This document shows, piece by piece, positions 1 to 64,000 of a stretch of DNA of 64,000 nt. Source of the stretch: Calditrichia bacterium (GTDB taxonomy: Bacteria; Calditrichota; Calditrichia; JAJRVZ01); NCBI GenBank assembly GCA_963777955.1, contig CAVZSQ010000019.1, positions 32,001-96,000 on the forward strand. The letters are read 5' to 3'. The notes beneath the pieces are model-generated. The model was not told the DNA's origin. It searched no databases and saw nothing but the letters and a program-made list of their open reading frames with translations. Both the position numbers and the translations under genes were made by a program. Numbering within the stretch: position 1 is the first letter of the stretch; each line of letters begins with the position of its first letter.

Positions 1-768
1 CGGGTGCAGTTGTGGAACGATGGCCGCATGAGTTCCTATGCCTGCGGCACCATTGAATACGATCATTTCCCTCATCAACTCTTTTTTCCGGCAGCCGAAG
101 TGCACCTGACCAGTTTTCCAATTAAGACCGGCAAGGAAAATATCGGGTATATCATGGGCAGCGGAGATGAGATCCCCGGTTGTTTAGAACAACTTGGCTA
201 CAATATCAAATTACTTTCCGATGACGATCTGCAGCAGGGAAGTTTAGCCCCTTATGATGTGGTGATAACCGGTACCCGCGCTTATAACACCCGCACTATT
301 CTACAGAACATCAACAGCAGGTTATTTGATTATGTCCGGCAGGGTGGAACGCTGATCACCCTGCACAACACCCGTTTTGGAATAAGGGCGGATCATATCG
401 CTCCTTACCCGCTAAAAATTTCCGATGCGCGGGTCAGCGTGGAGGACGCGCCGGTAATGTTCCTGCGACCAGATCATGCGCTGCTTAACCGGCCTAATAA
501 AATCGCCGGCACAGATTTCGATCACTGGGTGCAGGAACGCGGCCTGTACTTTGCCGATGAATGGGATGAACATTATATACCGATCCTGGCCAGCAATGAT
601 CCAGGTGAAAAATCGCAGCCTGGGGGCTTGTTATATACGTCTTACGGCAAAGGCCATTATATTTACTCGGGTTATGCCTGGTTCCGGCAGTTACCGGCCG
701 GTGTTCCGGGGGCTTACCGTCTATTTGTCAATCTGATCTCGATCGGGGAAAATGAACACATACAATAG
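1..768 (+). CDS. C-terminal part of LmbE/PIG-L family protein (class I glutamine amidotransferase-like C-terminal domain); 5' end outside window
   Basis: Motifs 'IGYIMGSGDEIP', 'WVQERGLYF' and 'FRQLPAGVPGAYRLFVNLIS' are typical of LmbE-family C-termini, which usually precede an SSS transporter. Confidence 0.75.
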   Translation, partial: RVQLWNDGRMSSYACGTIEYDHFPHQLFFPAAEVHLTSFPIKTGKENIGYIMGSGDEIPGCLEQLGYNIKLLSDDDLQQGSLAPYDVVITGTRAYNTRTILQNINSRLFDYVRQGGTLITLHNTRFGIRADHIAPYPLKISDARVSVEDAPVMFLRPDHALLNRPNKIAGTDFDHWVQERGLYFADEWDEHYIPILASNDPGEKSQPGGLLYTSYGKGHYIYSGYAWFRQLPAGVPGAYRLFVNLISIGENEHIQ

Positions 769-889
769 TAATTCTTTCGACCAGGACATACCGCTGACGA
801 AATCCTGGCGGGCCTGGTACCTACTGGTGCTGACAAACCATCTGGTATTAATTTTGCTGTTTTACCTGTTCATGAAATATTTCAGTTAA
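752..889 (+). CDS. Small (45 aa) single-TM membrane protein, probable SSS-transporter partner; not in ORF track
   Basis: Hand translation MNTYNSNSFDQDIPLTKSWRAWYLLVLTNHLVLILLFYLFMKYFS*; overlaps upstream stop, GGGGA RBS-like site, ends 17 nt before the symporter. Confidence 0.7.
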   Translation: MNTYNSNSFDQDIPLTKSWRAWYLLVLTNHLVLILLFYLFMKYFS

Positions 890-906
890 AGGTATAACCA
901 GGTAAT

Positions 907-2610
907 ATGCATCAACTGGATTGGATCATACTGGCTGCGGTATTGCTGTTCATCGTCGGTCACGGGCTGTGGCGGGGTCGCAGTAATAAAAATATTCAGG
1001 ATTACCTTGTCGCCGGCCGTAGTTTAAAATGGTATACCATAGCTTTCTCGATCATGGCTACCCAGGCCAGTGCCATCACCTTCTTATCCGGACCGGGCCA
1101 GAGCTATGCCGATGGCATGCGTTTTATACAGTTCTATTTCGGATTGCCTATTGCCATGGTCATCCTGTCGATCGTCGCTGTTCCGGTCTATCACCGACTT
1201 AAAATACTGACCGCTTACGAGTATATCGAAAACCGTTTTGATTATAAGTTGCGGGCTTTGACCAGTTTTCTGTTTTTAATTCAACGCGGCCTGGCCGCCG
1301 GTTTGACCATCCTGGCACCGGCAATAATTCTGTCGGCCATACTGGGCTGGAATATTATCTGGACCAATATTATTGTCGGCAGCCTGGTAATTCTCTATAC
1401 GGCCTATGGCGGTACCCGGGCGGTCAACACCACGCATACTTTTCAGTTGTTAATTGTCTTTCTGGGCATGTTTGCAGCGTTTTTTATCGCCTGGCATCTG
1501 CTGCCGGCGGGAATCAGCCTGCTGGATGCGACACGTCTGGCCGGAAAGATGAACCGGCTGAACATCCTGGATTTTAATTTTGATTTAAATAACCGCTACA
1601 CCTTCTGGTCGGGAATTATCGGCGGTTGTTTTCTGCATCTTTCCTACTTTGGCACCGATCAGTCACAGGTCCAGCGCTATCTGACCGGAAAATCTGAAGC
1701 ACACAGTAAACTCGGCTTATTATTTAATGGTCTGGTTAAAGTTCCGATGCAATTTTTTATTTTATTCTGCGGGATTGTCGTATTTGCTTTTTATCAATTC
1801 AATACCTCTCCCCTGTTTTTTAATACCGTTGAAACAGACCGGATCAGGCAAACTGTACAGGCTGTCGATTACCAGCAGATTGAATCGCAGTACGTTCAAC
1901 TGGCCGCTGAAAAAGCAAAACATGCTCAGGAACTGGTTCAGGTCATGCGTAAAGATGATCAAGCTGTTATAGCAGAAGCTCAACGGCTGGTCCTCGCTGA
2001 TCAGCAAAAAATGCAGGACCTTAAACAGCAAGCCGTAGGGATACTTCAGACTAATAATCCCCGTCTGGATCCCAGCGATACAAATTATATTTTCCTATAT
2101 TTTGTGGTGAATGTATTACCGGCAGGAGTTATTGGTCTGGTGATTGCCTGCATCCTGGCTGCATCAATGTCTTCAACTGCTTCTGAATTAAATGCCCTGG
2201 CTTCCACCACTATTGTCGATATTTATAAACGCATTTCCGGAAATAAGGAAAATGCCAGGCATGATATCCGGATTTCGCGGCTGGCGACTATTGGCTGGGG
2301 TATCTACGCTATTTTTACATCTATCTTTGCCAGCAGACTTGGCTCTTTGATTGAAGCTGTGAATATCCTGGGTTCGCTGTTCTACGGAACGATACTGGGG
2401 ATTTTTTTATCAGCTTTTTATTTAAAAAGGGTTACAGCATCAGCGGTCTTTATCAGCGCCATAATGGCCGAGGTTGCAGTAACTGCCTGTTTCCTTTTTT
2501 CGGGGATCTCTTTTTTGTGGTACAATGTGATCGGTTGCCTGCTGGTACTACTGCTCTCGCCTGTCGTTACGTTTTTTATCGGAAGATATGGAATTCTGAA
2601 CAGTAAATGA
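907..2610 (+). CDS. Sodium:solute symporter (SSS) family transporter
   Basis: Many TM helices; 'DYLVAGRSL', 'SIMATQASAITF', 'GTDQSQVQRYL', 'AASMSS' motifs. Confidence 0.92.
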   Translation: MHQLDWIILAAVLLFIVGHGLWRGRSNKNIQDYLVAGRSLKWYTIAFSIMATQASAITFLSGPGQSYADGMRFIQFYFGLPIAMVILSIVAVPVYHRLKILTAYEYIENRFDYKLRALTSFLFLIQRGLAAGLTILAPAIILSAILGWNIIWTNIIVGSLVILYTAYGGTRAVNTTHTFQLLIVFLGMFAAFFIAWHLLPAGISLLDATRLAGKMNRLNILDFNFDLNNRYTFWSGIIGGCFLHLSYFGTDQSQVQRYLTGKSEAHSKLGLLFNGLVKVPMQFFILFCGIVVFAFYQFNTSPLFFNTVETDRIRQTVQAVDYQQIESQYVQLAAEKAKHAQELVQVMRKDDQAVIAEAQRLVLADQQKMQDLKQQAVGILQTNNPRLDPSDTNYIFLYFVVNVLPAGVIGLVIACILAASMSSTASELNALASTTIVDIYKRISGNKENARHDIRISRLATIGWGIYAIFTSIFASRLGSLIEAVNILGSLFYGTILGIFLSAFYLKRVTASAVFISAIMAEVAVTACFLFSGISFLWYNVIGCLLVLLLSPVVTFFIGRYGILNSK

Positions 2611-2648
2611 TCAGTAAAACAACAGAATACTTTTTTTATTGACTGTGT

Positions 2649-3248
2649 TTATTTCAAAGCTGCTTCAATAGCAGTAATCATTTGCTCATCTTCCGGTTTT
2701 ATCTTGGAACCGAAACGGGCGATTATCTTGCCGCTTTTATCGACTAAAAATTTGTTGAAATTCCAGGAAATCTCACCGGCAAATTCCGGATCGGTTGCTT
2801 CCTCGGTCAAAAACCTGTAGAGCGGGTGCTTGTCCTTGCCCTTAACCGAGATCTTGGCGAACATGGGAAAAGTGACATTATAAGTAGTGCTGCAGAAATT
2901 CTTTATCTCCTCATCAGTGCCGGGTTCCTGGGACAGGAAGTTATTGGCCGGAAATCCCAGTACATAAAAACCCTGATCCTTGTATTTCAGATATAATTTC
3001 TGCAGTCCGGCATACTGGGGTGTGAAACCGCATTTGCTGGCCACATTGACGAGCAGCAGTACTTTTCCGCGGTATTGCTCCATTTTTACTTCCTGGCTGT
3101 CAATATCTTTCAGAACAAAATCATAGATCGACTTTTCGCTTAATGGTTGTTGACGGGTCATATTTGATCCCTTAAAACTTGTTTGGATGATAAACAGACT
3201 GATCAGAAAAATCATGATCAGTATAGTTAAGACATTTTTTTTATTCAT
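2649..3248 (-). CDS. Glutathione peroxidase (Cys-type) with N-terminal signal/anchor
   Basis: 'VLLLVNVASKCGFTPQY', 'LGFPANNF', 'ISWNFNKFLVD'; catalytic codon is TGC (Cys). Confidence 0.92.
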   Translation of the reverse strand: MNKKNVLTILIMIFLISLFIIQTSFKGSNMTRQQPLSEKSIYDFVLKDIDSQEVKMEQYRGKVLLLVNVASKCGFTPQYAGLQKLYLKYKDQGFYVLGFPANNFLSQEPGTDEEIKNFCSTTYNVTFPMFAKISVKGKDKHPLYRFLTEEATDPEFAGEISWNFNKFLVDKSGKIIARFGSKIKPEDEQMITAIEAALK

Positions 3249-3463
3249 CCCTTATTCTCCCGGAAGATTCATACGAACAATATAATTAGATTTTGACTTC
3301 CAAAATATTTCTGAATAATAAAACATACATTTTAAGAAAGTAATTACAATTAATTTTGACCGGACTCGCAATGAAAATTATCGCCTGTCAGGGCAGGCTG
3401 ATGAAGAAACAATCTACTTGTATTGAACTGAATTACTAATTATCAATTACTAATTACCAATTT

Positions 3464-3655
3464 CTAATTCTGCTGTTGCGTTTTCTTTAAATCAATGATT
3501 AATCTTACCATTCCCGCACCGCAGCCAAAGCCGCCGAAAAATAAGAACAGAATATCCACCAGCCGGACTCGGCCGGTCATTTGTACTACACCCATCACGG
3601 TAGCCAATATACCCATTAATGTTGCAAAAATCCCTAACCACTTTTTTTTATTCAT
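3464..3655 (-). CDS. Small 2-TM hypothetical membrane protein (63 aa)
   Basis: ATG at 3655 with GAGGTG RBS; two hydrophobic helices; directly downstream of aceE. Confidence 0.6.
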   Translation of the reverse strand: MNKKKWLGIFATLMGILATVMGVVQMTGRVRLVDILFLFFGGFGCGAGMVRLIIDLKKTQQQN

Positions 3656-3674
3656 TTTATCACACCTCTTGTCA

Positions 3675-6372
3675 TTAAGCCAGCAGCGGATCAACTTTCT
3701 CCGGATCAACACCCAGTTCTTTGATTGCTTTAGTGACCTGATTTGATTTTATTAATCCTTTACAGGATAATTGATACAAGGCGGCAATCACGATACATTC
3801 CGCATCGATTTCGAAGAAACGCCGCATCGCTTCACGGGTATCGCTGCGGCCAAATCCGTCGGTGCCCAGACTGAACAGTCCTCCCGGAACCCAGCGGGCG
3901 ATCTGATCGGGCACCAGTTTCATATTATCGGATACGGCCACGAAAACACCCTCCTCTTTTTCCAGCAGATCGGTGACATATGGTTTACGCGGGTTTTGCT
4001 CCGGATGAAGTAAATTCCAGCGCTCAGCCGCCAGGGCTTCGCGGCGCAGTTCCTTGTAACTGGTGGCACTCCACACGTCCGTCTGGATTTTATATTTACT
4101 CTCCAGAATTTCCTGAGCGCGCAGCACCTGCCTTAAAATAGCGCCGCTGCCAAACAGACTGCGCCCTGATCCCGTTTTTGCTTTCCAGTTTTCCGCTGCT
4201 AAATTTGTACAGACCTTTGAGAATACCCTCGCGGCTGCCTTTAGGCATGGCGGCCTGGGGATAGTTCTCATTACCGATGCTGATGTAATAAAAGACAGCT
4301 TCACGGTCCTTGTACATTCGCCTGATGCCTTCCTGCAGAATAACAGCGATCTCATAGGCAAAAGCCGGATCATAAGTGACCAGATTTGGAATCGTGGCGG
4401 CCAAAATATGACTGTGTCCATCGGCATGCTGCAATCCTTCACCCATCAGGGTGGTCCGGCCATGGGTAGCCCCGACCAGGAAACCGCGGCCGCGCAGATC
4501 ACCGAAGGCCCAGATCAGGTCGCCAATGCGCTGAAATCCAAACATGGAATAGTAGATAAAAAACGGAATCATATCGATGCCGTGCGTGGCATAGGCTGTA
4601 CCGGCGGCGGTGAAAGAAGCCATCGATCCGGCCTCGGTAATACCCTCTTCCAGGATCTGTCCGTCACGTGCTTCCCGGTAATACAGGAAAATATCTTTGT
4701 CTACCGGATCATATAACTGGCCGGGGTGAGAGTAAATACCAAACTGGCGGAACATCGATTCCATGCCGAAGGTGCGTGCTTCATCCGGGACAATCGGGAC
4801 TATTTTTTTACCGATGATCGCATCTTTCATCAGAATGGTCAGCATGCGCACAAAGGCCATGGTGGTCGAAACTTCCCGGTCGCTGCCGGCCATAAATTCA
4901 TCGAACACATTTAATCCCGGCACGGTTATCGGCAAAGTGACATAGGTACGGTGCGGCACAAATCCCTGCAACCGCCGGCGCATTTCCAGCAGATACTGCA
5001 TCTCTTCGCTCTTATCCGGCGGCCGGTAGAACGGCGCCTTCTCCAGTTTATCATCGGCGACCGGTATATCGAAACGATCGCGAAAGTCCCGCAATTCTTC
5101 CTCATTCAGTTTTTTAACCTGGTGGGTCACATTTTTCCCTTCGCCGGCTTCACCCAGACCGTAGCCCTTGATAGTCCGGGCCAGGATCACTGTGGGAGCA
5201 TTTTTACTTTCAGTAGCCAGTTTATAAGCAGCGAATACTTTTTCCGGATCATGTCCGCCTAGACGTAATTTCCAGATTTGTTCATCGGACAGATTTTCGA
5301 CTAGTTTCAATAGTTGCGGATATTTGCCAAAGAAGGACTGGCGTACATATGCACCCGGTTCAACAATATATTTTTGTGATTCTCCGTCCACGTATTCATT
5401 CATGCGCTGGACCAGCAGACCGGTATGATCGTTGGCCAGCAAGGGATCCCAGTCACCGCCCCACAGAACTTTGATCACATTCCAGCCGGCCCCGCGGAAA
5501 ATTCTTTCCAGTTCCTGGACAATCTTGCCGTTGCCGCGCACCGGTCCATCCAGGCGCTGCAGGTTACAGTTGATCACGAAGATCAGGTTATTTAATTGTT
5601 CGCGGGCCGCCAGGCTGATGGCGCCGAGTGATTCCGGTTCATCGGTCTCACCATCACCCAGGAAGGCCCAGACCCTCTGATTTTCGGTATTTTTTATACC
5701 GCGATCCTGCAGGTAGCGGTTAAAACGGGCCTGATAAATTGCCGTGATCGGACCGAGTCCCATCGAAACCGTGGGAAATTCCCAGAAGTCGGGCATTAAC
5801 CAGGGGTGGGGATATGAAGAAAGTCCGCCCCCTTTTTCCAGTTCACGGCGGAAATTTTCCAGTTGGGTTACCGACAGGCGGCCTTCCAGAAAAGCCCGGG
5901 CATAAATTCCCGGCGAGGCATGGCCCTGGAAATAGATCTGGTCGCCGTCAAATCCCTCCCCTTTGCCGCGGAAAAAATGATTGAAACCGATTTCGTACAT
6001 GGTAGCCGCCGAGGCATACGTCGAAATATGACCCCCGATGCCGGAAAATTTCTTGTTTGCCCGCACGACCATGGCCAGTGCATTCCAGCGGATGATGCTT
6101 TTAATCCGCCGTTCAATTCTACGGTCGCCGGGAAAAGGGGGTTGTTTTTCCAGGGGAATGGTATTGATGTACGGGGTATTGGCGGTAAAAGGCAGACGGA
6201 TACCGCTTTGAAAACTCTTCTGGATCAGGCGATCCAGAATAAAGCGGGCCCGTTCGGCGCCGCGGTGCTGGATCACACCATCCAGTGCTTCCAGCCATTC
6301 CGCCGTTTCTTCCGTATCGAAGTCGCGGTTGATTCCGTATGATTCTTTTTGTTCCGCTGTCTCTTCAGGCAT
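3675..6372 (-). CDS. aceE: Pyruvate dehydrogenase E1 component, homodimeric (E. coli type); split by a +1 indel at ~4158
   Basis: 'GGHISTYAS', 'WEFPTVSMGLG', TPP motif 'GDGETDEPES', 'GLQHADGHS'; removing base 4158 joins 'GIRAQ' to 'LFGSGAILRQV...GTDGFGRSDTR'. Confidence 0.95.
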
Positions 6373-6517
6373 TAAGTCTTTTCCTTCTTATAAATTAAAT
6401 ACTGTTATTTTTTTTCTGCTTACAGGAATCAACATTAACGAAACTATAATCCTCTCTATCTACCATATAGATAAAGATTTTTCAGGTAATAAAATTCCTG
6501 AAAAAGTAGTACCAGAA

Positions 6518-6964
6518 TTATTGCATTACCTTCTTTATGGAATCGACGATTGCGGCAATATTTTGATGATGGTCCGGAACGATAATAATCGAATCATCAC
6601 CGGCGACTGTACCGATCATATGCTCGTTTTTCATACGATCCAGGTAGAGGGCCACTCCCTGGGCCCGGCCGGGCAGGGTCCGTACCACAATCAAGGATTC
6701 ATTTTGGATTACCCGGATAATCTCCTTGCTGACGAACTGTTTAATGGCCGGTTCACTGTCATCCAGATGAAAAACGTATTTGAAACCGCTTTCGGTCTGA
6801 ATGCGTACGATGCCCATTTCATTCAAATCACGGGATAGGGTGGCCTGGGTGGTTTCAAAGCCATTTTCCTTTAACAGGTCGCGCAATTCATCCTGACTGG
6901 CGACATCGCGGCTGGTGATGATTTCTTTAATTCTGATCTGGCGGCTGATTTTATGTACTCCCAT
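6518..6964 (-). CDS. argR: Arginine repressor
   Basis: wHTH 'SQDEL...TQATLSRDL' and arginine-binding 'GTVAGDD'; GGAGAGG RBS. Confidence 0.93.
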   Translation of the reverse strand: MGVHKISRQIRIKEIITSRDVASQDELRDLLKENGFETTQATLSRDLNEMGIVRIQTESGFKYVFHLDDSEPAIKQFVSKEIIRVIQNESLIVVRTLPGRAQGVALYLDRMKNEHMIGTVAGDDSIIIVPDHHQNIAAIVDSIKKVMQ

Positions 6965-7129
6965 AATACCTCTCCTATATAATTATAAAAATTAGTAAAT
7001 AAATATTCCTTATTCAATATATATGATCTTAATGGTATTTACTGTAAATTTGGGATCAATTTTATATAAATTGCAAATTGCAATTTGTAACTAATTGATT
7101 ATTATAAATATAACGAAATAGATTACCCG

Positions 7130-8045
7130 ATGAATCAGATTAAACAGCATCAACCGCCTACAAAATTACAGGCAGATTTAGTTTTACTGCTGGTCTGTGT
7201 ATTCTGGGGAACTACCTTTATCCTTTCAAAAATTTTATTGGTCGAGATTTCCCTGCTCTATTATCTGGCCTTACGCCTGGGCATTGCTGCAATCCTGATG
7301 TGGTTCATTGCTCTGCGCTACCGGCAGCAACTCGACCGACCTACAGTTATGGCCGGAGTAATATTAGGAATATTTCTTTTCCTTTCGTATCTGTTCCAGA
7401 TGTGGGGAATAAAGTATACATCGGCTTCGAATGCCGGTTTTATTACCGGCACCAGTGTAATCATGGTGCCGGTTTTTTCGGCCTTGTTATTCAAAGAGCG
7501 GCCGAAATTTATTACATTAATCGGCATCGCTCTGGCTACCTGTGGATTATATTTTCTTTCCGGTGGAAACTATGAGGCCTTGAATAAAGGTGATTGGTTG
7601 GTACTGGTTTGTGCATTAGCCGCGGCATTCCACATTATTTTTACCGGTCATTTTGCACCACGCCATAACATCTATCTGTTGATGGCAGTACAGTTAAGCA
7701 CTATCGCCGTCTTGAATCTGATCCTGTTCACTTTTAGTAATGAAAAAATCGTTCCGGTACGTCCTGGTGCAATGTTATTATTGATATATCTGGCTATTTT
7801 TGGCAGTATATTAACTTTTCTCTTACAGACATCCATGCAGCGCTTTACCACCGCCACCCGTACTGCGCTGATTTTTACCAGCTGAACCGGTTTTCGCCGC
7901 ACTGTTTGCTTTTCTGATTGCCGGAGAACAAATGACGCCTTCCGGCTGGTTCGGCGGCTTTTTAATTCTGCTGGCTATGATCGTATCGGAGGTCAACTGG
8001 TCGGAAATTTTTAATCGTAATCAAGACCGTTGCCGCATACCGTAA
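7130..8045 (+). CDS. DMT/EamA family transporter; +1 indel near 7880, C-terminus continues 'AEPVFAALFAFLIAGEQMT...' to 8045
   Basis: EamA repeats: 'FWGTTF', 'YTSASNAGFITG', 'GDWLVL'; the conserved 'EPVFA' lies in the shifted frame. Confidence 0.88.
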
Positions 8046-8075
8046 TAGGCGTTATTCCAATTTAATGAAATAATT

Positions 8076-8110
8076 TAGTGGACGCCTGCCCAGGCAGGCG
8101 GCTACCACTA
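8076..8110. terminator. GC-rich hairpin between convergent EamA and TolC genes (possible bidirectional terminator or dispersed palindrome)
   Basis: TAGTGG-A-CGCCTGCC-CA-GGCAGGCG-GCTA-CCACTA. Confidence 0.5.
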
Positions 8111-8113
8111 CAT

Positions 8114-9476
8114 TCACTCCTCTTTTACCAGATTTCCGCTCAATCGCAGTAAACCGATTTCATGCTGTTTAACTTCGTAAGCGGTGGAAATCAGGCGGCT
8201 CTTGGCCGCAATATAATTCTTTTGTACTTCCCTTAGTTGCAGCGGAGTTATGCTGCCCATTCCGTATATTTGCAGAGCGATCTTAACATTCTCCGAAGCC
8301 ACACCCACATTTTCCTGTTCCAGTTGCAGGCGGGTGAGACTGTTGCGGTACTTGAGTACGAGTGCGTTAAAATCACTGCTCAGGTTCAGTCTCAATTCAT
8401 CAAGATAGAATTGTTTGTCGCGGCGGTTAAGGCGGGCGTTTTGTATTTCACGGCGGGTATTAAATCCATTGAACAGGTTTAATGAAAGCTGCGCGCCATA
8501 ATTATACCCATAGGTTTCATTCATCTCGAAAAACCCGGCCTGCGATTCCGAACGGTTGTAATTGTAACTGCCGGTCAAATTTATACTGGGAAAAATTGCC
8601 GATCTGATTTCAGACAACTCAGACCGGGCTACAGCCAGATCCTGCTGCCCAATCAATAGATCACTGTTCCCGGTAAGAAGACTCTGCCGCAGGGTTTCAA
8701 CTTCTAACTGCGGTTCTGTATTGATAGTATCGATGACCGTGAACAACTCCTGTTCCGGTCTGGCTAAAATTATCATTAATTTGCTCTGCGCATCTGCCAC
8801 GGCGATTTCCTGACCCAAAAAAACGGAACGATCGCTATTCAGATCCACCCTGGCCTGCAGCACATCCAGATTCGAAGATACTCCAATATCATACCCCTGT
8901 TGAACAATGCGCAATCTCTGTTCTGAGATTGAAACTGCTTCACGGTCGACTTCCATGATTAATTTCTTCTGCACGACATCATAATAGGTTAAAACCACAT
9001 CGGCCAGGGTCGTCTCCATTTCCCTTCTGAGATTATAGCGCTCCATCTTTTCCAGACTGTTCAGGCGGGCTGCGGAAGCAAACATTTTAAATCCGTCAAA
9101 GACAGTCCAGCTAAGCACGGCAGCAGCATTCTTATTGTCGGATCCGGCATCATTTCGTATCTGGGCAGGACGGGTGGGATCGGCATATTGCTGTTCACTG
9201 TTAACCTTACTATGACTTACCGCTGCCGAGACATCCAGGCTCGGCAAAAAACCGGCATTCCCCGGACTGTAATTATTTGCGGCAATCTGCAGATTATCCC
9301 GGGCGATCAGGATACCATAATTTTTTTGCATGGTTATCCGGATTACATCATCAATGGTCAGCAATTCCTGCGCCTGCGCCAGCACATGCCAGATCGAAAC
9401 TGAGCAGCCAGATAAGCATGGCTGTTACTTTAATTATGAATTTTGCAGAGGTAATACTTACCTTATATCTTTTCAT
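8114..9476 (-). CDS. TolC-family outer membrane efflux protein; signal peptide separated by +1 indel near 9398
   Basis: Two OEP repeats ('GFLPSLDV', 'VFDGFKMF', 'FPSINL', 'LFNGF'); ATG at 9476 with GAGGG RBS encodes an out-of-frame signal peptide MKRYKVSITSAKFIIKVTAMLIWLLS. Confidence 0.88.
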
Positions 9477-9533
9477 AAAAACTTCCCTCGATATTTTGTG
9501 GAGAATGATCCGGGATCGTTGGAATGGTCAGAA

Positions 9534-12500
9534 TTAATTTATATTTTCAACTTTTTCCAATTCCTGGTCATCCATATCGGCCAGGGATATAGTGCTCCCC
9601 GCTCTGGTAATATAAGTATAGATAGCCGGAACGATAAACAAGGAGAGGAATGTGCTGAAGACCAACCCGCCAATGACAGCGATACCCATCGGAACTCTGC
9701 TTTCCGAACCGGCACCCAGTGCCAGAGCAATCGGCAGCGTACCTAAAATGGTCGAGAAACTGGTCATCAGGATCGGCCGCAGGCGGGTTACCGAAGCGTC
9801 AACAATAGCCTCATATGTGGAAAGCCCCCTGGCTTTGCGTTGATTGGCAAACTCAACTATTAAAATTCCGTTTTTCGTTACCAGTCCGATTAACATTATT
9901 AATCCGATCTGGCTGAAAATATTGATGGTCTGATTAAAATACCACAGGGATAATAATGCTCCGGCCAGGGCCAGGGGTACGGTGAACATGATGATGAGCG
10001 GATCGCGGAAACTCTCGAACTGGGCGGCCAGGACCAGGTAGACGATCAGCAAGGCCAGTACAAAAGCAAAGGCCAGGCTGGATGAACTTTCCATAAAATC
10101 CCGCGAAGCACCGGCCAGATCATGATCAAAAGTTTCATCCAGAATCCGTGCAGCGACCCGGTCCATGGCGGCGATGCCATCCCCTATCGTATACCCGGGA
10201 GCCAGTCCGGCCGATACTGTTGCGGATATGAAGCGGTTAAAGCGGTAGCGTTGCGGCGGGCTGCTCTGTTCGGATATGTTAACCAGATTGTCCAGTTGCA
10301 CCAGCTGGCCGTATCGATTGCGGACATTCAACGATTTCAGATCCAGCGGCTCATCACGATCATTACGGGACATCTGTCCCAGCACCTGATATTGTTTACC
10401 ATTCATTATGAAATAATCGAATCGCTGACCGCTTAAGGTCAGTTGCAGGGTCTGCGCGATATCAAGTACTGCCACTCCCAGCGTACGGGCCCGCTGCCGG
10501 TCAATTTCAATCCGTAATTCAGGTTTATTGAACTTTAAATTTTCATCAACATACTGGAAAGCAGGATCTTTACGCGCCTCATCCACAAAGCGGGGTAATA
10601 CCTCCCGCAGTTTTTCAAAAGTGGGCGCCTCCAGCACATACTGCACCGGCAATCCTCCGCCGCGGCTGCCGATGGATTGAGCCTGGATTACAAAAGTACG
10701 GGCGGCGCTAAGCGCGGATACACGTCTCGATAAATCAGCCGCGATCTCCTGTTGGGAACGCTGGCGTTGATCGGCATCCTTTAAGATCAATGTAATGACT
10801 CCCGAATTAGTACTGGCCGAACCCCAACCAGGGGAGGTTATCGATATTATTCCTTCTTTCTCCGGAACGCCTTCGGTCACCAGATTGACCATCTGGTCCA
10901 TAAATTGTTGCATAAAATCAAAAGTCGCTCCTTCCGGTGCGGTCGAATTCAGGCGAATTTGACCGCGATCCTCCAGTGGGGACAATTCACTGGGCAGCAT
11001 GGCACCGAACAGCACGATCATTAACAGCGAGATGCCCATGAACACGATTGACCATTTACGCCGGGCCAGAAAATATTCCAACCAGACCCTGTAAGAATTG
11101 GTCATACCCTGGAAAAAGACTTCGGTTTTCAGGTAAATTTTCCCGTGCTGGATTTTGCCTTTCAGGATCCGGGTGGTCAGCATCGGTGTCAACGTCAGCG
11201 AAACAAAAGCGGAGATGATCACAGCTCCGGCCAGCACAATTCCAAACTCCCGGAATAACCGGCCGGTCAGCCCCTGTAAAAAGATTACCGGTAAAAACAC
11301 GGCCACCAGAGCCAGAGTGGTGGCGATAATTGCCACAAATACTTCTTTTGAACCATGTAATCCCGCCGGTATGGAATGAACACCACGTTCAATTTTTGTA
11401 TAGATATTTTCCAGCATGACGATGGCATCATCGACAACGATACCGATGGCCAGCACCAATCCTAGTAAAGTCAGCACGTTGATTGAAAAACCGGCCAGAT
11501 ACATGATGAAAAAAGCACCGATCAGTGAGATAGGCACGGCCAGCACGGGAATTAAAGTAGTCCGTACGTTACGCAGAAAAGCGAAAATTATCAGAATCAC
11601 CAGAATAAGAGCCAGCAGAACCGTTTGCACAACTTCAGTTATTGAGTCGCGAATATATTTCGAGGAATCGAATCCTACTTCTAAGGAGATATCTTGGGGT
11701 AAATCTTTGGAAATCTGATCAATACGCCGGTAGAATTCATCAACAATAGCGATATAATTAGCGCCCGGCTGAGGTATCAGCACTACTCCCACCATGGGAA
11801 TATTATCCCGTTTCATGATCGTCTTTAAATTTTCCGGACCGAGTTCGGCATAACCGACATCTTTAAAACGGATAATCTGGCCGTTGTTTTCCGCCACTAT
11901 CAGGTTGTTAAAATCGTCAACGGTTTCCAGGCGTCCGACAGTGCGCACAGTCAGTTCTGTGGTCATACCTTCCACAGAGCCGGAAGGCAGTTCCACATTT
12001 TCCCGTCTCAGAGCACTTTGAATATCCAGAGGAGTCAGATTATAGGCCGCCAGCCTGGCCGGGTCTATCCATAACCGCATGGCATATAACCGCGCACCCC
12101 AGATATCTACTGCGCTGACCCCTGGAATAGTTTGCACTTTTTCTTTTATGACATTGGTAGCGATATCGGTGAGTTCCAGCAGATCGCGAACCGGGCTGGT
12201 AACATTCAGATTGAATATCGGTACAGCATCCGCATCGGATTTGGTTACTACCGGATTATCGGCATCTGGAGGAAGGCGGCCCATGGCGCGCGAAACACGA
12301 TCACGGATATCATTGGCCGCATCTTCCAAATCTCGATTCAGGTTGAACTCAACCCTGATATTACTGCGCCCTTCCCGGCTCACCGATGAGATAAAGCGGA
12401 TACCTTCGGCCCCGCTGATCGATTCCTCCAATGGTTCGGTTATCTGGGTTTCAATCACATCGGCATTGGCCCCGGTATAGGTTGCCGACACCGAGATAAT

Positions 12501-12629
12501 CGGCGGATCCACATTGGGATATTCACGGACACCCAGGAAGGTATAACCGATAATCCCGAACAGGGTGATAACCAGAGACATTACGATGGCCAGTACCGGC
12601 CGTTTAATACTTACTGCAGATAAACTCAT
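9534..12629 (-). CDS. RND efflux transporter permease (AcrB/AcrD/AcrF family)
   Basis: 1031 aa; 'SIKRPV', 'GIVVDDAIVMLENI', 'GLVTKNGILIVEFA', 'RLRPILMTS'. Confidence 0.96.
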   Translation of the reverse strand: MSLSAVSIKRPVLAIVMSLVITLFGIIGYTFLGVREYPNVDPPIISVSATYTGANADVIETQITEPLEESISGAEGIRFISSVSREGRSNIRVEFNLNRDLEDAANDIRDRVSRAMGRLPPDADNPVVTKSDADAVPIFNLNVTSPVRDLLELTDIATNVIKEKVQTIPGVSAVDIWGARLYAMRLWIDPARLAAYNLTPLDIQSALRRENVELPSGSVEGMTTELTVRTVGRLETVDDFNNLIVAENNGQIIRFKDVGYAELGPENLKTIMKRDNIPMVGVVLIPQPGANYIAIVDEFYRRIDQISKDLPQDISLEVGFDSSKYIRDSITEVVQTVLLALILVILIIFAFLRNVRTTLIPVLAVPISLIGAFFIMYLAGFSINVLTLLGLVLAIGIVVDDAIVMLENIYTKIERGVHSIPAGLHGSKEVFVAIIATTLALVAVFLPVIFLQGLTGRLFREFGIVLAGAVIISAFVSLTLTPMLTTRILKGKIQHGKIYLKTEVFFQGMTNSYRVWLEYFLARRKWSIVFMGISLLMIVLFGAMLPSELSPLEDRGQIRLNSTAPEGATFDFMQQFMDQMVNLVTEGVPEKEGIISITSPGWGSASTNSGVITLILKDADQRQRSQQEIAADLSRRVSALSAARTFVIQAQSIGSRGGGLPVQYVLEAPTFEKLREVLPRFVDEARKDPAFQYVDENLKFNKPELRIEIDRQRARTLGVAVLDIAQTLQLTLSGQRFDYFIMNGKQYQVLGQMSRNDRDEPLDLKSLNVRNRYGQLVQLDNLVNISEQSSPPQRYRFNRFISATVSAGLAPGYTIGDGIAAMDRVAARILDETFDHDLAGASRDFMESSSSLAFAFVLALLIVYLVLAAQFESFRDPLIIMFTVPLALAGALLSLWYFNQTINIFSQIGLIMLIGLVTKNGILIVEFANQRKARGLSTYEAIVDASVTRLRPILMTSFSTILGTLPIALALGAGSESRVPMGIAVIGGLVFSTFLSLFIVPAIYTYITRAGSTISLADMDDQELEKVENIN

Positions 12630-12664
12630 GCTATGATTTTTTCAGCACCAGTTGAATAAAGCAT

Positions 12665-13762
12665 TTATAACTGTATTTCATTTATTTTGGACAGGATGAC
12701 CGGTATGCCGGGCCGTAACTGTAAAATACCGGTAGTGATCACAGTGTCACCCTGTTGCAGGCCGGAAGTAATTTCAATCAGGCGGTTGCTGCGGAATCCG
12801 GTTTCTACCGCTGCTGCCACCGCCTTTCCATTTTTTAACAGGTAGACTTTACTCCCCTGTAACTCGGGGATTAAAGATTCGGTGGGGATCATACAGGTCG
12901 CAGTTTTTTTACCGACTACCAGATCGACATCGGCAAAAGTACCAGGTGTAATATTTTGCTGCTCATTACCGTACAGAGCACGCATATTCAATGTACGTGT
13001 GGCCGGGTCAATTTTAGGTTCAATAGCATAGATCTCCGCTTCATATTTTACGGGACTGTCCTGAAGTCTGAAAAAAACTTTGTTACCCACTTCGACCTGT
13101 CCGGAGTATTTCTCAGGGACGGCAAATTCAATTTTCAGTGGATCTTTATCGATCAGGTTGGCGATTTTAGCATTGGCTAAAATAATTCCACCGGCACTTA
13201 CATAACGCAACCCGATTTCCCCGGTAAAAGGAGCACGGATCTCGGTCTTCTCGATACGCGCATCGGTCAGTGCTTTCTCTGCTTTCAAAGTATTAAGTTT
13301 ATTCAGAGACTGATCGTACATTTCCTGGCTGATGGCCTTAAGTTCAAGTTGTTTACGTTGTCTTAATTCGTTCTGCCGAGCCAGATCTATTTCCAATTGA
13401 GTACGTTGCAACTCCGCCTGTAACTCTAAGTCATTGATTTTTACCAGGAGTTGACCTTTTTTGACGAGTCTACCTTCCTGGAAAAAGATCTGTTCGATTT
13501 TACCGGCTATCTCACTCTGCAGTATCACTTCTTCGTTTGGTTGCAGGGTTCCTGTGGTACGGACCGTCTCTTCAAAGTTTTGTGGATTGACCACAATCAC
13601 ACCAACTGGTAGCGCGGCTTGATCAGCCCCACCGCCGCGAACCGACCGGCCAGTATTGCCGGAAAAGGCAGTCAGTTTGAGTACAACCAGAAGTAGTATC
13701 ACCAGCGCTGAAATAATTATGGTTAACTGCTTTTTATTAAAATTCCTCACCCAATCCAGCAT
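12665..13762 (-). CDS. RND efflux periplasmic adaptor (membrane fusion protein)
   Basis: N-terminal TM, lipoyl halves 'EIAGKIEQIFFQEG..VKKGQLL' and 'IRAPFTG', 'IDPATRT'. Confidence 0.93.
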   Translation of the reverse strand: MLDWVRNFNKKQLTIIISALVILLLVVLKLTAFSGNTGRSVRGGGADQAALPVGVIVVNPQNFEETVRTTGTLQPNEEVILQSEIAGKIEQIFFQEGRLVKKGQLLVKINDLELQAELQRTQLEIDLARQNELRQRKQLELKAISQEMYDQSLNKLNTLKAEKALTDARIEKTEIRAPFTGEIGLRYVSAGGIILANAKIANLIDKDPLKIEFAVPEKYSGQVEVGNKVFFRLQDSPVKYEAEIYAIEPKIDPATRTLNMRALYGNEQQNITPGTFADVDLVVGKKTATCMIPTESLIPELQGSKVYLLKNGKAVAAAVETGFRSNRLIEITSGLQQGDTVITTGILQLRPGIPVILSKINEIQL

Positions 13763-13812
13763 GTTTATTCCTTTTTACCTGTTTGCCTTTTGACCTTTTA
13801 TCCTTTTTACCA

Positions 13813-15636
13813 TCATCCTGCACCTCCCGCTGCCCCGCCTGCACCTGCCCCTGCACCGGCTGAAGCACCGCCACCCACACCCGCTGCGGAACTGAAAGTA
13901 GTACCGGCCACATTAATAACCGAACTTAAGGTGGCCGCCAGACCGCCGACCGGAGATGCACCACCACCGTGAGTGGAGGGCACAAACCAGGGGAAATAGG
14001 TGCCATACTCCTTTTCCGGGACAGTGGCCAGCATATTACGCAATTCTTTTTCTCCTACCCCCAGAGCCAGCGCATATACCAGGTATTGATTGATGGTACC
14101 CAATTTTTGTCGAAGACTTTCGGTTGGGACCTGATAACTTTTAATATAGCGCCGGAATGCCTTCCATTGTTTCTTCTTTAACTTTATATCCGCTGTATAC
14201 CGGAAAATAGTAAAGGACAGTCCCAGACAAACCACACCCCCTAATATGGCAATAAACGCAGACACATCTAAAAAAATTGCCAGCAGCACACCGCTGATAA
14301 TAATAAATATAGAAAATGATACAGCTATAACAGTCGCTTTACTGCTTTCCCGGTCGAACAGGGGGATCGCTTTATAATGTCCTTTAACTAATTTAGACCA
14401 TTTATCAAACCAGCTCCGCACCTTGCTGGACTTTTTATTTAACAGTGCCGGAGTGATCTCATCCGCTTCCCCGGCCAACCGTTCGAATAAAAATAAAATC
14501 AGGTCCTGCTCGTAATCAAGTAGATCCGCTCGCTCCTTTTCAAACTTGCTGCGGTTAAGTTTAAATATGAATTTTTCTTTTTTAGATTGCCACCATTTTT
14601 TTAATTGCTCCGGTCTCTGTTCCAGGGATATAAAACCTTTTCTGGCCAGATCGAACAGGGTCGAGGATAAGGCGGATGAATAGATCTGTTTATCATAATA
14701 AAGCGCACTGACCACCGCCGGCGGCAGATCCTGCGGATAATTAGGATCGATTTCCTGGGTATAAGGTACGGATAATGATTTTCCGTAGTTCAGAAACAGG
14801 TATACCCAGACCAGTGCCCCGGCAGCGCATAAGAACCAACTCCATTGCCTGGCCGACCCGGCCCGCTGTTCGCGGGTTTCAGCATCATGGCTGGCTTGCT
14901 CCCTGCGGCGATTCGCTTCAATTGCCCAGGCAGTCTCTTCCGCAACAGCCGGCGACAGACGGTCCTCATCGATGCGTTGCAGTTGCGCCTGCCCGCTGAT
15001 CCAGCCGGCGGGAAATAGCACCCGTGCTTCCCAGTATTTATATGCCGGCAGGGGTGCTATATAATAGTGTAAGCGGCTATCTTGAAAAGAAACCAGACCA
15101 TTTAAAGGACCATGAGCCCAGGCTTTGACCTGAGAGGTATCGACCGGTTGCGGAAGATCCAGCCATATTTCTACTTTAGCGATTGATTTGGCATTCTCTT
15201 CTCCGACGAACTTGTAATAGAATTCCGCTGCATCATTATAGACAACCACTGCATTGGCTATTTCGTACTGCAATTTAAAGGTTCGTGTTTCATTGCGGGC
15301 CTGATAATACCAGCGGACATAAAATTCTTCAGCGGTTTGATTTACTGAACAGGTACCCGGCTGCTGGTCCTGACTCTCGGTAAATTGAAATGTCCCTTCA
15401 TACAACCGGAATTTCTGCACCTGACCCAGTTTTTCCAGCGGTAAACGATAATCGGCCCAGCTGAACGATCCGCTGAAAACAAACGTCCTGAATTCTTCGA
15501 TACTTAATGTTCCTTCAGCAGAAATAGCAGCATGGATTTGAATTTCGGCTAGTTCATATTCTTTGGCTGCGACTGCAGAAAATAAAAAAAGCAGCAGGCT
15601 TATAACAATGATATAATTCTTAGCGGCCATATTCAT
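13813..15636 (-). CDS. DUF2207 family membrane protein
   Basis: Signal peptide, periplasmic domain, 'LPPAVV', 'TLFDLARKGFI', 'YLVYALALGV', Gly/Ala-rich C-terminal tail. Confidence 0.85.
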   Translation of the reverse strand: MNMAAKNYIIVISLLLFLFSAVAAKEYELAEIQIHAAISAEGTLSIEEFRTFVFSGSFSWADYRLPLEKLGQVQKFRLYEGTFQFTESQDQQPGTCSVNQTAEEFYVRWYYQARNETRTFKLQYEIANAVVVYNDAAEFYYKFVGEENAKSIAKVEIWLDLPQPVDTSQVKAWAHGPLNGLVSFQDSRLHYYIAPLPAYKYWEARVLFPAGWISGQAQLQRIDEDRLSPAVAEETAWAIEANRRREQASHDAETREQRAGSARQWSWFLCAAGALVWVYLFLNYGKSLSVPYTQEIDPNYPQDLPPAVVSALYYDKQIYSSALSSTLFDLARKGFISLEQRPEQLKKWWQSKKEKFIFKLNRSKFEKERADLLDYEQDLILFLFERLAGEADEITPALLNKKSSKVRSWFDKWSKLVKGHYKAIPLFDRESSKATVIAVSFSIFIIISGVLLAIFLDVSAFIAILGGVVCLGLSFTIFRYTADIKLKKKQWKAFRRYIKSYQVPTESLRQKLGTINQYLVYALALGVGEKELRNMLATVPEKEYGTYFPWFVPSTHGGGASPVGGLAATLSSVINVAGTTFSSAAGVGGGASAGAGAGAGGAAGGAG

Positions 15637-15671
15637 ATTCCTGATATTTTTAAAATTCAGATGATCCCGCG

Positions 15672-16799
15672 TCAATCGCCCAGACATATTCCCAGGCGCC
15701 GGGCACTTTCTACCCAGGGGTGATCGACAGGCACATATTTAATTTTACCGGCCACCTCTTCCAGATCAACCGGTGCGGTACTATCTCCTTTCGCTGCTAC
15801 CATCACACCATAAGTTTTCTGAACCAGTATATCGGCACAGGCGGTGCCCAGGCGGGTGGACAACAGGCGATCAGCTGCTGAGGGTGCTCCTCCGCGCTGT
15901 AAATGTCCCAGGATGGTAATCCGTGATTCCAGGCCGGTCAGTTTTTCCAGATCCTGCGCCAGACTCATGGTTTTATTCATGGCCATCAATTCATCAGGCA
16001 ACTCTTCCCGTTTTTTATCTTTTTTCTTTTTATCGTCCCCTTTTTTAGCGTCTTTTTTGTCATCTTCATCGGATTTCAGATTCTGATATTCTTCGCCCGA
16101 GATGGCGCCTTCAGCCAGAGCAACAATACTGAATCTTTTGCCGCTCTGGCTACGTTTGAGGATCGCCTCGGCAATTTTGCTGGTATCATAGGGTATTTCA
16201 GGTATCAGAATCACATCCGCGCCTCCGGAGAGTCCGGATCCCAGAGCCAGCCAGCCGACCTGATGCCCCATAATCTCCACCACCACGATACGGTGATGAC
16301 TGTGCGCCGTGCTATGTAAACGATCAATTGCTTCGGTGGCAATGCCCAGGGCAGTATCATAACCGACAGTTATGTCGGTCAGGGCTACATCATTATCAAT
16401 GGTTTTGGGCAGAGTAACGACATTCAGGCCTTTTTGTTTAAGACGCAGGGCATTTTTCTGAGTACCCCCGCCGCCCAGACATACCAGGGCATCCAGGTGA
16501 TGCCGTTGATAGTTTTCCACGATAACATCGGTCATATCCAGTACTTTACCCCCTACCATCATCCGGTGCGGTTTGTCTCGGCTGGTTCCCAGTATGGTAC
16601 CCCCCTGGGTTAATATTCCGGAGAGCAGGGCATTATCAAGTTGGATACTGCGGTTTTCCATCAGGCCGCGGAAACCGTCGCGAAAACCCAACACCTGCAT
16701 ATGATGATATTCGATGGCCGCTTTTCCTATTCCCCGTAAGGCCGAATTGAGTCCGGGTGAATCTCCGCCTGCCGTTAAAACACCGATTAATTTGGGCAT
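15672..16799 (-). CDS. pfkA: 6-phosphofructokinase (group III / mixed-substrate clade)
   Basis: '[13 protein letters not shown]', 'GGTILGTSR', 'LPKTIDND', 'EIMGH', 'LGHLQRGG'. Confidence 0.93.
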
Positions 16800-16892
16800 G
16801 AAATCAATCTCCTTCAGATCAACAACTTGCTTTCATTAATTGTAATGTATCAGAGGGAATTTATAAAATAATCTTGATGAATACAAAGGGTG

Positions 16893-18287
16893 TCATCCCG
16901 GCCTGGAGTACCTTGTCCACAAATAATAAACCGGAATTCCGCCGGCCACGGTCAGCAGTGCCGCCAGCGATTCCACCGGCCGGTTAATAAAAGCGACAAT
17001 CATCAGCACCAGGCTGCCGAAAAGATATATTAACGGTGTAACCGGGTAGCCCCAGGTCCGGACCATATTAACGGAATTGATCTGCCGCTTGCGGGCGATA
17101 AAAATCCCGAGTACAGCCAACCAGGGAAAAATACTCAAAGCGAAACCAAGATAGACCAATAGTTGTTCAAACGTACCGATCAGCAATAAGACAATGGCCA
17201 TGGCTCCCTGTATCACAATAGATCTGCCGGGGACTTCATAGCGAGGATGAATTTTAGCAGCGAAGGAAAAGAACAACCGGTCGCGCGACATGGCAAAATA
17301 AACCCGCGGTCCCAATATAATGAAAGCGCTTAAAGATGAGAGCAGAGCTATGCCGATCAGTATGCCCAGGATTCTGCCGAGCCCTTCTCCCAGCACTGCC
17401 CGCATGGCCGTTTCAAAGACAGTAATCTGGCCGCTCAATTCGGCATAAGGTACCGCCATAAAAATAAACAGATTGAGAATAAGATAAATCAGTATGACCA
17501 GGATAGTACCCAGTATCAGGGACAGTGGCAGATAACGATGCGGATTTTTGATTTCACCGGCGATATAGGCACTGGCATTCCAGCCGCTGTAAGCAAACAT
17601 CACCAGCATCATGGCCGTGCCGAAGGTGAGACCTTCGCCTCCAAATAGTAATGCGAAGGCCTCACCTTTAAATCCCTGCTGGGAGACAATGAATAAATTG
17701 GACCAGCTTTCACCGGTCAGTAATCCCAATAAAACCAATCCGGCCACGATTATGATTTTAAAACCGGTTAGAATATTCTGTACTACCGAACCGTAGCGGA
17801 CTCCCATATAATGTACTGCAGTAAAAACGACTATTATCAGCGAGGCAGACAGTTTGATATATACTCCGGTATGGGCCGGATTAAAACCGGGAATATTCTG
17901 CTGCAGCCCCTGGAAAATATAATTGACCGCGGCCAGTGCCGATGCAGCAATGGGTGCAGAAAAACCCACGAAGAAACTGGTCCAGCCGGTTAGAAATCCT
18001 AAAAGCGGGTGATATAATGTTTTCAAATATATATATTCACCACCCTCTTCAGGCATGCGCGTAGCCAGTTCAGCATAACATAACGCACCGCACATGGCTA
18101 AAATACCACCCAGCAACCAGCAGACTACTACCCACAGCGGTCCAGGCAGATAGGTGGCCATGATCCCGGAGGTAGTGAAAATTCCTGCTCCGATCATATT
18201 AGCTACCACGATACTGGTAGCGGTGATCAGACCGAATTTACGTTGAATAGGTATCGATTTATCAGACTGCTGCTGATGCTGGTTCAT
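16893..18287 (-). CDS. APC family amino acid permease
   Basis: 'VVANMIGAGIF', 'CYAELATRMPEEGGEY', 'FAYSGWN', 'GPRVYFAMSRD'; start placed at ATG 18287. Confidence 0.9.
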   Translation of the reverse strand: MNQHQQQSDKSIPIQRKFGLITATSIVVANMIGAGIFTTSGIMATYLPGPLWVVVCWLLGGILAMCGALCYAELATRMPEEGGEYIYLKTLYHPLLGFLTGWTSFFVGFSAPIAASALAAVNYIFQGLQQNIPGFNPAHTGVYIKLSASLIIVVFTAVHYMGVRYGSVVQNILTGFKIIIVAGLVLLGLLTGESWSNLFIVSQQGFKGEAFALLFGGEGLTFGTAMMLVMFAYSGWNASAYIAGEIKNPHRYLPLSLILGTILVILIYLILNLFIFMAVPYAELSGQITVFETAMRAVLGEGLGRILGILIGIALLSSLSAFIILGPRVYFAMSRDRLFFSFAAKIHPRYEVPGRSIVIQGAMAIVLLLIGTFEQLLVYLGFALSIFPWLAVLGIFIARKRQINSVNMVRTWGYPVTPLIYLFGSLVLMIVAFINRPVESLAALLTVAGGIPVYYLWTRYSRPG

Positions 18288-18336
18288 TAAATCTGTAACT
18301 CCGCTTCCCGTACAATTGATCCGGATCAGATCCAAT

Positions 18337-18939
18337 TTACTCTTTGATCCGGTAAATATAAATATTATCCTGCGGTAAAAATTCCAGCAACTCAACCAGG
18401 ACAAATTTTGATTCCTGCATGATAGCAAGCACTTTATTTTTAGTATAAAAATGTCTCTGATCTTGCTTTAATTTGTCCGCGTCCGGATCAATGATCACCA
18501 GCAAAGCACCAGGTTTCAAAGCGGGGATAATGTTATTGATGAGCTTTACCGGTTTACTAAGATCATGGAATACCCGCATCATCACTACTAAATCTAATTG
18601 AGCCGGCGGAAACAATGGATCTTCGACTTTCCCCAGAATCGTTGTGATATTATTGATCTTTTTTTCCCGGCACTCCGTATTAATCCGGTCCAGTACCCGT
18701 TGTGCAATATCATTGGCATAGATGTGTCCGGAGGGCCCCACCCGTTGAGCCAGTTTAAAGGTAAAATAACCTTCTCCTGCCCCCACTTCCCCGATCACCA
18801 TACCCTGCCTGACACCCAGTGTATCTATTATTCTATCCGGTTGCTGCCATTTGTCACGGTCTTCTGCAAATCCACAGTTGAACATAAGATTCAGCATCAA
18901 AACTACCAGGAAATTAAATGCAACAATCCGTCTGCTCAT
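18337..18939 (-). CDS. Class I SAM-dependent methyltransferase with N-terminal signal-like peptide
   Basis: 'RDKWQQPD', motif I 'VIGEVGAGEGYF', 'LKPGA'. Confidence 0.85.
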   Translation of the reverse strand: MSRRIVAFNFLVVLMLNLMFNCGFAEDRDKWQQPDRIIDTLGVRQGMVIGEVGAGEGYFTFKLAQRVGPSGHIYANDIAQRVLDRINTECREKKINNITTILGKVEDPLFPPAQLDLVVMMRVFHDLSKPVKLINNIIPALKPGALLVIIDPDADKLKQDQRHFYTKNKVLAIMQESKFVLVELLEFLPQDNIYIYRIKE

Positions 18940-19308
18940 TAAATACTCCTTTTGTTTATAATCTCAGATTGAAGTGACAAAAGAATGTAATTCTCTCTAT
19001 GTTTTTACGTAGCGGATTTAATTTTGTGTCAAAGTTCTTGACCGGAAACCAGGCAAGGGGCTATTCCCGGCAATGCACAAATTATAATCACAAATGAAAG
19101 ACAATATACAGTTTTATTGTGAATGATATAATTTTATTGCATGGCCGCGTTTCATATTTTAAATTGCAGAAGCATATAAAACATCATTGTACTTGATTAT
19201 ATTTGATTGCCACTGGTATCAGTAAAACCAGTTTCAGCAGATAACAAGTTTCCCAGCTGATTTTGATCCGGCAGTGTAGATGTATCACTGCTATTGGAAG
19301 GAAGGATA

Positions 19309-21138
19309 ATGAGTAATTCCAACTTAGACCGGCCAGAAACCGTTTTAACCGAATTACCCGTTCCGGGTAAGACTCTTCCGGAGATATTTTTAAAACAGGT
19401 GTCATTATACGGTTCGCAAAGGGTTGCCTTACGGTACAAAAGCAATGACCAATGGCAGGAGTACCTCTGGAGTGATTATTTTAGTTTTGTCCAAAAAATT
19501 TCAGCCGCCCTGGTAAAACTCGGCCTTAAATCTTCGGACAAAGTGTGCCTGGTATCACGAAACTGTCCGGAATGGTTATGCGTTTACATGGCTGTGCAGA
19601 GTCTGGGCTGCCATCTCGTACCGATTTATCCCAACAGTACCGCTGAACAATTTCAGTATATCGTAAAGCACAGTGAAGCTAAAATACTTTTTGTGGAAAA
19701 CCGGGAACAATTACTTAAAACTGAAAATTGGCGAAATACCTTACCGGATCTCACCAAAACAATTTTAATTTTCGGGGAAGCACCGCCGGATGTTCTGCCT
19801 TATGCCGGACTGCTGCTGATGGGAGCCGATGCCGGTCCGCATTTCCTGCAGGATCAGGTTGACAAATTATCAGCCGATTCACCGGCCGGGATAATTTATA
19901 CCTCCGGTACCACCGGTCCCCCGAAAGGGGTTATACTGACCCAGAAGAATCTTATATTTGTGGCGCGCAGTTTCTTGACCCGTTTTCATGAAATTTATGA
20001 AGAAGAAACTATTTCCTTCCTGCCGCTGTCGCACATTGCCGAACAACTTTTAACGGTTATTGCCGGCACCATTGTGGCAGACAAAATATCTTTCGCTCAG
20101 TCGCTCGAGACCGTCAGGGAAGATCTGCTGCAGGTTCGGCCTACCTTGTTCTTATCTGTTCCGCGGTTATATGAAAAAGTTTATTCGGCAATTCTGGAAA
20201 CGAGCGCGGCCGCTTCATTCTTAAAGAGACATCTGTTTAATTGGGCCTTAAAAACAGGAGATAAAGTCAGAAAATACCGCAACAGTTCCCAGCGCATTCC
20301 AAATTTTACGCTGAATCAATGGAAAATTGCCGAGCAACTTGTCTTCAAAAAAATCAGGAAAAAAATAGGTCTGGAACGGACTCACATCCTGGTCAGTGGT
20401 GCTGCACCGCTGCCGGCTGAAGTTTCGCGGTTCTTCGGTTCGATGGGTATGGATATATTTGAAGTGTTCGGATTAACCGAAACCACAGGTATATGTTGTA
20501 CCACCCTGCCCGGAAAAACTATTCCCGGCGCTGTAGGGCCAGCCATACCTGGCTGCGCGGTAAAGATCGCCGATGACGGGGAAATCCTCACCCGGGGAGA
20601 AAATATATTTTCCGGATACTGGAAAGATCCAGCGGCTTCTAAAGAAGTGTTAAAAGATGGCTGGTTCTATACCGGCGATGTGGGTTATTTCGATGAGGAC
20701 GGTTATATTCACATTACCGACCGGAAAAAGGATCTCATCGTTACAGCCGGCGGGAAAAATATTGCTCCGCAAAATATAGAGAATTTATTAAAACTTAATC
20801 AGGGTGTTTCACAGGTGGTGGTGGTCGGTGACAGAAGAAGGTATTTAACCTGCCTGTTCACGCTGAACAAGGAAAGTTTACCCAAATTGTGCGCACAACT
20901 GGGTATTGGATTATTGACGGTTGAACAGGCTGTTGAAAATAAAGTGATTATCAATAAGTTTCAGGAATATATAGAAAAAGTAAACTCGGTACTGGCACGT
21001 TTTGAAACCATTAAATATTTCCGCATATTGCCAAATGATTTTTCAGTCGAAACCGGAGAATTGACACCCACCCTTAAACTAAAACGGCGCATCATCAACG
21101 AAAAATATAAACCGATCATTGATTTGATGTATGTTTAG
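19309..21138 (+). CDS. Long-chain fatty acid-CoA ligase (AMP-dependent synthetase)
   Basis: 'IIYTSGTTGPPKG', 'FLPLSHIAE', 'FGLTET', 'GWFYTGDVG', 'ELTPTLKLKR'. Confidence 0.92.
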   Translation: MSNSNLDRPETVLTELPVPGKTLPEIFLKQVSLYGSQRVALRYKSNDQWQEYLWSDYFSFVQKISAALVKLGLKSSDKVCLVSRNCPEWLCVYMAVQSLGCHLVPIYPNSTAEQFQYIVKHSEAKILFVENREQLLKTENWRNTLPDLTKTILIFGEAPPDVLPYAGLLLMGADAGPHFLQDQVDKLSADSPAGIIYTSGTTGPPKGVILTQKNLIFVARSFLTRFHEIYEEETISFLPLSHIAEQLLTVIAGTIVADKISFAQSLETVREDLLQVRPTLFLSVPRLYEKVYSAILETSAAASFLKRHLFNWALKTGDKVRKYRNSSQRIPNFTLNQWKIAEQLVFKKIRKKIGLERTHILVSGAAPLPAEVSRFFGSMGMDIFEVFGLTETTGICCTTLPGKTIPGAVGPAIPGCAVKIADDGEILTRGENIFSGYWKDPAASKEVLKDGWFYTGDVGYFDEDGYIHITDRKKDLIVTAGGKNIAPQNIENLLKLNQGVSQVVVVGDRRRYLTCLFTLNKESLPKLCAQLGIGLLTVEQAVENKVIINKFQEYIEKVNSVLARFETIKYFRILPNDFSVETGELTPTLKLKRRIINEKYKPIIDLMYV

Positions 21139-21156
21139 TTGAGGCGTCGCCCCAAC
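21138..21156. repeat. Short imperfect palindrome (REP-like) between convergent genes
   Basis: GTTGAGGCG-T-CGCCCCAAC. Confidence 0.4.
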
Positions 21157-21204
21157 ATATCCCGAAATGATATAAAATTATTTTTAAGAATCAGTTTGCA
21201 GATT

Positions 21205-22092
21205 TCAGTTTATAATTTCCCAGGGTAATATAATTTTCCCGGGTTGATTTAACTCTTCTCTCACGCGCATTACAGCTATGCCAATATATTTGGGTGTTTG
21301 CATGATCTTCCCGGCCCATTCTTCATAGGGGGTTTCAAAGGTGGTCATCTTACTGTTGGACGATTCCCTGATCAGCAGTTGTCCTTTACTTTCTGCCACC
21401 AGCCACATATGGGCTGAAAAGATATCGGTTTTACCGGCATAGATCAAAGAACCGATATCACCCACCTTCAAGTTATTTTTGATATTCTGAAGATTTTCCG
21501 AAGGTATATAATCGATGGTCATCTGCCGGTCCGGTTTTACATACCGTAGATCGCTGATACTTTTCTTTTGAAAAAATTTAACATGGGAGATGGTCCGGGT
21601 GACCTGACGGGTAAAATTTCCTCCCACCTTTTTGCTCACATCATCCAGCAACCATTTGTTTTCCGGCAACCAATCGGCCATGGTATAGTGATTTCGCGTG
21701 CGCATACCAATGATCCCGTCTTTATAACGGATCTGCTGCAGGTTATTAAAAAAATTATCCCAGCTATCGGATATAGCCAAAGCCAGAATATGCTCGGTAA
21801 AAACCATGCAATTGGTCTGTTCAAAATTTACCAGGGGTTGGGTTTCCAGTAAGGCATAGGGCCCATCTCCCGAACAATTCAGATCATACGGCATTCCTAA
21901 AAATAACTGCGAATAGAAATTCATCCGTTCGGTAACAGTCATGTTTTGACCGGCTGTCACGGTCAGCAGAGAATCAATCTGTTTATTGCTCATATTAAAT
22001 AGTTGTTGGTTATGATCCCCGGCAGGCGCTTTAGTACAACAATATAAAACCAACATAAAGGCCAGCACACTTTTCATCACGATTCTCTTCAT
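21205..22092 (-). CDS. DUF1460 / AmiA-like N-acetylmuramoyl-L-alanine amidase, secreted
   Basis: 'FLGMPY', 'PLVNFEQTNCMVFTE', 'IRYKDG...RNHYT..DW', 'SAHM'. Confidence 0.75.
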   Translation of the reverse strand: MKRIVMKSVLAFMLVLYCCTKAPAGDHNQQLFNMSNKQIDSLLTVTAGQNMTVTERMNFYSQLFLGMPYDLNCSGDGPYALLETQPLVNFEQTNCMVFTEHILALAISDSWDNFFNNLQQIRYKDGIIGMRTRNHYTMADWLPENKWLLDDVSKKVGGNFTRQVTRTISHVKFFQKKSISDLRYVKPDRQMTIDYIPSENLQNIKNNLKVGDIGSLIYAGKTDIFSAHMWLVAESKGQLLIRESSNSKMTTFETPYEEWAGKIMQTPKYIGIAVMRVREELNQPGKIILPWEIIN

Positions 22093-22179
22093 TTCTTAAT
22101 GACCACAGACAATTAAATCCAACCAGCTGAATTTAATAAATTGTATTCTCAAACTCTAATAGTACCCCATGGAAAATAC

Positions 22180-23188
22180 TTATTCTGCAAAAAAATAGAT
22201 CCTGGTCAGCCATTTACTACTGTCCGGCTCTTTCCCGGGATCGGTTACATATTCTTCTATGACAGGTGCTTTATGTTTCAAACCATTACATATGCAGGTA
22301 AAGATCCAGAGCCTTATAAGCATTGGCCGATTTTTCATAAGGCCCATAATAATCGATTACATAAGTTTTCCCTGCCGGGATGGAAAACATACTAATTTCT
22401 TCGCTCTCCACCTTTCCCTTAACCGCTACGGCTGCAGCCATATCGGTAAGCTGATTTTGTTCATCATACGTAAAATAGAGACCGACTGGACCGCCGGCAG
22501 GTTTAAGTTTTTTCTCGGATAATGCTTTACCTATTGTCGCATAAGCCTGCGTAAAAAAATCTTTAATTGCTGCAAATTTCACTTCCTGCCGGATCAGTAC
22601 ATAATCCTTGGCTGTAAAGTCTTCAATCCTGATCTGATACTGCCTTACCTCAGCATATTCTTTTTCACTTAGTTCTTTCAGTTTTTCCAATCCCTTTTCG
22701 AAATCCGTACCGATCATTTTATCCATACTCATAAACAGCATCAGTATGTTCCAGGGAAAGGGATCTTCACCATACATGCTCCAGGATACCTTGGTCCCGC
22801 CATTATTTTCCGTCAGACGGATATACCCATCTGCCTTACTTTCCATCGGTTCAATAAAATGCAGGTGATAGCCTATCTCTTCATCCTCCTTGACACCGGT
22901 GTTCAGCATTTCTCCCGTCCCCGTCTTATCACCAATCCATTTATACGACGCACCTTTTTCTCCATCTACGCCTTCAATGGTAACCTTCACGGCCGGATCA
23001 AGTTCAGTCCAGGGCGTCCAGGTCTGCCAATTGCGCCAGTAGCTGGCATAAGCGAAGACCAGGTGCCTGGGTGAATTAATGATTACCGATCTCTCTACCG
23101 AATATTTTTTCGGGGCGATAATCCCTAAAAGGATGATTAGAACCACTAAAGCCACCAAGATGATTCCGACGATCTTCAATGCCTTCAT
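22180..23188 (-). CDS. SRPBCC (polyketide cyclase-like) plus GyrI-like small-molecule-binding domain protein; +1 indel near 22288
   Basis: N-terminal TM, 'SVERSVIINSP', 'WTPW..LDP', 'DFEKGLEKLK'; shifted frame gives GyrI-like end 'EEYVTDPGKEPDSSKWLTRIYFFAE*'. Confidence 0.82.
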
Positions 23189-23316
23189 AACTGTCTCCTG
23201 TATGTCTTAGATTATAAGTCAAGTCTATAATAAGACGTTAAACCAAATAAAAGCCAATTCTATTCTTGGTTTTTGAGTTTATTTATGTGGCCAGATCTTT
23301 TCCCCGGATATGCGCA

Positions 23317-23345
23317 GTGGGGGCAAGGCGGTGCCGTGCCCCTAC
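23317..23345. repeat. GTAG-family REP-like palindrome
   Basis: GTGGGGGCAAGGC-GGT-GCCGTGCCCCTAC (13-bp arms, 2 mismatches). Confidence 0.55.
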
Positions 23346-23362
23346 GAAATCACAACAATCAA

Positions 23363-24040
23363 TCAAAATTCCAGCGATTGACCATAATTCAATACCTGAA
23401 CATCGACACCCGATTTCTGAATCCGTTTTTTAAATTCAGCGGGATCGGTATTGATTACGTCAAAGGTCTGATAATGCATGGGCAGCACTTTTTTAGGTTT
23501 CAGGAATTCCACCGCTTTAACCGCGTCAGCCAGACCCATGGTAAAATTATCGCCAATCGGGATTAAGGCGATATCGATCGGGTTCATCTCGGCGATCAGC
23601 TTCATGTCGCTGAATAAACCCGTATCGCCACCGTGATAAATTGTTTTTCCTTCCAGCATGATCAGTACACCGGTGGGTGTCCCGCCGCTGCTGCCATCGG
23701 GAAAGGTGGAACCGTGCCAGGCCGGGGTAAATTTTACCTGACCAAACGGAAATGAACGTGAGCCGCCGATATGCATACCGTGAGCTTGAACACCATGATC
23801 GGCACAATACCCGGCAATTTCAAAATTGGCAATGACCAGCGCACGATTATTTTTAGCAATGGCCAGCGTATCCCCGAAATGATCGCCGTGGGCATGAGTG
23901 ACAATAATAAAATTAGCCTTGACGTCCCTGGCTTTTACAGGTGAAGTGGGATTACCATCCAGAAAAGGATCAATTAATATACGATGCACCCCGCTCTCAA
24001 TCATCCAGGCGGAGTGACTGAAATATGTTAACTTCCCCAT
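23363..24040 (-). CDS. Metal-dependent hydrolase, metallo-beta-lactamase fold (UPF0173-like)
   Basis: 'ILIDPF', 'THAHGDH', 'YHGGDT', 'PIGDNFTM', 'PMHY'. Confidence 0.9.
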   Translation of the reverse strand: MGKLTYFSHSAWMIESGVHRILIDPFLDGNPTSPVKARDVKANFIIVTHAHGDHFGDTLAIAKNNRALVIANFEIAGYCADHGVQAHGMHIGGSRSFPFGQVKFTPAWHGSTFPDGSSGGTPTGVLIMLEGKTIYHGGDTGLFSDMKLIAEMNPIDIALIPIGDNFTMGLADAVKAVEFLKPKKVLPMHYQTFDVINTDPAEFKKRIQKSGVDVQVLNYGQSLEF

Positions 24041-24112
24041 GGCGGTACACCTCCCAGATTTATTTGCTACTGACCGGGAGATTAATTTTCCTGGCTATCA
24101 GGCAATTGCCTG

Positions 24113-25066
24113 TCAGGCAATCGCCTTGACTTCATCCGCTGTCTTACGTACGGATTCAACCGATTTCTTGAAACTCTCTTTTTCTACCGTATTCAGATCG
24201 ATTTCGATGATTCTCTCTACCCCATCTTTACCCAGGACTACCGGTACACCGATAAACAGTCCCTTAACTCCGTATTCTCCTTCCAGCAGCACACAACATG
24301 GTACTATTTTCTTTTTATCGTACACAATCGCTTCAACCATTTCCAGTGCACCCCAGGCTGGCGACACAAAGGCTGATCCCGATCCCAGCAATTTAACCAC
24401 TTCTCCCCCCGCCTGGCGGGTCCGGTTTTCGATTTGCTCCAGTTTTTCGGCAGTCAGAAATTTTTCTACCGGCAAACCGCTGATCCGGCAGGCACTGCGG
24501 ATCGGTACCATATCATCGCCGTGCCCACCCAGGACAACAGCACTGACATTCTCCACCGAAACTTGAACTTCGCTGGCAACAAAATAACGATAACGGGCCG
24601 AATCCAGTGCTCCGGCCATACCCATGATTTTACTTTTAGCTGGTTTTAGTTTTTGATATAGCCGGTAAACAATGGCATCCAGAGGATTAGCCACCGAAAT
24701 GATAATCGCTTTGCTACAATATTTTTTGATCCCTTCGGCCACGGCATCGGTTATTTTTAGATTGGTGGCCAGTAATTCTTCGCGGGTCGGAATTGTGCCA
24801 TCCGGTCGTTTGGTGCGGGGTACGCCCGCCGTATTAATCACCAGATCCGATCCCTTAAGTACCTCGTATTCTCTGCTGCCAAAGGTTTTCACATCGGCGC
24901 CGATGGTGGCTGATCCCTCGGCGATATCCAAGGCCTTGCCTTTAGCTAAATCCGGTTCCTTTATATCTACCATTGCCACTTCCCGGGCCAGTTGACGCTG
25001 AACTATTTCCTGCATCAGCACCCCACCGATATTACCACCACCGATCAAACCGATTTTATTCAACAT
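24113..25066 (-). CDS. mdh: LDH-like malate dehydrogenase
   Basis: 'IGGGNIG', 'KGKALDI', 'TAGVPR', 'ANPLD', 'LDSARY', 'GGHGDDM'; AAGGAG RBS before ATG 25066. Confidence 0.88.
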   Translation of the reverse strand: MLNKIGLIGGGNIGGVLMQEIVQRQLAREVAMVDIKEPDLAKGKALDIAEGSATIGADVKTFGSREYEVLKGSDLVINTAGVPRTKRPDGTIPTREELLATNLKITDAVAEGIKKYCSKAIIISVANPLDAIVYRLYQKLKPAKSKIMGMAGALDSARYRYFVASEVQVSVENVSAVVLGGHGDDMVPIRSACRISGLPVEKFLTAEKLEQIENRTRQAGGEVVKLLGSGSAFVSPAWGALEMVEAIVYDKKKIVPCCVLLEGEYGVKGLFIGVPVVLGKDGVERIIEIDLNTVEKESFKKSVESVRKTADEVKAIA

Positions 25067-25228
25067 AGAAGTCTCCTTGAAATATAATGAGAGGATTGTC
25101 TTAGCCAATAATCAGAATAACGTATCATAAAGAAAGTCTTCATTCAGACTTTGCCGAGGATATGTGTGGCCAAATATACAACTATACCTTTCCCAAAGCA
25201 AGTAGTAGCAACGCCTGACAAGGCCTGG

Positions 25229-25253
25229 GAGACGCATAGCAATGCTTCTCTAC
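25229..25253. repeat. Degenerate REP-like palindrome ending in CTAC
   Basis: GAGACGCAT-AGCA-ATGCTTCTC-TAC in the divergent mdh/murB intergenic region. Confidence 0.4.
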
Positions 25254-25320
25254 CGCTTTAATTAAATATCTATTTGAAGTACAATTCAAACTACAATATA
25301 TTTAATCAAAATTGGATATA

Positions 25321-26355
25321 ATGTCACCACTCGATTCGTTAACTGAAAAATTAGAACACCTCTCTTTGCCGGTAAGGAAGAATGTAAAACTGGCTCCCTA
25401 TACCACCATGGGAGTGGGTGGTAAAGCTCTGCTGTTTGTTGAAGTGCATACGACAACCGAACTGGAACAAGCCATTACCCTGGCCCTTGACGATTCAGTC
25501 CCCTACCTGGTGCTGGGACGTGGCAGTAATCTGATCATCTCGGACCGTGGTTACGAGGGTCTGGTTATCTTAAATAAAGCCGACCACTGGCAGATTCTGC
25601 AAAATCATTCTCCGGCCTCCCGAAAAAATAAAGCAAGCAGCCGCTATATCAGTCTGGAGAAATCCAGCGAGATAACAGACCTGTCCTATTCGGACCATGA
25701 TGCAGAAGATATATTGGTCCGGGTGGAATCGGGAATCCGCATGGAGTTTTTGATTAAAGCCTTGTTGAAGGCCGGGATAACCGGGTTACAGTGGTTTGCC
25801 GGAATCCCGGCCACAGTCGGCGGAGCGGTGTTTATGAATATACATGGCGGAAACCATTTCTTCGCTGATTTTATCGAACAGGTCTGTCTTACCAACGGCC
25901 GGACCACCAGAATAATGAATAATGATTATTTTCAATTCGACTATGACTGGAGCATTCTGCATCAAACCGGGGAAATCGTGCTATGGACCGACCTGCATTT
26001 AAAAAAAGGGGATGTACAGAAAGCCGGAGCACTGGCCCGGGATTGGGCCAGGCGGAAAGCGAATCAACCCCGCCGCTCGGCCGGTTGTGTTTTCAGAAAT
26101 CTGACCGCTGCCCAGCAAAAACAATATAATTTGCCAACCCCCTCCGTCGGATATCTGCTTGATAAGGTTTTAAATTTAAAAGGTAAAAAATGCGGTGATG
26201 CTGTAATTTCACCTAAGCATGCTGCCTTCATTGAAAACCTCGGCAAGGCATCCGCAGCCGACGTAATTGAATTAATCAAACTGATCCAGCAAAAAGCCAG
26301 GGAGCAGCTGGAACTGGAACTAAAAACTGAAATTCAAACAATAGGGAAATTTTGA
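25321..26355 (+). CDS. murB: UDP-N-acetylenolpyruvoylglucosamine reductase
   Basis: 'LAPYTTMGVGG', 'LGRGSNL', 'GIPATVGGAVFMN', 'QP..SAGCVFRN', 'KHAAFIEN'. Confidence 0.9.
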   Translation: MSPLDSLTEKLEHLSLPVRKNVKLAPYTTMGVGGKALLFVEVHTTTELEQAITLALDDSVPYLVLGRGSNLIISDRGYEGLVILNKADHWQILQNHSPASRKNKASSRYISLEKSSEITDLSYSDHDAEDILVRVESGIRMEFLIKALLKAGITGLQWFAGIPATVGGAVFMNIHGGNHFFADFIEQVCLTNGRTTRIMNNDYFQFDYDWSILHQTGEIVLWTDLHLKKGDVQKAGALARDWARRKANQPRRSAGCVFRNLTAAQQKQYNLPTPSVGYLLDKVLNLKGKKCGDAVISPKHAAFIENLGKASAADVIELIKLIQQKAREQLELELKTEIQTIGKF

Positions 26356-26356
26356 C

Positions 26357-27616
26357 GTGTCAAAATTTATCATTCAGGGTGGGCTATCCTTAAGCGGTGA
26401 GATACACACCGCCGGCAATAAGAATTCAGCTCTGCCGGTCATCGCGGCAACGGTATTAACCGATGAATCTTGTACTCTGCATAATGTGCCGCAAATCCGC
26501 GATGTCGAGACAATGCTGGCTTTACTGCGGGATCTGGGAAAAAATGTCGACCGGATCAGTCCGGAAAGTTACCGGATCAGCGGCGCGGTACAAAAATCCA
26601 GACTGGAAAATAACCTGGCCGGTAACTTGCGTGCTTCCATTTTATATATGGCTCCCTTATTAGCCCGTACAGGCCAGGTAGAAACAGTTCCACCGGGCGG
26701 ATGTGTCATCGGCCGGCGTAATGTCGATACACATTTCGATGTATTAGCAGCGTTTGGCGCGAAATATCAGATAGAAGAAAAATATTATAAAGCATCGCTC
26801 AGCAAAGCCAGAGCGGCGAATATCTTTCTGCTGGAATCATCGGTAACAGCCACTGAGAATGCCCTGTTACTGGCTGCCCTGACTGCAGGACAGACAATCA
26901 TTGATAATGCCGCTGCTGAACCGCATGTCGTCGATTTAGCCGATGTGCTCAATAAAATGGGAGCATATATTCAGGGGGCCGGAACAAATCACATTCAGAT
27001 CCAGGGTGCCAGGAAACTATCAGGATTCGAGCATCGTATAGTTCCCGATCATATCGAGACAGGAACCTTCGCCATAGCAGCTGCCTGTAATAAAGGGGAT
27101 CTGCTTATCCATGATGCTTATCCGGAGCATTTTTACATTGTGGGCAATGTTCTGAAAAGAATGGGTGTGCATTTTAAATTTGTTGCCGAGCATACTCTGC
27201 ACTTAAAACCATCGAGACTGGTTTCCAATGACCTGAAGGTACGGGTGGGATTATGGCCGGGATTCCCCACTGATCTGATGAGTCCGTTGATAGTACTGGC
27301 CACCCAGGCTCATGGAGTTACCTTATGCCATGACTGGATGTACGAGTCACGGATGTTCTTCGTGGATAAACTGATCGCCATGGGGGCACAGATAACCCAG
27401 TGCGATCCGCACCGGGTTTTAGTTTCGGGTCCGACCCGGTTACGGGGACAGGAATTGAACAGTCCGGATATCCGGGCCGGTATTGCCCTGATGATTGCCG
27501 CGCTCAGCGCCCGGGGGCGCAGTATCATAGACCGCGCCGAACTGATCGACCGTGGGTATGAAAATGTTGCTGAACGGTTGAATAAACTAGGCGCCCAAAT
27601 TCAACGGGAAGAATAG
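26357..27616 (+). CDS. murA: UDP-N-acetylglucosamine 1-carboxyvinyltransferase
   Basis: 'GNKNSALP', 'LRASIL', catalytic Cys in 'PGGCVIGRR', 'PGFPTDL', 'DIRAG', 'IDRGYE'. Confidence 0.95.
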   Translation: MSKFIIQGGLSLSGEIHTAGNKNSALPVIAATVLTDESCTLHNVPQIRDVETMLALLRDLGKNVDRISPESYRISGAVQKSRLENNLAGNLRASILYMAPLLARTGQVETVPPGGCVIGRRNVDTHFDVLAAFGAKYQIEEKYYKASLSKARAANIFLLESSVTATENALLLAALTAGQTIIDNAAAEPHVVDLADVLNKMGAYIQGAGTNHIQIQGARKLSGFEHRIVPDHIETGTFAIAAACNKGDLLIHDAYPEHFYIVGNVLKRMGVHFKFVAEHTLHLKPSRLVSNDLKVRVGLWPGFPTDLMSPLIVLATQAHGVTLCHDWMYESRMFFVDKLIAMGAQITQCDPHRVLVSGPTRLRGQELNSPDIRAGIALMIAALSARGRSIIDRAELIDRGYENVAERLNKLGAQIQREE

Positions 27617-27675
27617 GCTGAACACCTACCTGAGGAAGCGGAATAGCCACGGCCGACCCGGTAAGATCAGGCCGG

Positions 27676-29614
27676 TCAGTAACCAATTCCTGTGCCTCCT
27701 GGGCCGGGAGAAAGCGGTAATTCCTGGTTACCCGGACTTGTCCGCACTACCAGAATCGGAATTTTTATCGAATGTCTGACATTATCGACAGTCTGTCCAT
27801 GAATAATATCGCCGAAAATTTGGTGGCCGTGCGAACCTAAAACGAGCAGATCAATACCCTCCTCTGCAACGGATTTAATAATTTCTTCGGCAGGATTGCC
27901 GTGACGGATAACTGTTTCTACAGCTAAATCACGTTCTTCTATCTCGCGGGCCAACTCTTCTATATACTGATAATCACTGCGGCTGTGCAAACTATCTTCG
28001 GCGGCGCCATAAACCATCGTTCCGGGTGTATCTACGATATGAATCAGGGTTAATTTGGCCTGGTGTAATTTTGTCTGGGTTATGGCCTCGGAAATGACGG
28101 CTGAGTCTCCAGCACTGTGCTCGATAGCTACGCCGATATTTTTATATTTTTTAGGTTGAATTCGTGAGGCAACATCTTTTCCGGATGAGATAATAGATTC
28201 ATCCCAGGGTCTGCTTTTTCTAAAAAACGGTACAATCACGATATACAGCAGAACTCCCAGAACAGTTAGAATTATTGGCACAATAATCACCAGTAGCCAC
28301 ATGCTGCTGCTGGCCCAATCAACGATGGAATCAAAAACCAATTTCAGGTTTAGTATAATGATAATCGTTGCGCTAATCCAGGCGGCCAGTTTTACCCACA
28401 GCGGGTTTGAAAAATTACCCATTTTATTTTTAGCGGAAGTAAAATGAATAAGTGGTACTATGGCAAAAGGTAATTGCATACTGAGCACCACCTGGGAAAG
28501 TATCAGCAGTTTATAAGTACCTTCGTTCCCGGACAGGGCAATCACCACAACCGCCGGCAGCAGAGCCACGCTTCTGGTTATAATTCTTCTCAGCCAGGGA
28601 CGAAGTCTGATATTTAAAAATCCCTCCATGACCACCTGACCGGCAAGGGTACCGGTTAAAGTAGAACTCTGTCCCGCGGCAACCAGGGCTATACCGAAGG
28701 CGATTGGCGCAAGATTAGATCCCAGGATCGGCTGGAGCAGATTGTGTGCTTCCTGAATTTCCGTAACGACTAATCCGCGGCTATAAAAAACCGCAGCTGC
28801 CATTATCAATATGGCGGCATTCACTAAAAAAGCGCCGTTTAAGGCCACGGCAGAATCGACCAGATTGAATTTACAGGCCTCGTTTTTTCCGGTATAGGTA
28901 TTTGAAATCATTCTGGTTTGAACCAGGGAAGAATGCAGGTAGAGATTGTGCGGCATGACCGTCGCTCCGATGATGCCGATGGCGACATAAAGTGCGCCTG
29001 AACCAAGGTGCGGAACAAATCCTGCTGCAATTCCGCCCCAGTCCGGTTTTGCTAAAAATATCTCAATGATAAAACTGATACCGACGGTAAAAACCAACAT
29101 TAAAATAAATGCTTCCATTTTGCGTACCCCGAGCCGTTGTATGGCCAGCAGCAGGAATGTATCAAAGGCGGTAACCAGACAGCCCCATAATAAAGGTAAA
29201 CCGAAGAGCAGATTAAGACCGATGATGGTCCCTAATACCTCAGCCAGGTCACAGGCGGCAATGGCAATTTCGCATAAGATCCACAGGAAATAATTCAGAT
29301 ATTTAGGATACTCCCTCCGGCATCCCTGCGCCAGATCGTGTCCGCTGACGATCCCCAACCGTGCCGACAAGGTCTGTAATAAAACTGCCATCAGGTTTGA
29401 CATTAATAAAACCCAAAGCAGCGTATATCCGAACCTGGCTCCGCCTTCAATATCGGTGGCCCAATTGCCCGGATCCATGTATCCGACGCTGACCAGGTAG
29501 GCCGGGCCGGCAAAAGCAAAAAGCCTTCTGAGCCAGCCGCGCTTCCTCACCGCTACCAAACTTCCATGGGGGCCAATATGATTATCTTTAACGGTAGTCT
29601 GACCTTTGCTTCAT
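27676..29614 (-). CDS. mntH: Nramp-family divalent metal transporter with C-terminal universal stress protein domain; probable +1 indel just after ATG 29614
   Basis: 'VGYMDPGNW', 'MPHNLYLHS', 'GQSSTLTGTLAGQ'; C-terminal USP 'DLLVLGSHGH...IPILVV'. Confidence 0.9.
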
Positions 29615-29753
29615 AAAACCTTCCGATCCATTTGTTGTACGGGTATTTTTTGTTTGTACATGATCAACTACTCGGCATACTGCCTGGGCAAACTATTTTT
29701 TAGGAAGTTTGATATTGTATGGTAACTGTCAGCGATTGACAGCCGCTACGTTC

Positions 29754-30809
29754 TTAGAACGACCTTTGATAAATTTCAAATTGTAGTTTTTGTTCAAAAG
29801 GACCTTTTCCTCTTGGTATATCCCCATCAACCTGGATACCTCTTAAATTGAAATCCTCAAATCCTTTTCCGGAGTAACTGGCTGAAAACGTGGCCGAAGC
29901 CCCGGGGGAAAAATCCCGGAACTCGTCTACCACAATTTTGACCGCATCTGCTGTGTGCGGTTGGATTATGTTGCCATCATAATAAGTAATGAGCAGTCTG
30001 AAGGCAGTTGTCGGTTCTGATTGTTTGTCGGCCCACAAACTAAAATTGACCAGAACTGTCTGATCCTGCCCTTTAAAATTTTTAAATACAATCGTATCGG
30101 CGCTGAAGTCAATTTTACGGGTAAAGGTCACATTATCTTGCGCCAATTCAGTTTGTTGCCATTGCTGCGCACTCGACTTGAAGGTCTGGTTGTGCAGATG
30201 GAGCGGCCTGGTGGCAAAGTCCGCAAATGCCTGCAGATTGGCAACATGCTTGTTATCCGGATAATAAGCGGCAAATTTATTAGCCTCTTCATCGACGTTC
30301 CAGGAATAACCCCATTTAATGTAATAATAGAAAGCTTCTTCCTTTAATTCTTCACTGATACTCTTATCTTCACTGTCGATATATTTCTTAAGGATAGCTT
30401 CACATTCCGAAAATTTACCCCTGTCATTCAGCGATTTGGCATAACGCATCTCTTTGTCGCTGATGTTTTCTTCCTCTTCCAGAATTTTAATTTTTCCGCT
30501 GAGTACGACCTGGTAGGTGCCATCCTGAACATAGCCCACGTCGATCAGTTGAAATCCTGGCAGTAATACCGTAGCCGCCTGGCTTTCCACCAGATCCTGG
30601 ATCACCTGGAAATTTTCCACGGTCGTTTTGGATTCGATACGGATGCCTGCTTTTTCACAGGCCTGCTTTTTAGCATCGACAAGGGCCTCCAGCCGGTCCT
30701 GCTGGGCGCCGTCATTCTGTTGATTGCTGATTCCTTTGACAGTGATTTCGATTACATTCTGGGCATAAAGCCCTATAGACATGAAAAGTATAATTATTGC
30801 AGTTTTCAT
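29754..30809 (-). CDS. Secreted hypothetical protein
   Basis: 351-aa ORF, signal peptide MKTAIIILFMSIGLYA, GAGGAG RBS. Confidence 0.75.
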   Translation of the reverse strand: MKTAIIILFMSIGLYAQNVIEITVKGISNQQNDGAQQDRLEALVDAKKQACEKAGIRIESKTTVENFQVIQDLVESQAATVLLPGFQLIDVGYVQDGTYQVVLSGKIKILEEEENISDKEMRYAKSLNDRGKFSECEAILKKYIDSEDKSISEELKEEAFYYYIKWGYSWNVDEEANKFAAYYPDNKHVANLQAFADFATRPLHLHNQTFKSSAQQWQQTELAQDNVTFTRKIDFSADTIVFKNFKGQDQTVLVNFSLWADKQSEPTTAFRLLITYYDGNIIQPHTADAVKIVVDEFRDFSPGASATFSASYSGKGFEDFNLRGIQVDGDIPRGKGPFEQKLQFEIYQRSF

Positions 30810-30929
30810 CCCCGACTCCTCTTGTGGTTATATCTGCAAATGAACTGTTAACTGCTGATAAATTTTAAGCCAAATTAATCATATTAATGTAATTTTTCAC
30901 CAATTCTCAGTATGTTTTTATCAGGATCT

Positions 30930-31433
30930 TTAACATAAATCAATATAAGCACAGTCGATCAGCTGCTCTGACTGAATTCCCAGTTGTGCCATAAGTTTGC
31001 GGGCAACCTCCACACCTGCCTGTGCAGATTCACCTTCAGCGAGAACAACTTCCAGTTCTATAAAATCTCCCAGTCCCTGAATGCGGTCCAGATGCACCCT
31101 GGTTCGATCGATGAGATAAAGTGTACGGTGCTTACGCAGGCGTCCCAGTTGACCGCAGGCTGCAGTCAAAGTATCCCGCAACGAAGCGGTCTGGGCAACG
31201 GGTGTACGCAGATAGAACGACTCTTTCGGTCCGGGCTGATCCGCGCGTTGATAGAAAATAAGTTCGCCCGATTTATTGGTGAATTCACGCAACTTCAATC
31301 TGCCATTTTCACAGCGAAAGAAGGTATCATCCTGTTCAATTTCGATGGGGTCGCCGGAAGTAAGCGCCGCTACTTTGGGCACCAGCTTATCAATACTTTT
31401 AATACGGGCTTTGATTTCAATATTCCGGGCCAT
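30930..31433 (-). CDS. CYTH domain protein (class IV adenylate cyclase family)
   Basis: N-terminal 'NIEIKAR' (ExExK-like), 'QDDTFF', 'RLKLRE', 'TRVHLD', 'FIELEV'. Confidence 0.88.
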   Translation of the reverse strand: MARNIEIKARIKSIDKLVPKVAALTSGDPIEIEQDDTFFRCENGRLKLREFTNKSGELIFYQRADQPGPKESFYLRTPVAQTASLRDTLTAACGQLGRLRKHRTLYLIDRTRVHLDRIQGLGDFIELEVVLAEGESAQAGVEVARKLMAQLGIQSEQLIDCAYIDLC

Positions 31434-31481
31434 TTTTTACTTACCTCTCACCGTACCTGGCTGGTGAACGTTTAGCGCCTG

Positions 31482-32375
31482 TCAATCTTTTGAAAGTTGT
31501 TTTTTTATTTCTTTATATTTTTCTTGTGAAGCCTTGAAATTCGGATCGATTTTTAACGCTGCTTCATATTCCGACAGCGCCTCATTAAGTTTTCCGGCTG
31601 CCCGGAAACCATCCCCTAGACTATCATGGGCATTTGCATCAACAGGGGCCAGGTGTACCTGTTTTTGGAACATAGCTATGGCTTTGTCATATTTATTCTG
31701 TTTTAACAGGAAATAGCCGTAGTTATTATAAAACTGGTAATTATCCGTGGAATCATCGAATGAATTTTCAAATATTTCATATTCTTTTCCGGCCTGGTCC
31801 AATTTATTTTCCTTTTCATAAATCTGGATCAGCAGCAGGCGGCCCTGTTTCTCATCGAGTTTAAGCAGTACGGCGGATTCATTTTTTGCTTTCTTTATAT
31901 CTCCCCCTCCCAGAGCCGGTGCCTGCAGATAATAATATCCCAGGTAAACATGCCCGCCCACGTGGGTGGAATCAAGTTTGACAGTTTTTTTAAATTCATC
32001 AAGTACTTTGGGAGCGAGCAGAATCCTTTTGAACATATTGGAATTCTGCAGTTTCACGGTCAGAGCCTGCCCCAGCCAGAAATGATAATCTGCCACTTTA
32101 TCGTTATTTGCTACAGCTTTTTCACAGCATTCAACAGCATTTTCATAGGCACCTAACTGCAGATGACAACGACCCAAATAATTATAAGCTGCATCATCTT
32201 TTTCATTTATTTTTACTTTTTCTTTAAAAAATTCCTTGGCCTGTTCATATTTTTTTTCATTAAACAATTGAATACCCGGATCCAATTTATCACCGGCAAA
32301 TAATCGACTGTAACTTACGATACTGACAAATAATAGCATGTTTATAAATTGTACCGATTTCATATAATTACTCAC
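31482..32375 (-). CDS. Secreted tetratricopeptide repeat protein
   Basis: Signal peptide; TPR units 'AYNYLGRCH', 'YHFWLGQAL', 'AHDSLGDGF...ALKIDP'. Confidence 0.85.
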   Translation of the reverse strand: MSNYMKSVQFINMLLFVSIVSYSRLFAGDKLDPGIQLFNEKKYEQAKEFFKEKVKINEKDDAAYNYLGRCHLQLGAYENAVECCEKAVANNDKVADYHFWLGQALTVKLQNSNMFKRILLAPKVLDEFKKTVKLDSTHVGGHVYLGYYYLQAPALGGGDIKKAKNESAVLLKLDEKQGRLLLIQIYEKENKLDQAGKEYEIFENSFDDSTDNYQFYNNYGYFLLKQNKYDKAIAMFQKQVHLAPVDANAHDSLGDGFRAAGKLNEALSEYEAALKIDPNFKASQEKYKEIKKQLSKD

Positions 32376-32427
32376 TTTTTTATTTAATCACGAATGTGAC
32401 TCAATAATCTGTAAAATAATCTTCAGA

Positions 32428-32817
32428 TCAGGATCTCTCACGATCTTTGTCCAGCAGCCATTTTTCGGCAGCAGCTACCGTTGAGAAAACCCTTACCGGC
32501 AAGGCGCGGTTGACCGCAACAGTTTCAGCGAAATGCATCAAATCACCCTTAGCGTTTATATCGACATAGGCGATAGCCTCCAGTTTGCCTATAGTCTCCT
32601 CGCTGGCTTCTGTTGCGATCTTAAAAACATCCAGCGTCTCCAGGCGGGATCCTTCCAGCCGCTCTTCAATCAAGACCCTGGAACATTTATGCACGATACA
32701 TTCGTGCAGCACCTCCTGCAGATATCTAACGACATTCTCCCTGCTGTTTTGACCGGTAACGATAGCGTGCAGATAATCAGGTTTCTGCTTGATCTTCAGT
32801 TTATAGGTCATCATCAA
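32428..32817 (-). CDS. Hypothetical protein, STAS/SEC14 (SpoIIAA-like) fold suspected
   Basis: 'FAETVAVNR..PVRVFST..AAEKWL' ending typical of this small family; AAGGG RBS. Confidence 0.65.
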   Translation of the reverse strand: MMMTYKLKIKQKPDYLHAIVTGQNSRENVVRYLQEVLHECIVHKCSRVLIEERLEGSRLETLDVFKIATEASEETIGKLEAIAYVDINAKGDLMHFAETVAVNRALPVRVFSTVAAAEKWLLDKDRERS

Positions 32818-32977
32818 TCCCTTCTACGGGCAGGATTTGGGAATATTAACTGACCAAGATTAACTTCATAACTCAAGTGAATGAAAAAAACCGGCGGATT
32901 TTTGCCACGCAACTGCCATAGCCGCGGGAAAGTGCAGAACAAAAATGTTTTTCCAATGAGTCCCGGGTGATATCATA

Positions 32978-33491
32978 TTAATAATTATGGCCGATGACAA
33001 CTATGGCTGTCATGATCATGGTCATAAATCCTACATAAAATAAACCCATTCTCATGCGGTCGATTTTATCCCGTTTTTCTATTCTAACATTATCATATTT
33101 GGGTAAAGATGAAATTGAAGCTTTATTTATCGCCTCATTCAACCTTATAAAATCAGCAGTACATCTAAAACTGGTACCAAATCCACCCGGTCGTTTTATA
33201 CCCCTGATATTGATTATATCCGCACCCATGGTGCAGGCTTCCGTCCTTAAAAACTGCATAACGGCTTTTTCGCTATAAAGTGCACTGAATCGGGTATCGC
33301 CCAGGTCAAGCGTTCCGAGAACCACACCGATAGCCGGATCAATTCGAATATTTTCTTTTATTATCAGCGTACAATCCGGCACCTTGATCAATTCCGGTTT
33401 TTCATAACCGTTCCGTGATATAATAGGTGAACAGGCGATATTTATAACTGCCATGACAGGCTAAAAGGACAAGCACCTTAGCATTAAGCAT
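32978..33491 (-). CDS. Hypothetical lipoprotein with C-terminal TM; +1 indel near 33458 in the signal peptide
   Basis: ATG 33491 (AAGGA RBS) gives MLNAKVLVLLA, continuing after a 1-nt shift as 'VMAVINIAC'; 'EACTMGADIINI...CTADF'. Confidence 0.6.
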
Positions 33492-33522
33492 AAGTATCCT
33501 TCTTGAACATTAGTCTATTAAT

Positions 33523-34239
33523 TCAACGCTGGTTTAATATATCATTAGACGAAGCAAGCACCACAAGCACAGCGAGTATTCCGATTATCGCACCAGAGGT
33601 AAAATGTGATTTTCGTTTTGATTTTATTTCATTGCTATAACCATAGGTATAATATTTTTGATCCATTACGCTTAATTCTTTGAGATAGGGCTCAGGGACG
33701 CTTACCTTGGTACTGCCTATAATCGCGTGTCCGATACCCCACCCGATCATACCGGTTCCGAATCCGACCAGAATACCGCAGGCGAATAAACCTGACCCGC
33801 CATAATCTTCATTCGCTTTTGCCTGACCTTCCAAATAATAATCGGTTTTATATTTGTTGAATTGGTCAGTAAATTTATTTAAGGCTTTTTCGTTTAACAA
33901 AGATTCAACGTCGTGCCGTTTAAGATTTACATTGACCAGCACGTCGCCAATTACCAACTGTACCTGATTGTATTTTTGAATTACTTCCAGGGCACATGAT
34001 TCCTGTCTCACAACCACAACCTTTGCTAAACCATAAATAAAAGATGAGTCGGCTGATTGCTTCTGCAGGAAGTACAGATCTCCGAGGTTTACACCGTTCA
34101 ACTCTCCCCTATCAGCCGCAAGGACGTTATCCAGGATCTGCGTAAGTGACATCAACCCCTCCGGCTGAGCGCCGCAGACTCCAGAAAATATCATTAAACA
34201 ATGACTTACGATCAATATCACCGATATACTTCTGCGCAT
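33523..34239 (-). CDS. Secreted/membrane hypothetical protein with Gly-rich C-terminal hydrophobic domain
   Basis: AGGAG RBS before ATG 34239; signal peptide; C-terminus resembles ORF 55101..55487. Confidence 0.7.
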   Translation of the reverse strand: MRRSISVILIVSHCLMIFSGVCGAQPEGLMSLTQILDNVLAADRGELNGVNLGDLYFLQKQSADSSFIYGLAKVVVVRQESCALEVIQKYNQVQLVIGDVLVNVNLKRHDVESLLNEKALNKFTDQFNKYKTDYYLEGQAKANEDYGGSGLFACGILVGFGTGMIGWGIGHAIIGSTKVSVPEPYLKELSVMDQKYYTYGYSNEIKSKRKSHFTSGAIIGILAVLVVLASSNDILNQR

Positions 34240-34476
34240 TATCTGCTCCTGGTTAGTCTGGACATTTTTATTACCATTCAATGGAATCTTGAAGCGTGAA
34301 TTAGAATTCCGATATTTAAAATATAATCAAGGCTTCGTCCGGATTCAATTAAAATCTGATATCGCTCCACGACCGGAAGCAACCTGGCTATGACGCAGAT
34401 TCAGTTTGCCAGGCACCCGAGTATCTTAATGGATACGTTGTTTATTTCATCGTTATAATAAATCAAAAAAAATATC

Positions 34477-34505
34477 TTGTTTCTATTAATAGAAACAGAT
34501 ATATT
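34477..34505 (+). promoter_or_regulatory. Putative sigma70 promoter overlapped by a perfect 20-bp palindrome (candidate TrpR operator, 34478-34497)
   Basis: TTGTTT-17 nt-TATATT; palindrome TGTTTCTATT|AATAGAAACA 17 nt upstream of the trpR ATG. Confidence 0.65.
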
Positions 34506-34514
34506 CTAAAGCGT

Positions 34515-34792
34515 ATGATCTCAACTAAAAATATAAAGGAAATATCGATGATCCTGGCCAGAGATCAGAGATGCCGGTCTGATCGAAGAGTTTTTTAAGG
34601 AAATCATGACCAAATCTGAATTAAAAAACCTGGCGTCGCAGATGGGATATTGTAAAATTGCTGGTCCGGGGAACCACCCAGCGAAAAATCGCCAGTGATC
34701 TGCATTTGAGTTTATGCAATATCACCCGGGGTTCGAAAGAATTACATAAAAAAAATTCGGCAATAAAAAAAATAATTCAATTAACTACATAA
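34515..34792 (+). CDS. trpR: Trp repressor family protein, broken by two +1 indels (~34560, ~34639); missing from ORF track
   Basis: Reconstruction MISTKNIKEISMILA/EIRDAGLIEEFFKEIMTKSELKNLAS/RWDIVKLLVRGTTQRKIASDLHLSLCNITRGSKEL...; 'T..E...L..R', 'QR.I', 'ITRGS' are TrpR hallmarks; lies directly upstream of trpB2. Confidence 0.85.
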
Positions 34793-34818
34793 AAAAGAAT
34801 TTGTATAACTAGGAGAAA

Positions 34819-36195
34819 ATGATGCAGGTAAAAGTTCTGTTGGACGAAAAAGAAATTCCGAGACAGTGGTATAATCTGGCCGCTGATTTCAAACATCCCA
34901 TGCAGCCACCGCTGGGACCGAACGGTAAACCCATTTCGCCGGATATGCTGGCCCCTGTTTTTCCCATGAATCTGATCGAGCAGGAAGTCAGCCAGAAAAG
35001 ATGGATCGATATCCCCGAGGAAATTCTTGAAATATTGTACCGCTGGCGCCCTTCCCCCTTGCACCGGGCCGTCTACCTGGAAAAAGCACTGGGTACACCT
35101 GCAAAAATATATTATAAAAACGAAAGCCTTTCCCCGCCGGGAAGTCATAAGCCGAATACGGCCGTGGCCCAGGCCTGGTACAATAAACAATTCGGCATTA
35201 AAAAAATGACCACCGAAACCGGTGCGGGTCAATGGGGCAGCGCCCTGGCCTTTGCCTGTTCCCTGCTGGGACTGGAATGCAAAGTATACATGGTCCGGAT
35301 CAGTTTTGACCAGAAACCGTTCAGAAAAATGATGATGCAAGTCTGGGGCGCCACCTGTATCGCCAGTCCGAGCGACACCACCCAGGCCGGACGCAATATT
35401 CTGAAAAAGATGCCGGATACGCCGGGCAGTCTGGGCATCGCCATCAGCGAAGCCATCGAGGCGGCGGTTACCGATCCCAAAGGGGAAACCCGCTACTCGC
35501 TGGGCAGTGTGCTCAATCACGTGCTGCTGCATCAGACCATCATCGGCCTGGAAGCAAAAAAACAGTTGGCCAAGGCTGGTGAAAAAAAGGTTGACGTGGT
35601 CATCGGCTGTGCCGGCGGCGGCAGTAATTTTGCCGGACTGGCTTTCCCGTTTGTCAACGATAAAATCAACGGTGCAAAAATAGACATCATCCCGGTAGAA
35701 CCAACATCCTGCCCGACTATGACCCGTGCGCCTTTTGTTTATGACCATGGCGATACCGCCAAGATGACACCGCTGCTGCCAATGCATTCGCTGGGACATG
35801 ATTTCATTCCCCCCCCCATTCATGCCGGCGGTCTGCGTTATCACGGTATCGCTCCGCTGATCAGCCATGCCATCAATGAGGGACTGATAACTCCCCAGGC
35901 CATCGATCAACTGGAGTGCTACGAATCTGCCGTGACCTTCGCGAAGACCGAAGGGATCATTCCGGCTCCCGAGACCAGCCATGCCATCGCCGTAGCTATC
36001 CGCGAAGCGAAAAAGGCCAAAGAAGAAGGAAAAGAGAAGGTGATCCTGTTTAATTTCAGCGGACATGGTTTGATGGATCTAACCGGATATGAAAAATATT
36101 TTAGCAATCAGTTAACGAATTACGCGCTGCCGGAAGCCGAAATGAAGAAGTCACTCAAGGCTTTGGAAGGTTTACCATTACCCCAAAAGGCCTAG
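34819..36195 (+). CDS. trpB2: TrpB-like PLP enzyme (tryptophan synthase beta chain type 2)
   Basis: 'WRPSPL', PLP lysine 'GSHKPNTA', 'ETGAGQWG', 'GGGSNF', '[11 protein letters not shown]', 'PAPET.HA'. Confidence 0.93.
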
Positions 36196-36256
36196 ACTAC
36201 CTTGCTAATATATATAGAAGCTGACAGCGCTACGTTTATATTAAGATTTGAGTATT

Positions 36257-36520
36257 ATGGAACAAAAATTTGATACCCGGCAGGGCTATTGCAGGAAGTT
36301 AGGACACCATCTGGCCTTTAAATATTGTCGTGAAGAACATAATGGCTGGCCCTGCCTTAAAATCCGTGATTGCTGGTTTGACGGGATTGATATCGATAAA
36401 TTTCTACAACAGAATTATCAGCAGGACGAAATTGATCACCTGCACAACAGCCCGCAACCAAAGATCGGAACTATTATTGAACTGATCCAGCAAGCCCGGA
36501 AAAATATAGATTACTTATGA
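36257..36520 (+). CDS. Small Cys-rich hypothetical protein (possible metal binding)
   Basis: 'CRKLGH....YCR.....PC..IRDCW' pattern; 87 aa. Confidence 0.65.
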   Translation: MEQKFDTRQGYCRKLGHHLAFKYCREEHNGWPCLKIRDCWFDGIDIDKFLQQNYQQDEIDHLHNSPQPKIGTIIELIQQARKNIDYL

Positions 36521-36587
36521 GCTAAATCTGACAGTGAAGATTTAGTTCAGGGCATTTTCTGGTTTTCCAGATCAATAGGTGTAGACA

Positions 36588-36615
36588 ACCGGTCAGGTGT
36601 TACCATCTGACCGGT
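36588..36615. terminator. Hairpin between convergent genes
   Basis: ACCGGTCAGGTG-TTAC-CATCTGACCGGT (12-bp stem, one G-U pair). Confidence 0.6.
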
Positions 36616-36655
36616 ATAATTTTGTTATATTTGTTTCGGCAAATACCATCTAGTA

Positions 36656-38128
36656 CTACTTTAACAAAACCATTTTTAAAGATTCTTTAAAATTATTTGC
36701 CTTAAGTGCACAAATATATATCCCGCTGGAAACCCTGGTTCCTCTAAAATCTGTTCCTGACCACTGGATAGATTTAAATCCGGGTGCTTGTTTCGTATTG
36801 ACCAGGGTATTGACCAGCCTGCCCGCTGTATCATATATACTCAGATTAACATCCGTTGCTTTATTCAACACATAAGATATTGTAGTAACCGGATTAAAGG
36901 GATTGGGATAGTTCTGGAATAATCGAAAATCTGCAATCTGATAATTCTGATCGTCCGGCAGTGACGTGATTAATCCGTTGGCATCTGTTTTTACCAGATA
37001 GATATCGGGCCTTGATCCGGCCCCAAAACTATGAGTATATCCTGTTAAAACAAAACCACCATCGTCGGTTAGTTCCATATCATCAGCCATTTCCTGATTT
37101 GTACCTCCATAAGTTCTGGTCCACAAGGTATCACCGTCGCCATCGGTCTTCACCAGGTAAAAATCAAAAAAGCCGGCACCATAGGTATCTGTATATCCGG
37201 AAAGAGCATATCCACCATCTGCTGTTGTTTGGATTGTAAAAGCTCTTTCATCGGCAGTTCCACCATAAGTTTTCATCCACAATGAATCACCCTGTTCATC
37301 CGTTTTCATCAACAGAAAGTCCGACGCACCCGCGCCAAAACTGCTGGTATATCCCCCTATTATGTAGCCGCCTTCCGGCAGCTCTTGAACAGAAAAAGCA
37401 ATTTCATAACTGGCCCAGTTATATCTTTTTGTCCAGAGTGTATCGCCGGTACTATCCGTTTTTACCAGATACATATACCCTGTTCCATCGCCATAAGTAT
37501 AGTCATCTCCATATCCGGCCATAATATAACCGCTGTCGGCCGTTTGCTGAACCGATTGAGCACGTAAATCTACCCTGGCAGTGCAACCGTAATTTTTACT
37601 CCAGCTCAGCTCGCCGTTCGCAGTTGTTTTAGCCAGGTAGTAACAGGCATAATAATCCTCATCGGCATACCCGCAGATGATATAGCCGCCGTCGAAGGTT
37701 GGCTTAATATCCTCGACATACTCCGCTTCGTCACCACCGATTTTTTTAGTCCACAGGGTATCGCCCTGGTTATCTATTTTCACCAGGTAGATAGCCGATC
37801 TTGCCGGTCCGGTACTGATCACCGCACCACCGGCCAGAAGATATCCATCACCGGTTTCCAGGATATTGTTGGCCCATTGTGACCAGGTGCTGCCGAAAGT
37901 CTTTGTCCAGGCAGTATCACCCAGCTCATCTGTTTTGACTAAATAAATATGCATTGAACCGCCGTCGCCAATCCGGCTATATCCGGCGACCAGATAACCC
38001 TGATCTTGCGTTTGGATCACCGCGTTTGGTTCTTCGGTCTCGACAGTACCGTATGTTTTTTCAAAATTAACCTGAGCCATTACATTCATTACTGAAAGCA
38101 TGATGATCATAATGCCAGAGATTTTCAT
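36656..38128 (-). CDS. Secreted repeat (beta-propeller-like) protein with C-terminal FlgD-Ig/T9SS-type sorting domain
   Basis: About 7 repeats of 'DGGY.....YLVKTD..GDTLWTKTYGG'; C-terminal 'FQNYPNPFNPVTTISY...SSGIYI..L...KMVLLK'. Confidence 0.85.
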   Translation of the reverse strand: MKISGIMIIMLSVMNVMAQVNFEKTYGTVETEEPNAVIQTQDQGYLVAGYSRIGDGGSMHIYLVKTDELGDTAWTKTFGSTWSQWANNILETGDGYLLAGGAVISTGPARSAIYLVKIDNQGDTLWTKKIGGDEAEYVEDIKPTFDGGYIICGYADEDYYACYYLAKTTANGELSWSKNYGCTARVDLRAQSVQQTADSGYIMAGYGDDYTYGDGTGYMYLVKTDSTGDTLWTKRYNWASYEIAFSVQELPEGGYIIGGYTSSFGAGASDFLLMKTDEQGDSLWMKTYGGTADERAFTIQTTADGGYALSGYTDTYGAGFFDFYLVKTDGDGDTLWTRTYGGTNQEMADDMELTDDGGFVLTGYTHSFGAGSRPDIYLVKTDANGLITSLPDDQNYQIADFRLFQNYPNPFNPVTTISYVLNKATDVNLSIYDTAGRLVNTLVNTKQAPGFKSIQWSGTDFRGTRVSSGIYICALKANNFKESLKMVLLK

Positions 38129-38507
38129 GAGCTTTTCTCCCTTTTAAATTTCAGATGTGCATGAATCTTTTCAGACCAAGACAGATTATCCGATAATAAA
38201 GTATGATTGGCTTAATTTAAAAAATCAAATATATTTAATTTGTATTTGCCGTCACAAGTCATATTATTTTCAAATCTTCTTTACAAAATTCATCACTATC
38301 ACATTCAGAGCAAAGATGATTTGGATCCCGCAGGTCATTCTGCACAGGAATCAGCGGACTGATCCTCATTATTATACTCAAATGGGATTAATATTTAACA
38401 ATTTTGTGTTTATATAATCTATTTATAACAATATTATATACGTTTAATTTTTATTATGTAGGATATGTTATTTAAACCTGAATTACCTTAAAACACAGGT
38501 CACATTG

Positions 38508-40823
38508 ATGTTTAAGCCCATCACCAATCCCTATATTGTCGGGAATCCGATTAAAACAAAAAAAATGTTTTACGGCCGCGAGGACGACTTCGAATTCATC
38601 CGTAAAAAACTGGAAAGTGGCAAAAAAAGTTACATCATCGTACTCTCCGGTGAACGGCGCAGCGGTAAAACCTCGATCCTCTTTCAGATTCTTAATGGCC
38701 AGTTAGGAGACAATTTCATCCCGATCCTGATCGACATGCAGACTATGGCCGGACTAAAAAATGAGGTTGAGTTTTTCGAAAAGTTTGCCCAGGAAACCAT
38801 ACGTTACCTGGACGACCGGTTTGATCTGCATAAATACAACTTTCATTCCGAGCAGGAGAGCCCCTACAAGGTTTTTTCCCGATTGCTTAATGACATGCAT
38901 ACAAACTACCCCTACAAAAATAAACTATTCCTGATCGACGAGTATGAACTGATCGAAATGAAAAGCAGCGAAGGTAGTTTAAGTCCAAGTTTTGTACCAT
39001 TTTTATCCGGGATTCTGGAGAGTGAACGCCGGATCTCGTTTATCTTTACCGGATCAAAAACATTGTCCGAGCGGGATACCACTTACTGGCAAAATTTATT
39101 CGGCAAATCCCTGTTTCGTAATGTCAGTTTTCTATCACAACAGGACACTATTCGATTGATCACCCAACCTGTGGATGGTCAAATCACCTTTTCTGATAAA
39201 GTGCTGGAATCAATATATCGTCTTACCTCAGGCCAGCCTTTCTACACCCAAATCGTAGGTCAGCACATTGTCGATTTTGCAAATGAACATCAAAAAACAC
39301 ATATCAGCACCGCTGAGCTGGACCATATCGTTAATGACATTCTGGAAAATCCCCTGCCGCAGATGATCTATTTCTGGAATAATCTTCCGGAAAGTCAGAA
39401 ACTGCTGCTCTCTCTGCTGGCAGAATTATTAGAGGATGAAAATTCTTATCTGACTGCTTCGGAGGTTGATAAAAAATCCCGTAAAAAGAAATTTGGCGTC
39501 AATCTGGACATCCAGCTGATCAATACCATTCTGGAAACATTGTACCACCATAAATATGTAGCCAAATCTGATAACAGTTATTCTTTCCAGATAGATTTGA
39601 TGCGTCAGTGGATCAAGCGGGATCACTCAATCTGGCGTGTATTGAAGGAAGTGAACATCGAATCCATCATCAGGTCAGAACGTATTGCTTCACCCTCCAT
39701 GGATATTAATCAGGCAGCTCCGGCACCAGGTATAAAGAAACGCTGGACCTGGTCAATCGCTGCTGCAGTGATCATTGTTTCGGTAGTCACAGTATGGTTA
39801 TTGTTCGACCGGACAGACGGTTCTTCTATTCAGAATCAACCTCCGGCAACCAATCCGGCCGGGATCTTGTCCGGGAACGGAAATAAATCAGACCTGGATA
39901 AACCAGTACCGGTAAAAGAAGTGATCCAGGATGAGAAAACCAACGAAAAATCAAGACCGACCATCCCAAACTCATCTGAAAAAAACAGGTCGAGACCTTC
40001 AACAGTGAAACAAAATCTGACCAAAGTGACACAACCGACCACAAACGACCTGGCACTGGACAAACTGGAATCCGTCCGGATGCTGATGCTGCAAAAAAAA
40101 GTTGAATCTGAAAATAGCGGAGCAGCTGCTCTGGCTGCCGGCACATATACTAAAGGACTTGCTGCCGAAACAGAAGCTACAAATTTCGCTGCGCGTGATG
40201 ATTATGAGAGTGCCCTGGAAAAATACCGGCAGGCTCAGGATATTTTCGCTCAGGCAGCACTGGAAAGTAAATCGGCGCTGCAACAGGAAAAAACACAAAT
40301 TACCGGTTTGATTCAACAAATTGATAAAATTCAATCCGAGCTTAAGCAGCAGCACCGTTCCCTGTCTGAATACCGCAGTGCTGAATCGTTAAGAAACAAG
40401 GGAACTGAACAATCCGCACAGGGTGACTTTACGCTGGCCCATAAAAGTTACAGCGAAGCTCTCAGCTTATATAAAGAAACCATCCATATACGAGCGGAGG
40501 ACAACCAGAAGATCCAGACTGCTGTTCAGGGGTATGCCCGCGCCCTGGAATCTAAAAACATTGCCGGTTCCAATTATATCATCAGCAGTTACAAAAAAGA
40601 ATTGGAAAGTGAATGGAAACCATTTTTTAATGTAGCTCAGGACATAAAAATTACTCTGAGTACTCACGAGATTGAATTCAGCAATACCACGGCAAGTTTG
40701 CTTGCCGATGCATTGTTACAGTACCGCGGCGCCGGTGGTTCAGGAAATAAAAATGTCTGGAAATTCGAGTTGGTTAAAACAGGATCAGACTGGATTATCT
40801 CAAAAATAAGTGAAGCTAATTAA
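38508..40823 (+). CDS. STAND-like P-loop ATPase with helical/wHTH region, one TM helix and periplasmic helical + NTF2-like domain
   Basis: 'NPYIVG..I....FYGRE', Walker A 'GERRSGKTS', Walker B 'LFLIDEYE', GxP 'TSGQPFYTQ'; TM 'WTWSIAAAVIIVSVVTVWLLF' (~39744-39806). Confidence 0.8.
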   Translation: MFKPITNPYIVGNPIKTKKMFYGREDDFEFIRKKLESGKKSYIIVLSGERRSGKTSILFQILNGQLGDNFIPILIDMQTMAGLKNEVEFFEKFAQETIRYLDDRFDLHKYNFHSEQESPYKVFSRLLNDMHTNYPYKNKLFLIDEYELIEMKSSEGSLSPSFVPFLSGILESERRISFIFTGSKTLSERDTTYWQNLFGKSLFRNVSFLSQQDTIRLITQPVDGQITFSDKVLESIYRLTSGQPFYTQIVGQHIVDFANEHQKTHISTAELDHIVNDILENPLPQMIYFWNNLPESQKLLLSLLAELLEDENSYLTASEVDKKSRKKKFGVNLDIQLINTILETLYHHKYVAKSDNSYSFQIDLMRQWIKRDHSIWRVLKEVNIESIIRSERIASPSMDINQAAPAPGIKKRWTWSIAAAVIIVSVVTVWLLFDRTDGSSIQNQPPATNPAGILSGNGNKSDLDKPVPVKEVIQDEKTNEKSRPTIPNSSEKNRSRPSTVKQNLTKVTQPTTNDLALDKLESVRMLMLQKKVESENSGAAALAAGTYTKGLAAETEATNFAARDDYESALEKYRQAQDIFAQAALESKSALQQEKTQITGLIQQIDKIQSELKQQHRSLSEYRSAESLRNKGTEQSAQGDFTLAHKSYSEALSLYKETIHIRAEDNQKIQTAVQGYARALESKNIAGSNYIISSYKKELESEWKPFFNVAQDIKITLSTHEIEFSNTTASLLADALLQYRGAGGSGNKNVWKFELVKTGSDWIISKISEAN

Positions 40824-40842
40824 TATCTATTAAGGGGGTTTT

Positions 40843-42144
40843 ATGTTTCAGCGGATTTTTTTAGGGTGTTTTATTATTTTACTGCTGGCCACTGATAGTA
40901 ATGGTCAGACCTTGCAACAACAAATAAATAATATGTTCGGCGAAGTATTGGCTCTAAACCTTAGTCCCGGACAGCATGGAGAACATTTCCTGCCGGTCAA
41001 AGTGGCCAGCAGTCAGGCATTAATAAACTCTTTAAATACATTTATCGGCACGAGCGTAGCATCTTTTCCACTAAGTTCATCCACGGCCGGTGTCACCTTT
41101 GATTTCGGTACCGGGAAACCTGTTCAAACTTCCACCAGTTTTGGTCCTATTTTTGCTGAACGTGCTCAGACTATCGGTGGTAAACGGATTAGTATGGGAC
41201 TGAATTTTACCTACATTGTTTTCAGCAGAATCCGTGGTATTTCTCTCGAAGATCTACGGCTCACTTTTACTCATCAGGATGTGGGTCTGCCGGGCCTGGG
41301 TGACAGTCCCAATGAATTTGACACAATGGATTTTTATATGCGCATGGATATTGCAGCAGCTGTTATGGCTGTGTATTTTACTTATGGAATAACCGACCGC
41401 CTTGATGTCGGCCTGGCCGTTCCGTTCACCAATATCCAGCTGAAGACCTCCCCTTTCGCGCAAATTAACAGTTTCACCTGGGTGAGTAATGACAGTGCCA
41501 ACCACTATTTCGGCGGGACCCAGACCGAACCGATCCTCACCAAATATCCGACTCCAATCAATGATGATGCCACAGGTATTGGAGATATTGCTATCCGGGC
41601 AAAATACAATTTTATCAGAGAGCGGTCCGTTGATTTTGCCGCTATGCTGGAGTACCGGATGGATACGGGAGACGCCGCAAATTTTTTAGGTGCAGGATTT
41701 TCAGCATTACGTGCTTCGGTAATAGGATCAAAAATTTCGGGTGATTTTGCACCCCACCTGAATCTTTCCTACTTGAAAAAATTTACCGATTTGGATCGTG
41801 ATGAATTTGAATTTATTGCCGGCTATGACCAGAAAATCTCCGGATGGCTGACACTGGCGATCGATGTTGTGGGACGATTTGACCTTGGCGATCCGATTGA
41901 GGGTATGCAATTCCCCACCAGTGTGGACATTAAACGGACAGTGGGCAGTACGGAATATGTCAATACTGTTTCGTTGACCAATCTGCCGAATTATGATCAT
42001 GATAATACGATCGATGCTGCCTTCGGTTTCAAGTTGAAATTAAAAGAGGCTCTGCTGGTCATGAGTAACATATTTGTACCCTTGAATCATACCGGCTTAA
42101 GAGCAGATATTATTCCGACGATGGGCCTGGAATTCAGTTTTTAA
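40843..42144 (+). CDS. Outer-membrane beta-barrel protein ('transporter'/MetA-pathway-like family suspected)
   Basis: Signal peptide; 'YGITDRLDVGLAVP', 'GIGDIAIRAKYNF'; amphipathic strands; C-terminal BAM-type signal 'GLEFSF'. Confidence 0.75.
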   Translation: MFQRIFLGCFIILLLATDSNGQTLQQQINNMFGEVLALNLSPGQHGEHFLPVKVASSQALINSLNTFIGTSVASFPLSSSTAGVTFDFGTGKPVQTSTSFGPIFAERAQTIGGKRISMGLNFTYIVFSRIRGISLEDLRLTFTHQDVGLPGLGDSPNEFDTMDFYMRMDIAAAVMAVYFTYGITDRLDVGLAVPFTNIQLKTSPFAQINSFTWVSNDSANHYFGGTQTEPILTKYPTPINDDATGIGDIAIRAKYNFIRERSVDFAAMLEYRMDTGDAANFLGAGFSALRASVIGSKISGDFAPHLNLSYLKKFTDLDRDEFEFIAGYDQKISGWLTLAIDVVGRFDLGDPIEGMQFPTSVDIKRTVGSTEYVNTVSLTNLPNYDHDNTIDAAFGFKLKLKEALLVMSNIFVPLNHTGLRADIIPTMGLEFSF

Positions 42145-42212
42145 CACGATAATCGAAGAAAATATGAGGCTGAAACTTAGGCCTGCTGAAAATTAAATAA
42201 AAGATATAGGCG

Positions 42213-44855
42213 ATGATCGGAACCACAATAGCACACTATAAGATTTTAACTAAACTTGGTCAGGGTGGAATGGGACATGTATATCTGGCCGAGGATCTGC
42301 AGCTTGGACGGCGTGTTGCCATCAAGTTACTGGCACCGGAATTTGCTCTGGATCCTGGTATTAAGGAGAGATTCAAGCAGGAGGCCCAGGCCGTGGCAGC
42401 GCTCAGTCATGCCAATATCGTTACGATCTATGAATTTGGAGATTTTAATAATAATCCATACATCGTGATGGAATATATAGATGGAAAGTCCCTGCGTGAA
42501 AAACTGGCAAAAACAAAACTTCCCTGGCCGGAGGCTATCACCATAATCCGGCAGATCTGTGAAGGATTGAATAAATCTCATCGTACCGGCATCATCCACC
42601 GTGATTTAAAACCGGAGAATATTCTGTTTGACTCAGACGGAGGAGTAAAGATATTGGATTTTGGTCTGGCCAAATTCCGGAATCATCAGAACATCACCCA
42701 GAAATCCATGCGTCTGGGCACGATCAATTACATGTCTCCGGAACAATTACGGGGCAAGGAGATAGATGTACAATCCGATATTTTCAGTCTGGGCGTGATT
42801 TTGTATGAAATGCTCTGCGGTCAACTGCCCTTCACTGCTGAGTATGAGGCGTCCTTGATCTATGCCATTCTCCATGAGCAGCCCCGGCCAATAAAAGAGT
42901 ATGCTCCCGGCCTGCCGCCGGCCCTGCAGAAAATTATCGAGATGGCGCTGGCCAAGGATAAAACATCACGGTACAGATCGGTTAACGAATTATCCCTGGA
43001 TCTGGCTGCAATCCAGGACCACCCAGGCAGCGCTAAACCTGAATCTGAAATAGGTGATCCGGGCAGTGTTGAACAACTGCTGGAACATCGCCAGCAGATA
43101 GATAAACTGATCGAGTCAAAATATAAAAAATCGATAGTCATCCTGATCAGCGATATCGTCGGATCCACCGAGTTTTTCGAACAACGGGGCGATATTGAAG
43201 GCCGGGCAATGGTCAGCCGGCATCACCGGCAAATGTTCCCTTTGATTCAGAATTATCAGGGAGAGATAATCAAAACTATGGGCGACAGTATTATGGCATC
43301 TTTTCATGATGTGGCAGCTGCCACCCGCTGCGCCTGCGAAATGCAAATCAAACTGGCTGCCGAGAACAAAAAACTTCCTCCTGATGACCGGATTAAAATC
43401 AGGATTGCCTTACATTATGGTATGGCTGTAATTGAAGAGGGTGATGTTTACGGCGATGCGGTAAATGTGGCAGCGCGAATCGAAAAACTGACGGACGGTG
43501 ACCAGATTATGATCTCACAGTCCCTGGTGGATGCCCTGGGGCATGATACGGATCAGACGGTGGTACATGCCGGGAACGCCAGTGTAAAAGGCAAAACCGA
43601 AAAAATCGCCTTGTACAGACTGCGCTGGTTCGATGAAGAAATAATAAAACCTATCACCGAGCATGACAGTCAATTGAAAGATCTGCCCACACCGCCGGCA
43701 CTGACCGTGAGTTTCGGGGCAAATATAACCGCCCCTTACAGGATGAAGATTCCCCCGCAGACCAGCGGGGAAACTCTGGACCGGCAATTGCAAAATCCCT
43801 ATATGAATCGCGTTATGATTCAGGACAGCGCAGAATTTTATGGCCGCCGCACTGAAATTGAAAAGATCTACTCACGTATCGGGTCTTCCCGACCGCAATC
43901 CATATCACTGGTGGGTGAACGACGTATCGGCAAATCTTCCCTGCTCAATTTCATTTACCAGCCGTTCAACCGTAGCAAGTACCTGAAAAATCCGGACGAG
44001 TATATTTTTATCTTTATCGATTTTCAGGAACGCCGCGGCATCGGCATCAAAGAATTTTTTACTATTATATTCCAGGCTCTCCTGGATGCTTTCGACGGCA
44101 ACCTGGAACTGAATCTCGAACCGGATTATGAAGGCTTTAAAAAGGTAATCTCAACCTTCGACGAACAGAAACTTAAATTAATCATGTTGTTTGATGAATT
44201 CGAGCTGGTCACAAAAAACGAAAACTTTGATACCGAATTCTATTCTTTCTGCCGTTCGATTGCCAACAATTATAACGTAGCCTATCTCGTTTCTTCCGGC
44301 CGCAATCTGCAGACATTGTGTCACAGCAAACAAATATCGGATTCTCCGTTTTTTAATATTTTTTCCAATATAACCCTGGGTCAATTTACTGTGGACGAAG
44401 CAAAAAACCTGATTTGTAAGCCAGCCGAGAAATTAAACTATTCATTGAGTTCATATGTTGATTTTGTACTGGATCTTGCCGGATTTTATCCATTTTTCAT
44501 TCAAATGGCCTGTGCCGCCCTCTATGAACATATAAAAAAGGGAGAGCAGCACAGCAAATCCTTTCTGGAAAAAGTAAAAGATGATTTCCTTGATGAAGCC
44601 AAGGTTCATTTTCAGCAGATTTGGGCCACTGCTGATGATGAGCAGCGCGAAGTTTTTCTGAACCTGAGTCTGGGCAAAAAAATTCAGCCTGAACAGGAAT
44701 ATCTGCTCAAGATTCTGGAGAAAGAAGGATATTTAAAACCGGGTAAAAAACGTCCTGAAATATTTTCTTCTCTGTTTAAAAACTTCATCCTGAACAGATT
44801 CGGAACTGGACGAAAATCTTCCTCCCGGATCTGGTCTTTCATAAAAAGTGCCTGA
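42213..44855 (+). CDS. Ser/Thr protein kinase - class III adenylate/guanylate cyclase - STAND-like ATPase fusion
   Basis: Kinase 'LGQGGMGHVY/VAIK/HRDLKPEN/DFG/YMSPE'; cyclase 'SDIVGST/KTMGDS/DVYGDAVNVAAR'; ATPase 'NPY..FYGR/GERRIGKSS/MLFDEFE/AGFYPFFIQ'. Confidence 0.92.
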   Translation: MIGTTIAHYKILTKLGQGGMGHVYLAEDLQLGRRVAIKLLAPEFALDPGIKERFKQEAQAVAALSHANIVTIYEFGDFNNNPYIVMEYIDGKSLREKLAKTKLPWPEAITIIRQICEGLNKSHRTGIIHRDLKPENILFDSDGGVKILDFGLAKFRNHQNITQKSMRLGTINYMSPEQLRGKEIDVQSDIFSLGVILYEMLCGQLPFTAEYEASLIYAILHEQPRPIKEYAPGLPPALQKIIEMALAKDKTSRYRSVNELSLDLAAIQDHPGSAKPESEIGDPGSVEQLLEHRQQIDKLIESKYKKSIVILISDIVGSTEFFEQRGDIEGRAMVSRHHRQMFPLIQNYQGEIIKTMGDSIMASFHDVAAATRCACEMQIKLAAENKKLPPDDRIKIRIALHYGMAVIEEGDVYGDAVNVAARIEKLTDGDQIMISQSLVDALGHDTDQTVVHAGNASVKGKTEKIALYRLRWFDEEIIKPITEHDSQLKDLPTPPALTVSFGANITAPYRMKIPPQTSGETLDRQLQNPYMNRVMIQDSAEFYGRRTEIEKIYSRIGSSRPQSISLVGERRIGKSSLLNFIYQPFNRSKYLKNPDEYIFIFIDFQERRGIGIKEFFTIIFQALLDAFDGNLELNLEPDYEGFKKVISTFDEQKLKLIMLFDEFELVTKNENFDTEFYSFCRSIANNYNVAYLVSSGRNLQTLCHSKQISDSPFFNIFSNITLGQFTVDEAKNLICKPAEKLNYSLSSYVDFVLDLAGFYPFFIQMACAALYEHIKKGEQHSKSFLEKVKDDFLDEAKVHFQQIWATADDEQREVFLNLSLGKKIQPEQEYLLKILEKEGYLKPGKKRPEIFSSLFKNFILNRFGTGRKSSSRIWSFIKSA

Positions 44856-44858
44856 TGC

Positions 44859-46127
44859 TTATCGTTTAGCTCTGATTATCCAATCTTCCACATCATTTCT
44901 TTCACGGGGAATTTGTTCGGACAGAACGCGGTAACCGGAGCCGGTAACCAGAACATCATCTTCGATCCTCACGCCGAATTTTTTATCGGGAAAATAGATA
45001 CCAGGTTCGACTGTTACTACCATACCCGGTTTCAATTTCATACCATAGTCGGCAACATCATGTACATCCAGACCAAGATGGTGACAGGTACCGTGGATCA
45101 GGGCATCGATATATCCGGCTTCACGAATTACAGTTCGTACCCTGTCCTCGACGTCCTTGGTAGTTATACCCGGCTTGATAATTCCAGTTGCAGATTTCAG
45201 GGCCTGCAGCACAACATCGTAGATATGGGCTTGTTCCGGATTAAATTTTCCATCGACAGGGAAAGTGCGGGTGATGTCGGCGGCATAATGCTCCCATTCT
45301 GCTCCGACATCGACAAGCAGCAGCTGGCCTGGTTCCACTGAACGGTCGCGCTTCTGATAGTGCAGAATGGTCGATTCTGCTCCGGTACCTATGATCGGAT
45401 CGAAGGACATGTGCTGCGCTCCCTGGCGCTTGAACGAGTTTTCCAGAATTCCGTCCAACTGATATTCCTTCACTCCGGGACGGACCCCGGCCAGCATATC
45501 TGTTATACCGAGGTAGGTTATCTGTACGGCCTTTTCGATGGCAGAAATCTCGGCCGCAGACTTGACCATACGCATAGTTTCAATCTGCTGCGATGAATTT
45601 TTGAGGTATGTCCCGGGTACACGAACCATTATTTTTTGATAAAGATCCAGATCGGGTGGTAGATACCCTGCAGGACCAACCAGTGACGAAATGAGCTGCA
45701 GGATGGATGTATGTTTCAGATTTGCGATTAAAACTTCATCGAGTTCACCCGTGCGCATAATATCTTCAAATCCAAGTGCTTTTCTAAGTGAATCACTTAA
45801 AGACGGACGGCGACCTATCCAGCGCTCAAGTTCAATATCACGGGGAGGCAGGAATAAAACCTGGCGGATCTGCTCCTGCGGGGCCAGCAGCAGTATAGCT
45901 CCCCGTTCATCCACACCCGTCAGGTACCAGAAATTCCCATCCGCCCGGTAACCGGTCTCAGTCTCAATTCCCTGCGAGTAGAGCACGGCGATCCCCTCCC
46001 CCAGCGATTTCAACAGAGCTTCGCGGCGTTCGATATAAGTTTTAGGGAATTGAATGTTCTTTTCTTCTTTTTCCTGGGCCAGGACAAAGGCAGGAAGTAT
46101 TAATAAAACCATGAATATTCGCATCAT
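44859..46127 (-). CDS. Xaa-Pro aminopeptidase (M24B) with signal peptide
   Basis: 'FWYLTG', 'LHY', 'DVGAE...YAADITRTFP', 'HHLGLDVHD', 'TVEPGIY', 'GVRIEDD'; GGAGG RBS. Confidence 0.9.
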   Translation of the reverse strand: MMRIFMVLLILPAFVLAQEKEEKNIQFPKTYIERREALLKSLGEGIAVLYSQGIETETGYRADGNFWYLTGVDERGAILLLAPQEQIRQVLFLPPRDIELERWIGRRPSLSDSLRKALGFEDIMRTGELDEVLIANLKHTSILQLISSLVGPAGYLPPDLDLYQKIMVRVPGTYLKNSSQQIETMRMVKSAAEISAIEKAVQITYLGITDMLAGVRPGVKEYQLDGILENSFKRQGAQHMSFDPIIGTGAESTILHYQKRDRSVEPGQLLLVDVGAEWEHYAADITRTFPVDGKFNPEQAHIYDVVLQALKSATGIIKPGITTKDVEDRVRTVIREAGYIDALIHGTCHHLGLDVHDVADYGMKLKPGMVVTVEPGIYFPDKKFGVRIEDDVLVTGSGYRVLSEQIPRERNDVEDWIIRAKR

Positions 46128-46217
46128 AATTCCTCCACTAGGCACCTAAAGACTGAACCAGGCAGCAGCAGGCATCGATCTTATTCATCAATAGAATTTC
46201 ACCTGGACCAGATAGCT

Positions 46218-47261
46218 CTAATATAAATCCGAAAGGGGCAAATATGCGATTACTCTTTTCAGATAATCGACAAAATACAAATTGGAATTATAAATACGCA
46301 TACCTTCGGGCTCCGCAGTCGGCATAAGTTTAGTATCCAATAAACTACCGTTGTTTAAATCATAAAGATACAGATTCGTATGATAATCATGACTCAGAAA
46401 ATAATCATCATCGATCGTTAGAAAATATGACTCACCTGAGTATGGATTGGAAGATAGCAATTGACCATCATAAGAAAATTTTGACAGGTAATTTCCCGAT
46501 AATGAATGAAATAAAACATAGAGATCACCATTATGACATTCTAATCCGGCAATCCTGGAATAATTTAGCCCGCTTAAATCAATTTCTAAATCGGTAGTGT
46601 CCAAGGTCAAATTATATCTGTATATCCATTGTCTGCCGAAATCCCAAAACACGAAGATTGAATCATAAGCAATATAATCACCACTTGAGTATCCAACCAA
46701 CTCGGTAGATAGATCAGATTTCAGATCATATTTATATAATCCCAGAGATCCGAGCGGATGATAAAATAGTATATCCTGAGTAATACAAAAATCCTGGAAG
46801 TCAGTTTGATTACCAGAAATTTCGTCTGCTCTTTTAAATAACCTTACCGAATGGTAAGGATAATTAAGCATAAAGGTTGAGGAATCGACTTCAATCACTG
46901 AACTATCGGTTAAAAAATACTCCAATTTGAAAAAATAATATATTAAACTTTCATCTATTTTTTCCTTGAATATAAAATTTGGATAAAAAATATCCCCGCT
47001 CTCATGGTAGACAGGATTTAGTGAATCCACGATAACTTCAATATTATCTTCAATAGAACTCAGCCTTATTTTTAAAACAGACTTCTTGTTTAAAATGATT
47101 GAATCCTTGCTTTCAATGTACAGGCTATCATAATTCACCTGAGTGATGGCAAAATTATTCCAGGCGGGTGAGCTCGGTATACTCATGGTGGGATTTGAAT
47201 TCTTTGAACATGAAATAAGCAAAACCAGGAAAAGAAAATTTAAAATCGATATTACTTTCAT
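46218..47261 (-). CDS. Lipoprotein, probable C-terminal beta-propeller
   Basis: Lipobox 'LLISC'; repeated beta-rich units; visibly AT-rich. Confidence 0.7.
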   Translation of the reverse strand: MKVISILNFLFLVLLISCSKNSNPTMSIPSSPAWNNFAITQVNYDSLYIESKDSIILNKKSVLKIRLSSIEDNIEVIVDSLNPVYHESGDIFYPNFIFKEKIDESLIYYFFKLEYFLTDSSVIEVDSSTFMLNYPYHSVRLFKRADEISGNQTDFQDFCITQDILFYHPLGSLGLYKYDLKSDLSTELVGYSSGDYIAYDSIFVFWDFGRQWIYRYNLTLDTTDLEIDLSGLNYSRIAGLECHNGDLYVLFHSLSGNYLSKFSYDGQLLSSNPYSGESYFLTIDDDYFLSHDYHTNLYLYDLNNGSLLDTKLMPTAEPEGMRIYNSNLYFVDYLKRVIAYLPLSDLY

Positions 47262-47602
47262 GATCTATCCTCCTCTGCAGGGAAGGTCGAACTAAAATAA
47301 CACTCTCATTTTGACTTGAAAAAGGGACTGGATTCCCTGATCATTCATTTAAACCAGGAATATATTGATTATATTTAAATCTCAACTTGATTCGTGGTAC
47401 AACATACAATCGTTCCATGTATGGAAGAGGAATAAACCGGTATAACGTCCGGCATCAATCCAGAATACTATTGCAGAAGATAAACTGTCAACCTGATTAA
47501 TATAATCACAGGATAACCGATGTCCAATAAAAAATCACTTATATTTTTCTACCTTTTTATTGCTTTTCTCTTGTAAAGATATATATTTAAATTAAAAGCA
47601 AT

Positions 47603-49981
47603 ATGTGTAAACGAATCATTTTCCTGATATACCTGCTGTTTTTGTCTGCCGGCTGTGTACGGCCAGTCGGAGTTGATTTTTGATGACACTCAACTGGCCA
47701 CCATACAGATCTTCATCGATCCGGATTCACTGGCTCTTATTTATGCACCGGGCAATGAAGAAAATGACCATGAATACCCGGCCCGTTTTATCTTCCGGAA
47801 TGCTGCCGTGCATGATTCGGTTGAAAATATCGGTTTCCGCCTGAGAGGAAATACATCACGCTATGCAGCCAAGAAATCATTTAAAGTTTCGTTTAATACT
47901 TTTGAGCGCGGACGTAAATTTTACCGACTGGAAAAACTGAATCTGAACGGAGAACATAACGATCCCTCCGTGATCCGCGCTAAATTGTGCTGGGATCTGT
48001 TTAAAACCATGCAAGTTCCCTCGTCCCGCGCCTTCCACACCAGGTTTATATTAACGGCGATTATTATGGTCTGTATATTGCAGTCGAACATGTCGATGAA
48101 AACTTCGTCAGGGAAAATTTCGCAGATGACAGCGGGAATCTCTATAAATGCCTGTGGCCGGCGGACCTGACCTATCTTGGCACCACACCGAATGTTTACA
48201 AATTGATGAACGGCAACAGGCGCGTATATGACCTGATTACCAATGAGGCAAGCGGACGATTATACCGATCTGGAGAGCCCTGATCTATCTCCTGCAATTC
48301 AGTTCAACCGAGGATTTTCCGGAATTGATTCAGCAATATTTCAATGTCGATCTGTTCCTGCGCGCCCTGGCAGTTGATGTCGCTGTCAGCAGCTGGGACA
48401 ACTACTGGTTCTTAAAAAATAATTACTATCTGTATCACAATCCCGCCAGCGGCCAGTTTGAATTCATACCGTATGACTACGATAATACCTTCGGCATCTG
48501 GTGGGACGGAATTCTAGCGGGAGTTGACTGGGGAAACAGGTATATTTACAGCTGGGGACATCCCACCGAAGACCGGCCATTAGTGGAAAGAATCATGGCG
48601 GTAGCCTGATTTTAAAAACCGCTTCAGTTATTACCTGAAACACCTGCTGGACCATGGTTTTAATCCCGATACACTTTTTCCCAGGATAGATGCCATTCAT
48701 GATATGATATTATCGGCTGCCCATGACGATCCGTACCGGCCGCTGGACTATGGTTTTACCGTAGATGATTTTCACAAATCCTATGATCAGGCCCTGGGCG
48801 CCCATGTCACCTATGGTTTAAAGCCGTACGTAACAACCAGAAGAAATTCCGCTCTGTCGCAATTGATACTTAAGAATATGGCTCCCGTCCTATCAGACCT
48901 GGAACATTTTCCCATGACACCGCAGACCAGTGATCCTATTTCGTTTAAAGTAACTATTCTGGATGACCATTACGTCCAGGCTGTACAACTATTCTGTTAT
49001 ATCGATAATTCCTGGCAACTCATCGATCTGCTTGATGATGGAATCCATGACGATGGACAGGCCGGAGATAATATTTACGGCAACATTTTACCGGCATTGA
49101 ATCAATCTACAAGTATTTCCTATTATATATCTGCCCGGGATGACTCAAATGCGGTCTCAACCTTACCGGCCGGTGCTCCGCAAAATGTCAACGAAATCAA
49201 AATCGGTTATGCGCAGGTAGCACTTTATATAAATGAATTCCTGACCAGTAATATTACAGATAGTGTCGATGAATCCGGCGATCATGAAGACTGGATCGAA
49301 ATTTATAACGGCGGTTCAGGCAATATTTCCCTGAACGGTTTGTACCTGAGCGACAACTTCAATAATCCTGCCAAATGGGCTTTGCCTGATACAGTTCTTT
49401 TACCGGGAGAATTTTTATTAGTCTGGGCCGATGAAGAAGGGAGCGAAGGAAGTCTACACGCCAATTTCAAACTGGACAAAGACGGGGAAAGGATTGGTAT
49501 ATTCAACAGCGACTTCGCCGGCCGGGCGCCGATAGATACCCTTTCTTTCAATCTGCAAACCGCGGATGTGTCCTACGGCCGTTCTACCGATGGCAGCGTC
49601 CCCTGGGAATTTTTCAATAATACCACTCCCGGTCAATCAAACACCACAACCGGGATTAACCCTGCTGTGCAGAATTTAGTTAATCATTATTTTGTGCTGC
49701 AGCAAAATTATCCCAATCCGTTCAATCCTTCCACCACGATTCGCATTGAGATATTTGTGCCAGGGAGCCTGCGGATAAATATCTGCGATCTTAACGGAAA
49801 AACCGTCAAACAATTGCAACAATTCTATGGTTCACCGGGATATTACGAATGGATCTGGGATGGTCATAATAATGAAGGTAAACAGGTCGCTTCGGGTTTG
49901 TATTTTTTAAACGCGGTGCTGCGAGCAGGTAATCAAACGATCAGCACCTGCCCAGTTATGAAGATCGTACTATTAAGGTAA
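47603..49981 (+). CDS. CotH kinase family protein with lamin-tail domain and FlgD-Ig/T9SS-type C-terminal domain; about 5 indels split it into several ORFs
   Basis: 'GFRLRGNTSR..KKSFKVSF', 'KLNLN...DPS', shifted-frame 'YINGDYYGLYIAVEHVDE', 'WDNY..KNNYYLY', 'PYDYDNTFG', LTD 'YINEF..DWIEIYN', 'QNYPNPFNP'. Confidence 0.88.
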
Positions 49982-50127
49982 CTTTTGTTACAAATCGAAG
50001 TACTTCAATCCCTTTAATTTACTTTATAAGAACAGACTTTCAGATAAGTAGAATATTTTTCCTACCTTTTGTTTTGCTTTTGAAGTGTAAAGATTTAAAT
50101 TTCGATCCTGTAACATGGAATCAAAAG

Positions 50128-50601
50128 ATGAATAATAAAATCCGAGTCGTCCCTTCCTGGGATCAATACTTTATCGGCCTGGTGGACGAGATCGCCAAGC
50201 GGGCTACCTGTGACCGCGGCCAGAGCGGCTGCATCATCGTCAAGGATAAACGTATTTTATGCAGCGGGTATGTCGGTTCTCTGCCCGGTTTTCCCCACTG
50301 TGACGAAACCGGGCACCTGCTGAAAAAAGTTATCGATGATGACGGTACAGTCCGGCAGCACTGCATGCGTACCATCCACGCCGAACAGAATGCCATCTGC
50401 CAGGCTGCCCGTTATGGTATTTCGCTGGAAGGAACCACCCTCTATTGTTCGATGGAACCATGCCGGGTTTGTACCATGCTGATCATCAGTTGCGGTATAA
50501 AAAAAGTTGTGGCCAAAAAGAAATACCATGCCGGACAGGAAAGCCGCGAATTATTACAACAGGCCGGGATTGAATTGGTGGTGTTATTGGACGAAACGTG
50601 A
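50128..50601 (+). CDS. dCMP deaminase / ComEB-like zinc-dependent deaminase
   Basis: 'PSWDQYF', 'RATCDR', 'HAEQNA', 'PCRVC'. Confidence 0.9.
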   Translation: MNNKIRVVPSWDQYFIGLVDEIAKRATCDRGQSGCIIVKDKRILCSGYVGSLPGFPHCDETGHLLKKVIDDDGTVRQHCMRTIHAEQNAICQAARYGISLEGTTLYCSMEPCRVCTMLIISCGIKKVVAKKKYHAGQESRELLQQAGIELVVLLDET

Positions 50602-50635
50602 AAATTACGATAATCAATCATAAACCGGGACATAT

Positions 50636-51199
50636 ATGCAAAAATTTTCGTTTACCCCGTTAACACCGCAAACCTGGGACGATTTCGAAGACCTGTTCGG
50701 CAAGCGCGGAGCCTGCGGCGGTTGCTGGTGTATGTACTGGCGCTTAAAGCGGTCCGACTTTAATCAAAAAAAAGGCAGCGGCACCCGGAAACTGATGCAC
50801 AATCTGGTTAACAAAGGACATAGTCCCGGTATTATCGCTTACCAGGGGAAAATAGCGGTGGGCTGGTGTGCCGTGGCACCACGGGCAGAATACCTTGTCC
50901 TGGGAAACTCCAAAATTCTCAGCCCCGTTGATACGAAACCGGTCTGGTCTATCGTCTGTTTTTTTATACGCAAAGAATACCGGAACCAGGGGGTCAGTAT
51001 TGCTCTGCTCAATGCTGCCGTGAATTTTGCCCGGAAGCAAGGCGGAAAAATTGTGGAAGGTTATCCGGTTGAGCCCAAAAATAATACCATGCCGGCAGTA
51101 TTTGCTTATACCGGTCTGGCTTCCGCTTTCCGCCAGGCCGGTTTCACTGAAGTCGCACGCCGTTCCGAAACCAGGCCGATCATGCGCTATACTATATAG
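50636..51199 (+). CDS. GNAT family N-acetyltransferase
   Basis: 'CGGCWCMYWR', 'GWCAVAPR', 'CFFIRKEYRNQG', 'EGYP'. Confidence 0.88.
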   Translation: MQKFSFTPLTPQTWDDFEDLFGKRGACGGCWCMYWRLKRSDFNQKKGSGTRKLMHNLVNKGHSPGIIAYQGKIAVGWCAVAPRAEYLVLGNSKILSPVDTKPVWSIVCFFIRKEYRNQGVSIALLNAAVNFARKQGGKIVEGYPVEPKNNTMPAVFAYTGLASAFRQAGFTEVARRSETRPIMRYTI

Positions 51200-51277
51200 A
51201 ATATATTTTTTGAAATAGAATTTTATTTAGTAAATTGCTTTAATTGTTATATAATAAAATTTAACCCGACGCATTCC

Positions 51278-51404
51278 GACATGGGGAAGTCCGTGAGAAT
51301 CGGACACAGTCGCGCTACGGTATTGAGCAGCCGTTGAGGTGAGCTCTAAGTCCGAGTACCATGATAATCGTCACTCTGTTTTTGTCGCGTCAACGAAGGG
51401 AGTG
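51278..51404 (+). ncRNA. Cobalamin riboswitch (compact class II-like) with RBS-sequestering hairpin
   Basis: GGGAAG-tccGTGAGAATCgga-CACAGTCGCGCTACGGT...AAGTCCGAGTACC (B12-box-like); CATGG/CCATG closing stem; CACTC...GAGTG hairpin over the RBS; precedes a TonB receptor. Confidence 0.82.
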
Positions 51405-51408
51405 TATT

Positions 51409-53596
51409 ATGACAAAGAATTTTTGCTCGCCTAAAAACTTCATCCTGATCCCGATCTTCATACTGACCAGTCTTACTGCTCTTGCAGCACAGGAAAAAGG
51501 CAGTATATCCGGTACAATACATGATCAAAAGAGCGGTAAACCTGTAGAAAATGTATCCATTTACCTGCAGCCTGTTTCGTATGGCGTTGAGACCGGTATG
51601 GATGGACGTTACAATCTCTCCGGTATTCCGGCCGGAACTTACCGGATTGTGATCAGCCGCATTGGCTACCAGTCCATCACCGGCCAGATGATCACTATCC
51701 ATGACGGTGATACAATTGAACTCAACTTTGATTTACAGCCAAAAATATTATCAGACATCGGGGGAATAGTCATTACCGCCACCCGCAGTCCATCCTTAAG
51801 CAACACCATTCCGGCATCAGTGGATCTGCTGGACCGGGTGAAACTCGAGCATCAAAATCCACAGAATCTGGCTGAAGTGCTGAATAATATTCCCGGACTT
51901 GCAAATTAAAGATTACGGAGGACTGGGCGGTATTAAATCCGTCTCCCTGCGTGGATCTAATGCCGAACAGGTCCTGGTCCTTCTGGATGGGCAACGGCTT
52001 AACAATCCCCAGAACGGCCAGGTCGATTTCAGCACACTATCTGCTGCCGGTCTGGACCGGATTGAGATAGTCCATGGCGGTAATTCCGCTTTGTACGGTG
52101 CCGATGCCGTCGGTGGTGTGATCAATCTGATTACACGCCAAGACAGTGAAAAACCCGGAATGAGTGGATCATTCAGTACTATGCTGGGTTCGTTTAATTC
52201 CCGGTCGAATGAAGGTTTACTGCAATATCAACGCAATAAATTTTATGCAGCGCTTACCTATCATGATTTACACAGTAGCGGTGATTATAGTTATGCGGAT
52301 CTGAGCGGGCAGCAGCAAAAGCGGGATAATAATGATCTATTTTCACAGGATCTGTTTGCCCGCATTAAATTCGATTTCGGGAACCTGTGGTACCAGCAAA
52401 AATTAAACCTCTCCTATAAATTTTACTATACAGAACGAGGCAGTCCCGGTCCACTCTCATTTCCCAGCCAGACCTCCAGATTGTATAATCGGACCGATCA
52501 GATCAATGCCCTGTATTCCCGCAAAATTTTCAATCCATTGACCGAATTGCAATTACAGGGGTATGCCCACTTTGGCTGGAACCGTTACAGCAGCGATGAT
52601 TACTCGCTGCCTGACGAGAATAGATCCCATAACGGCAGCTATGGTCTGGAAGCGCAAATAAAAACTATTCCATCTGCTGCCCAGCAGAGGATATTCGGCC
52701 TGGGCACACGATACGACTGGCTGACCGGCAGTGATTTTTTGACAGATCACCGGCGGATTTTATACTATCTTTTTATTCAGGATGAGATAGAATACAGTTT
52801 TAAGCGGCCGTCAGCAATTAAATCTGTACTGATAATACCGGCATTACGATTCGATTCTTACTCGGACTTCGGATCGCATTTCTCTCCTAAAATCGGCACT
52901 GTTTTTAATTTCGGAACAACCTGGAATATTGCTATCAAAGGAAACGCCGGATTTATATACCGTGCTCCGATTTTTAACGAACTATACTGGCCGGAAGACG
53001 ACTGGTCAAAAGGTAATCCGGAACTTAAACCGGAAAGTGGTTATGATTGGGATATGGGCTTACGGTTACGTCCATCATTACCGGTAGAATCGGTTTTGGA
53101 TATAACCTATTTTCAGATCCGCATGAATGACCTGATCGCCTGGCAATTCCAGGATCAAAAGTATGCGCCGCAGAATATCGACCGGACCCTTTCCAGAGGC
53201 ATTGAACTTAACACCGAATTGCAGCCGGTCAAAGATGTCATTGCTGTCAATTATAATTATACCTACCTGTCGGCAATAAACATGAAAACAGACAAAACAC
53301 TGAATTACCGTCCCCGTCATACCGGTAATGTATCACTGCTCTTTTCCTGGGGCGGCGCTAAATTAGAATTACAATCTCAATCGGTAAGTCACAGGTATAC
53401 GGATGCGGCAAATACTCAAAAATTAGATCCCTATACTATATATAATATTATTTTTTCGGCGCATCGTATTATGGGACCTGTTGAGCCTAAGTTATCCCTG
53501 CAGATTAATAATCTTCAAGACAGGCAATACCAGATTATTCAGGATTACCCTCTGCCCGGGCGGGAAGTGCGGGTGAATTTGGGAGTGGCGTTTTAA
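51409..53596 (+). CDS. TonB-dependent receptor, probable cobalamin transporter (BtuB-like), with N-terminal carboxypeptidase-regulatory-like domain; +1 indel near 51898
   Basis: 'IVITATR', plug 'SLRGSNAEQVLVLLDG', 'RIEIVHG..SALYGADAVGGVINLIT', 'GNPELKPE', C-terminal 'PGRE...GVAF'; riboswitch upstream. Confidence 0.88.
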
Positions 53597-53615
53597 AGTG
53601 GTTGAGCATACACTA

Positions 53616-54673
53616 TCAGCGGATTTCTCTCCTTCTTAATTCTTTTACAGCACTGATCATAGCCAGATATGTATCCGGTGGTACGTAGTCGGGAATCGAA
53701 TTTCCGGAACCCAGTCCGAATCCTTTTGATTTCAACCGGTATTCCCTGCCCTTTTCCAGAACTAGTTTATAAACCGTATCGGTATCATACAGGCACAGGT
53801 CATTCATATCGATTCCGCCAAAAAGTCCGATACAGCCGTTATACAATTCAATCCATTTATCGAACGGGGCAATGATGTCTTCATTAGAATGTTTTGCGTC
53901 GATGCCCAGAGCGATCAGATCATCCATCACGCTGAAGATATTGCCACAACTGTGCAGCAGGAATTTCTTGCCGGCTTTATGGACCAGGTCAATGATGCGC
54001 TTGTATTGGGGGAATACATGCCGACGGTAAGTTGCCGGCGACAGCAGTGTGGATACTTTGTAACCCAGATCGTCACCCATGCGGAAGAAAACGAATATAT
54101 CCTGATAACGTTCAATTACCCACTCCACAACTCTTCATAAAGGTCGCCGATACGCCGATACAGATCGGTAAATAATTGCGGATCTTCAAATTGCATGAGG
54201 CACAGGGATTCAAAACCGACCAGATCTTCGCTGGCTTCAAAGATTCCATAACCGCAGCCACCATAAGCTTTCATACCCGCCGGTAAAGCAGTGCGGATGG
54301 CCTCAAAATGGGGAGCATGTGTCTGGCGGAATATTGCCGGGATATCTTTGAACGGATATTTCTCAAAATCTTCGCGTGATTGTATTGGCCCTTTGCCGCC
54401 CCTGATCGCACCATGTCCCGGAAAACAATCGCAGACCGAAGCTTCATAGGCAAAAGCATCATAGGTCATGCTGCGCCAGAAATTGATAATTTTAGCATAA
54501 TAATCGCGGTAATCTGCTTCAGTCGTTCCGCTGAGGTCAAAAGATTGGTTGGTAATTTTAGACATCACCTGCGGATCGATACTATGTTCATATAAAGGCA
54601 GTCGCGGAGGTTTATTATTGTACAAAACCTTTAGGATGTTAGAATAATCGGGAATGAATTCAGAATTTATCAT
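53616..54673 (-). CDS. Uroporphyrinogen decarboxylase / MtaA-CmuA methyltransferase-like family protein; 1-nt deletion near 54125
   Basis: 'GIFE', 'MGDDLG', 'LHSCGN', 'GLFGGID', 'LGSGNSIPDYVP' across two overlapping ORFs. Confidence 0.8.
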
Positions 54674-55100
54674 TATAAAGTTACCGATAAAAAAATAGTA
54701 CAGTATGGCCTGCTGTTCTATAAATACTAAAATCAAAAAAATATTTGTACCTTTTATCTAATTGCATTATTTTCTGACTGTGCATGACGAATTCTTGTTA
54801 TTTGCACGACAGACGATCAATTAATATCTTGTGGTCATTTTTTTAGTTAAAATATATATCTCTGTACAATAATTATTGGTGTTACTGTTTTGATCAATAA
54901 TCTGCGGAATAGTAGTAAAGATCTATTCCCGGGTAAGAGTGAATATAATTTTACATATTTGTGCAAACCCTGAATACTATGCATAATAAATATAATAAAA
55001 TTTAAGTATAAAATATTTTTTAAAATATCATTACAGTATAATAGCCGACCACTCTTGAAATTTTATTTTTGTGAATCTTAACCGTATGGAGGAACGGAAA

Positions 55101-55487
55101 ATGTATCGAAACAGTTACAGTATTAAAGCAATCTCGCTTTTATTAATCATTATTCTGGTATCGATGCCAATGGTGCTGATTGCTCAGGATCAGGCTGAAA
55201 CTTTTAGCCAGGGTAAAATGGATGGTGAACGTGACACCAGAGGTAATGCGGTCTGGATTCTGGCTGGTATCGGATGTGGTATATTCGGTGTAGGTGCAGC
55301 CTACTTTATTAAACCCAGCGTTCCGGCTCAGGTACTGGTAGGGAAGTCTTCGGATTATGTACTGGGCTATACCGAAGGCTATCAGAATAAAGCGCGCAAT
55401 AAAAATGCGGGATATGCATGCGCCGGCTGGGCACTCTTCGTGGCTGTTTATCTCGCCGCCGGTGGATTTAATACCAGTTCCAACTAA
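55101..55487 (+). CDS. Small secreted/membrane protein with Gly-rich hydrophobic segments
   Basis: GGAGG RBS; signal peptide; two further hydrophobic segments. Confidence 0.75.
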   Translation: MYRNSYSIKAISLLLIIILVSMPMVLIAQDQAETFSQGKMDGERDTRGNAVWILAGIGCGIFGVGAAYFIKPSVPAQVLVGKSSDYVLGYTEGYQNKARNKNAGYACAGWALFVAVYLAAGGFNTSSN

Positions 55488-55650
55488 CTCGAATGAGCCG
55501 AGGTACATTATTAAGAGAGCATAAGCGCATTGAATATTGGACTGTTTTGCGGGAGGTGTTGCTTACTTACTTTATTCTATTACGGCAGATTCAACTTCAC
55601 CGCTAAAATTATGATAATTGGTGCAGTTTAAAGCAGGATGAGAAAATAAA

Positions 55651-56349
55651 ATGAGAGTTTCCACTTTGTGTAAAAACTTTTTACGCTGGTTTTATATGAT
55701 AAATCTGATTAATTCGATTATCGTTTTGCCCTGCTGTACGGCTCAGGTGAAACAATCTGGTAGTAACCTATCCTCTCACTCGCCAATATATTTTGGAGCT
55801 AAAATTGGTACGGCAATTGCGGACGGCGATATTCAAAATACCTGGAAAACTGTATTCGGTGGTTCGGCCCTGGCTGGTTACCAATTGAGTCTAAAACTGG
55901 CCTTTGAAGGTGAATTTAATATATACCCGCTTCTACCGAAATCGGATAATAATAAAATTATTGATCCAGGGTCAGGCGCTGAAATAGAACTGTATGAATT
56001 CGGCAGTTACTTCGGTCTGTTGATGTCATTAAAATATTCACTTTATCCTGTCGCGGTTCACGATATCTCTCCTTTTATTTCCGGCGGTGCAGGTTTTGAA
56101 TTTATCAGATGGGATCTCACCGACGAAGTCAGAGGCATGACCGATATGGCCAGTAGTGACGGAATTTACGCCACGGCATTTACCGCATCGATAGGTGCAG
56201 ATATCCAGGTGCAGGAGAACCTCTTCACTTTTGTAAATTTTCGTTACGTTTATCATCTCTGGTCGGATGAGTTGATTGAATCAAAGCATAAAATCAATTT
56301 CAATGGCAATGTATTTATTTTAACCTTTGGCGGAGCATTTTATTTATAA
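55651..56349 (+). CDS. Outer-membrane beta-barrel domain protein (OmpA/OmpW-like 8-strand)
   Basis: 'YFGAKIG', 'SPFISGGAG', 'FVNFRY', terminal 'FGGAFYL'. Confidence 0.7.
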   Translation: MRVSTLCKNFLRWFYMINLINSIIVLPCCTAQVKQSGSNLSSHSPIYFGAKIGTAIADGDIQNTWKTVFGGSALAGYQLSLKLAFEGEFNIYPLLPKSDNNKIIDPGSGAEIELYEFGSYFGLLMSLKYSLYPVAVHDISPFISGGAGFEFIRWDLTDEVRGMTDMASSDGIYATAFTASIGADIQVQENLFTFVNFRYVYHLWSDELIESKHKINFNGNVFILTFGGAFYL

Positions 56350-56381
56350 GCGTCAGCAATCTGATTTTTAGCAGTCAATTT

Positions 56382-57077
56382 ATGCGCCTAGCCATACTTA
56401 TTACAATAATAGCCCTATCATTTTCTAACGTTCAGAGCCAGGTCTATAAAACACTCGAAGTGGAATTTACCCGAATTTTCAAGGATAATAAATCAGAGAA
56501 TGTCGTCAAGGGCTATCTTTATTATGATGGATTTAAATACATTTCGATTACCACAGAGCCACTCAAACAATGGATGATATTCAATAATAATGAACTTCTG
56601 ATTTATTATCCTGATGAAAAAAAGGCAATAAATATCAAAAGTGAATATCCGGTCAACTTACCCTTTTTTCAGACGTTTATCGGTTTAAATGATGATAACT
56701 TCGGATTGGCCAAACTGGGTTACACCATCAGCAAGAATGAAATGCAAGGAGATAGTTTATTCGTGCACTGGCAACCGCCGCAAAATGCTCAAAAAGTTCT
56801 GGGCGAGTTTATTTTGATCTTAAAAAGTAACCGCATCGTACGTATTGATTCAAAATCCCCCCGGGGAAATCTTATAGGTCAAACCTGTTACGGAAATTAT
56901 CTGAAGCATGGTAAGCGGTCTTTTCCCTTGGAAATCAAATCAATCCTTTATGCAGATGACAACATTACCACCGAATCAATTATCTATAATAATCCGGTTT
57001 TCGATGTTGTACTGCCTGCGGAGATTTCACAGTTCACTCTACCTGCCGGCACCGCTGTAAAGGAAGTGGAATGGTAA
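56382..57077 (+). CDS. Secreted LolA-like (lipoprotein carrier/sorting fold) protein
   Basis: Signal peptide; 'VEFTR...KGYLYY...EPLKQWMIF...LLIYYPDEK', end 'YNNPVFD..LP...FTLPAGT.V'. Confidence 0.6.
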   Translation: MRLAILITIIALSFSNVQSQVYKTLEVEFTRIFKDNKSENVVKGYLYYDGFKYISITTEPLKQWMIFNNNELLIYYPDEKKAINIKSEYPVNLPFFQTFIGLNDDNFGLAKLGYTISKNEMQGDSLFVHWQPPQNAQKVLGEFILILKSNRIVRIDSKSPRGNLIGQTCYGNYLKHGKRSFPLEIKSILYADDNITTESIIYNNPVFDVVLPAEISQFTLPAGTAVKEVEW

Positions 57078-57526
57078 TTGGTTCGTTTTATAAAAAATAT
57101 TCGCTAGCCGCCATTTTCGTTTTTGTACTGTGCTCGAACTCTTTTGCCCAGAACAAGGAAGATCTTCATTTCATTATAACTCATAATTTACTGACCAGGT
57201 CTGCTGTGCAAGAATCCCATTCTCAGGCGACAATGCAGACATCCGAAATAAAAATATTCTGCCTGGGGATGATTCGCATATATCAACTTTTTGTTTCATC
57301 GCAACAGAACAATCAATCCATCTGCACTTTTATACCAAGTTGCTCCCATTTCGGTTATCAAGCGATCAGTGAATATGGCACCTTCTGGGGTATTCTGATG
57401 ACTGCTGACCGGCTGCAGCGATGTCATGGCTTCCCGGTAAAGTATTATACTTTAAATCCGCTGACGGGAAAATTCCAAGATCCCATTTATCCTTACCATA
57501 TAAACAGGTCTTCAAGTTGCGAGTGA
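57071..57526 (+). CDS. YidD-like (haemolytic domain) protein with N-terminal signal peptide
   Basis: 'IRIYQ.FVS....CTFIPSCS.F...AI..YG...G......RLQRCH'. Confidence 0.8.
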   Translation: MVIGSFYKKYSLAAIFVFVLCSNSFAQNKEDLHFIITHNLLTRSAVQESHSQATMQTSEIKIFCLGMIRIYQLFVSSQQNNQSICTFIPSCSHFGYQAISEYGTFWGILMTADRLQRCHGFPVKYYTLNPLTGKFQDPIYPYHINRSSSCE

Positions 57527-58407
57527 ATCTAAAATTTTCCAAGGCCATTATTCTGTCAATATTACTTGGTAATATATTTTCACTTTATGCCCAGGAAAAC
57601 TACTATACGGCACAGAATATTTACCGCTTTGCTGAATATTTATATGCCGAGGGTGATTACTTGCGTGCTGCCGGCGAATATCAACGCTATATGTTTTTCT
57701 CGGATATACCAGCAAAGGATAGTATTCTGTTCAAAATCGGTTTGTGTTATGAATTATCGAATGAGCCCGGGATAGCCAGAACCCATTTTCAAAATTTAAT
57801 CTCTACATGTGCTGGCAGTGCACTTTCGGATTCCACCTATTATCACATTGCCCTTACCTATTTTCAGTCACGCGAGTATGACCAGTCTATTGACTACATC
57901 ACCCGACACATGTCATTTATTTCATCTTTACCCGGTCGTCAGCACATGGGATTTTTAACCGGAATTAATTATCTTTATAAAAAAAAGTGGCAAAGCGCTT
58001 ACGATTACTTTTCCGTGATGCCGGCCGATTCAGTCTGCTATCTTGATACTAGCCTGTTATCACTATTGCGGGAATACTCCAAACAGGGCATCCAACTTTC
58101 CAGAAAAAGCAGAACTGCTGCAGGACTATTTTCAGCGATTATTCCCGGAACCGGGAAAATATACAGTAGGCATTTATATGACGGACTTTATTCCTTCTGT
58201 CTAATCGGTTTAGTCACCTGGCAGGCTTATGCTGGATTTCACAAGGATGGAACTCAGTCGGTGAAAGGTTGGTTTTATGGCACGGTTGGAACCATCTTTT
58301 ATCTGGGGAACATATATGGATCAATTGTTTCAGTTAAATTGTACAATGATACACTGGAAAACGATTTAATAAATCGTATTGATTTAAATTTGATTTGGAG
58401 ATATTGA
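57523..58407 (+). CDS. Secreted TPR protein with C-terminal TM2/DUF5683-like segment
   Basis: GTG start overlapping upstream TGA; TPR units; 'KSRTAAGLFSAIIPGTGKIY'. Confidence 0.75.
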   Translation: MNLKFSKAIILSILLGNIFSLYAQENYYTAQNIYRFAEYLYAEGDYLRAAGEYQRYMFFSDIPAKDSILFKIGLCYELSNEPGIARTHFQNLISTCAGSALSDSTYYHIALTYFQSREYDQSIDYITRHMSFISSLPGRQHMGFLTGINYLYKKKWQSAYDYFSVMPADSVCYLDTSLLSLLREYSKQGIQLSRKSRTAAGLFSAIIPGTGKIYSRHLYDGLYSFCLIGLVTWQAYAGFHKDGTQSVKGWFYGTVGTIFYLGNIYGSIVSVKLYNDTLENDLINRIDLNLIWRY

Positions 58408-58468
58408 TACTCACCGTATCCGGATTTCCTGACCAACAACTACTTTATATTAAATAAAACTGAAATCC

Positions 58469-59341
58469 ATGCATATCCTTAAAACCAAATTCAGCAGAAT
58501 ACTGCAGATAACTATCCTCTCCTGTTTCCCGGTTTTACAGGCCCAGGATTTATGTTTAATGACAGCCGATAAGTTTTATGAAAATCACTATTATGAGCAG
58601 GCCATAACTGAATATGAGCGATTTCTTTTTTTCAATCCCGGGGATGAACAGGCCGGAATTATTTATTATAAAATCAGCCTGGCTTTACGGAATCAGGAAC
58701 TGTGGCCGGCAGCCCTGAAGGCAATGGATAAATCTATCTTCAATACAATTCAAGACAGTATCAAAGACGACAGGACCATCGCCAAAGCCGTTATTTATAT
58801 GGTGCAATCAGATTTCAGCTCGGCTGAATTCGAGTTGTTGCGTATTGCCCATTTTTCTGACTATACCATATTAAGACAAAAAGCCTTCTATTTTCTGGGA
58901 ATATGTTATGTTTACACAGCCAGGTGGGAAAATGCCTCTGCTGCGTTCAATAATTGCTATGCGTCTTCCCCTTACATCAAATCAAAAATAAATTCTTTGC
59001 TGCAACCTATTCATAATTTAAATTATAAATCGCCGGTTTTGGCTAAATGGTTGTCAACTTTTATGCCCGGGACCGGACAAATCTACGCCGGAGATATGCG
59101 GAACGGCTTGAATGCACTGTTATTGAATTCTGTAACCGGCTATCTATTAATTTCTTCTTTATTGGAAAAACAATATCTTGATGCGCTGTTAATAAATATT
59201 ACCATCTTTGAGCGTTATTATCGCGGTAACCGTTTTAATGCCGAACATCTGGCACAAGCACATAATGACCGGATTAATAGAAATTATGCTAAGAATCTAT
59301 TAGATCAGCTAAGTAAGAAAGAAGTATTTCCAGGTTATTGA
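58469..59341 (+). CDS. Secreted TPR protein with C-terminal TM2/DUF5683-like segment (paralogue of upstream gene)
   Basis: 'AITEYERFLFF'; 'KSPVLAKWLSTFMPGTGQIYAG'. Confidence 0.75.
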   Translation: MHILKTKFSRILQITILSCFPVLQAQDLCLMTADKFYENHYYEQAITEYERFLFFNPGDEQAGIIYYKISLALRNQELWPAALKAMDKSIFNTIQDSIKDDRTIAKAVIYMVQSDFSSAEFELLRIAHFSDYTILRQKAFYFLGICYVYTARWENASAAFNNCYASSPYIKSKINSLLQPIHNLNYKSPVLAKWLSTFMPGTGQIYAGDMRNGLNALLLNSVTGYLLISSLLEKQYLDALLINITIFERYYRGNRFNAEHLAQAHNDRINRNYAKNLLDQLSKKEVFPGY

Positions 59342-59661
59342 GTACTTAAGTAATATTGAAAAGAAATAAATCGCAGCGGTTTTATTGAGAAATAAATAAT
59401 CCTGGTTGTCTATCCGGCGGGACTTACCCCGGTGCTGCAATTCGCTTTTAATTTAAGTAAAATTCCTAATCACAGCTGGGCTTTTAGCCTGGTCTGGTCA
59501 GACCATTAGCAATACCGGGCCGTGGAGAACAAATAAAAAGCTTGAAAGCAGTCAATTTATTTTACATATTGTTTGAGTAGAAAGTCGATCCTCTATTAAC
59601 GATACAGACGTAGGTAATATTCGGGTACAGATTAGGATCAAAATGAGAGAGCAGGATTATA

Positions 59662-60158
59662 ATGAGGATCTTAATCTCCGTCATATTGATAGTTATATTA
59701 ACCGGCTGCAACAATTCGACCGAGAGCGATGATTACCTTGCTGAGGGAAAAGCACGGTTAAAATTGATATTCGTTATTTTAGCGGATCAGCCGAAGTATC
59801 CAGCAAGACACTCAACGAACATCGTTACGAAATGATTAAGTTAGAGTTACCTGACAGCATCAGCATTGAAATTCTGGCTGACGACTTTCAGACAGGAAAG
59901 TTTGAATGGATTAATCGAGGCCCCGGCCCCGCAGGTGGTCCCCCCATAATTTTCATGCTGAAGTATAATTTTTTTGGCGGCACTTTATATAACCCGGTTT
60001 CCGGAGTTTTGCGTATTCAAGAAAATAATACAGTTCAGATAAGCGGAACCTTTAGTCTGAAAGTGCATGACGCCGCCGCAAGCAGTTTTAATTCCGGAAC
60101 TTTTAAAAATATTGAAGGCAAATTCAGAGCCCTGGGAGCGGAATTGCTTGCCCATTAA
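59662..60158 (+). CDS. Hypothetical lipoprotein; 1-nt deletion near 59752
   Basis: ATG 59662 gives MRILISVILIVILTGC (lipobox LTGC); a frame change joins it to ORF 59832..60158. Confidence 0.6.
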
Positions 60159-60225
60159 CCTTGCAATATTATTAACATAACAGTATCTGGATGTAAAACA
60201 AACCAAAATATAGAAAACTGGCTTT

Positions 60226-60639
60226 ATGAAAGTACAATTAATATTATTTCTCTTCCTGATCTTACTATCCATCTGTTCACCCGGTTGTAATATTACCTCA
60301 CCGCCGATCACTGAGCACAAGATTATCGGCAGCTGGACATGGCTGGAGTCATGCTGTGGTTTCGGCGGAGATCTGCGCACACCGGAAAATACCGGACATA
60401 ATATTGAGGTAAGATTCACTGCATCATACAATTATTACCAGTATGATAATCGCATTTTAGAAAGGGATACCTATTATAGTATTTCAGAAAAAATAATCTG
60501 GGGTGACGCAGTTGATAAAGTACTAAAGATTGACAATGATGACGAGATGATTATTCAGTTTAACTCGGCAGACACATTGCTTTTGACAGATACCTGTATC
60601 GATTGTTACCGGCATAAATATGTACGCATTAAAATGTGA
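60226..60639 (+). CDS. Lipoprotein (lipocalin-like fold suspected)
   Basis: Lipobox 'SPGC'; 'IIGSWTW..SCCGFGG', 'DTLLLTDTCIDCY.H.YVR'. Confidence 0.7.
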   Translation: MKVQLILFLFLILLSICSPGCNITSPPITEHKIIGSWTWLESCCGFGGDLRTPENTGHNIEVRFTASYNYYQYDNRILERDTYYSISEKIIWGDAVDKVLKIDNDDEMIIQFNSADTLLLTDTCIDCYRHKYVRIKM

Positions 60640-60688
60640 GCTGATACCAATAGTTCGATCATTTCGATATAAATACAAAGCGGATAAG

Positions 60689-61228
60689 ATGAAGAATATT
60701 TTACATTTTATAATTGTACTTTTTCTCTTTAATCTATCGTGCAACGGATTACTGGAATCAGTCACCTCTCCCCCATTCATCCCAGCCCTACAATCCGATT
60801 CAAGCACCTTCTATTATAATTCATTTGAGGCCGATTCAGTTTTGACCGGCTGGAATGGATTATCAGTATATGATCTGTACGATGATGCCCCATTGAATGG
60901 AGGATCAAAATCAGTTTATATTTCCGGCGGTTGCCTGTATCCTCATGCCTGGTATATTTTCAGTCCCCCCGGCCGGGATATCGGTGTCTTTATAGAATTT
61001 TTTGGCAAAAATCTCGAGATTGGCGGTACTGTTGAATTGGCTGTCGGTTCGGGTTACGCCGGTGATGCACTGGAAATCGTGGTGATGGATTCCACCTGGC
61101 ATTATTATGATTCGGATACTACATTGCTGTGGCCTGCAGACAGCACCTTGACTTTGATGCTGAATTCAGGGGGATATGAACCGAGTGCCATGTTAATTGA
61201 TTGCCTCAAATTAGTTGAAATCGATTAA
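60689..61228 (+). CDS. Hypothetical lipoprotein
   Basis: MKNILHFIIVLFLFNLSC lipobox; acidic beta-rich domain. Confidence 0.7.
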   Translation: MKNILHFIIVLFLFNLSCNGLLESVTSPPFIPALQSDSSTFYYNSFEADSVLTGWNGLSVYDLYDDAPLNGGSKSVYISGGCLYPHAWYIFSPPGRDIGVFIEFFGKNLEIGGTVELAVGSGYAGDALEIVVMDSTWHYYDSDTTLLWPADSTLTLMLNSGGYEPSAMLIDCLKLVEID

Positions 61229-61414
61229 TTCAGATTATACTGGTTTCTGAATGAAGTGCAAATAAAAGACAACCCGGCATTAAATATAGCTGCGGTGAAG
61301 ATCGAATTATTCAGCAGGTACTCTACGTGGCACTTGGATGGAACTTAATTATTAAGTAATATAATTTACAATTCATCCATTGTAATAATTCACTCAATTT
61401 TCTGGGAAAAAGGT

Positions 61415-63271
61415 ATGATCAAGCATTTACTATGTACATCTGTGTTTTTTATATTCATCCTGATATCATGCGATGACATGACCTATGTGCCCGAAAAGGA
61501 AAATGTGGTTGATATTGAAAAACCGGATTACACGGATGTGAATATCGACTTTTCACAGTCAGCCGACACCCTGGTTTTGTGGGGTGAAACAGTATTACAT
61601 TACGATATAAATCCCGGAAATAAAACACTTGATCGCTTGGATATTTATATTGATGATCAAAAAGATCAATCGACGACAGATTTAAAAGATGCTACCCTTA
61701 ATACCCTGTCGTATACAAATGGCCTGCATACACTTCGCTTCGAGGCATACGTACACTCTGGAAATAACAGCCTGGTTGATAAATTAGGGTTAGAGACAGC
61801 ATTATTTTCCTATAACGTACCAGTCAGAATAGACAATGCAGTTCCGGTGCCAATTACTATAAGTAATTTTGAAACCTCCAACGGAATGTTAAAAATAACA
61901 TGGCCCAAATATGACCATATTAACTTTCAAGAGTATCAGGTCTATATTAATGGTTCCAAAGAATGGATTATAGACTCATCACAAACAAATTATTTCTATG
62001 ATTCAAAATTCAACGGCATCAATACTTACTACCAGATTAATATTAAAGCTGGTGGTAAAACTATTCAGGGTATATCCGTAGCCTATAGTGATTATATACA
62101 TTTAGTCAGTTTAAATCTTGACGAACAGAAAAGAATGGTTTTCGAGTGGGAGAAATTTAAATATGATCATAATTTTATCTCTTATAAAATAGTAAAAGGA
62201 GAGAGTACCGTTATTGCGGAAATTCCAGATGTCAAAACAACTACATATGTGGCTAGTGAAGTACCTTTTGGAGATGAAATTCAATATCACATTGAAATCT
62301 ACATAAATAATTATGAGGGCAGTCTATATAAAACCAACAGTTTGAAAATCTACATTGGTGAGAAAACACTAATAGATCTTCGTTCTATTTTCTTTGATCA
62401 GCAAACAAATTCTTATTTGTGCAATACCGGTGGTAGGATAGTACGTTATGATGATAAATTTAGCACAATTTTATCTGAATCTGATCTCACGGATGGACTA
62501 GGGGGAATTTATTTTTCTCATAATCGCTTGTTCGGTACAAGTGTGACTAAAATTATCGAACTTGATCCGGTCACCTTAGATTCTTTAACCACTCTCAGAA
62601 CCGAAGAATTTGGTACAGAATTTCCAATAATTCCCGGCCAGATTGCATACATTCCTGATAATAAATTACTCTTCTATGCATTTAAATTTTACTCAGCTTC
62701 ATTATATTCAGATAAAACTTACCTTGTAGATCTCATCAATAAACAGATTCTTGACAGTGCATACTATGTACACCAAATAAACTACATTTGGGTCTCAGGC
62801 AGGATGATCGAAGAATATACAGATGCATATTCGATTAAAGATCTCTCCACAGACGGGAATTATGTACTGCTTTATTATCAATCGATTTCTAACATTAATT
62901 TTCTTTATGATATATCCGACGACTCATTCCGGCAAGTGTGCGAAATATCTCATCATGAAGTCTGCTTTTATAATCCAGCAAATTGTTTCATTGAAGCAAC
63001 AGACGGTAAAATTATATTACGGAATAATACTGATGGATCTGTAAATAAGGAAATATTTCTGGGATTTTCAAATCTTTATAATCCGGTTATCGATCCAGTT
63101 ACCAATTATTTGGGTGGCATAGATCCTGATTCTTCTTATTATACAATCATCGATATCCCCTCCTCACAGATAATTAAAAGAATAAAAATCGACAATATCT
63201 ATCTTAATCTATGTTTATTAAATTCCACACTTTTCAGTCAATCTGGCTTTTACATGCCTATTGAGTGGTAG
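61415..63271 (+). CDS. Large lipoprotein with Ig/FN3-like domains and probable C-terminal beta-propeller
   Basis: Lipobox 'LISC'; 'NGLHTLRFEA', 'LKITWPKY..INFQEYQV', 'FEWEKF..NFISYKI'; AT-rich. Confidence 0.72.
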   Translation: MIKHLLCTSVFFIFILISCDDMTYVPEKENVVDIEKPDYTDVNIDFSQSADTLVLWGETVLHYDINPGNKTLDRLDIYIDDQKDQSTTDLKDATLNTLSYTNGLHTLRFEAYVHSGNNSLVDKLGLETALFSYNVPVRIDNAVPVPITISNFETSNGMLKITWPKYDHINFQEYQVYINGSKEWIIDSSQTNYFYDSKFNGINTYYQINIKAGGKTIQGISVAYSDYIHLVSLNLDEQKRMVFEWEKFKYDHNFISYKIVKGESTVIAEIPDVKTTTYVASEVPFGDEIQYHIEIYINNYEGSLYKTNSLKIYIGEKTLIDLRSIFFDQQTNSYLCNTGGRIVRYDDKFSTILSESDLTDGLGGIYFSHNRLFGTSVTKIIELDPVTLDSLTTLRTEEFGTEFPIIPGQIAYIPDNKLLFYAFKFYSASLYSDKTYLVDLINKQILDSAYYVHQINYIWVSGRMIEEYTDAYSIKDLSTDGNYVLLYYQSISNINFLYDISDDSFRQVCEISHHEVCFYNPANCFIEATDGKIILRNNTDGSVNKEIFLGFSNLYNPVIDPVTNYLGGIDPDSSYYTIIDIPSSQIIKRIKIDNIYLNLCLLNSTLFSQSGFYMPIEW

Positions 63272-63277
63272 GGAAAT

Positions 63278-64000
63278 ATGAAAAAATATATCAGGCTAAG
63301 TCTAGTACTGTTACTGGTAAATTATTCAGAGCTCCCTCGCTCAAGGTATATCTTTCCGTTTTCAAACGGGATACAATATGCAGAATATGGAGCAGTTAAA
63401 AAAAATGCAAAAGGGATTGGCCGAGTCCATACGCGAAGAAACTGGCATCCCGGTTGAAGTGGTAAACGACTTCCCATCTTTCTATAATTTTCAGGTACAA
63501 TTCCTGGTAACTACGCCTGAATTATTCAGCACAGGGCTTTATTTCGATTTTTATTCAACCGGCGGCAGAATACACTATGAAGATTACTCCGGTCAATATG
63601 GCTTTGACCAAACTATAACCCAGATGACAATAGGGGGGATAATTGAAAAAAACTTTTTCAGGTTTGCACAAGTACATTTCATTTCTGTCATTTTAAAAGG
63701 TTTTGTATCAAGAAATGACTTAAAGAATAAAAATTACCTTTTAATTGATAATTCTATCAGTAAACAAATTTATAAATTTAACGCTCTCTCTGTGGGTATG
63801 CAACCTGCCCTTGGTTATGCTTATAAATTTTATTTTCTTTCTATTGGATTGGAATTAGGATATAAAGTGGATTTCTCAGGATTATTTCATTTGGCTGGTG
63901 ACGAGAATGCATATTTAGTTTATAATAATCAGCCAATTCATCCACAATGGGATGGTTTGAATATCAGTTTAACGCTCGGCTTAGGATTATTTTCCAATTC
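63278..64000 (+). CDS. Outer-membrane beta-barrel-like protein, runs off window; +1 indel near 63335; absent from ORF track
   Basis: Signal peptide MKKYIRLSLVLLLV..., then shifted frame 'LAQGISFRFQTGY...STGGRIHYEDYSG...LELGYKVD...QWDGLNISLTLGL' open to window end. Confidence 0.65.

Follow-up and report, generated by a model that had tools for sequence, protein, structure and literature searches.

A candidate trans-envelope signalling operon of Calditrichota joining an outer-membrane barrel to a kinase and cyclase through two STAND ATPases

Analysis of a 64,000-nucleotide stretch of Calditrichia DNA (the window) revealed a conserved operon of three genes, whose products we consider, at a probability of roughly 0.55, to act in trans-envelope signalling, with a receptor kinase replaced by two proteins that are coupled via a STAND hetero-oligomer. 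On the level of sequence, the genomic evidence supports such a functionally split receptor kinase, rejoined through a pair of STAND domains.

Architecture of the three-gene operon

The operon consists of three open reading frames in a row on the + strand, on which all features of the genes given below are located. Gene 1 (38508..40823, 771 aa from ATG) encodes a single-pass membrane protein with its N-terminus inside, gene 2 (40843..42144, 433 aa) an outer-membrane barrel protein, and gene 3 (42213..44855, 880 aa) a soluble fusion of kinase, class III cyclase, and nSTAND2 ATPase. The ORF coordinates confirmed the layout described in a first-pass annotation of the window, i.e., co-orientation, intergenic gaps of 19 nt (gene 1/2) and 68 nt (gene 2/3), and a divergent upstream (36656-38128) as well as a convergent downstream neighbour (44859-46145), both on the - strand. 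Except for the kinase and cyclase domains, all three genes are single-copy in their own genome (tblastn). Scanning of positions 38100-45000 for promoters and terminators was uninformative, with 23 and 9 sites compared with 15.4±4.2 and 6.0±2.3 in shuffled sequences, and no target, regulator, or transcription factor gene was found in the operon. The three-gene arrangement was encountered again in further genomes as well as in metagenomes and is thus far beyond chance. The same order was indeed recovered elsewhere, with gene 1 preceding the barrel in nine out of 10 metagenome loci and the kinase-cyclase gene being reached in seven. Many relatives carry a fourth gene between gene 2 and gene 3, missing from the 68 nt of the window (42145..42212), which encodes a stand-alone STAND with eroded motifs (DD in 11/11); this four-gene form was also found in a second phylum (L178). 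Orthologue identity amounts to 56-76% for the STAND domain of gene 1 (STAND1), 51-72% for that of gene 3 (STAND3), and 23-40% for the periplasmic part, and the STAND domains are hence the best-conserved and the periplasmic part the least conserved portion.

The product of gene 1 is arranged in the order STAND ATPase, transmembrane (TM) helix, linker, helical repeats, and NTF2-like domain. Its cytoplasmic ATPase module STAND1 (aa 1-385, 38508..39662) has intact Walker A and Walker B (DE) motifs and matches the Pfam families AAA_14 (E 8e-9) and ATPase_2 (E 3e-7), with no nSTAND2 match at E ≤ 0.1. The single TM helix (aa 415-433, 39750..39806) stands out by the mean hydropathy of its 19-mer (2.43 vs 1.23 for the next best in gene 1) and by basic residues on its N-terminal side, KKRW being located just before it. 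Pfam and hydropathy bear out a cytoplasmic P-loop ATPase with one TM helix and a periplasmic part. The latter comprises long-helix repeats (aa 516-656, 40053..40475), the first unit of which resembles the DUF4398 protein PA2901 (4fm3; Z 12.7, rmsd 2.1, 95 aligned), and a C-terminal NTF2/SnoaL-like domain (aa 657-771, 40476..40820). This domain is weakly conserved, with a mean column identity of 32% and one nearly invariant residue.

Gene 2 encodes a signal peptide, an N-terminal extension of ~95 aa, and a 12-stranded barrel of the FapF/COG4313 type. The N-terminal hydrophobic stretch, the C-terminal FSF, and the fold match support its earlier description as a secreted beta-barrel ending in Phe. 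Best fold match of the model was FapF (5o65; Z 25.3, rmsd 2.2, 235 aligned), followed by 4rl8 (Z 24.0, rmsd 2.5, 238 aligned), while the next family reached only Z 20.4; Foldseek supported the fold of the FapF/COG4313 type with E 2e-14. Phenol_MetA_deg (PF13557) scored 18.4 bits on gene 2, below its cut-off of 22, and is present in many listed homologues and in 34-63% of members in the nearest atlas clusters; a TonB-receptor Pfam match was not found in gene 2. The most conserved segment precedes the barrel (aa 77-115, 41071..41187; aa 77-102 poorly ordered in the model), with a conservation of 0.77 vs 0.55 for the barrel wall, making it a candidate partner-binding element. Further features are five invariant histidines, long outer loops, and a model helix (aa 55-73) that aligns with the autotransporter lumen helix, the aligned model ranges beginning at 47-58 for five chains. 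The PTG lateral-gate motif, as named in PMC6173800, is retained in the barrel family (P 78%, T 93%, G 100% in 67 rows), and gene 2 of the window reads DTG at this position.

In gene 3, no stretch with a mean hydropathy above 1.57 was found, which together with Pfam agrees with the earlier view of a TM-free fusion of a Hanks kinase, a class III cyclase, and a second, related ATPase. The Hanks-type Ser/Thr kinase (42237..42974; Pkinase 9-254, E 6e-57) has VAIK, HRD, and DFG intact and is followed by a class III nucleotidyl cyclase with adenylyl-type residues by Pfam and alignment (43116..43616; Guanylate_cyc 302-468, E 2e-21) and by STAND3 with intact Walker A and B (43788..44852; nSTAND2 559-812). 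Of the cyclase residues found, we take the two Asp to be metal-binding, Lys and Asp to contact the substrate, and Asn and Arg to stabilize the transition state. They also occur, within the available sequence, in 15 of 16 other distinct rows, one row lacking its start; the cyclase is degenerate in one locus (L043). The catalytic motifs of kinase, cyclase, and STAND are thus all intact. STAND1 and STAND3 share 23% identity over 328 columns (E 9e-10), both keep GK[TS] of Walker A and DE of Walker B, and the other motifs reported as common to the two ATPases were found again. Conserved arginines occur in the alignment of each STAND group, none being assignable as an arginine finger without a structure. 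Sequence searches of the PDB with STAND1 and STAND3 gave zero matches at E ≤ 0.01.

Co-occurrence and exchange of modules

Among 86 genomes of the phylum, the barrel was strongly matched in 12 (a 13th match was weak, E 6e-5) and the NTF2 profile in exactly the same 12 (one weak extra, E 9e-7), with "strong" defined by cut-offs chosen after the E-value gaps were known and with a profile partly built from the same loci, so that the fair test is confined to the remaining 74 genomes, many of them incomplete, in which the profile is missing. One genome (G065) has two copies each of barrel and NTF2 domain. STAND1 was strong in 12 genomes and STAND3 in the same 12, and all four parts were present in 11 of 86. 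The barrel thus goes together with the NTF2-like end of gene 1, and STAND1 with STAND3, as the first-pass annotation had implied by pairing them. This co-occurrence shows a functional link rather than contact, and the related genomes are not independent. The two exceptions separate input and output modules. G068 has the barrel and a kinase-TM-PEGA-NTF2 protein without a close STAND pair, whereas STAND1 of G054 lacks both TM and periplasmic part and is immediately followed by a kinase-kinase-cyclase-STAND3 gene, in a genome with no barrel or NTF2 match.

The same exchange was visible in a set of 79 barrel loci belonging to several phyla. A protein with the NTF2 domain is present at 71 of them, at a distance of ≤350 nt in 64, and a contig end adjoins the barrel in seven of the eight remaining loci. 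The cytoplasmic domain of this protein was a kinase in 52, a STAND in nine (eight plus the frameshifted L028), and a cyclase in one case, and it was uncalled in nine. STAND3 accompanies seven of the nine STAND loci (the remaining two break off shortly after the barrel) vs none of the 52 kinase loci, and the kinase-cyclase-STAND gene is likewise confined to the former. Co-transcription is not general, since barrel and partner gene lie on opposite strands in 45 of 71 loci. In L049, barrel and kinase-cyclase-STAND3 occur without a gene 1 in the surrounding 10 kb, pieces of gene 1 being found on other contigs of that genome, and L179 has STAND1-TM with no STAND3 gene within the 15.8 kb examined. 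An apparent 1070-aa TM-barrel fusion (L034) turned out to be a shadow frame, a kinase-TM-NTF2 gene being present there instead. Longer proteins with the periplasmic profile gave 13 matches among 8000 scored candidates, headed by a kinase or an ATPase or uncalled; a kinase-cyclase-TM-NTF2 fusion was not among these 13, a weak negative given the number scored.

When the barrel tree is rooted, at its midpoint only, barrels of the STAND type fall among kinase-type lineages, the branch between both types being unsupported (41/16). The idea of a receptor kinase split in two and rejoined by a STAND pair is supported in part. A one-piece kinase-TM-NTF2 protein does replace genes 1 and 3 beside the same barrel family, but descent of the gene 3 kinase from a receptor kinase found no support. 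In a tree of 56 kinase rows, built by a quick method, the window kinase has no supported placement among receptor kinases; for this reason a literal gene split is not claimed and was dropped. A grouping with Calditrichia receptor kinases (SH-aLRT 96) was seen solely for the additional first kinase present in L043 and L150, and the six rows of this group include two unrelated kinases from the genome of the window.

Proposed relay and competing explanations

In the relay that we propose, the barrel and the NTF2-like tip of the gene 1 periplasmic stalk would act as a unit, the NTF2 domain most likely touching the conserved segment ahead of the barrel (aa 77-115). Events at the barrel (ligand, damage, or cell contact) would alter clustering or conformation of the single-pass protein, whose cytoplasmic end is a Ser/Thr kinase in the widespread form. 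In the window lineage, STAND1 and the nSTAND2 domain of gene 3 would instead form a nucleotide-switched hetero-oligomer, recruiting gene 3 to the membrane and juxtaposing its kinase and adenylyl cyclase domains. Hanks-type kinases and class III cyclases are both activated by dimerisation. The output would be protein phosphorylation and cAMP, probably in a regulatory response, and the third STAND of relatives may be an optional, probably inactive subunit that tunes the ring and was lost in the window. Barrel-periplasm contact, STAND hetero-oligomerisation, outside-in direction, and activation by clustering, as well as the signal and physiological role of the relay, are what we infer from these data. 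A hetero-multimer of two STANDs has been predicted for the nSTAND2 family in PMC8195603. Complex prediction for barrel (alignment A2) and NTF2 domain (A3) scored 0.16 and 0.25 vs a mark of 0.32, in a setting in which the controls were not folded, and was given no weight for or against the contact.

Unlikely, but the best of its competitors, is a channel plus pocket without contact, in which the barrel imports a hydrophobic molecule that the NTF2 pocket binds to trigger the STAND or kinase output. NTF2 folds often bind small hydrophobic ligands, the barrel family retains the PTG motif in the 67 rows, and a parallel system uses FadL, another barrel for hydrophobic uptake. COG4313 proteins have been implicated in such uptake as well (PMC4493636). 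On the other hand, a single nearly invariant NTF2 residue is unlike a conserved ligand pocket, the window barrel has DTG rather than PTG, and conservation peaks in the pre-barrel segment instead of the wall. In addition, the periplasmic domains of the parallel systems are of the TPR or PEGA type, made for interaction and not for ligand pockets.

We regard as rather improbable that the operon serves anti-phage or counter-invader surveillance, with adsorption or envelope breach leading to dormancy or death via kinase and cyclic nucleotide. The distribution is patchy (12/86 genomes, spread over 6/8 families), distant STAND pairs carry CHAT or TIR effectors, the gene 3 kinase matches the PD-T4-6, Stk2, and mad6 kinase models, and nSTAND2 was described in predicted counter-invader operons (PMC8195603). 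However, the best 25 of the 42 PADLOC matches of gene 3 are limited to the kinase domain, and the locus is single-copy and highly conserved, without a nuclease, TIR, or pore effector. Its surroundings show little sign of a defence island: among 100 proteins encoded around 11 STAND-type loci, a single one matches PADLOC at E ≤ 1e-8 (a figure without control set, from a database that may cover the phylum poorly), over 52 residues of a dCMP-deaminase-like gene. The defence role which the first-pass annotation had offered as an option thus receives little support from the neighbourhood.

Very improbable is an inside-out machine, in which the barrel would serve transport or secretion, energised or gated by the ATPase-stalk protein and regulated by kinase and cyclase. 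FapF exports amyloid subunits, and this secretion channel is the best fold match (Z 25.3); helix aa 55-73 matches the autotransporter lumen helix. Against it, a kinase, incapable of mechanical work, replaces the ATPase at 52 loci with the same barrel, and the gene maps contain no conserved cargo gene. That STAND1 and STAND3 each homo-oligomerise and are merely co-regulated is barely credible, as despite full catalytic motifs in both and a mutual identity of only 23% they share the same 12 of 86 genomes and remain adjacent in G054 after loss of barrel and TM, STAND1 having no effector and STAND3 no sensor of its own.

Relation to described systems and wider significance

The closest published relative is the nSTAND2 two-gene operon (PF20702; Kaur, Iyer, Burroughs, Aravind 2021; PMC8195603), which likewise has two neighbouring genes with a STAND module each; in the window, genes 1 and 3 each contribute a STAND, with the barrel gene between them, and gene 3 scores 159.5 bits against the nSTAND2 cut-off of 24. 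As described in the text of that paper, the published systems fuse one eroded STAND to HEPN or GT4 and have no TM, periplasmic, or barrel part, whereas both STANDs of the window look active, STAND1 is membrane-anchored, and Pfam finds kinase and cyclase as the only outputs. The STAND pair alone is a variant of the published prediction of a STAND hetero-multimer. The first-pass annotation knew of no named system with this layout, and our search, mostly of open-access literature without bioRxiv/PMC13581612 supplements, returned no description of it either; part of the locus is nevertheless listed in a supplementary row of PMC8195603 (barrel, STAND, and kinase+cyclase in a Calditrichaeota genome), in which gene 1 is missing and which is not discussed, Calditrichota being absent from the main text.

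In TonB-dependent transducer/anti-sigma/ECF sigma signalling (e.g., FoxA-FoxR-FoxI, PMC11637429), a barrel with an N-terminal extension touches an inner-membrane protein at its C-terminal domain in the periplasm, and this protein controls a cytoplasmic output, a logic shared by the proposed relay. No parts are shared: the window has a 433-aa, 12-stranded FapF/COG4313-type barrel instead of a TonB-dependent receptor, its predicted output is kinase/cAMP through STAND ATPases, and no sigma or anti-sigma factor was found among the three genes and three flanking genes scanned. Taken as a whole, the layout belongs to neither the nSTAND2 two-gene nor the TonB-signalling kind.

Regarding the single parts, COG4313/SphA (Pput2725, 4rl8) and FapF (5o65) share 12 strands, the segment before strand 1, and, at the level of the family, a PTG-type motif with the window barrel, which differs by a longer N-terminal extension, long outer loops, and the five invariant histidines. 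Its family is constantly linked to kinase- or STAND-bearing membrane proteins, in contrast to catabolic or amyloid genes for COG4313/FapF. PknB/Stk1-PASTA proteins are single-pass Hanks receptor kinases of kinase-TM-extracytoplasmic layout, activated by dimerisation. The one-piece relatives resemble them in this layout but have NTF2, DUF4398, or PEGA periplasmic parts and a dedicated outer-membrane partner, and in the window kinase and membrane protein are separate gene products. An NCBIfam scan yielded no family reaching its cut-off, NF033483 of the PknB/Stk1-PASTA kinases remaining below. Avs/NLR-like receptors (PMC13581612) also tie a STAND switch to an effector by oligomerisation; in its main text, where the word "periplasm" is absent, they are cytoplasmic and sense phage proteins, unlike the separate sensor and effector STANDs and the predicted periplasmic sensor of the window. 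PADLOC gave no full-length match to Avs, PD-T4-6, Stk2, or MADS, the best 25 of 42 gene 3 matches covering the kinase region only, with one weak 55-residue match for gene 1 (E 0.001) and none for gene 2.

The same logic recurs with other parts. A FadL-type barrel, TPR-TM-STAND, and STAND-kinase were found together in three of four loci examined, a second layout combines STAND1-TM-PEGA with a secreted Phe-ending protein and kinase-STAND3, and distant membrane-STAND and STAND pairs bear CHAT or TIR effectors (L187, L188). Described routes from outer membrane to cytoplasm are mainly TonB-dependent transducers and envelope-stress relays, and the bacterial STAND ATPases studied are mostly cytoplasmic sensors. 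Tentatively, and with somewhat more doubt than belief, these systems might be read as an undescribed class of TonB- and sigma-independent cell-surface signalling, extending from Gemmatimonadota to Calditrichota and built from a FapF-like receptor barrel and a plug-and-play STAND pair. Lumen helix and conserved periplasmic segment of the barrel would dock on the NTF2 tip of the single-pass protein, and the STAND pair would couple any membrane sensor (NTF2, PEGA, or TPR, each with its own barrel family) to any cytoplasmic effector (kinase, cyclase, TIR, or CHAT), which would make it a bacterial equivalent, responsive to extracellular signals, of sensor/helper NLR pairs. If true, this would add a signalling route ending in Ser/Thr phosphorylation and cAMP, assign many orphan receptor kinases of Gemmatimonadota, Zixibacteria, and related phyla both a partner and an input open to testing, and establish STAND pairs as a coupling of membrane receptor to detached effector. 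Owing to the natural kinase/STAND swap and the natural deletions in G054 and G068, each step of the relay is directly testable.

Proteins of the locus

The locus under study (window 38508..44855, + strand) comprises three ORFs separated by gaps of 19 and 68 nt and bounded by a divergent and a convergent gene, as the first-pass annotation had described it, and the assigned topology also held. Gene 1 (38508..40823, 771 aa) lacks a signal peptide and carries a single TM helix (aa 415-433), gene 2 (40843..42144, 433 aa) combines the N-terminal hydrophobic stretch and terminal Phe of the proposed secreted protein, and gene 3 (42213..44855, 880 aa) is devoid of TM helices. Pfam analysis confirmed the kinase, class III cyclase, and nSTAND2 domains of gene 3, the latter scoring 159.5 bits against a cut-off of 24; gene 1 matched AAA_14/ATPase_2, and gene 2 matched Phenol_MetA_deg below threshold. 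The ATPases of gene 1 (STAND1) and gene 3 (STAND3) share 23% identity over 328 columns with Walker A and Walker B intact in both, and the catalytic residues of kinase and cyclase are kept in the window and in most relatives.

The model of the C-terminal 256 residues of gene 1 (pLDDT 96) shows long helices and, after them, an NTF2-like domain. Of the helices, the first unit resembles the DUF4398 protein 4fm3 (Z 12.7). Many NTF2-fold proteins match the NTF2 part at Z 12-14, none being clearly best, among them the anti-sigma RsgI9 domain (7sjy) and PDV2-bound ARC6 domain (5gtb); this fold likeness is no functional proof.

The barrel model of gene 2 (pLDDT 81.8, built on 49 sequences) is closest to FapF (Z 25.3, rmsd 2.2, 235 aligned), then to the COG4313 channel Pput2725 (Z 24.0, rmsd 2.5, 238 aligned); background on COG4313 and FapF is taken from PMC4493636 and PMC6173800. 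Autotransporters rank behind both (Z 20.4), and Foldseek concurs. Ahead of strand 1, the model has three helices and also a segment with pLDDT <50 (aa 77-102); aa 77-115 form the best-conserved stretch of the family, with a mean column conservation of 0.77 versus 0.55 for the barrel (67 rows). The alignments of five autotransporter chains start at model residues 47-58, suggesting a position of helix 55-73 in the barrel lumen of the model. Five histidines (H45, H48, H144, H221, and H305; window 40975-41757) do not vary across the 67 barrel sequences, which come from several phyla, and represent a possible metal or ligand site.

Two separable modules

Scanning one genome per species yielded 399 barrel relatives, the best 80 of which gave 79 loci. 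A profile of the gene 1 C-terminal NTF2 domain, iterated on these loci, matched 71 of the 79, and in 64 of these its distance from the barrel ORF does not exceed 350 nt. Of the eight loci without a match, seven run into a contig end at the barrel, and L049 is the one true local miss. The domain is single-copy in four of five distant genomes picked for having the barrel; high copy number therefore does not explain the adjacency. The partner gene shares the barrel's orientation in 26 loci and runs against it in 45, most of these in Gemmatimonadota. On the cytoplasmic side, the partner protein has a Hanks kinase in 52 loci, STAND1 in eight plus L028, where gene 1 is split over two frames, and a cyclase in one; of the nine unassigned loci, six are cut by contig ends. 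None of the 52 kinase loci has STAND3, as against seven of the nine STAND1 loci; the remaining two STAND1 loci stop immediately behind the barrel. These counts overstate independence, many Gemmatimonadaceae rows being close kin, and they include L056 from an unpublished genome (G087) in the 71 and the 52; L056 is also part of alignments A2-A4 and both trees.

The cyclase-TM-...-NTF2 protein of L084:11288-14188 adjoins the barrel, with the cyclase as direct cytoplasmic output. Tandem pairs of barrel paralogues occur in L053, L055, and L076, the latter two with a kinase-TM-NTF2 gene on either side of the pair.

The co-occurrence expected by the first-pass annotation was borne out among 86 genomes of the phylum. 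The barrel was found in 13 genomes at E<=0.001. The NTF2 profile, to which some of these genomes contributed sequences, matched 13 at E<=1e-5, and the 12 strong matches of each are the same genomes. STAND1 was found in 16 at E<=1e-10 and STAND3 in 15, again with identical sets of 12 strong matches (E<=7e-75 and best E<=4e-63, respectively), the cuts between strong and weak having been chosen after the E-value gaps were seen. All four are present in 11 genomes, and one genome (G065) has two copies each of barrel and NTF2 domain. G068 contains the barrel with a kinase-TM-PEGA-NTF2 protein and no close STAND pair. G054 (88% complete), in which the profile survey gave neither a barrel nor an NTF2 match, encodes a 428-aa STAND1 without TM helix, directly followed by a kinase-kinase-cyclase-STAND3 gene with degenerate kinase motifs (L150:10220-15433), a naturally occurring loss of the envelope module. 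As the strong-match sets coincide pairwise and G068 and G054 each keep one pair, barrel/NTF2 and STAND1/STAND3 are, at the level of sequence comparison, two separable modules.

Further copies, history, and parallel layouts

Ten metagenome loci found via STAND1, including near-duplicates, show gene 1 followed by the barrel in nine cases, the kinase-cyclase gene being reached in seven; one ends in gene 1. In the phylum of genome G086, a STAND1 relative was detected at E<=1e-30 in 12 of 167 genomes, and L178 represents a complete four-gene form. The fourth gene, found in many loci between barrel and effector gene, encodes a 355-410-aa stand-alone STAND3 paralogue; in 11 of 11 examined, Walker A is eroded and Walker B reads DD in place of DE. 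It is missing from the window and its nearest relatives, which nest within a clade having it (100/99 inside 96/89 and 100/100); loss in the window lineage is thus the simplest reading.

In the midpoint-rooted barrel tree (41 rows, every fourth Gemmatimonadota row retained), the 14 STAND-type barrels form one group with two kinase-type barrels of Calditrichia (92/88), kinase-type lineages from five other phyla fall outside it, and the branch dividing both types is without support. A kinase-type ancestor would fit this topology, which is not proof. Descent of the gene 3 kinase from a receptor kinase was not recovered in the kinase tree; the receptor-kinase split is functional, and literal fission is not claimed. 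An extra kinase gene just upstream of gene 1 in L043:5390-6913, with a hydrophobic segment and helical repeat and no NTF2 domain, is possibly a remnant of a one-piece receptor kinase. In L028, L031, L041, L045, and L049, single genes (gene 1, the barrel gene, the stand-alone STAND, or the kinase) are interrupted by frameshifts or stops that reflect either assembly errors or decay.

Weak STAND matches of family f7 (Calditrichia) encode a signal peptide-TPR-TM-STAND protein, opposite in topology to gene 1, followed by a STAND-kinase in all four loci read. A FadL-type barrel (PF03349 above cut-off) lies directly upstream in three (L155:6327-11887, L156:5564-11062, L158:5484-11026) and none in L157:7044-11152. 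Six loci of G086's phylum (L180:5910-11729, L181, L182, L183, L184, and L165 from unpublished G087) place STAND1-TM before a kinase-STAND3 without cyclase, with PEGA in both membrane proteins scanned. In five, a ~310-aa Phe-ending protein lies between them; L184 has a gap of matching size and no listed ORF. This protein has no Pfam family (four scanned), and its resemblance to outer-membrane barrels by atlas features is a lead only, as is the reading of these loci as a third type of barrel joined to the STAND pair. More distant membrane-anchored STANDs with TPR, HEAT, or multi-TM sensors are paired with STAND-CHAT, TIR-STAND, or bare STAND (L187:5104-10724, L188:3912-9996, L185, L186), the former two with STAND-CHAT or TIR-STAND; these look more like immune systems. 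Because the FadL, ~310-aa/PEGA, and CHAT/TIR layouts repeat the pairing of membrane-STAND and STAND-effector, the STAND pair looks like a reusable coupling of membrane sensors to soluble effectors.

Proposed signaling model and alternatives

The locus is a real, conserved, modular system. Kinases and cyclases of these types require dimerization. In our preferred reading, held at a probability of roughly 55%, the barrel together with the NTF2 tip of gene 1 would provide the input, the gene 1 stalk would cross the periplasm, and gene 1, by clustering, would seed a STAND1/STAND3 oligomer gathering the kinase and cyclase domains of gene 3 for output; we infer its contacts, direction, and signal. 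The comparative data strongly support the trans-envelope wiring of the first-pass annotation, with putative barrel-periplasm and STAND-STAND contacts. That the barrel is a hydrophobic-solute channel feeding the NTF2 pocket without contact is unlikely. Defence as the main role, also considered initially, is less probable still, with a PADLOC match for one of 100 flanking proteins and little sign of defence context. An inside-out transport machine is very improbable, and uncoupled STANDs are scarcely credible.

The literature searched, with incomplete coverage, contained no account of the barrel paired with a kinase-TM-NTF2 protein or of the STAND-split arrangement. The earlier view that no named system has this layout stands to that extent, except that one Calditrichaeota row in a table of Kaur et al. 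2021 shows barrel, STAND, and kinase+cyclase, with neither gene 1 nor any comment (PMC8195603). In the nSTAND2 two-gene operon outlined there, whose products are predicted to form a hetero-multimer, one STAND is inactive and carries a HEPN or GT4 fusion, two defining features that the window lacks. TonB-dependent cell-surface signaling (PMC11637429) follows a similar logic with no component in common.

Elsewhere in the window, the GC content drops to 33-40% at 54000-64000 compared with ~45% for the genome. Two overlapping ORFs at 51361-53596 (182 and 565 aa) are one gene, probably with one frameshift, which we take to be TonB-dependent-receptor-like. Two ORFs at 47655-49981 (+ strand; 171 and 425 aa), seemingly pieces of one probably frameshifted protein, presumably encode a CotH-like secreted protein.
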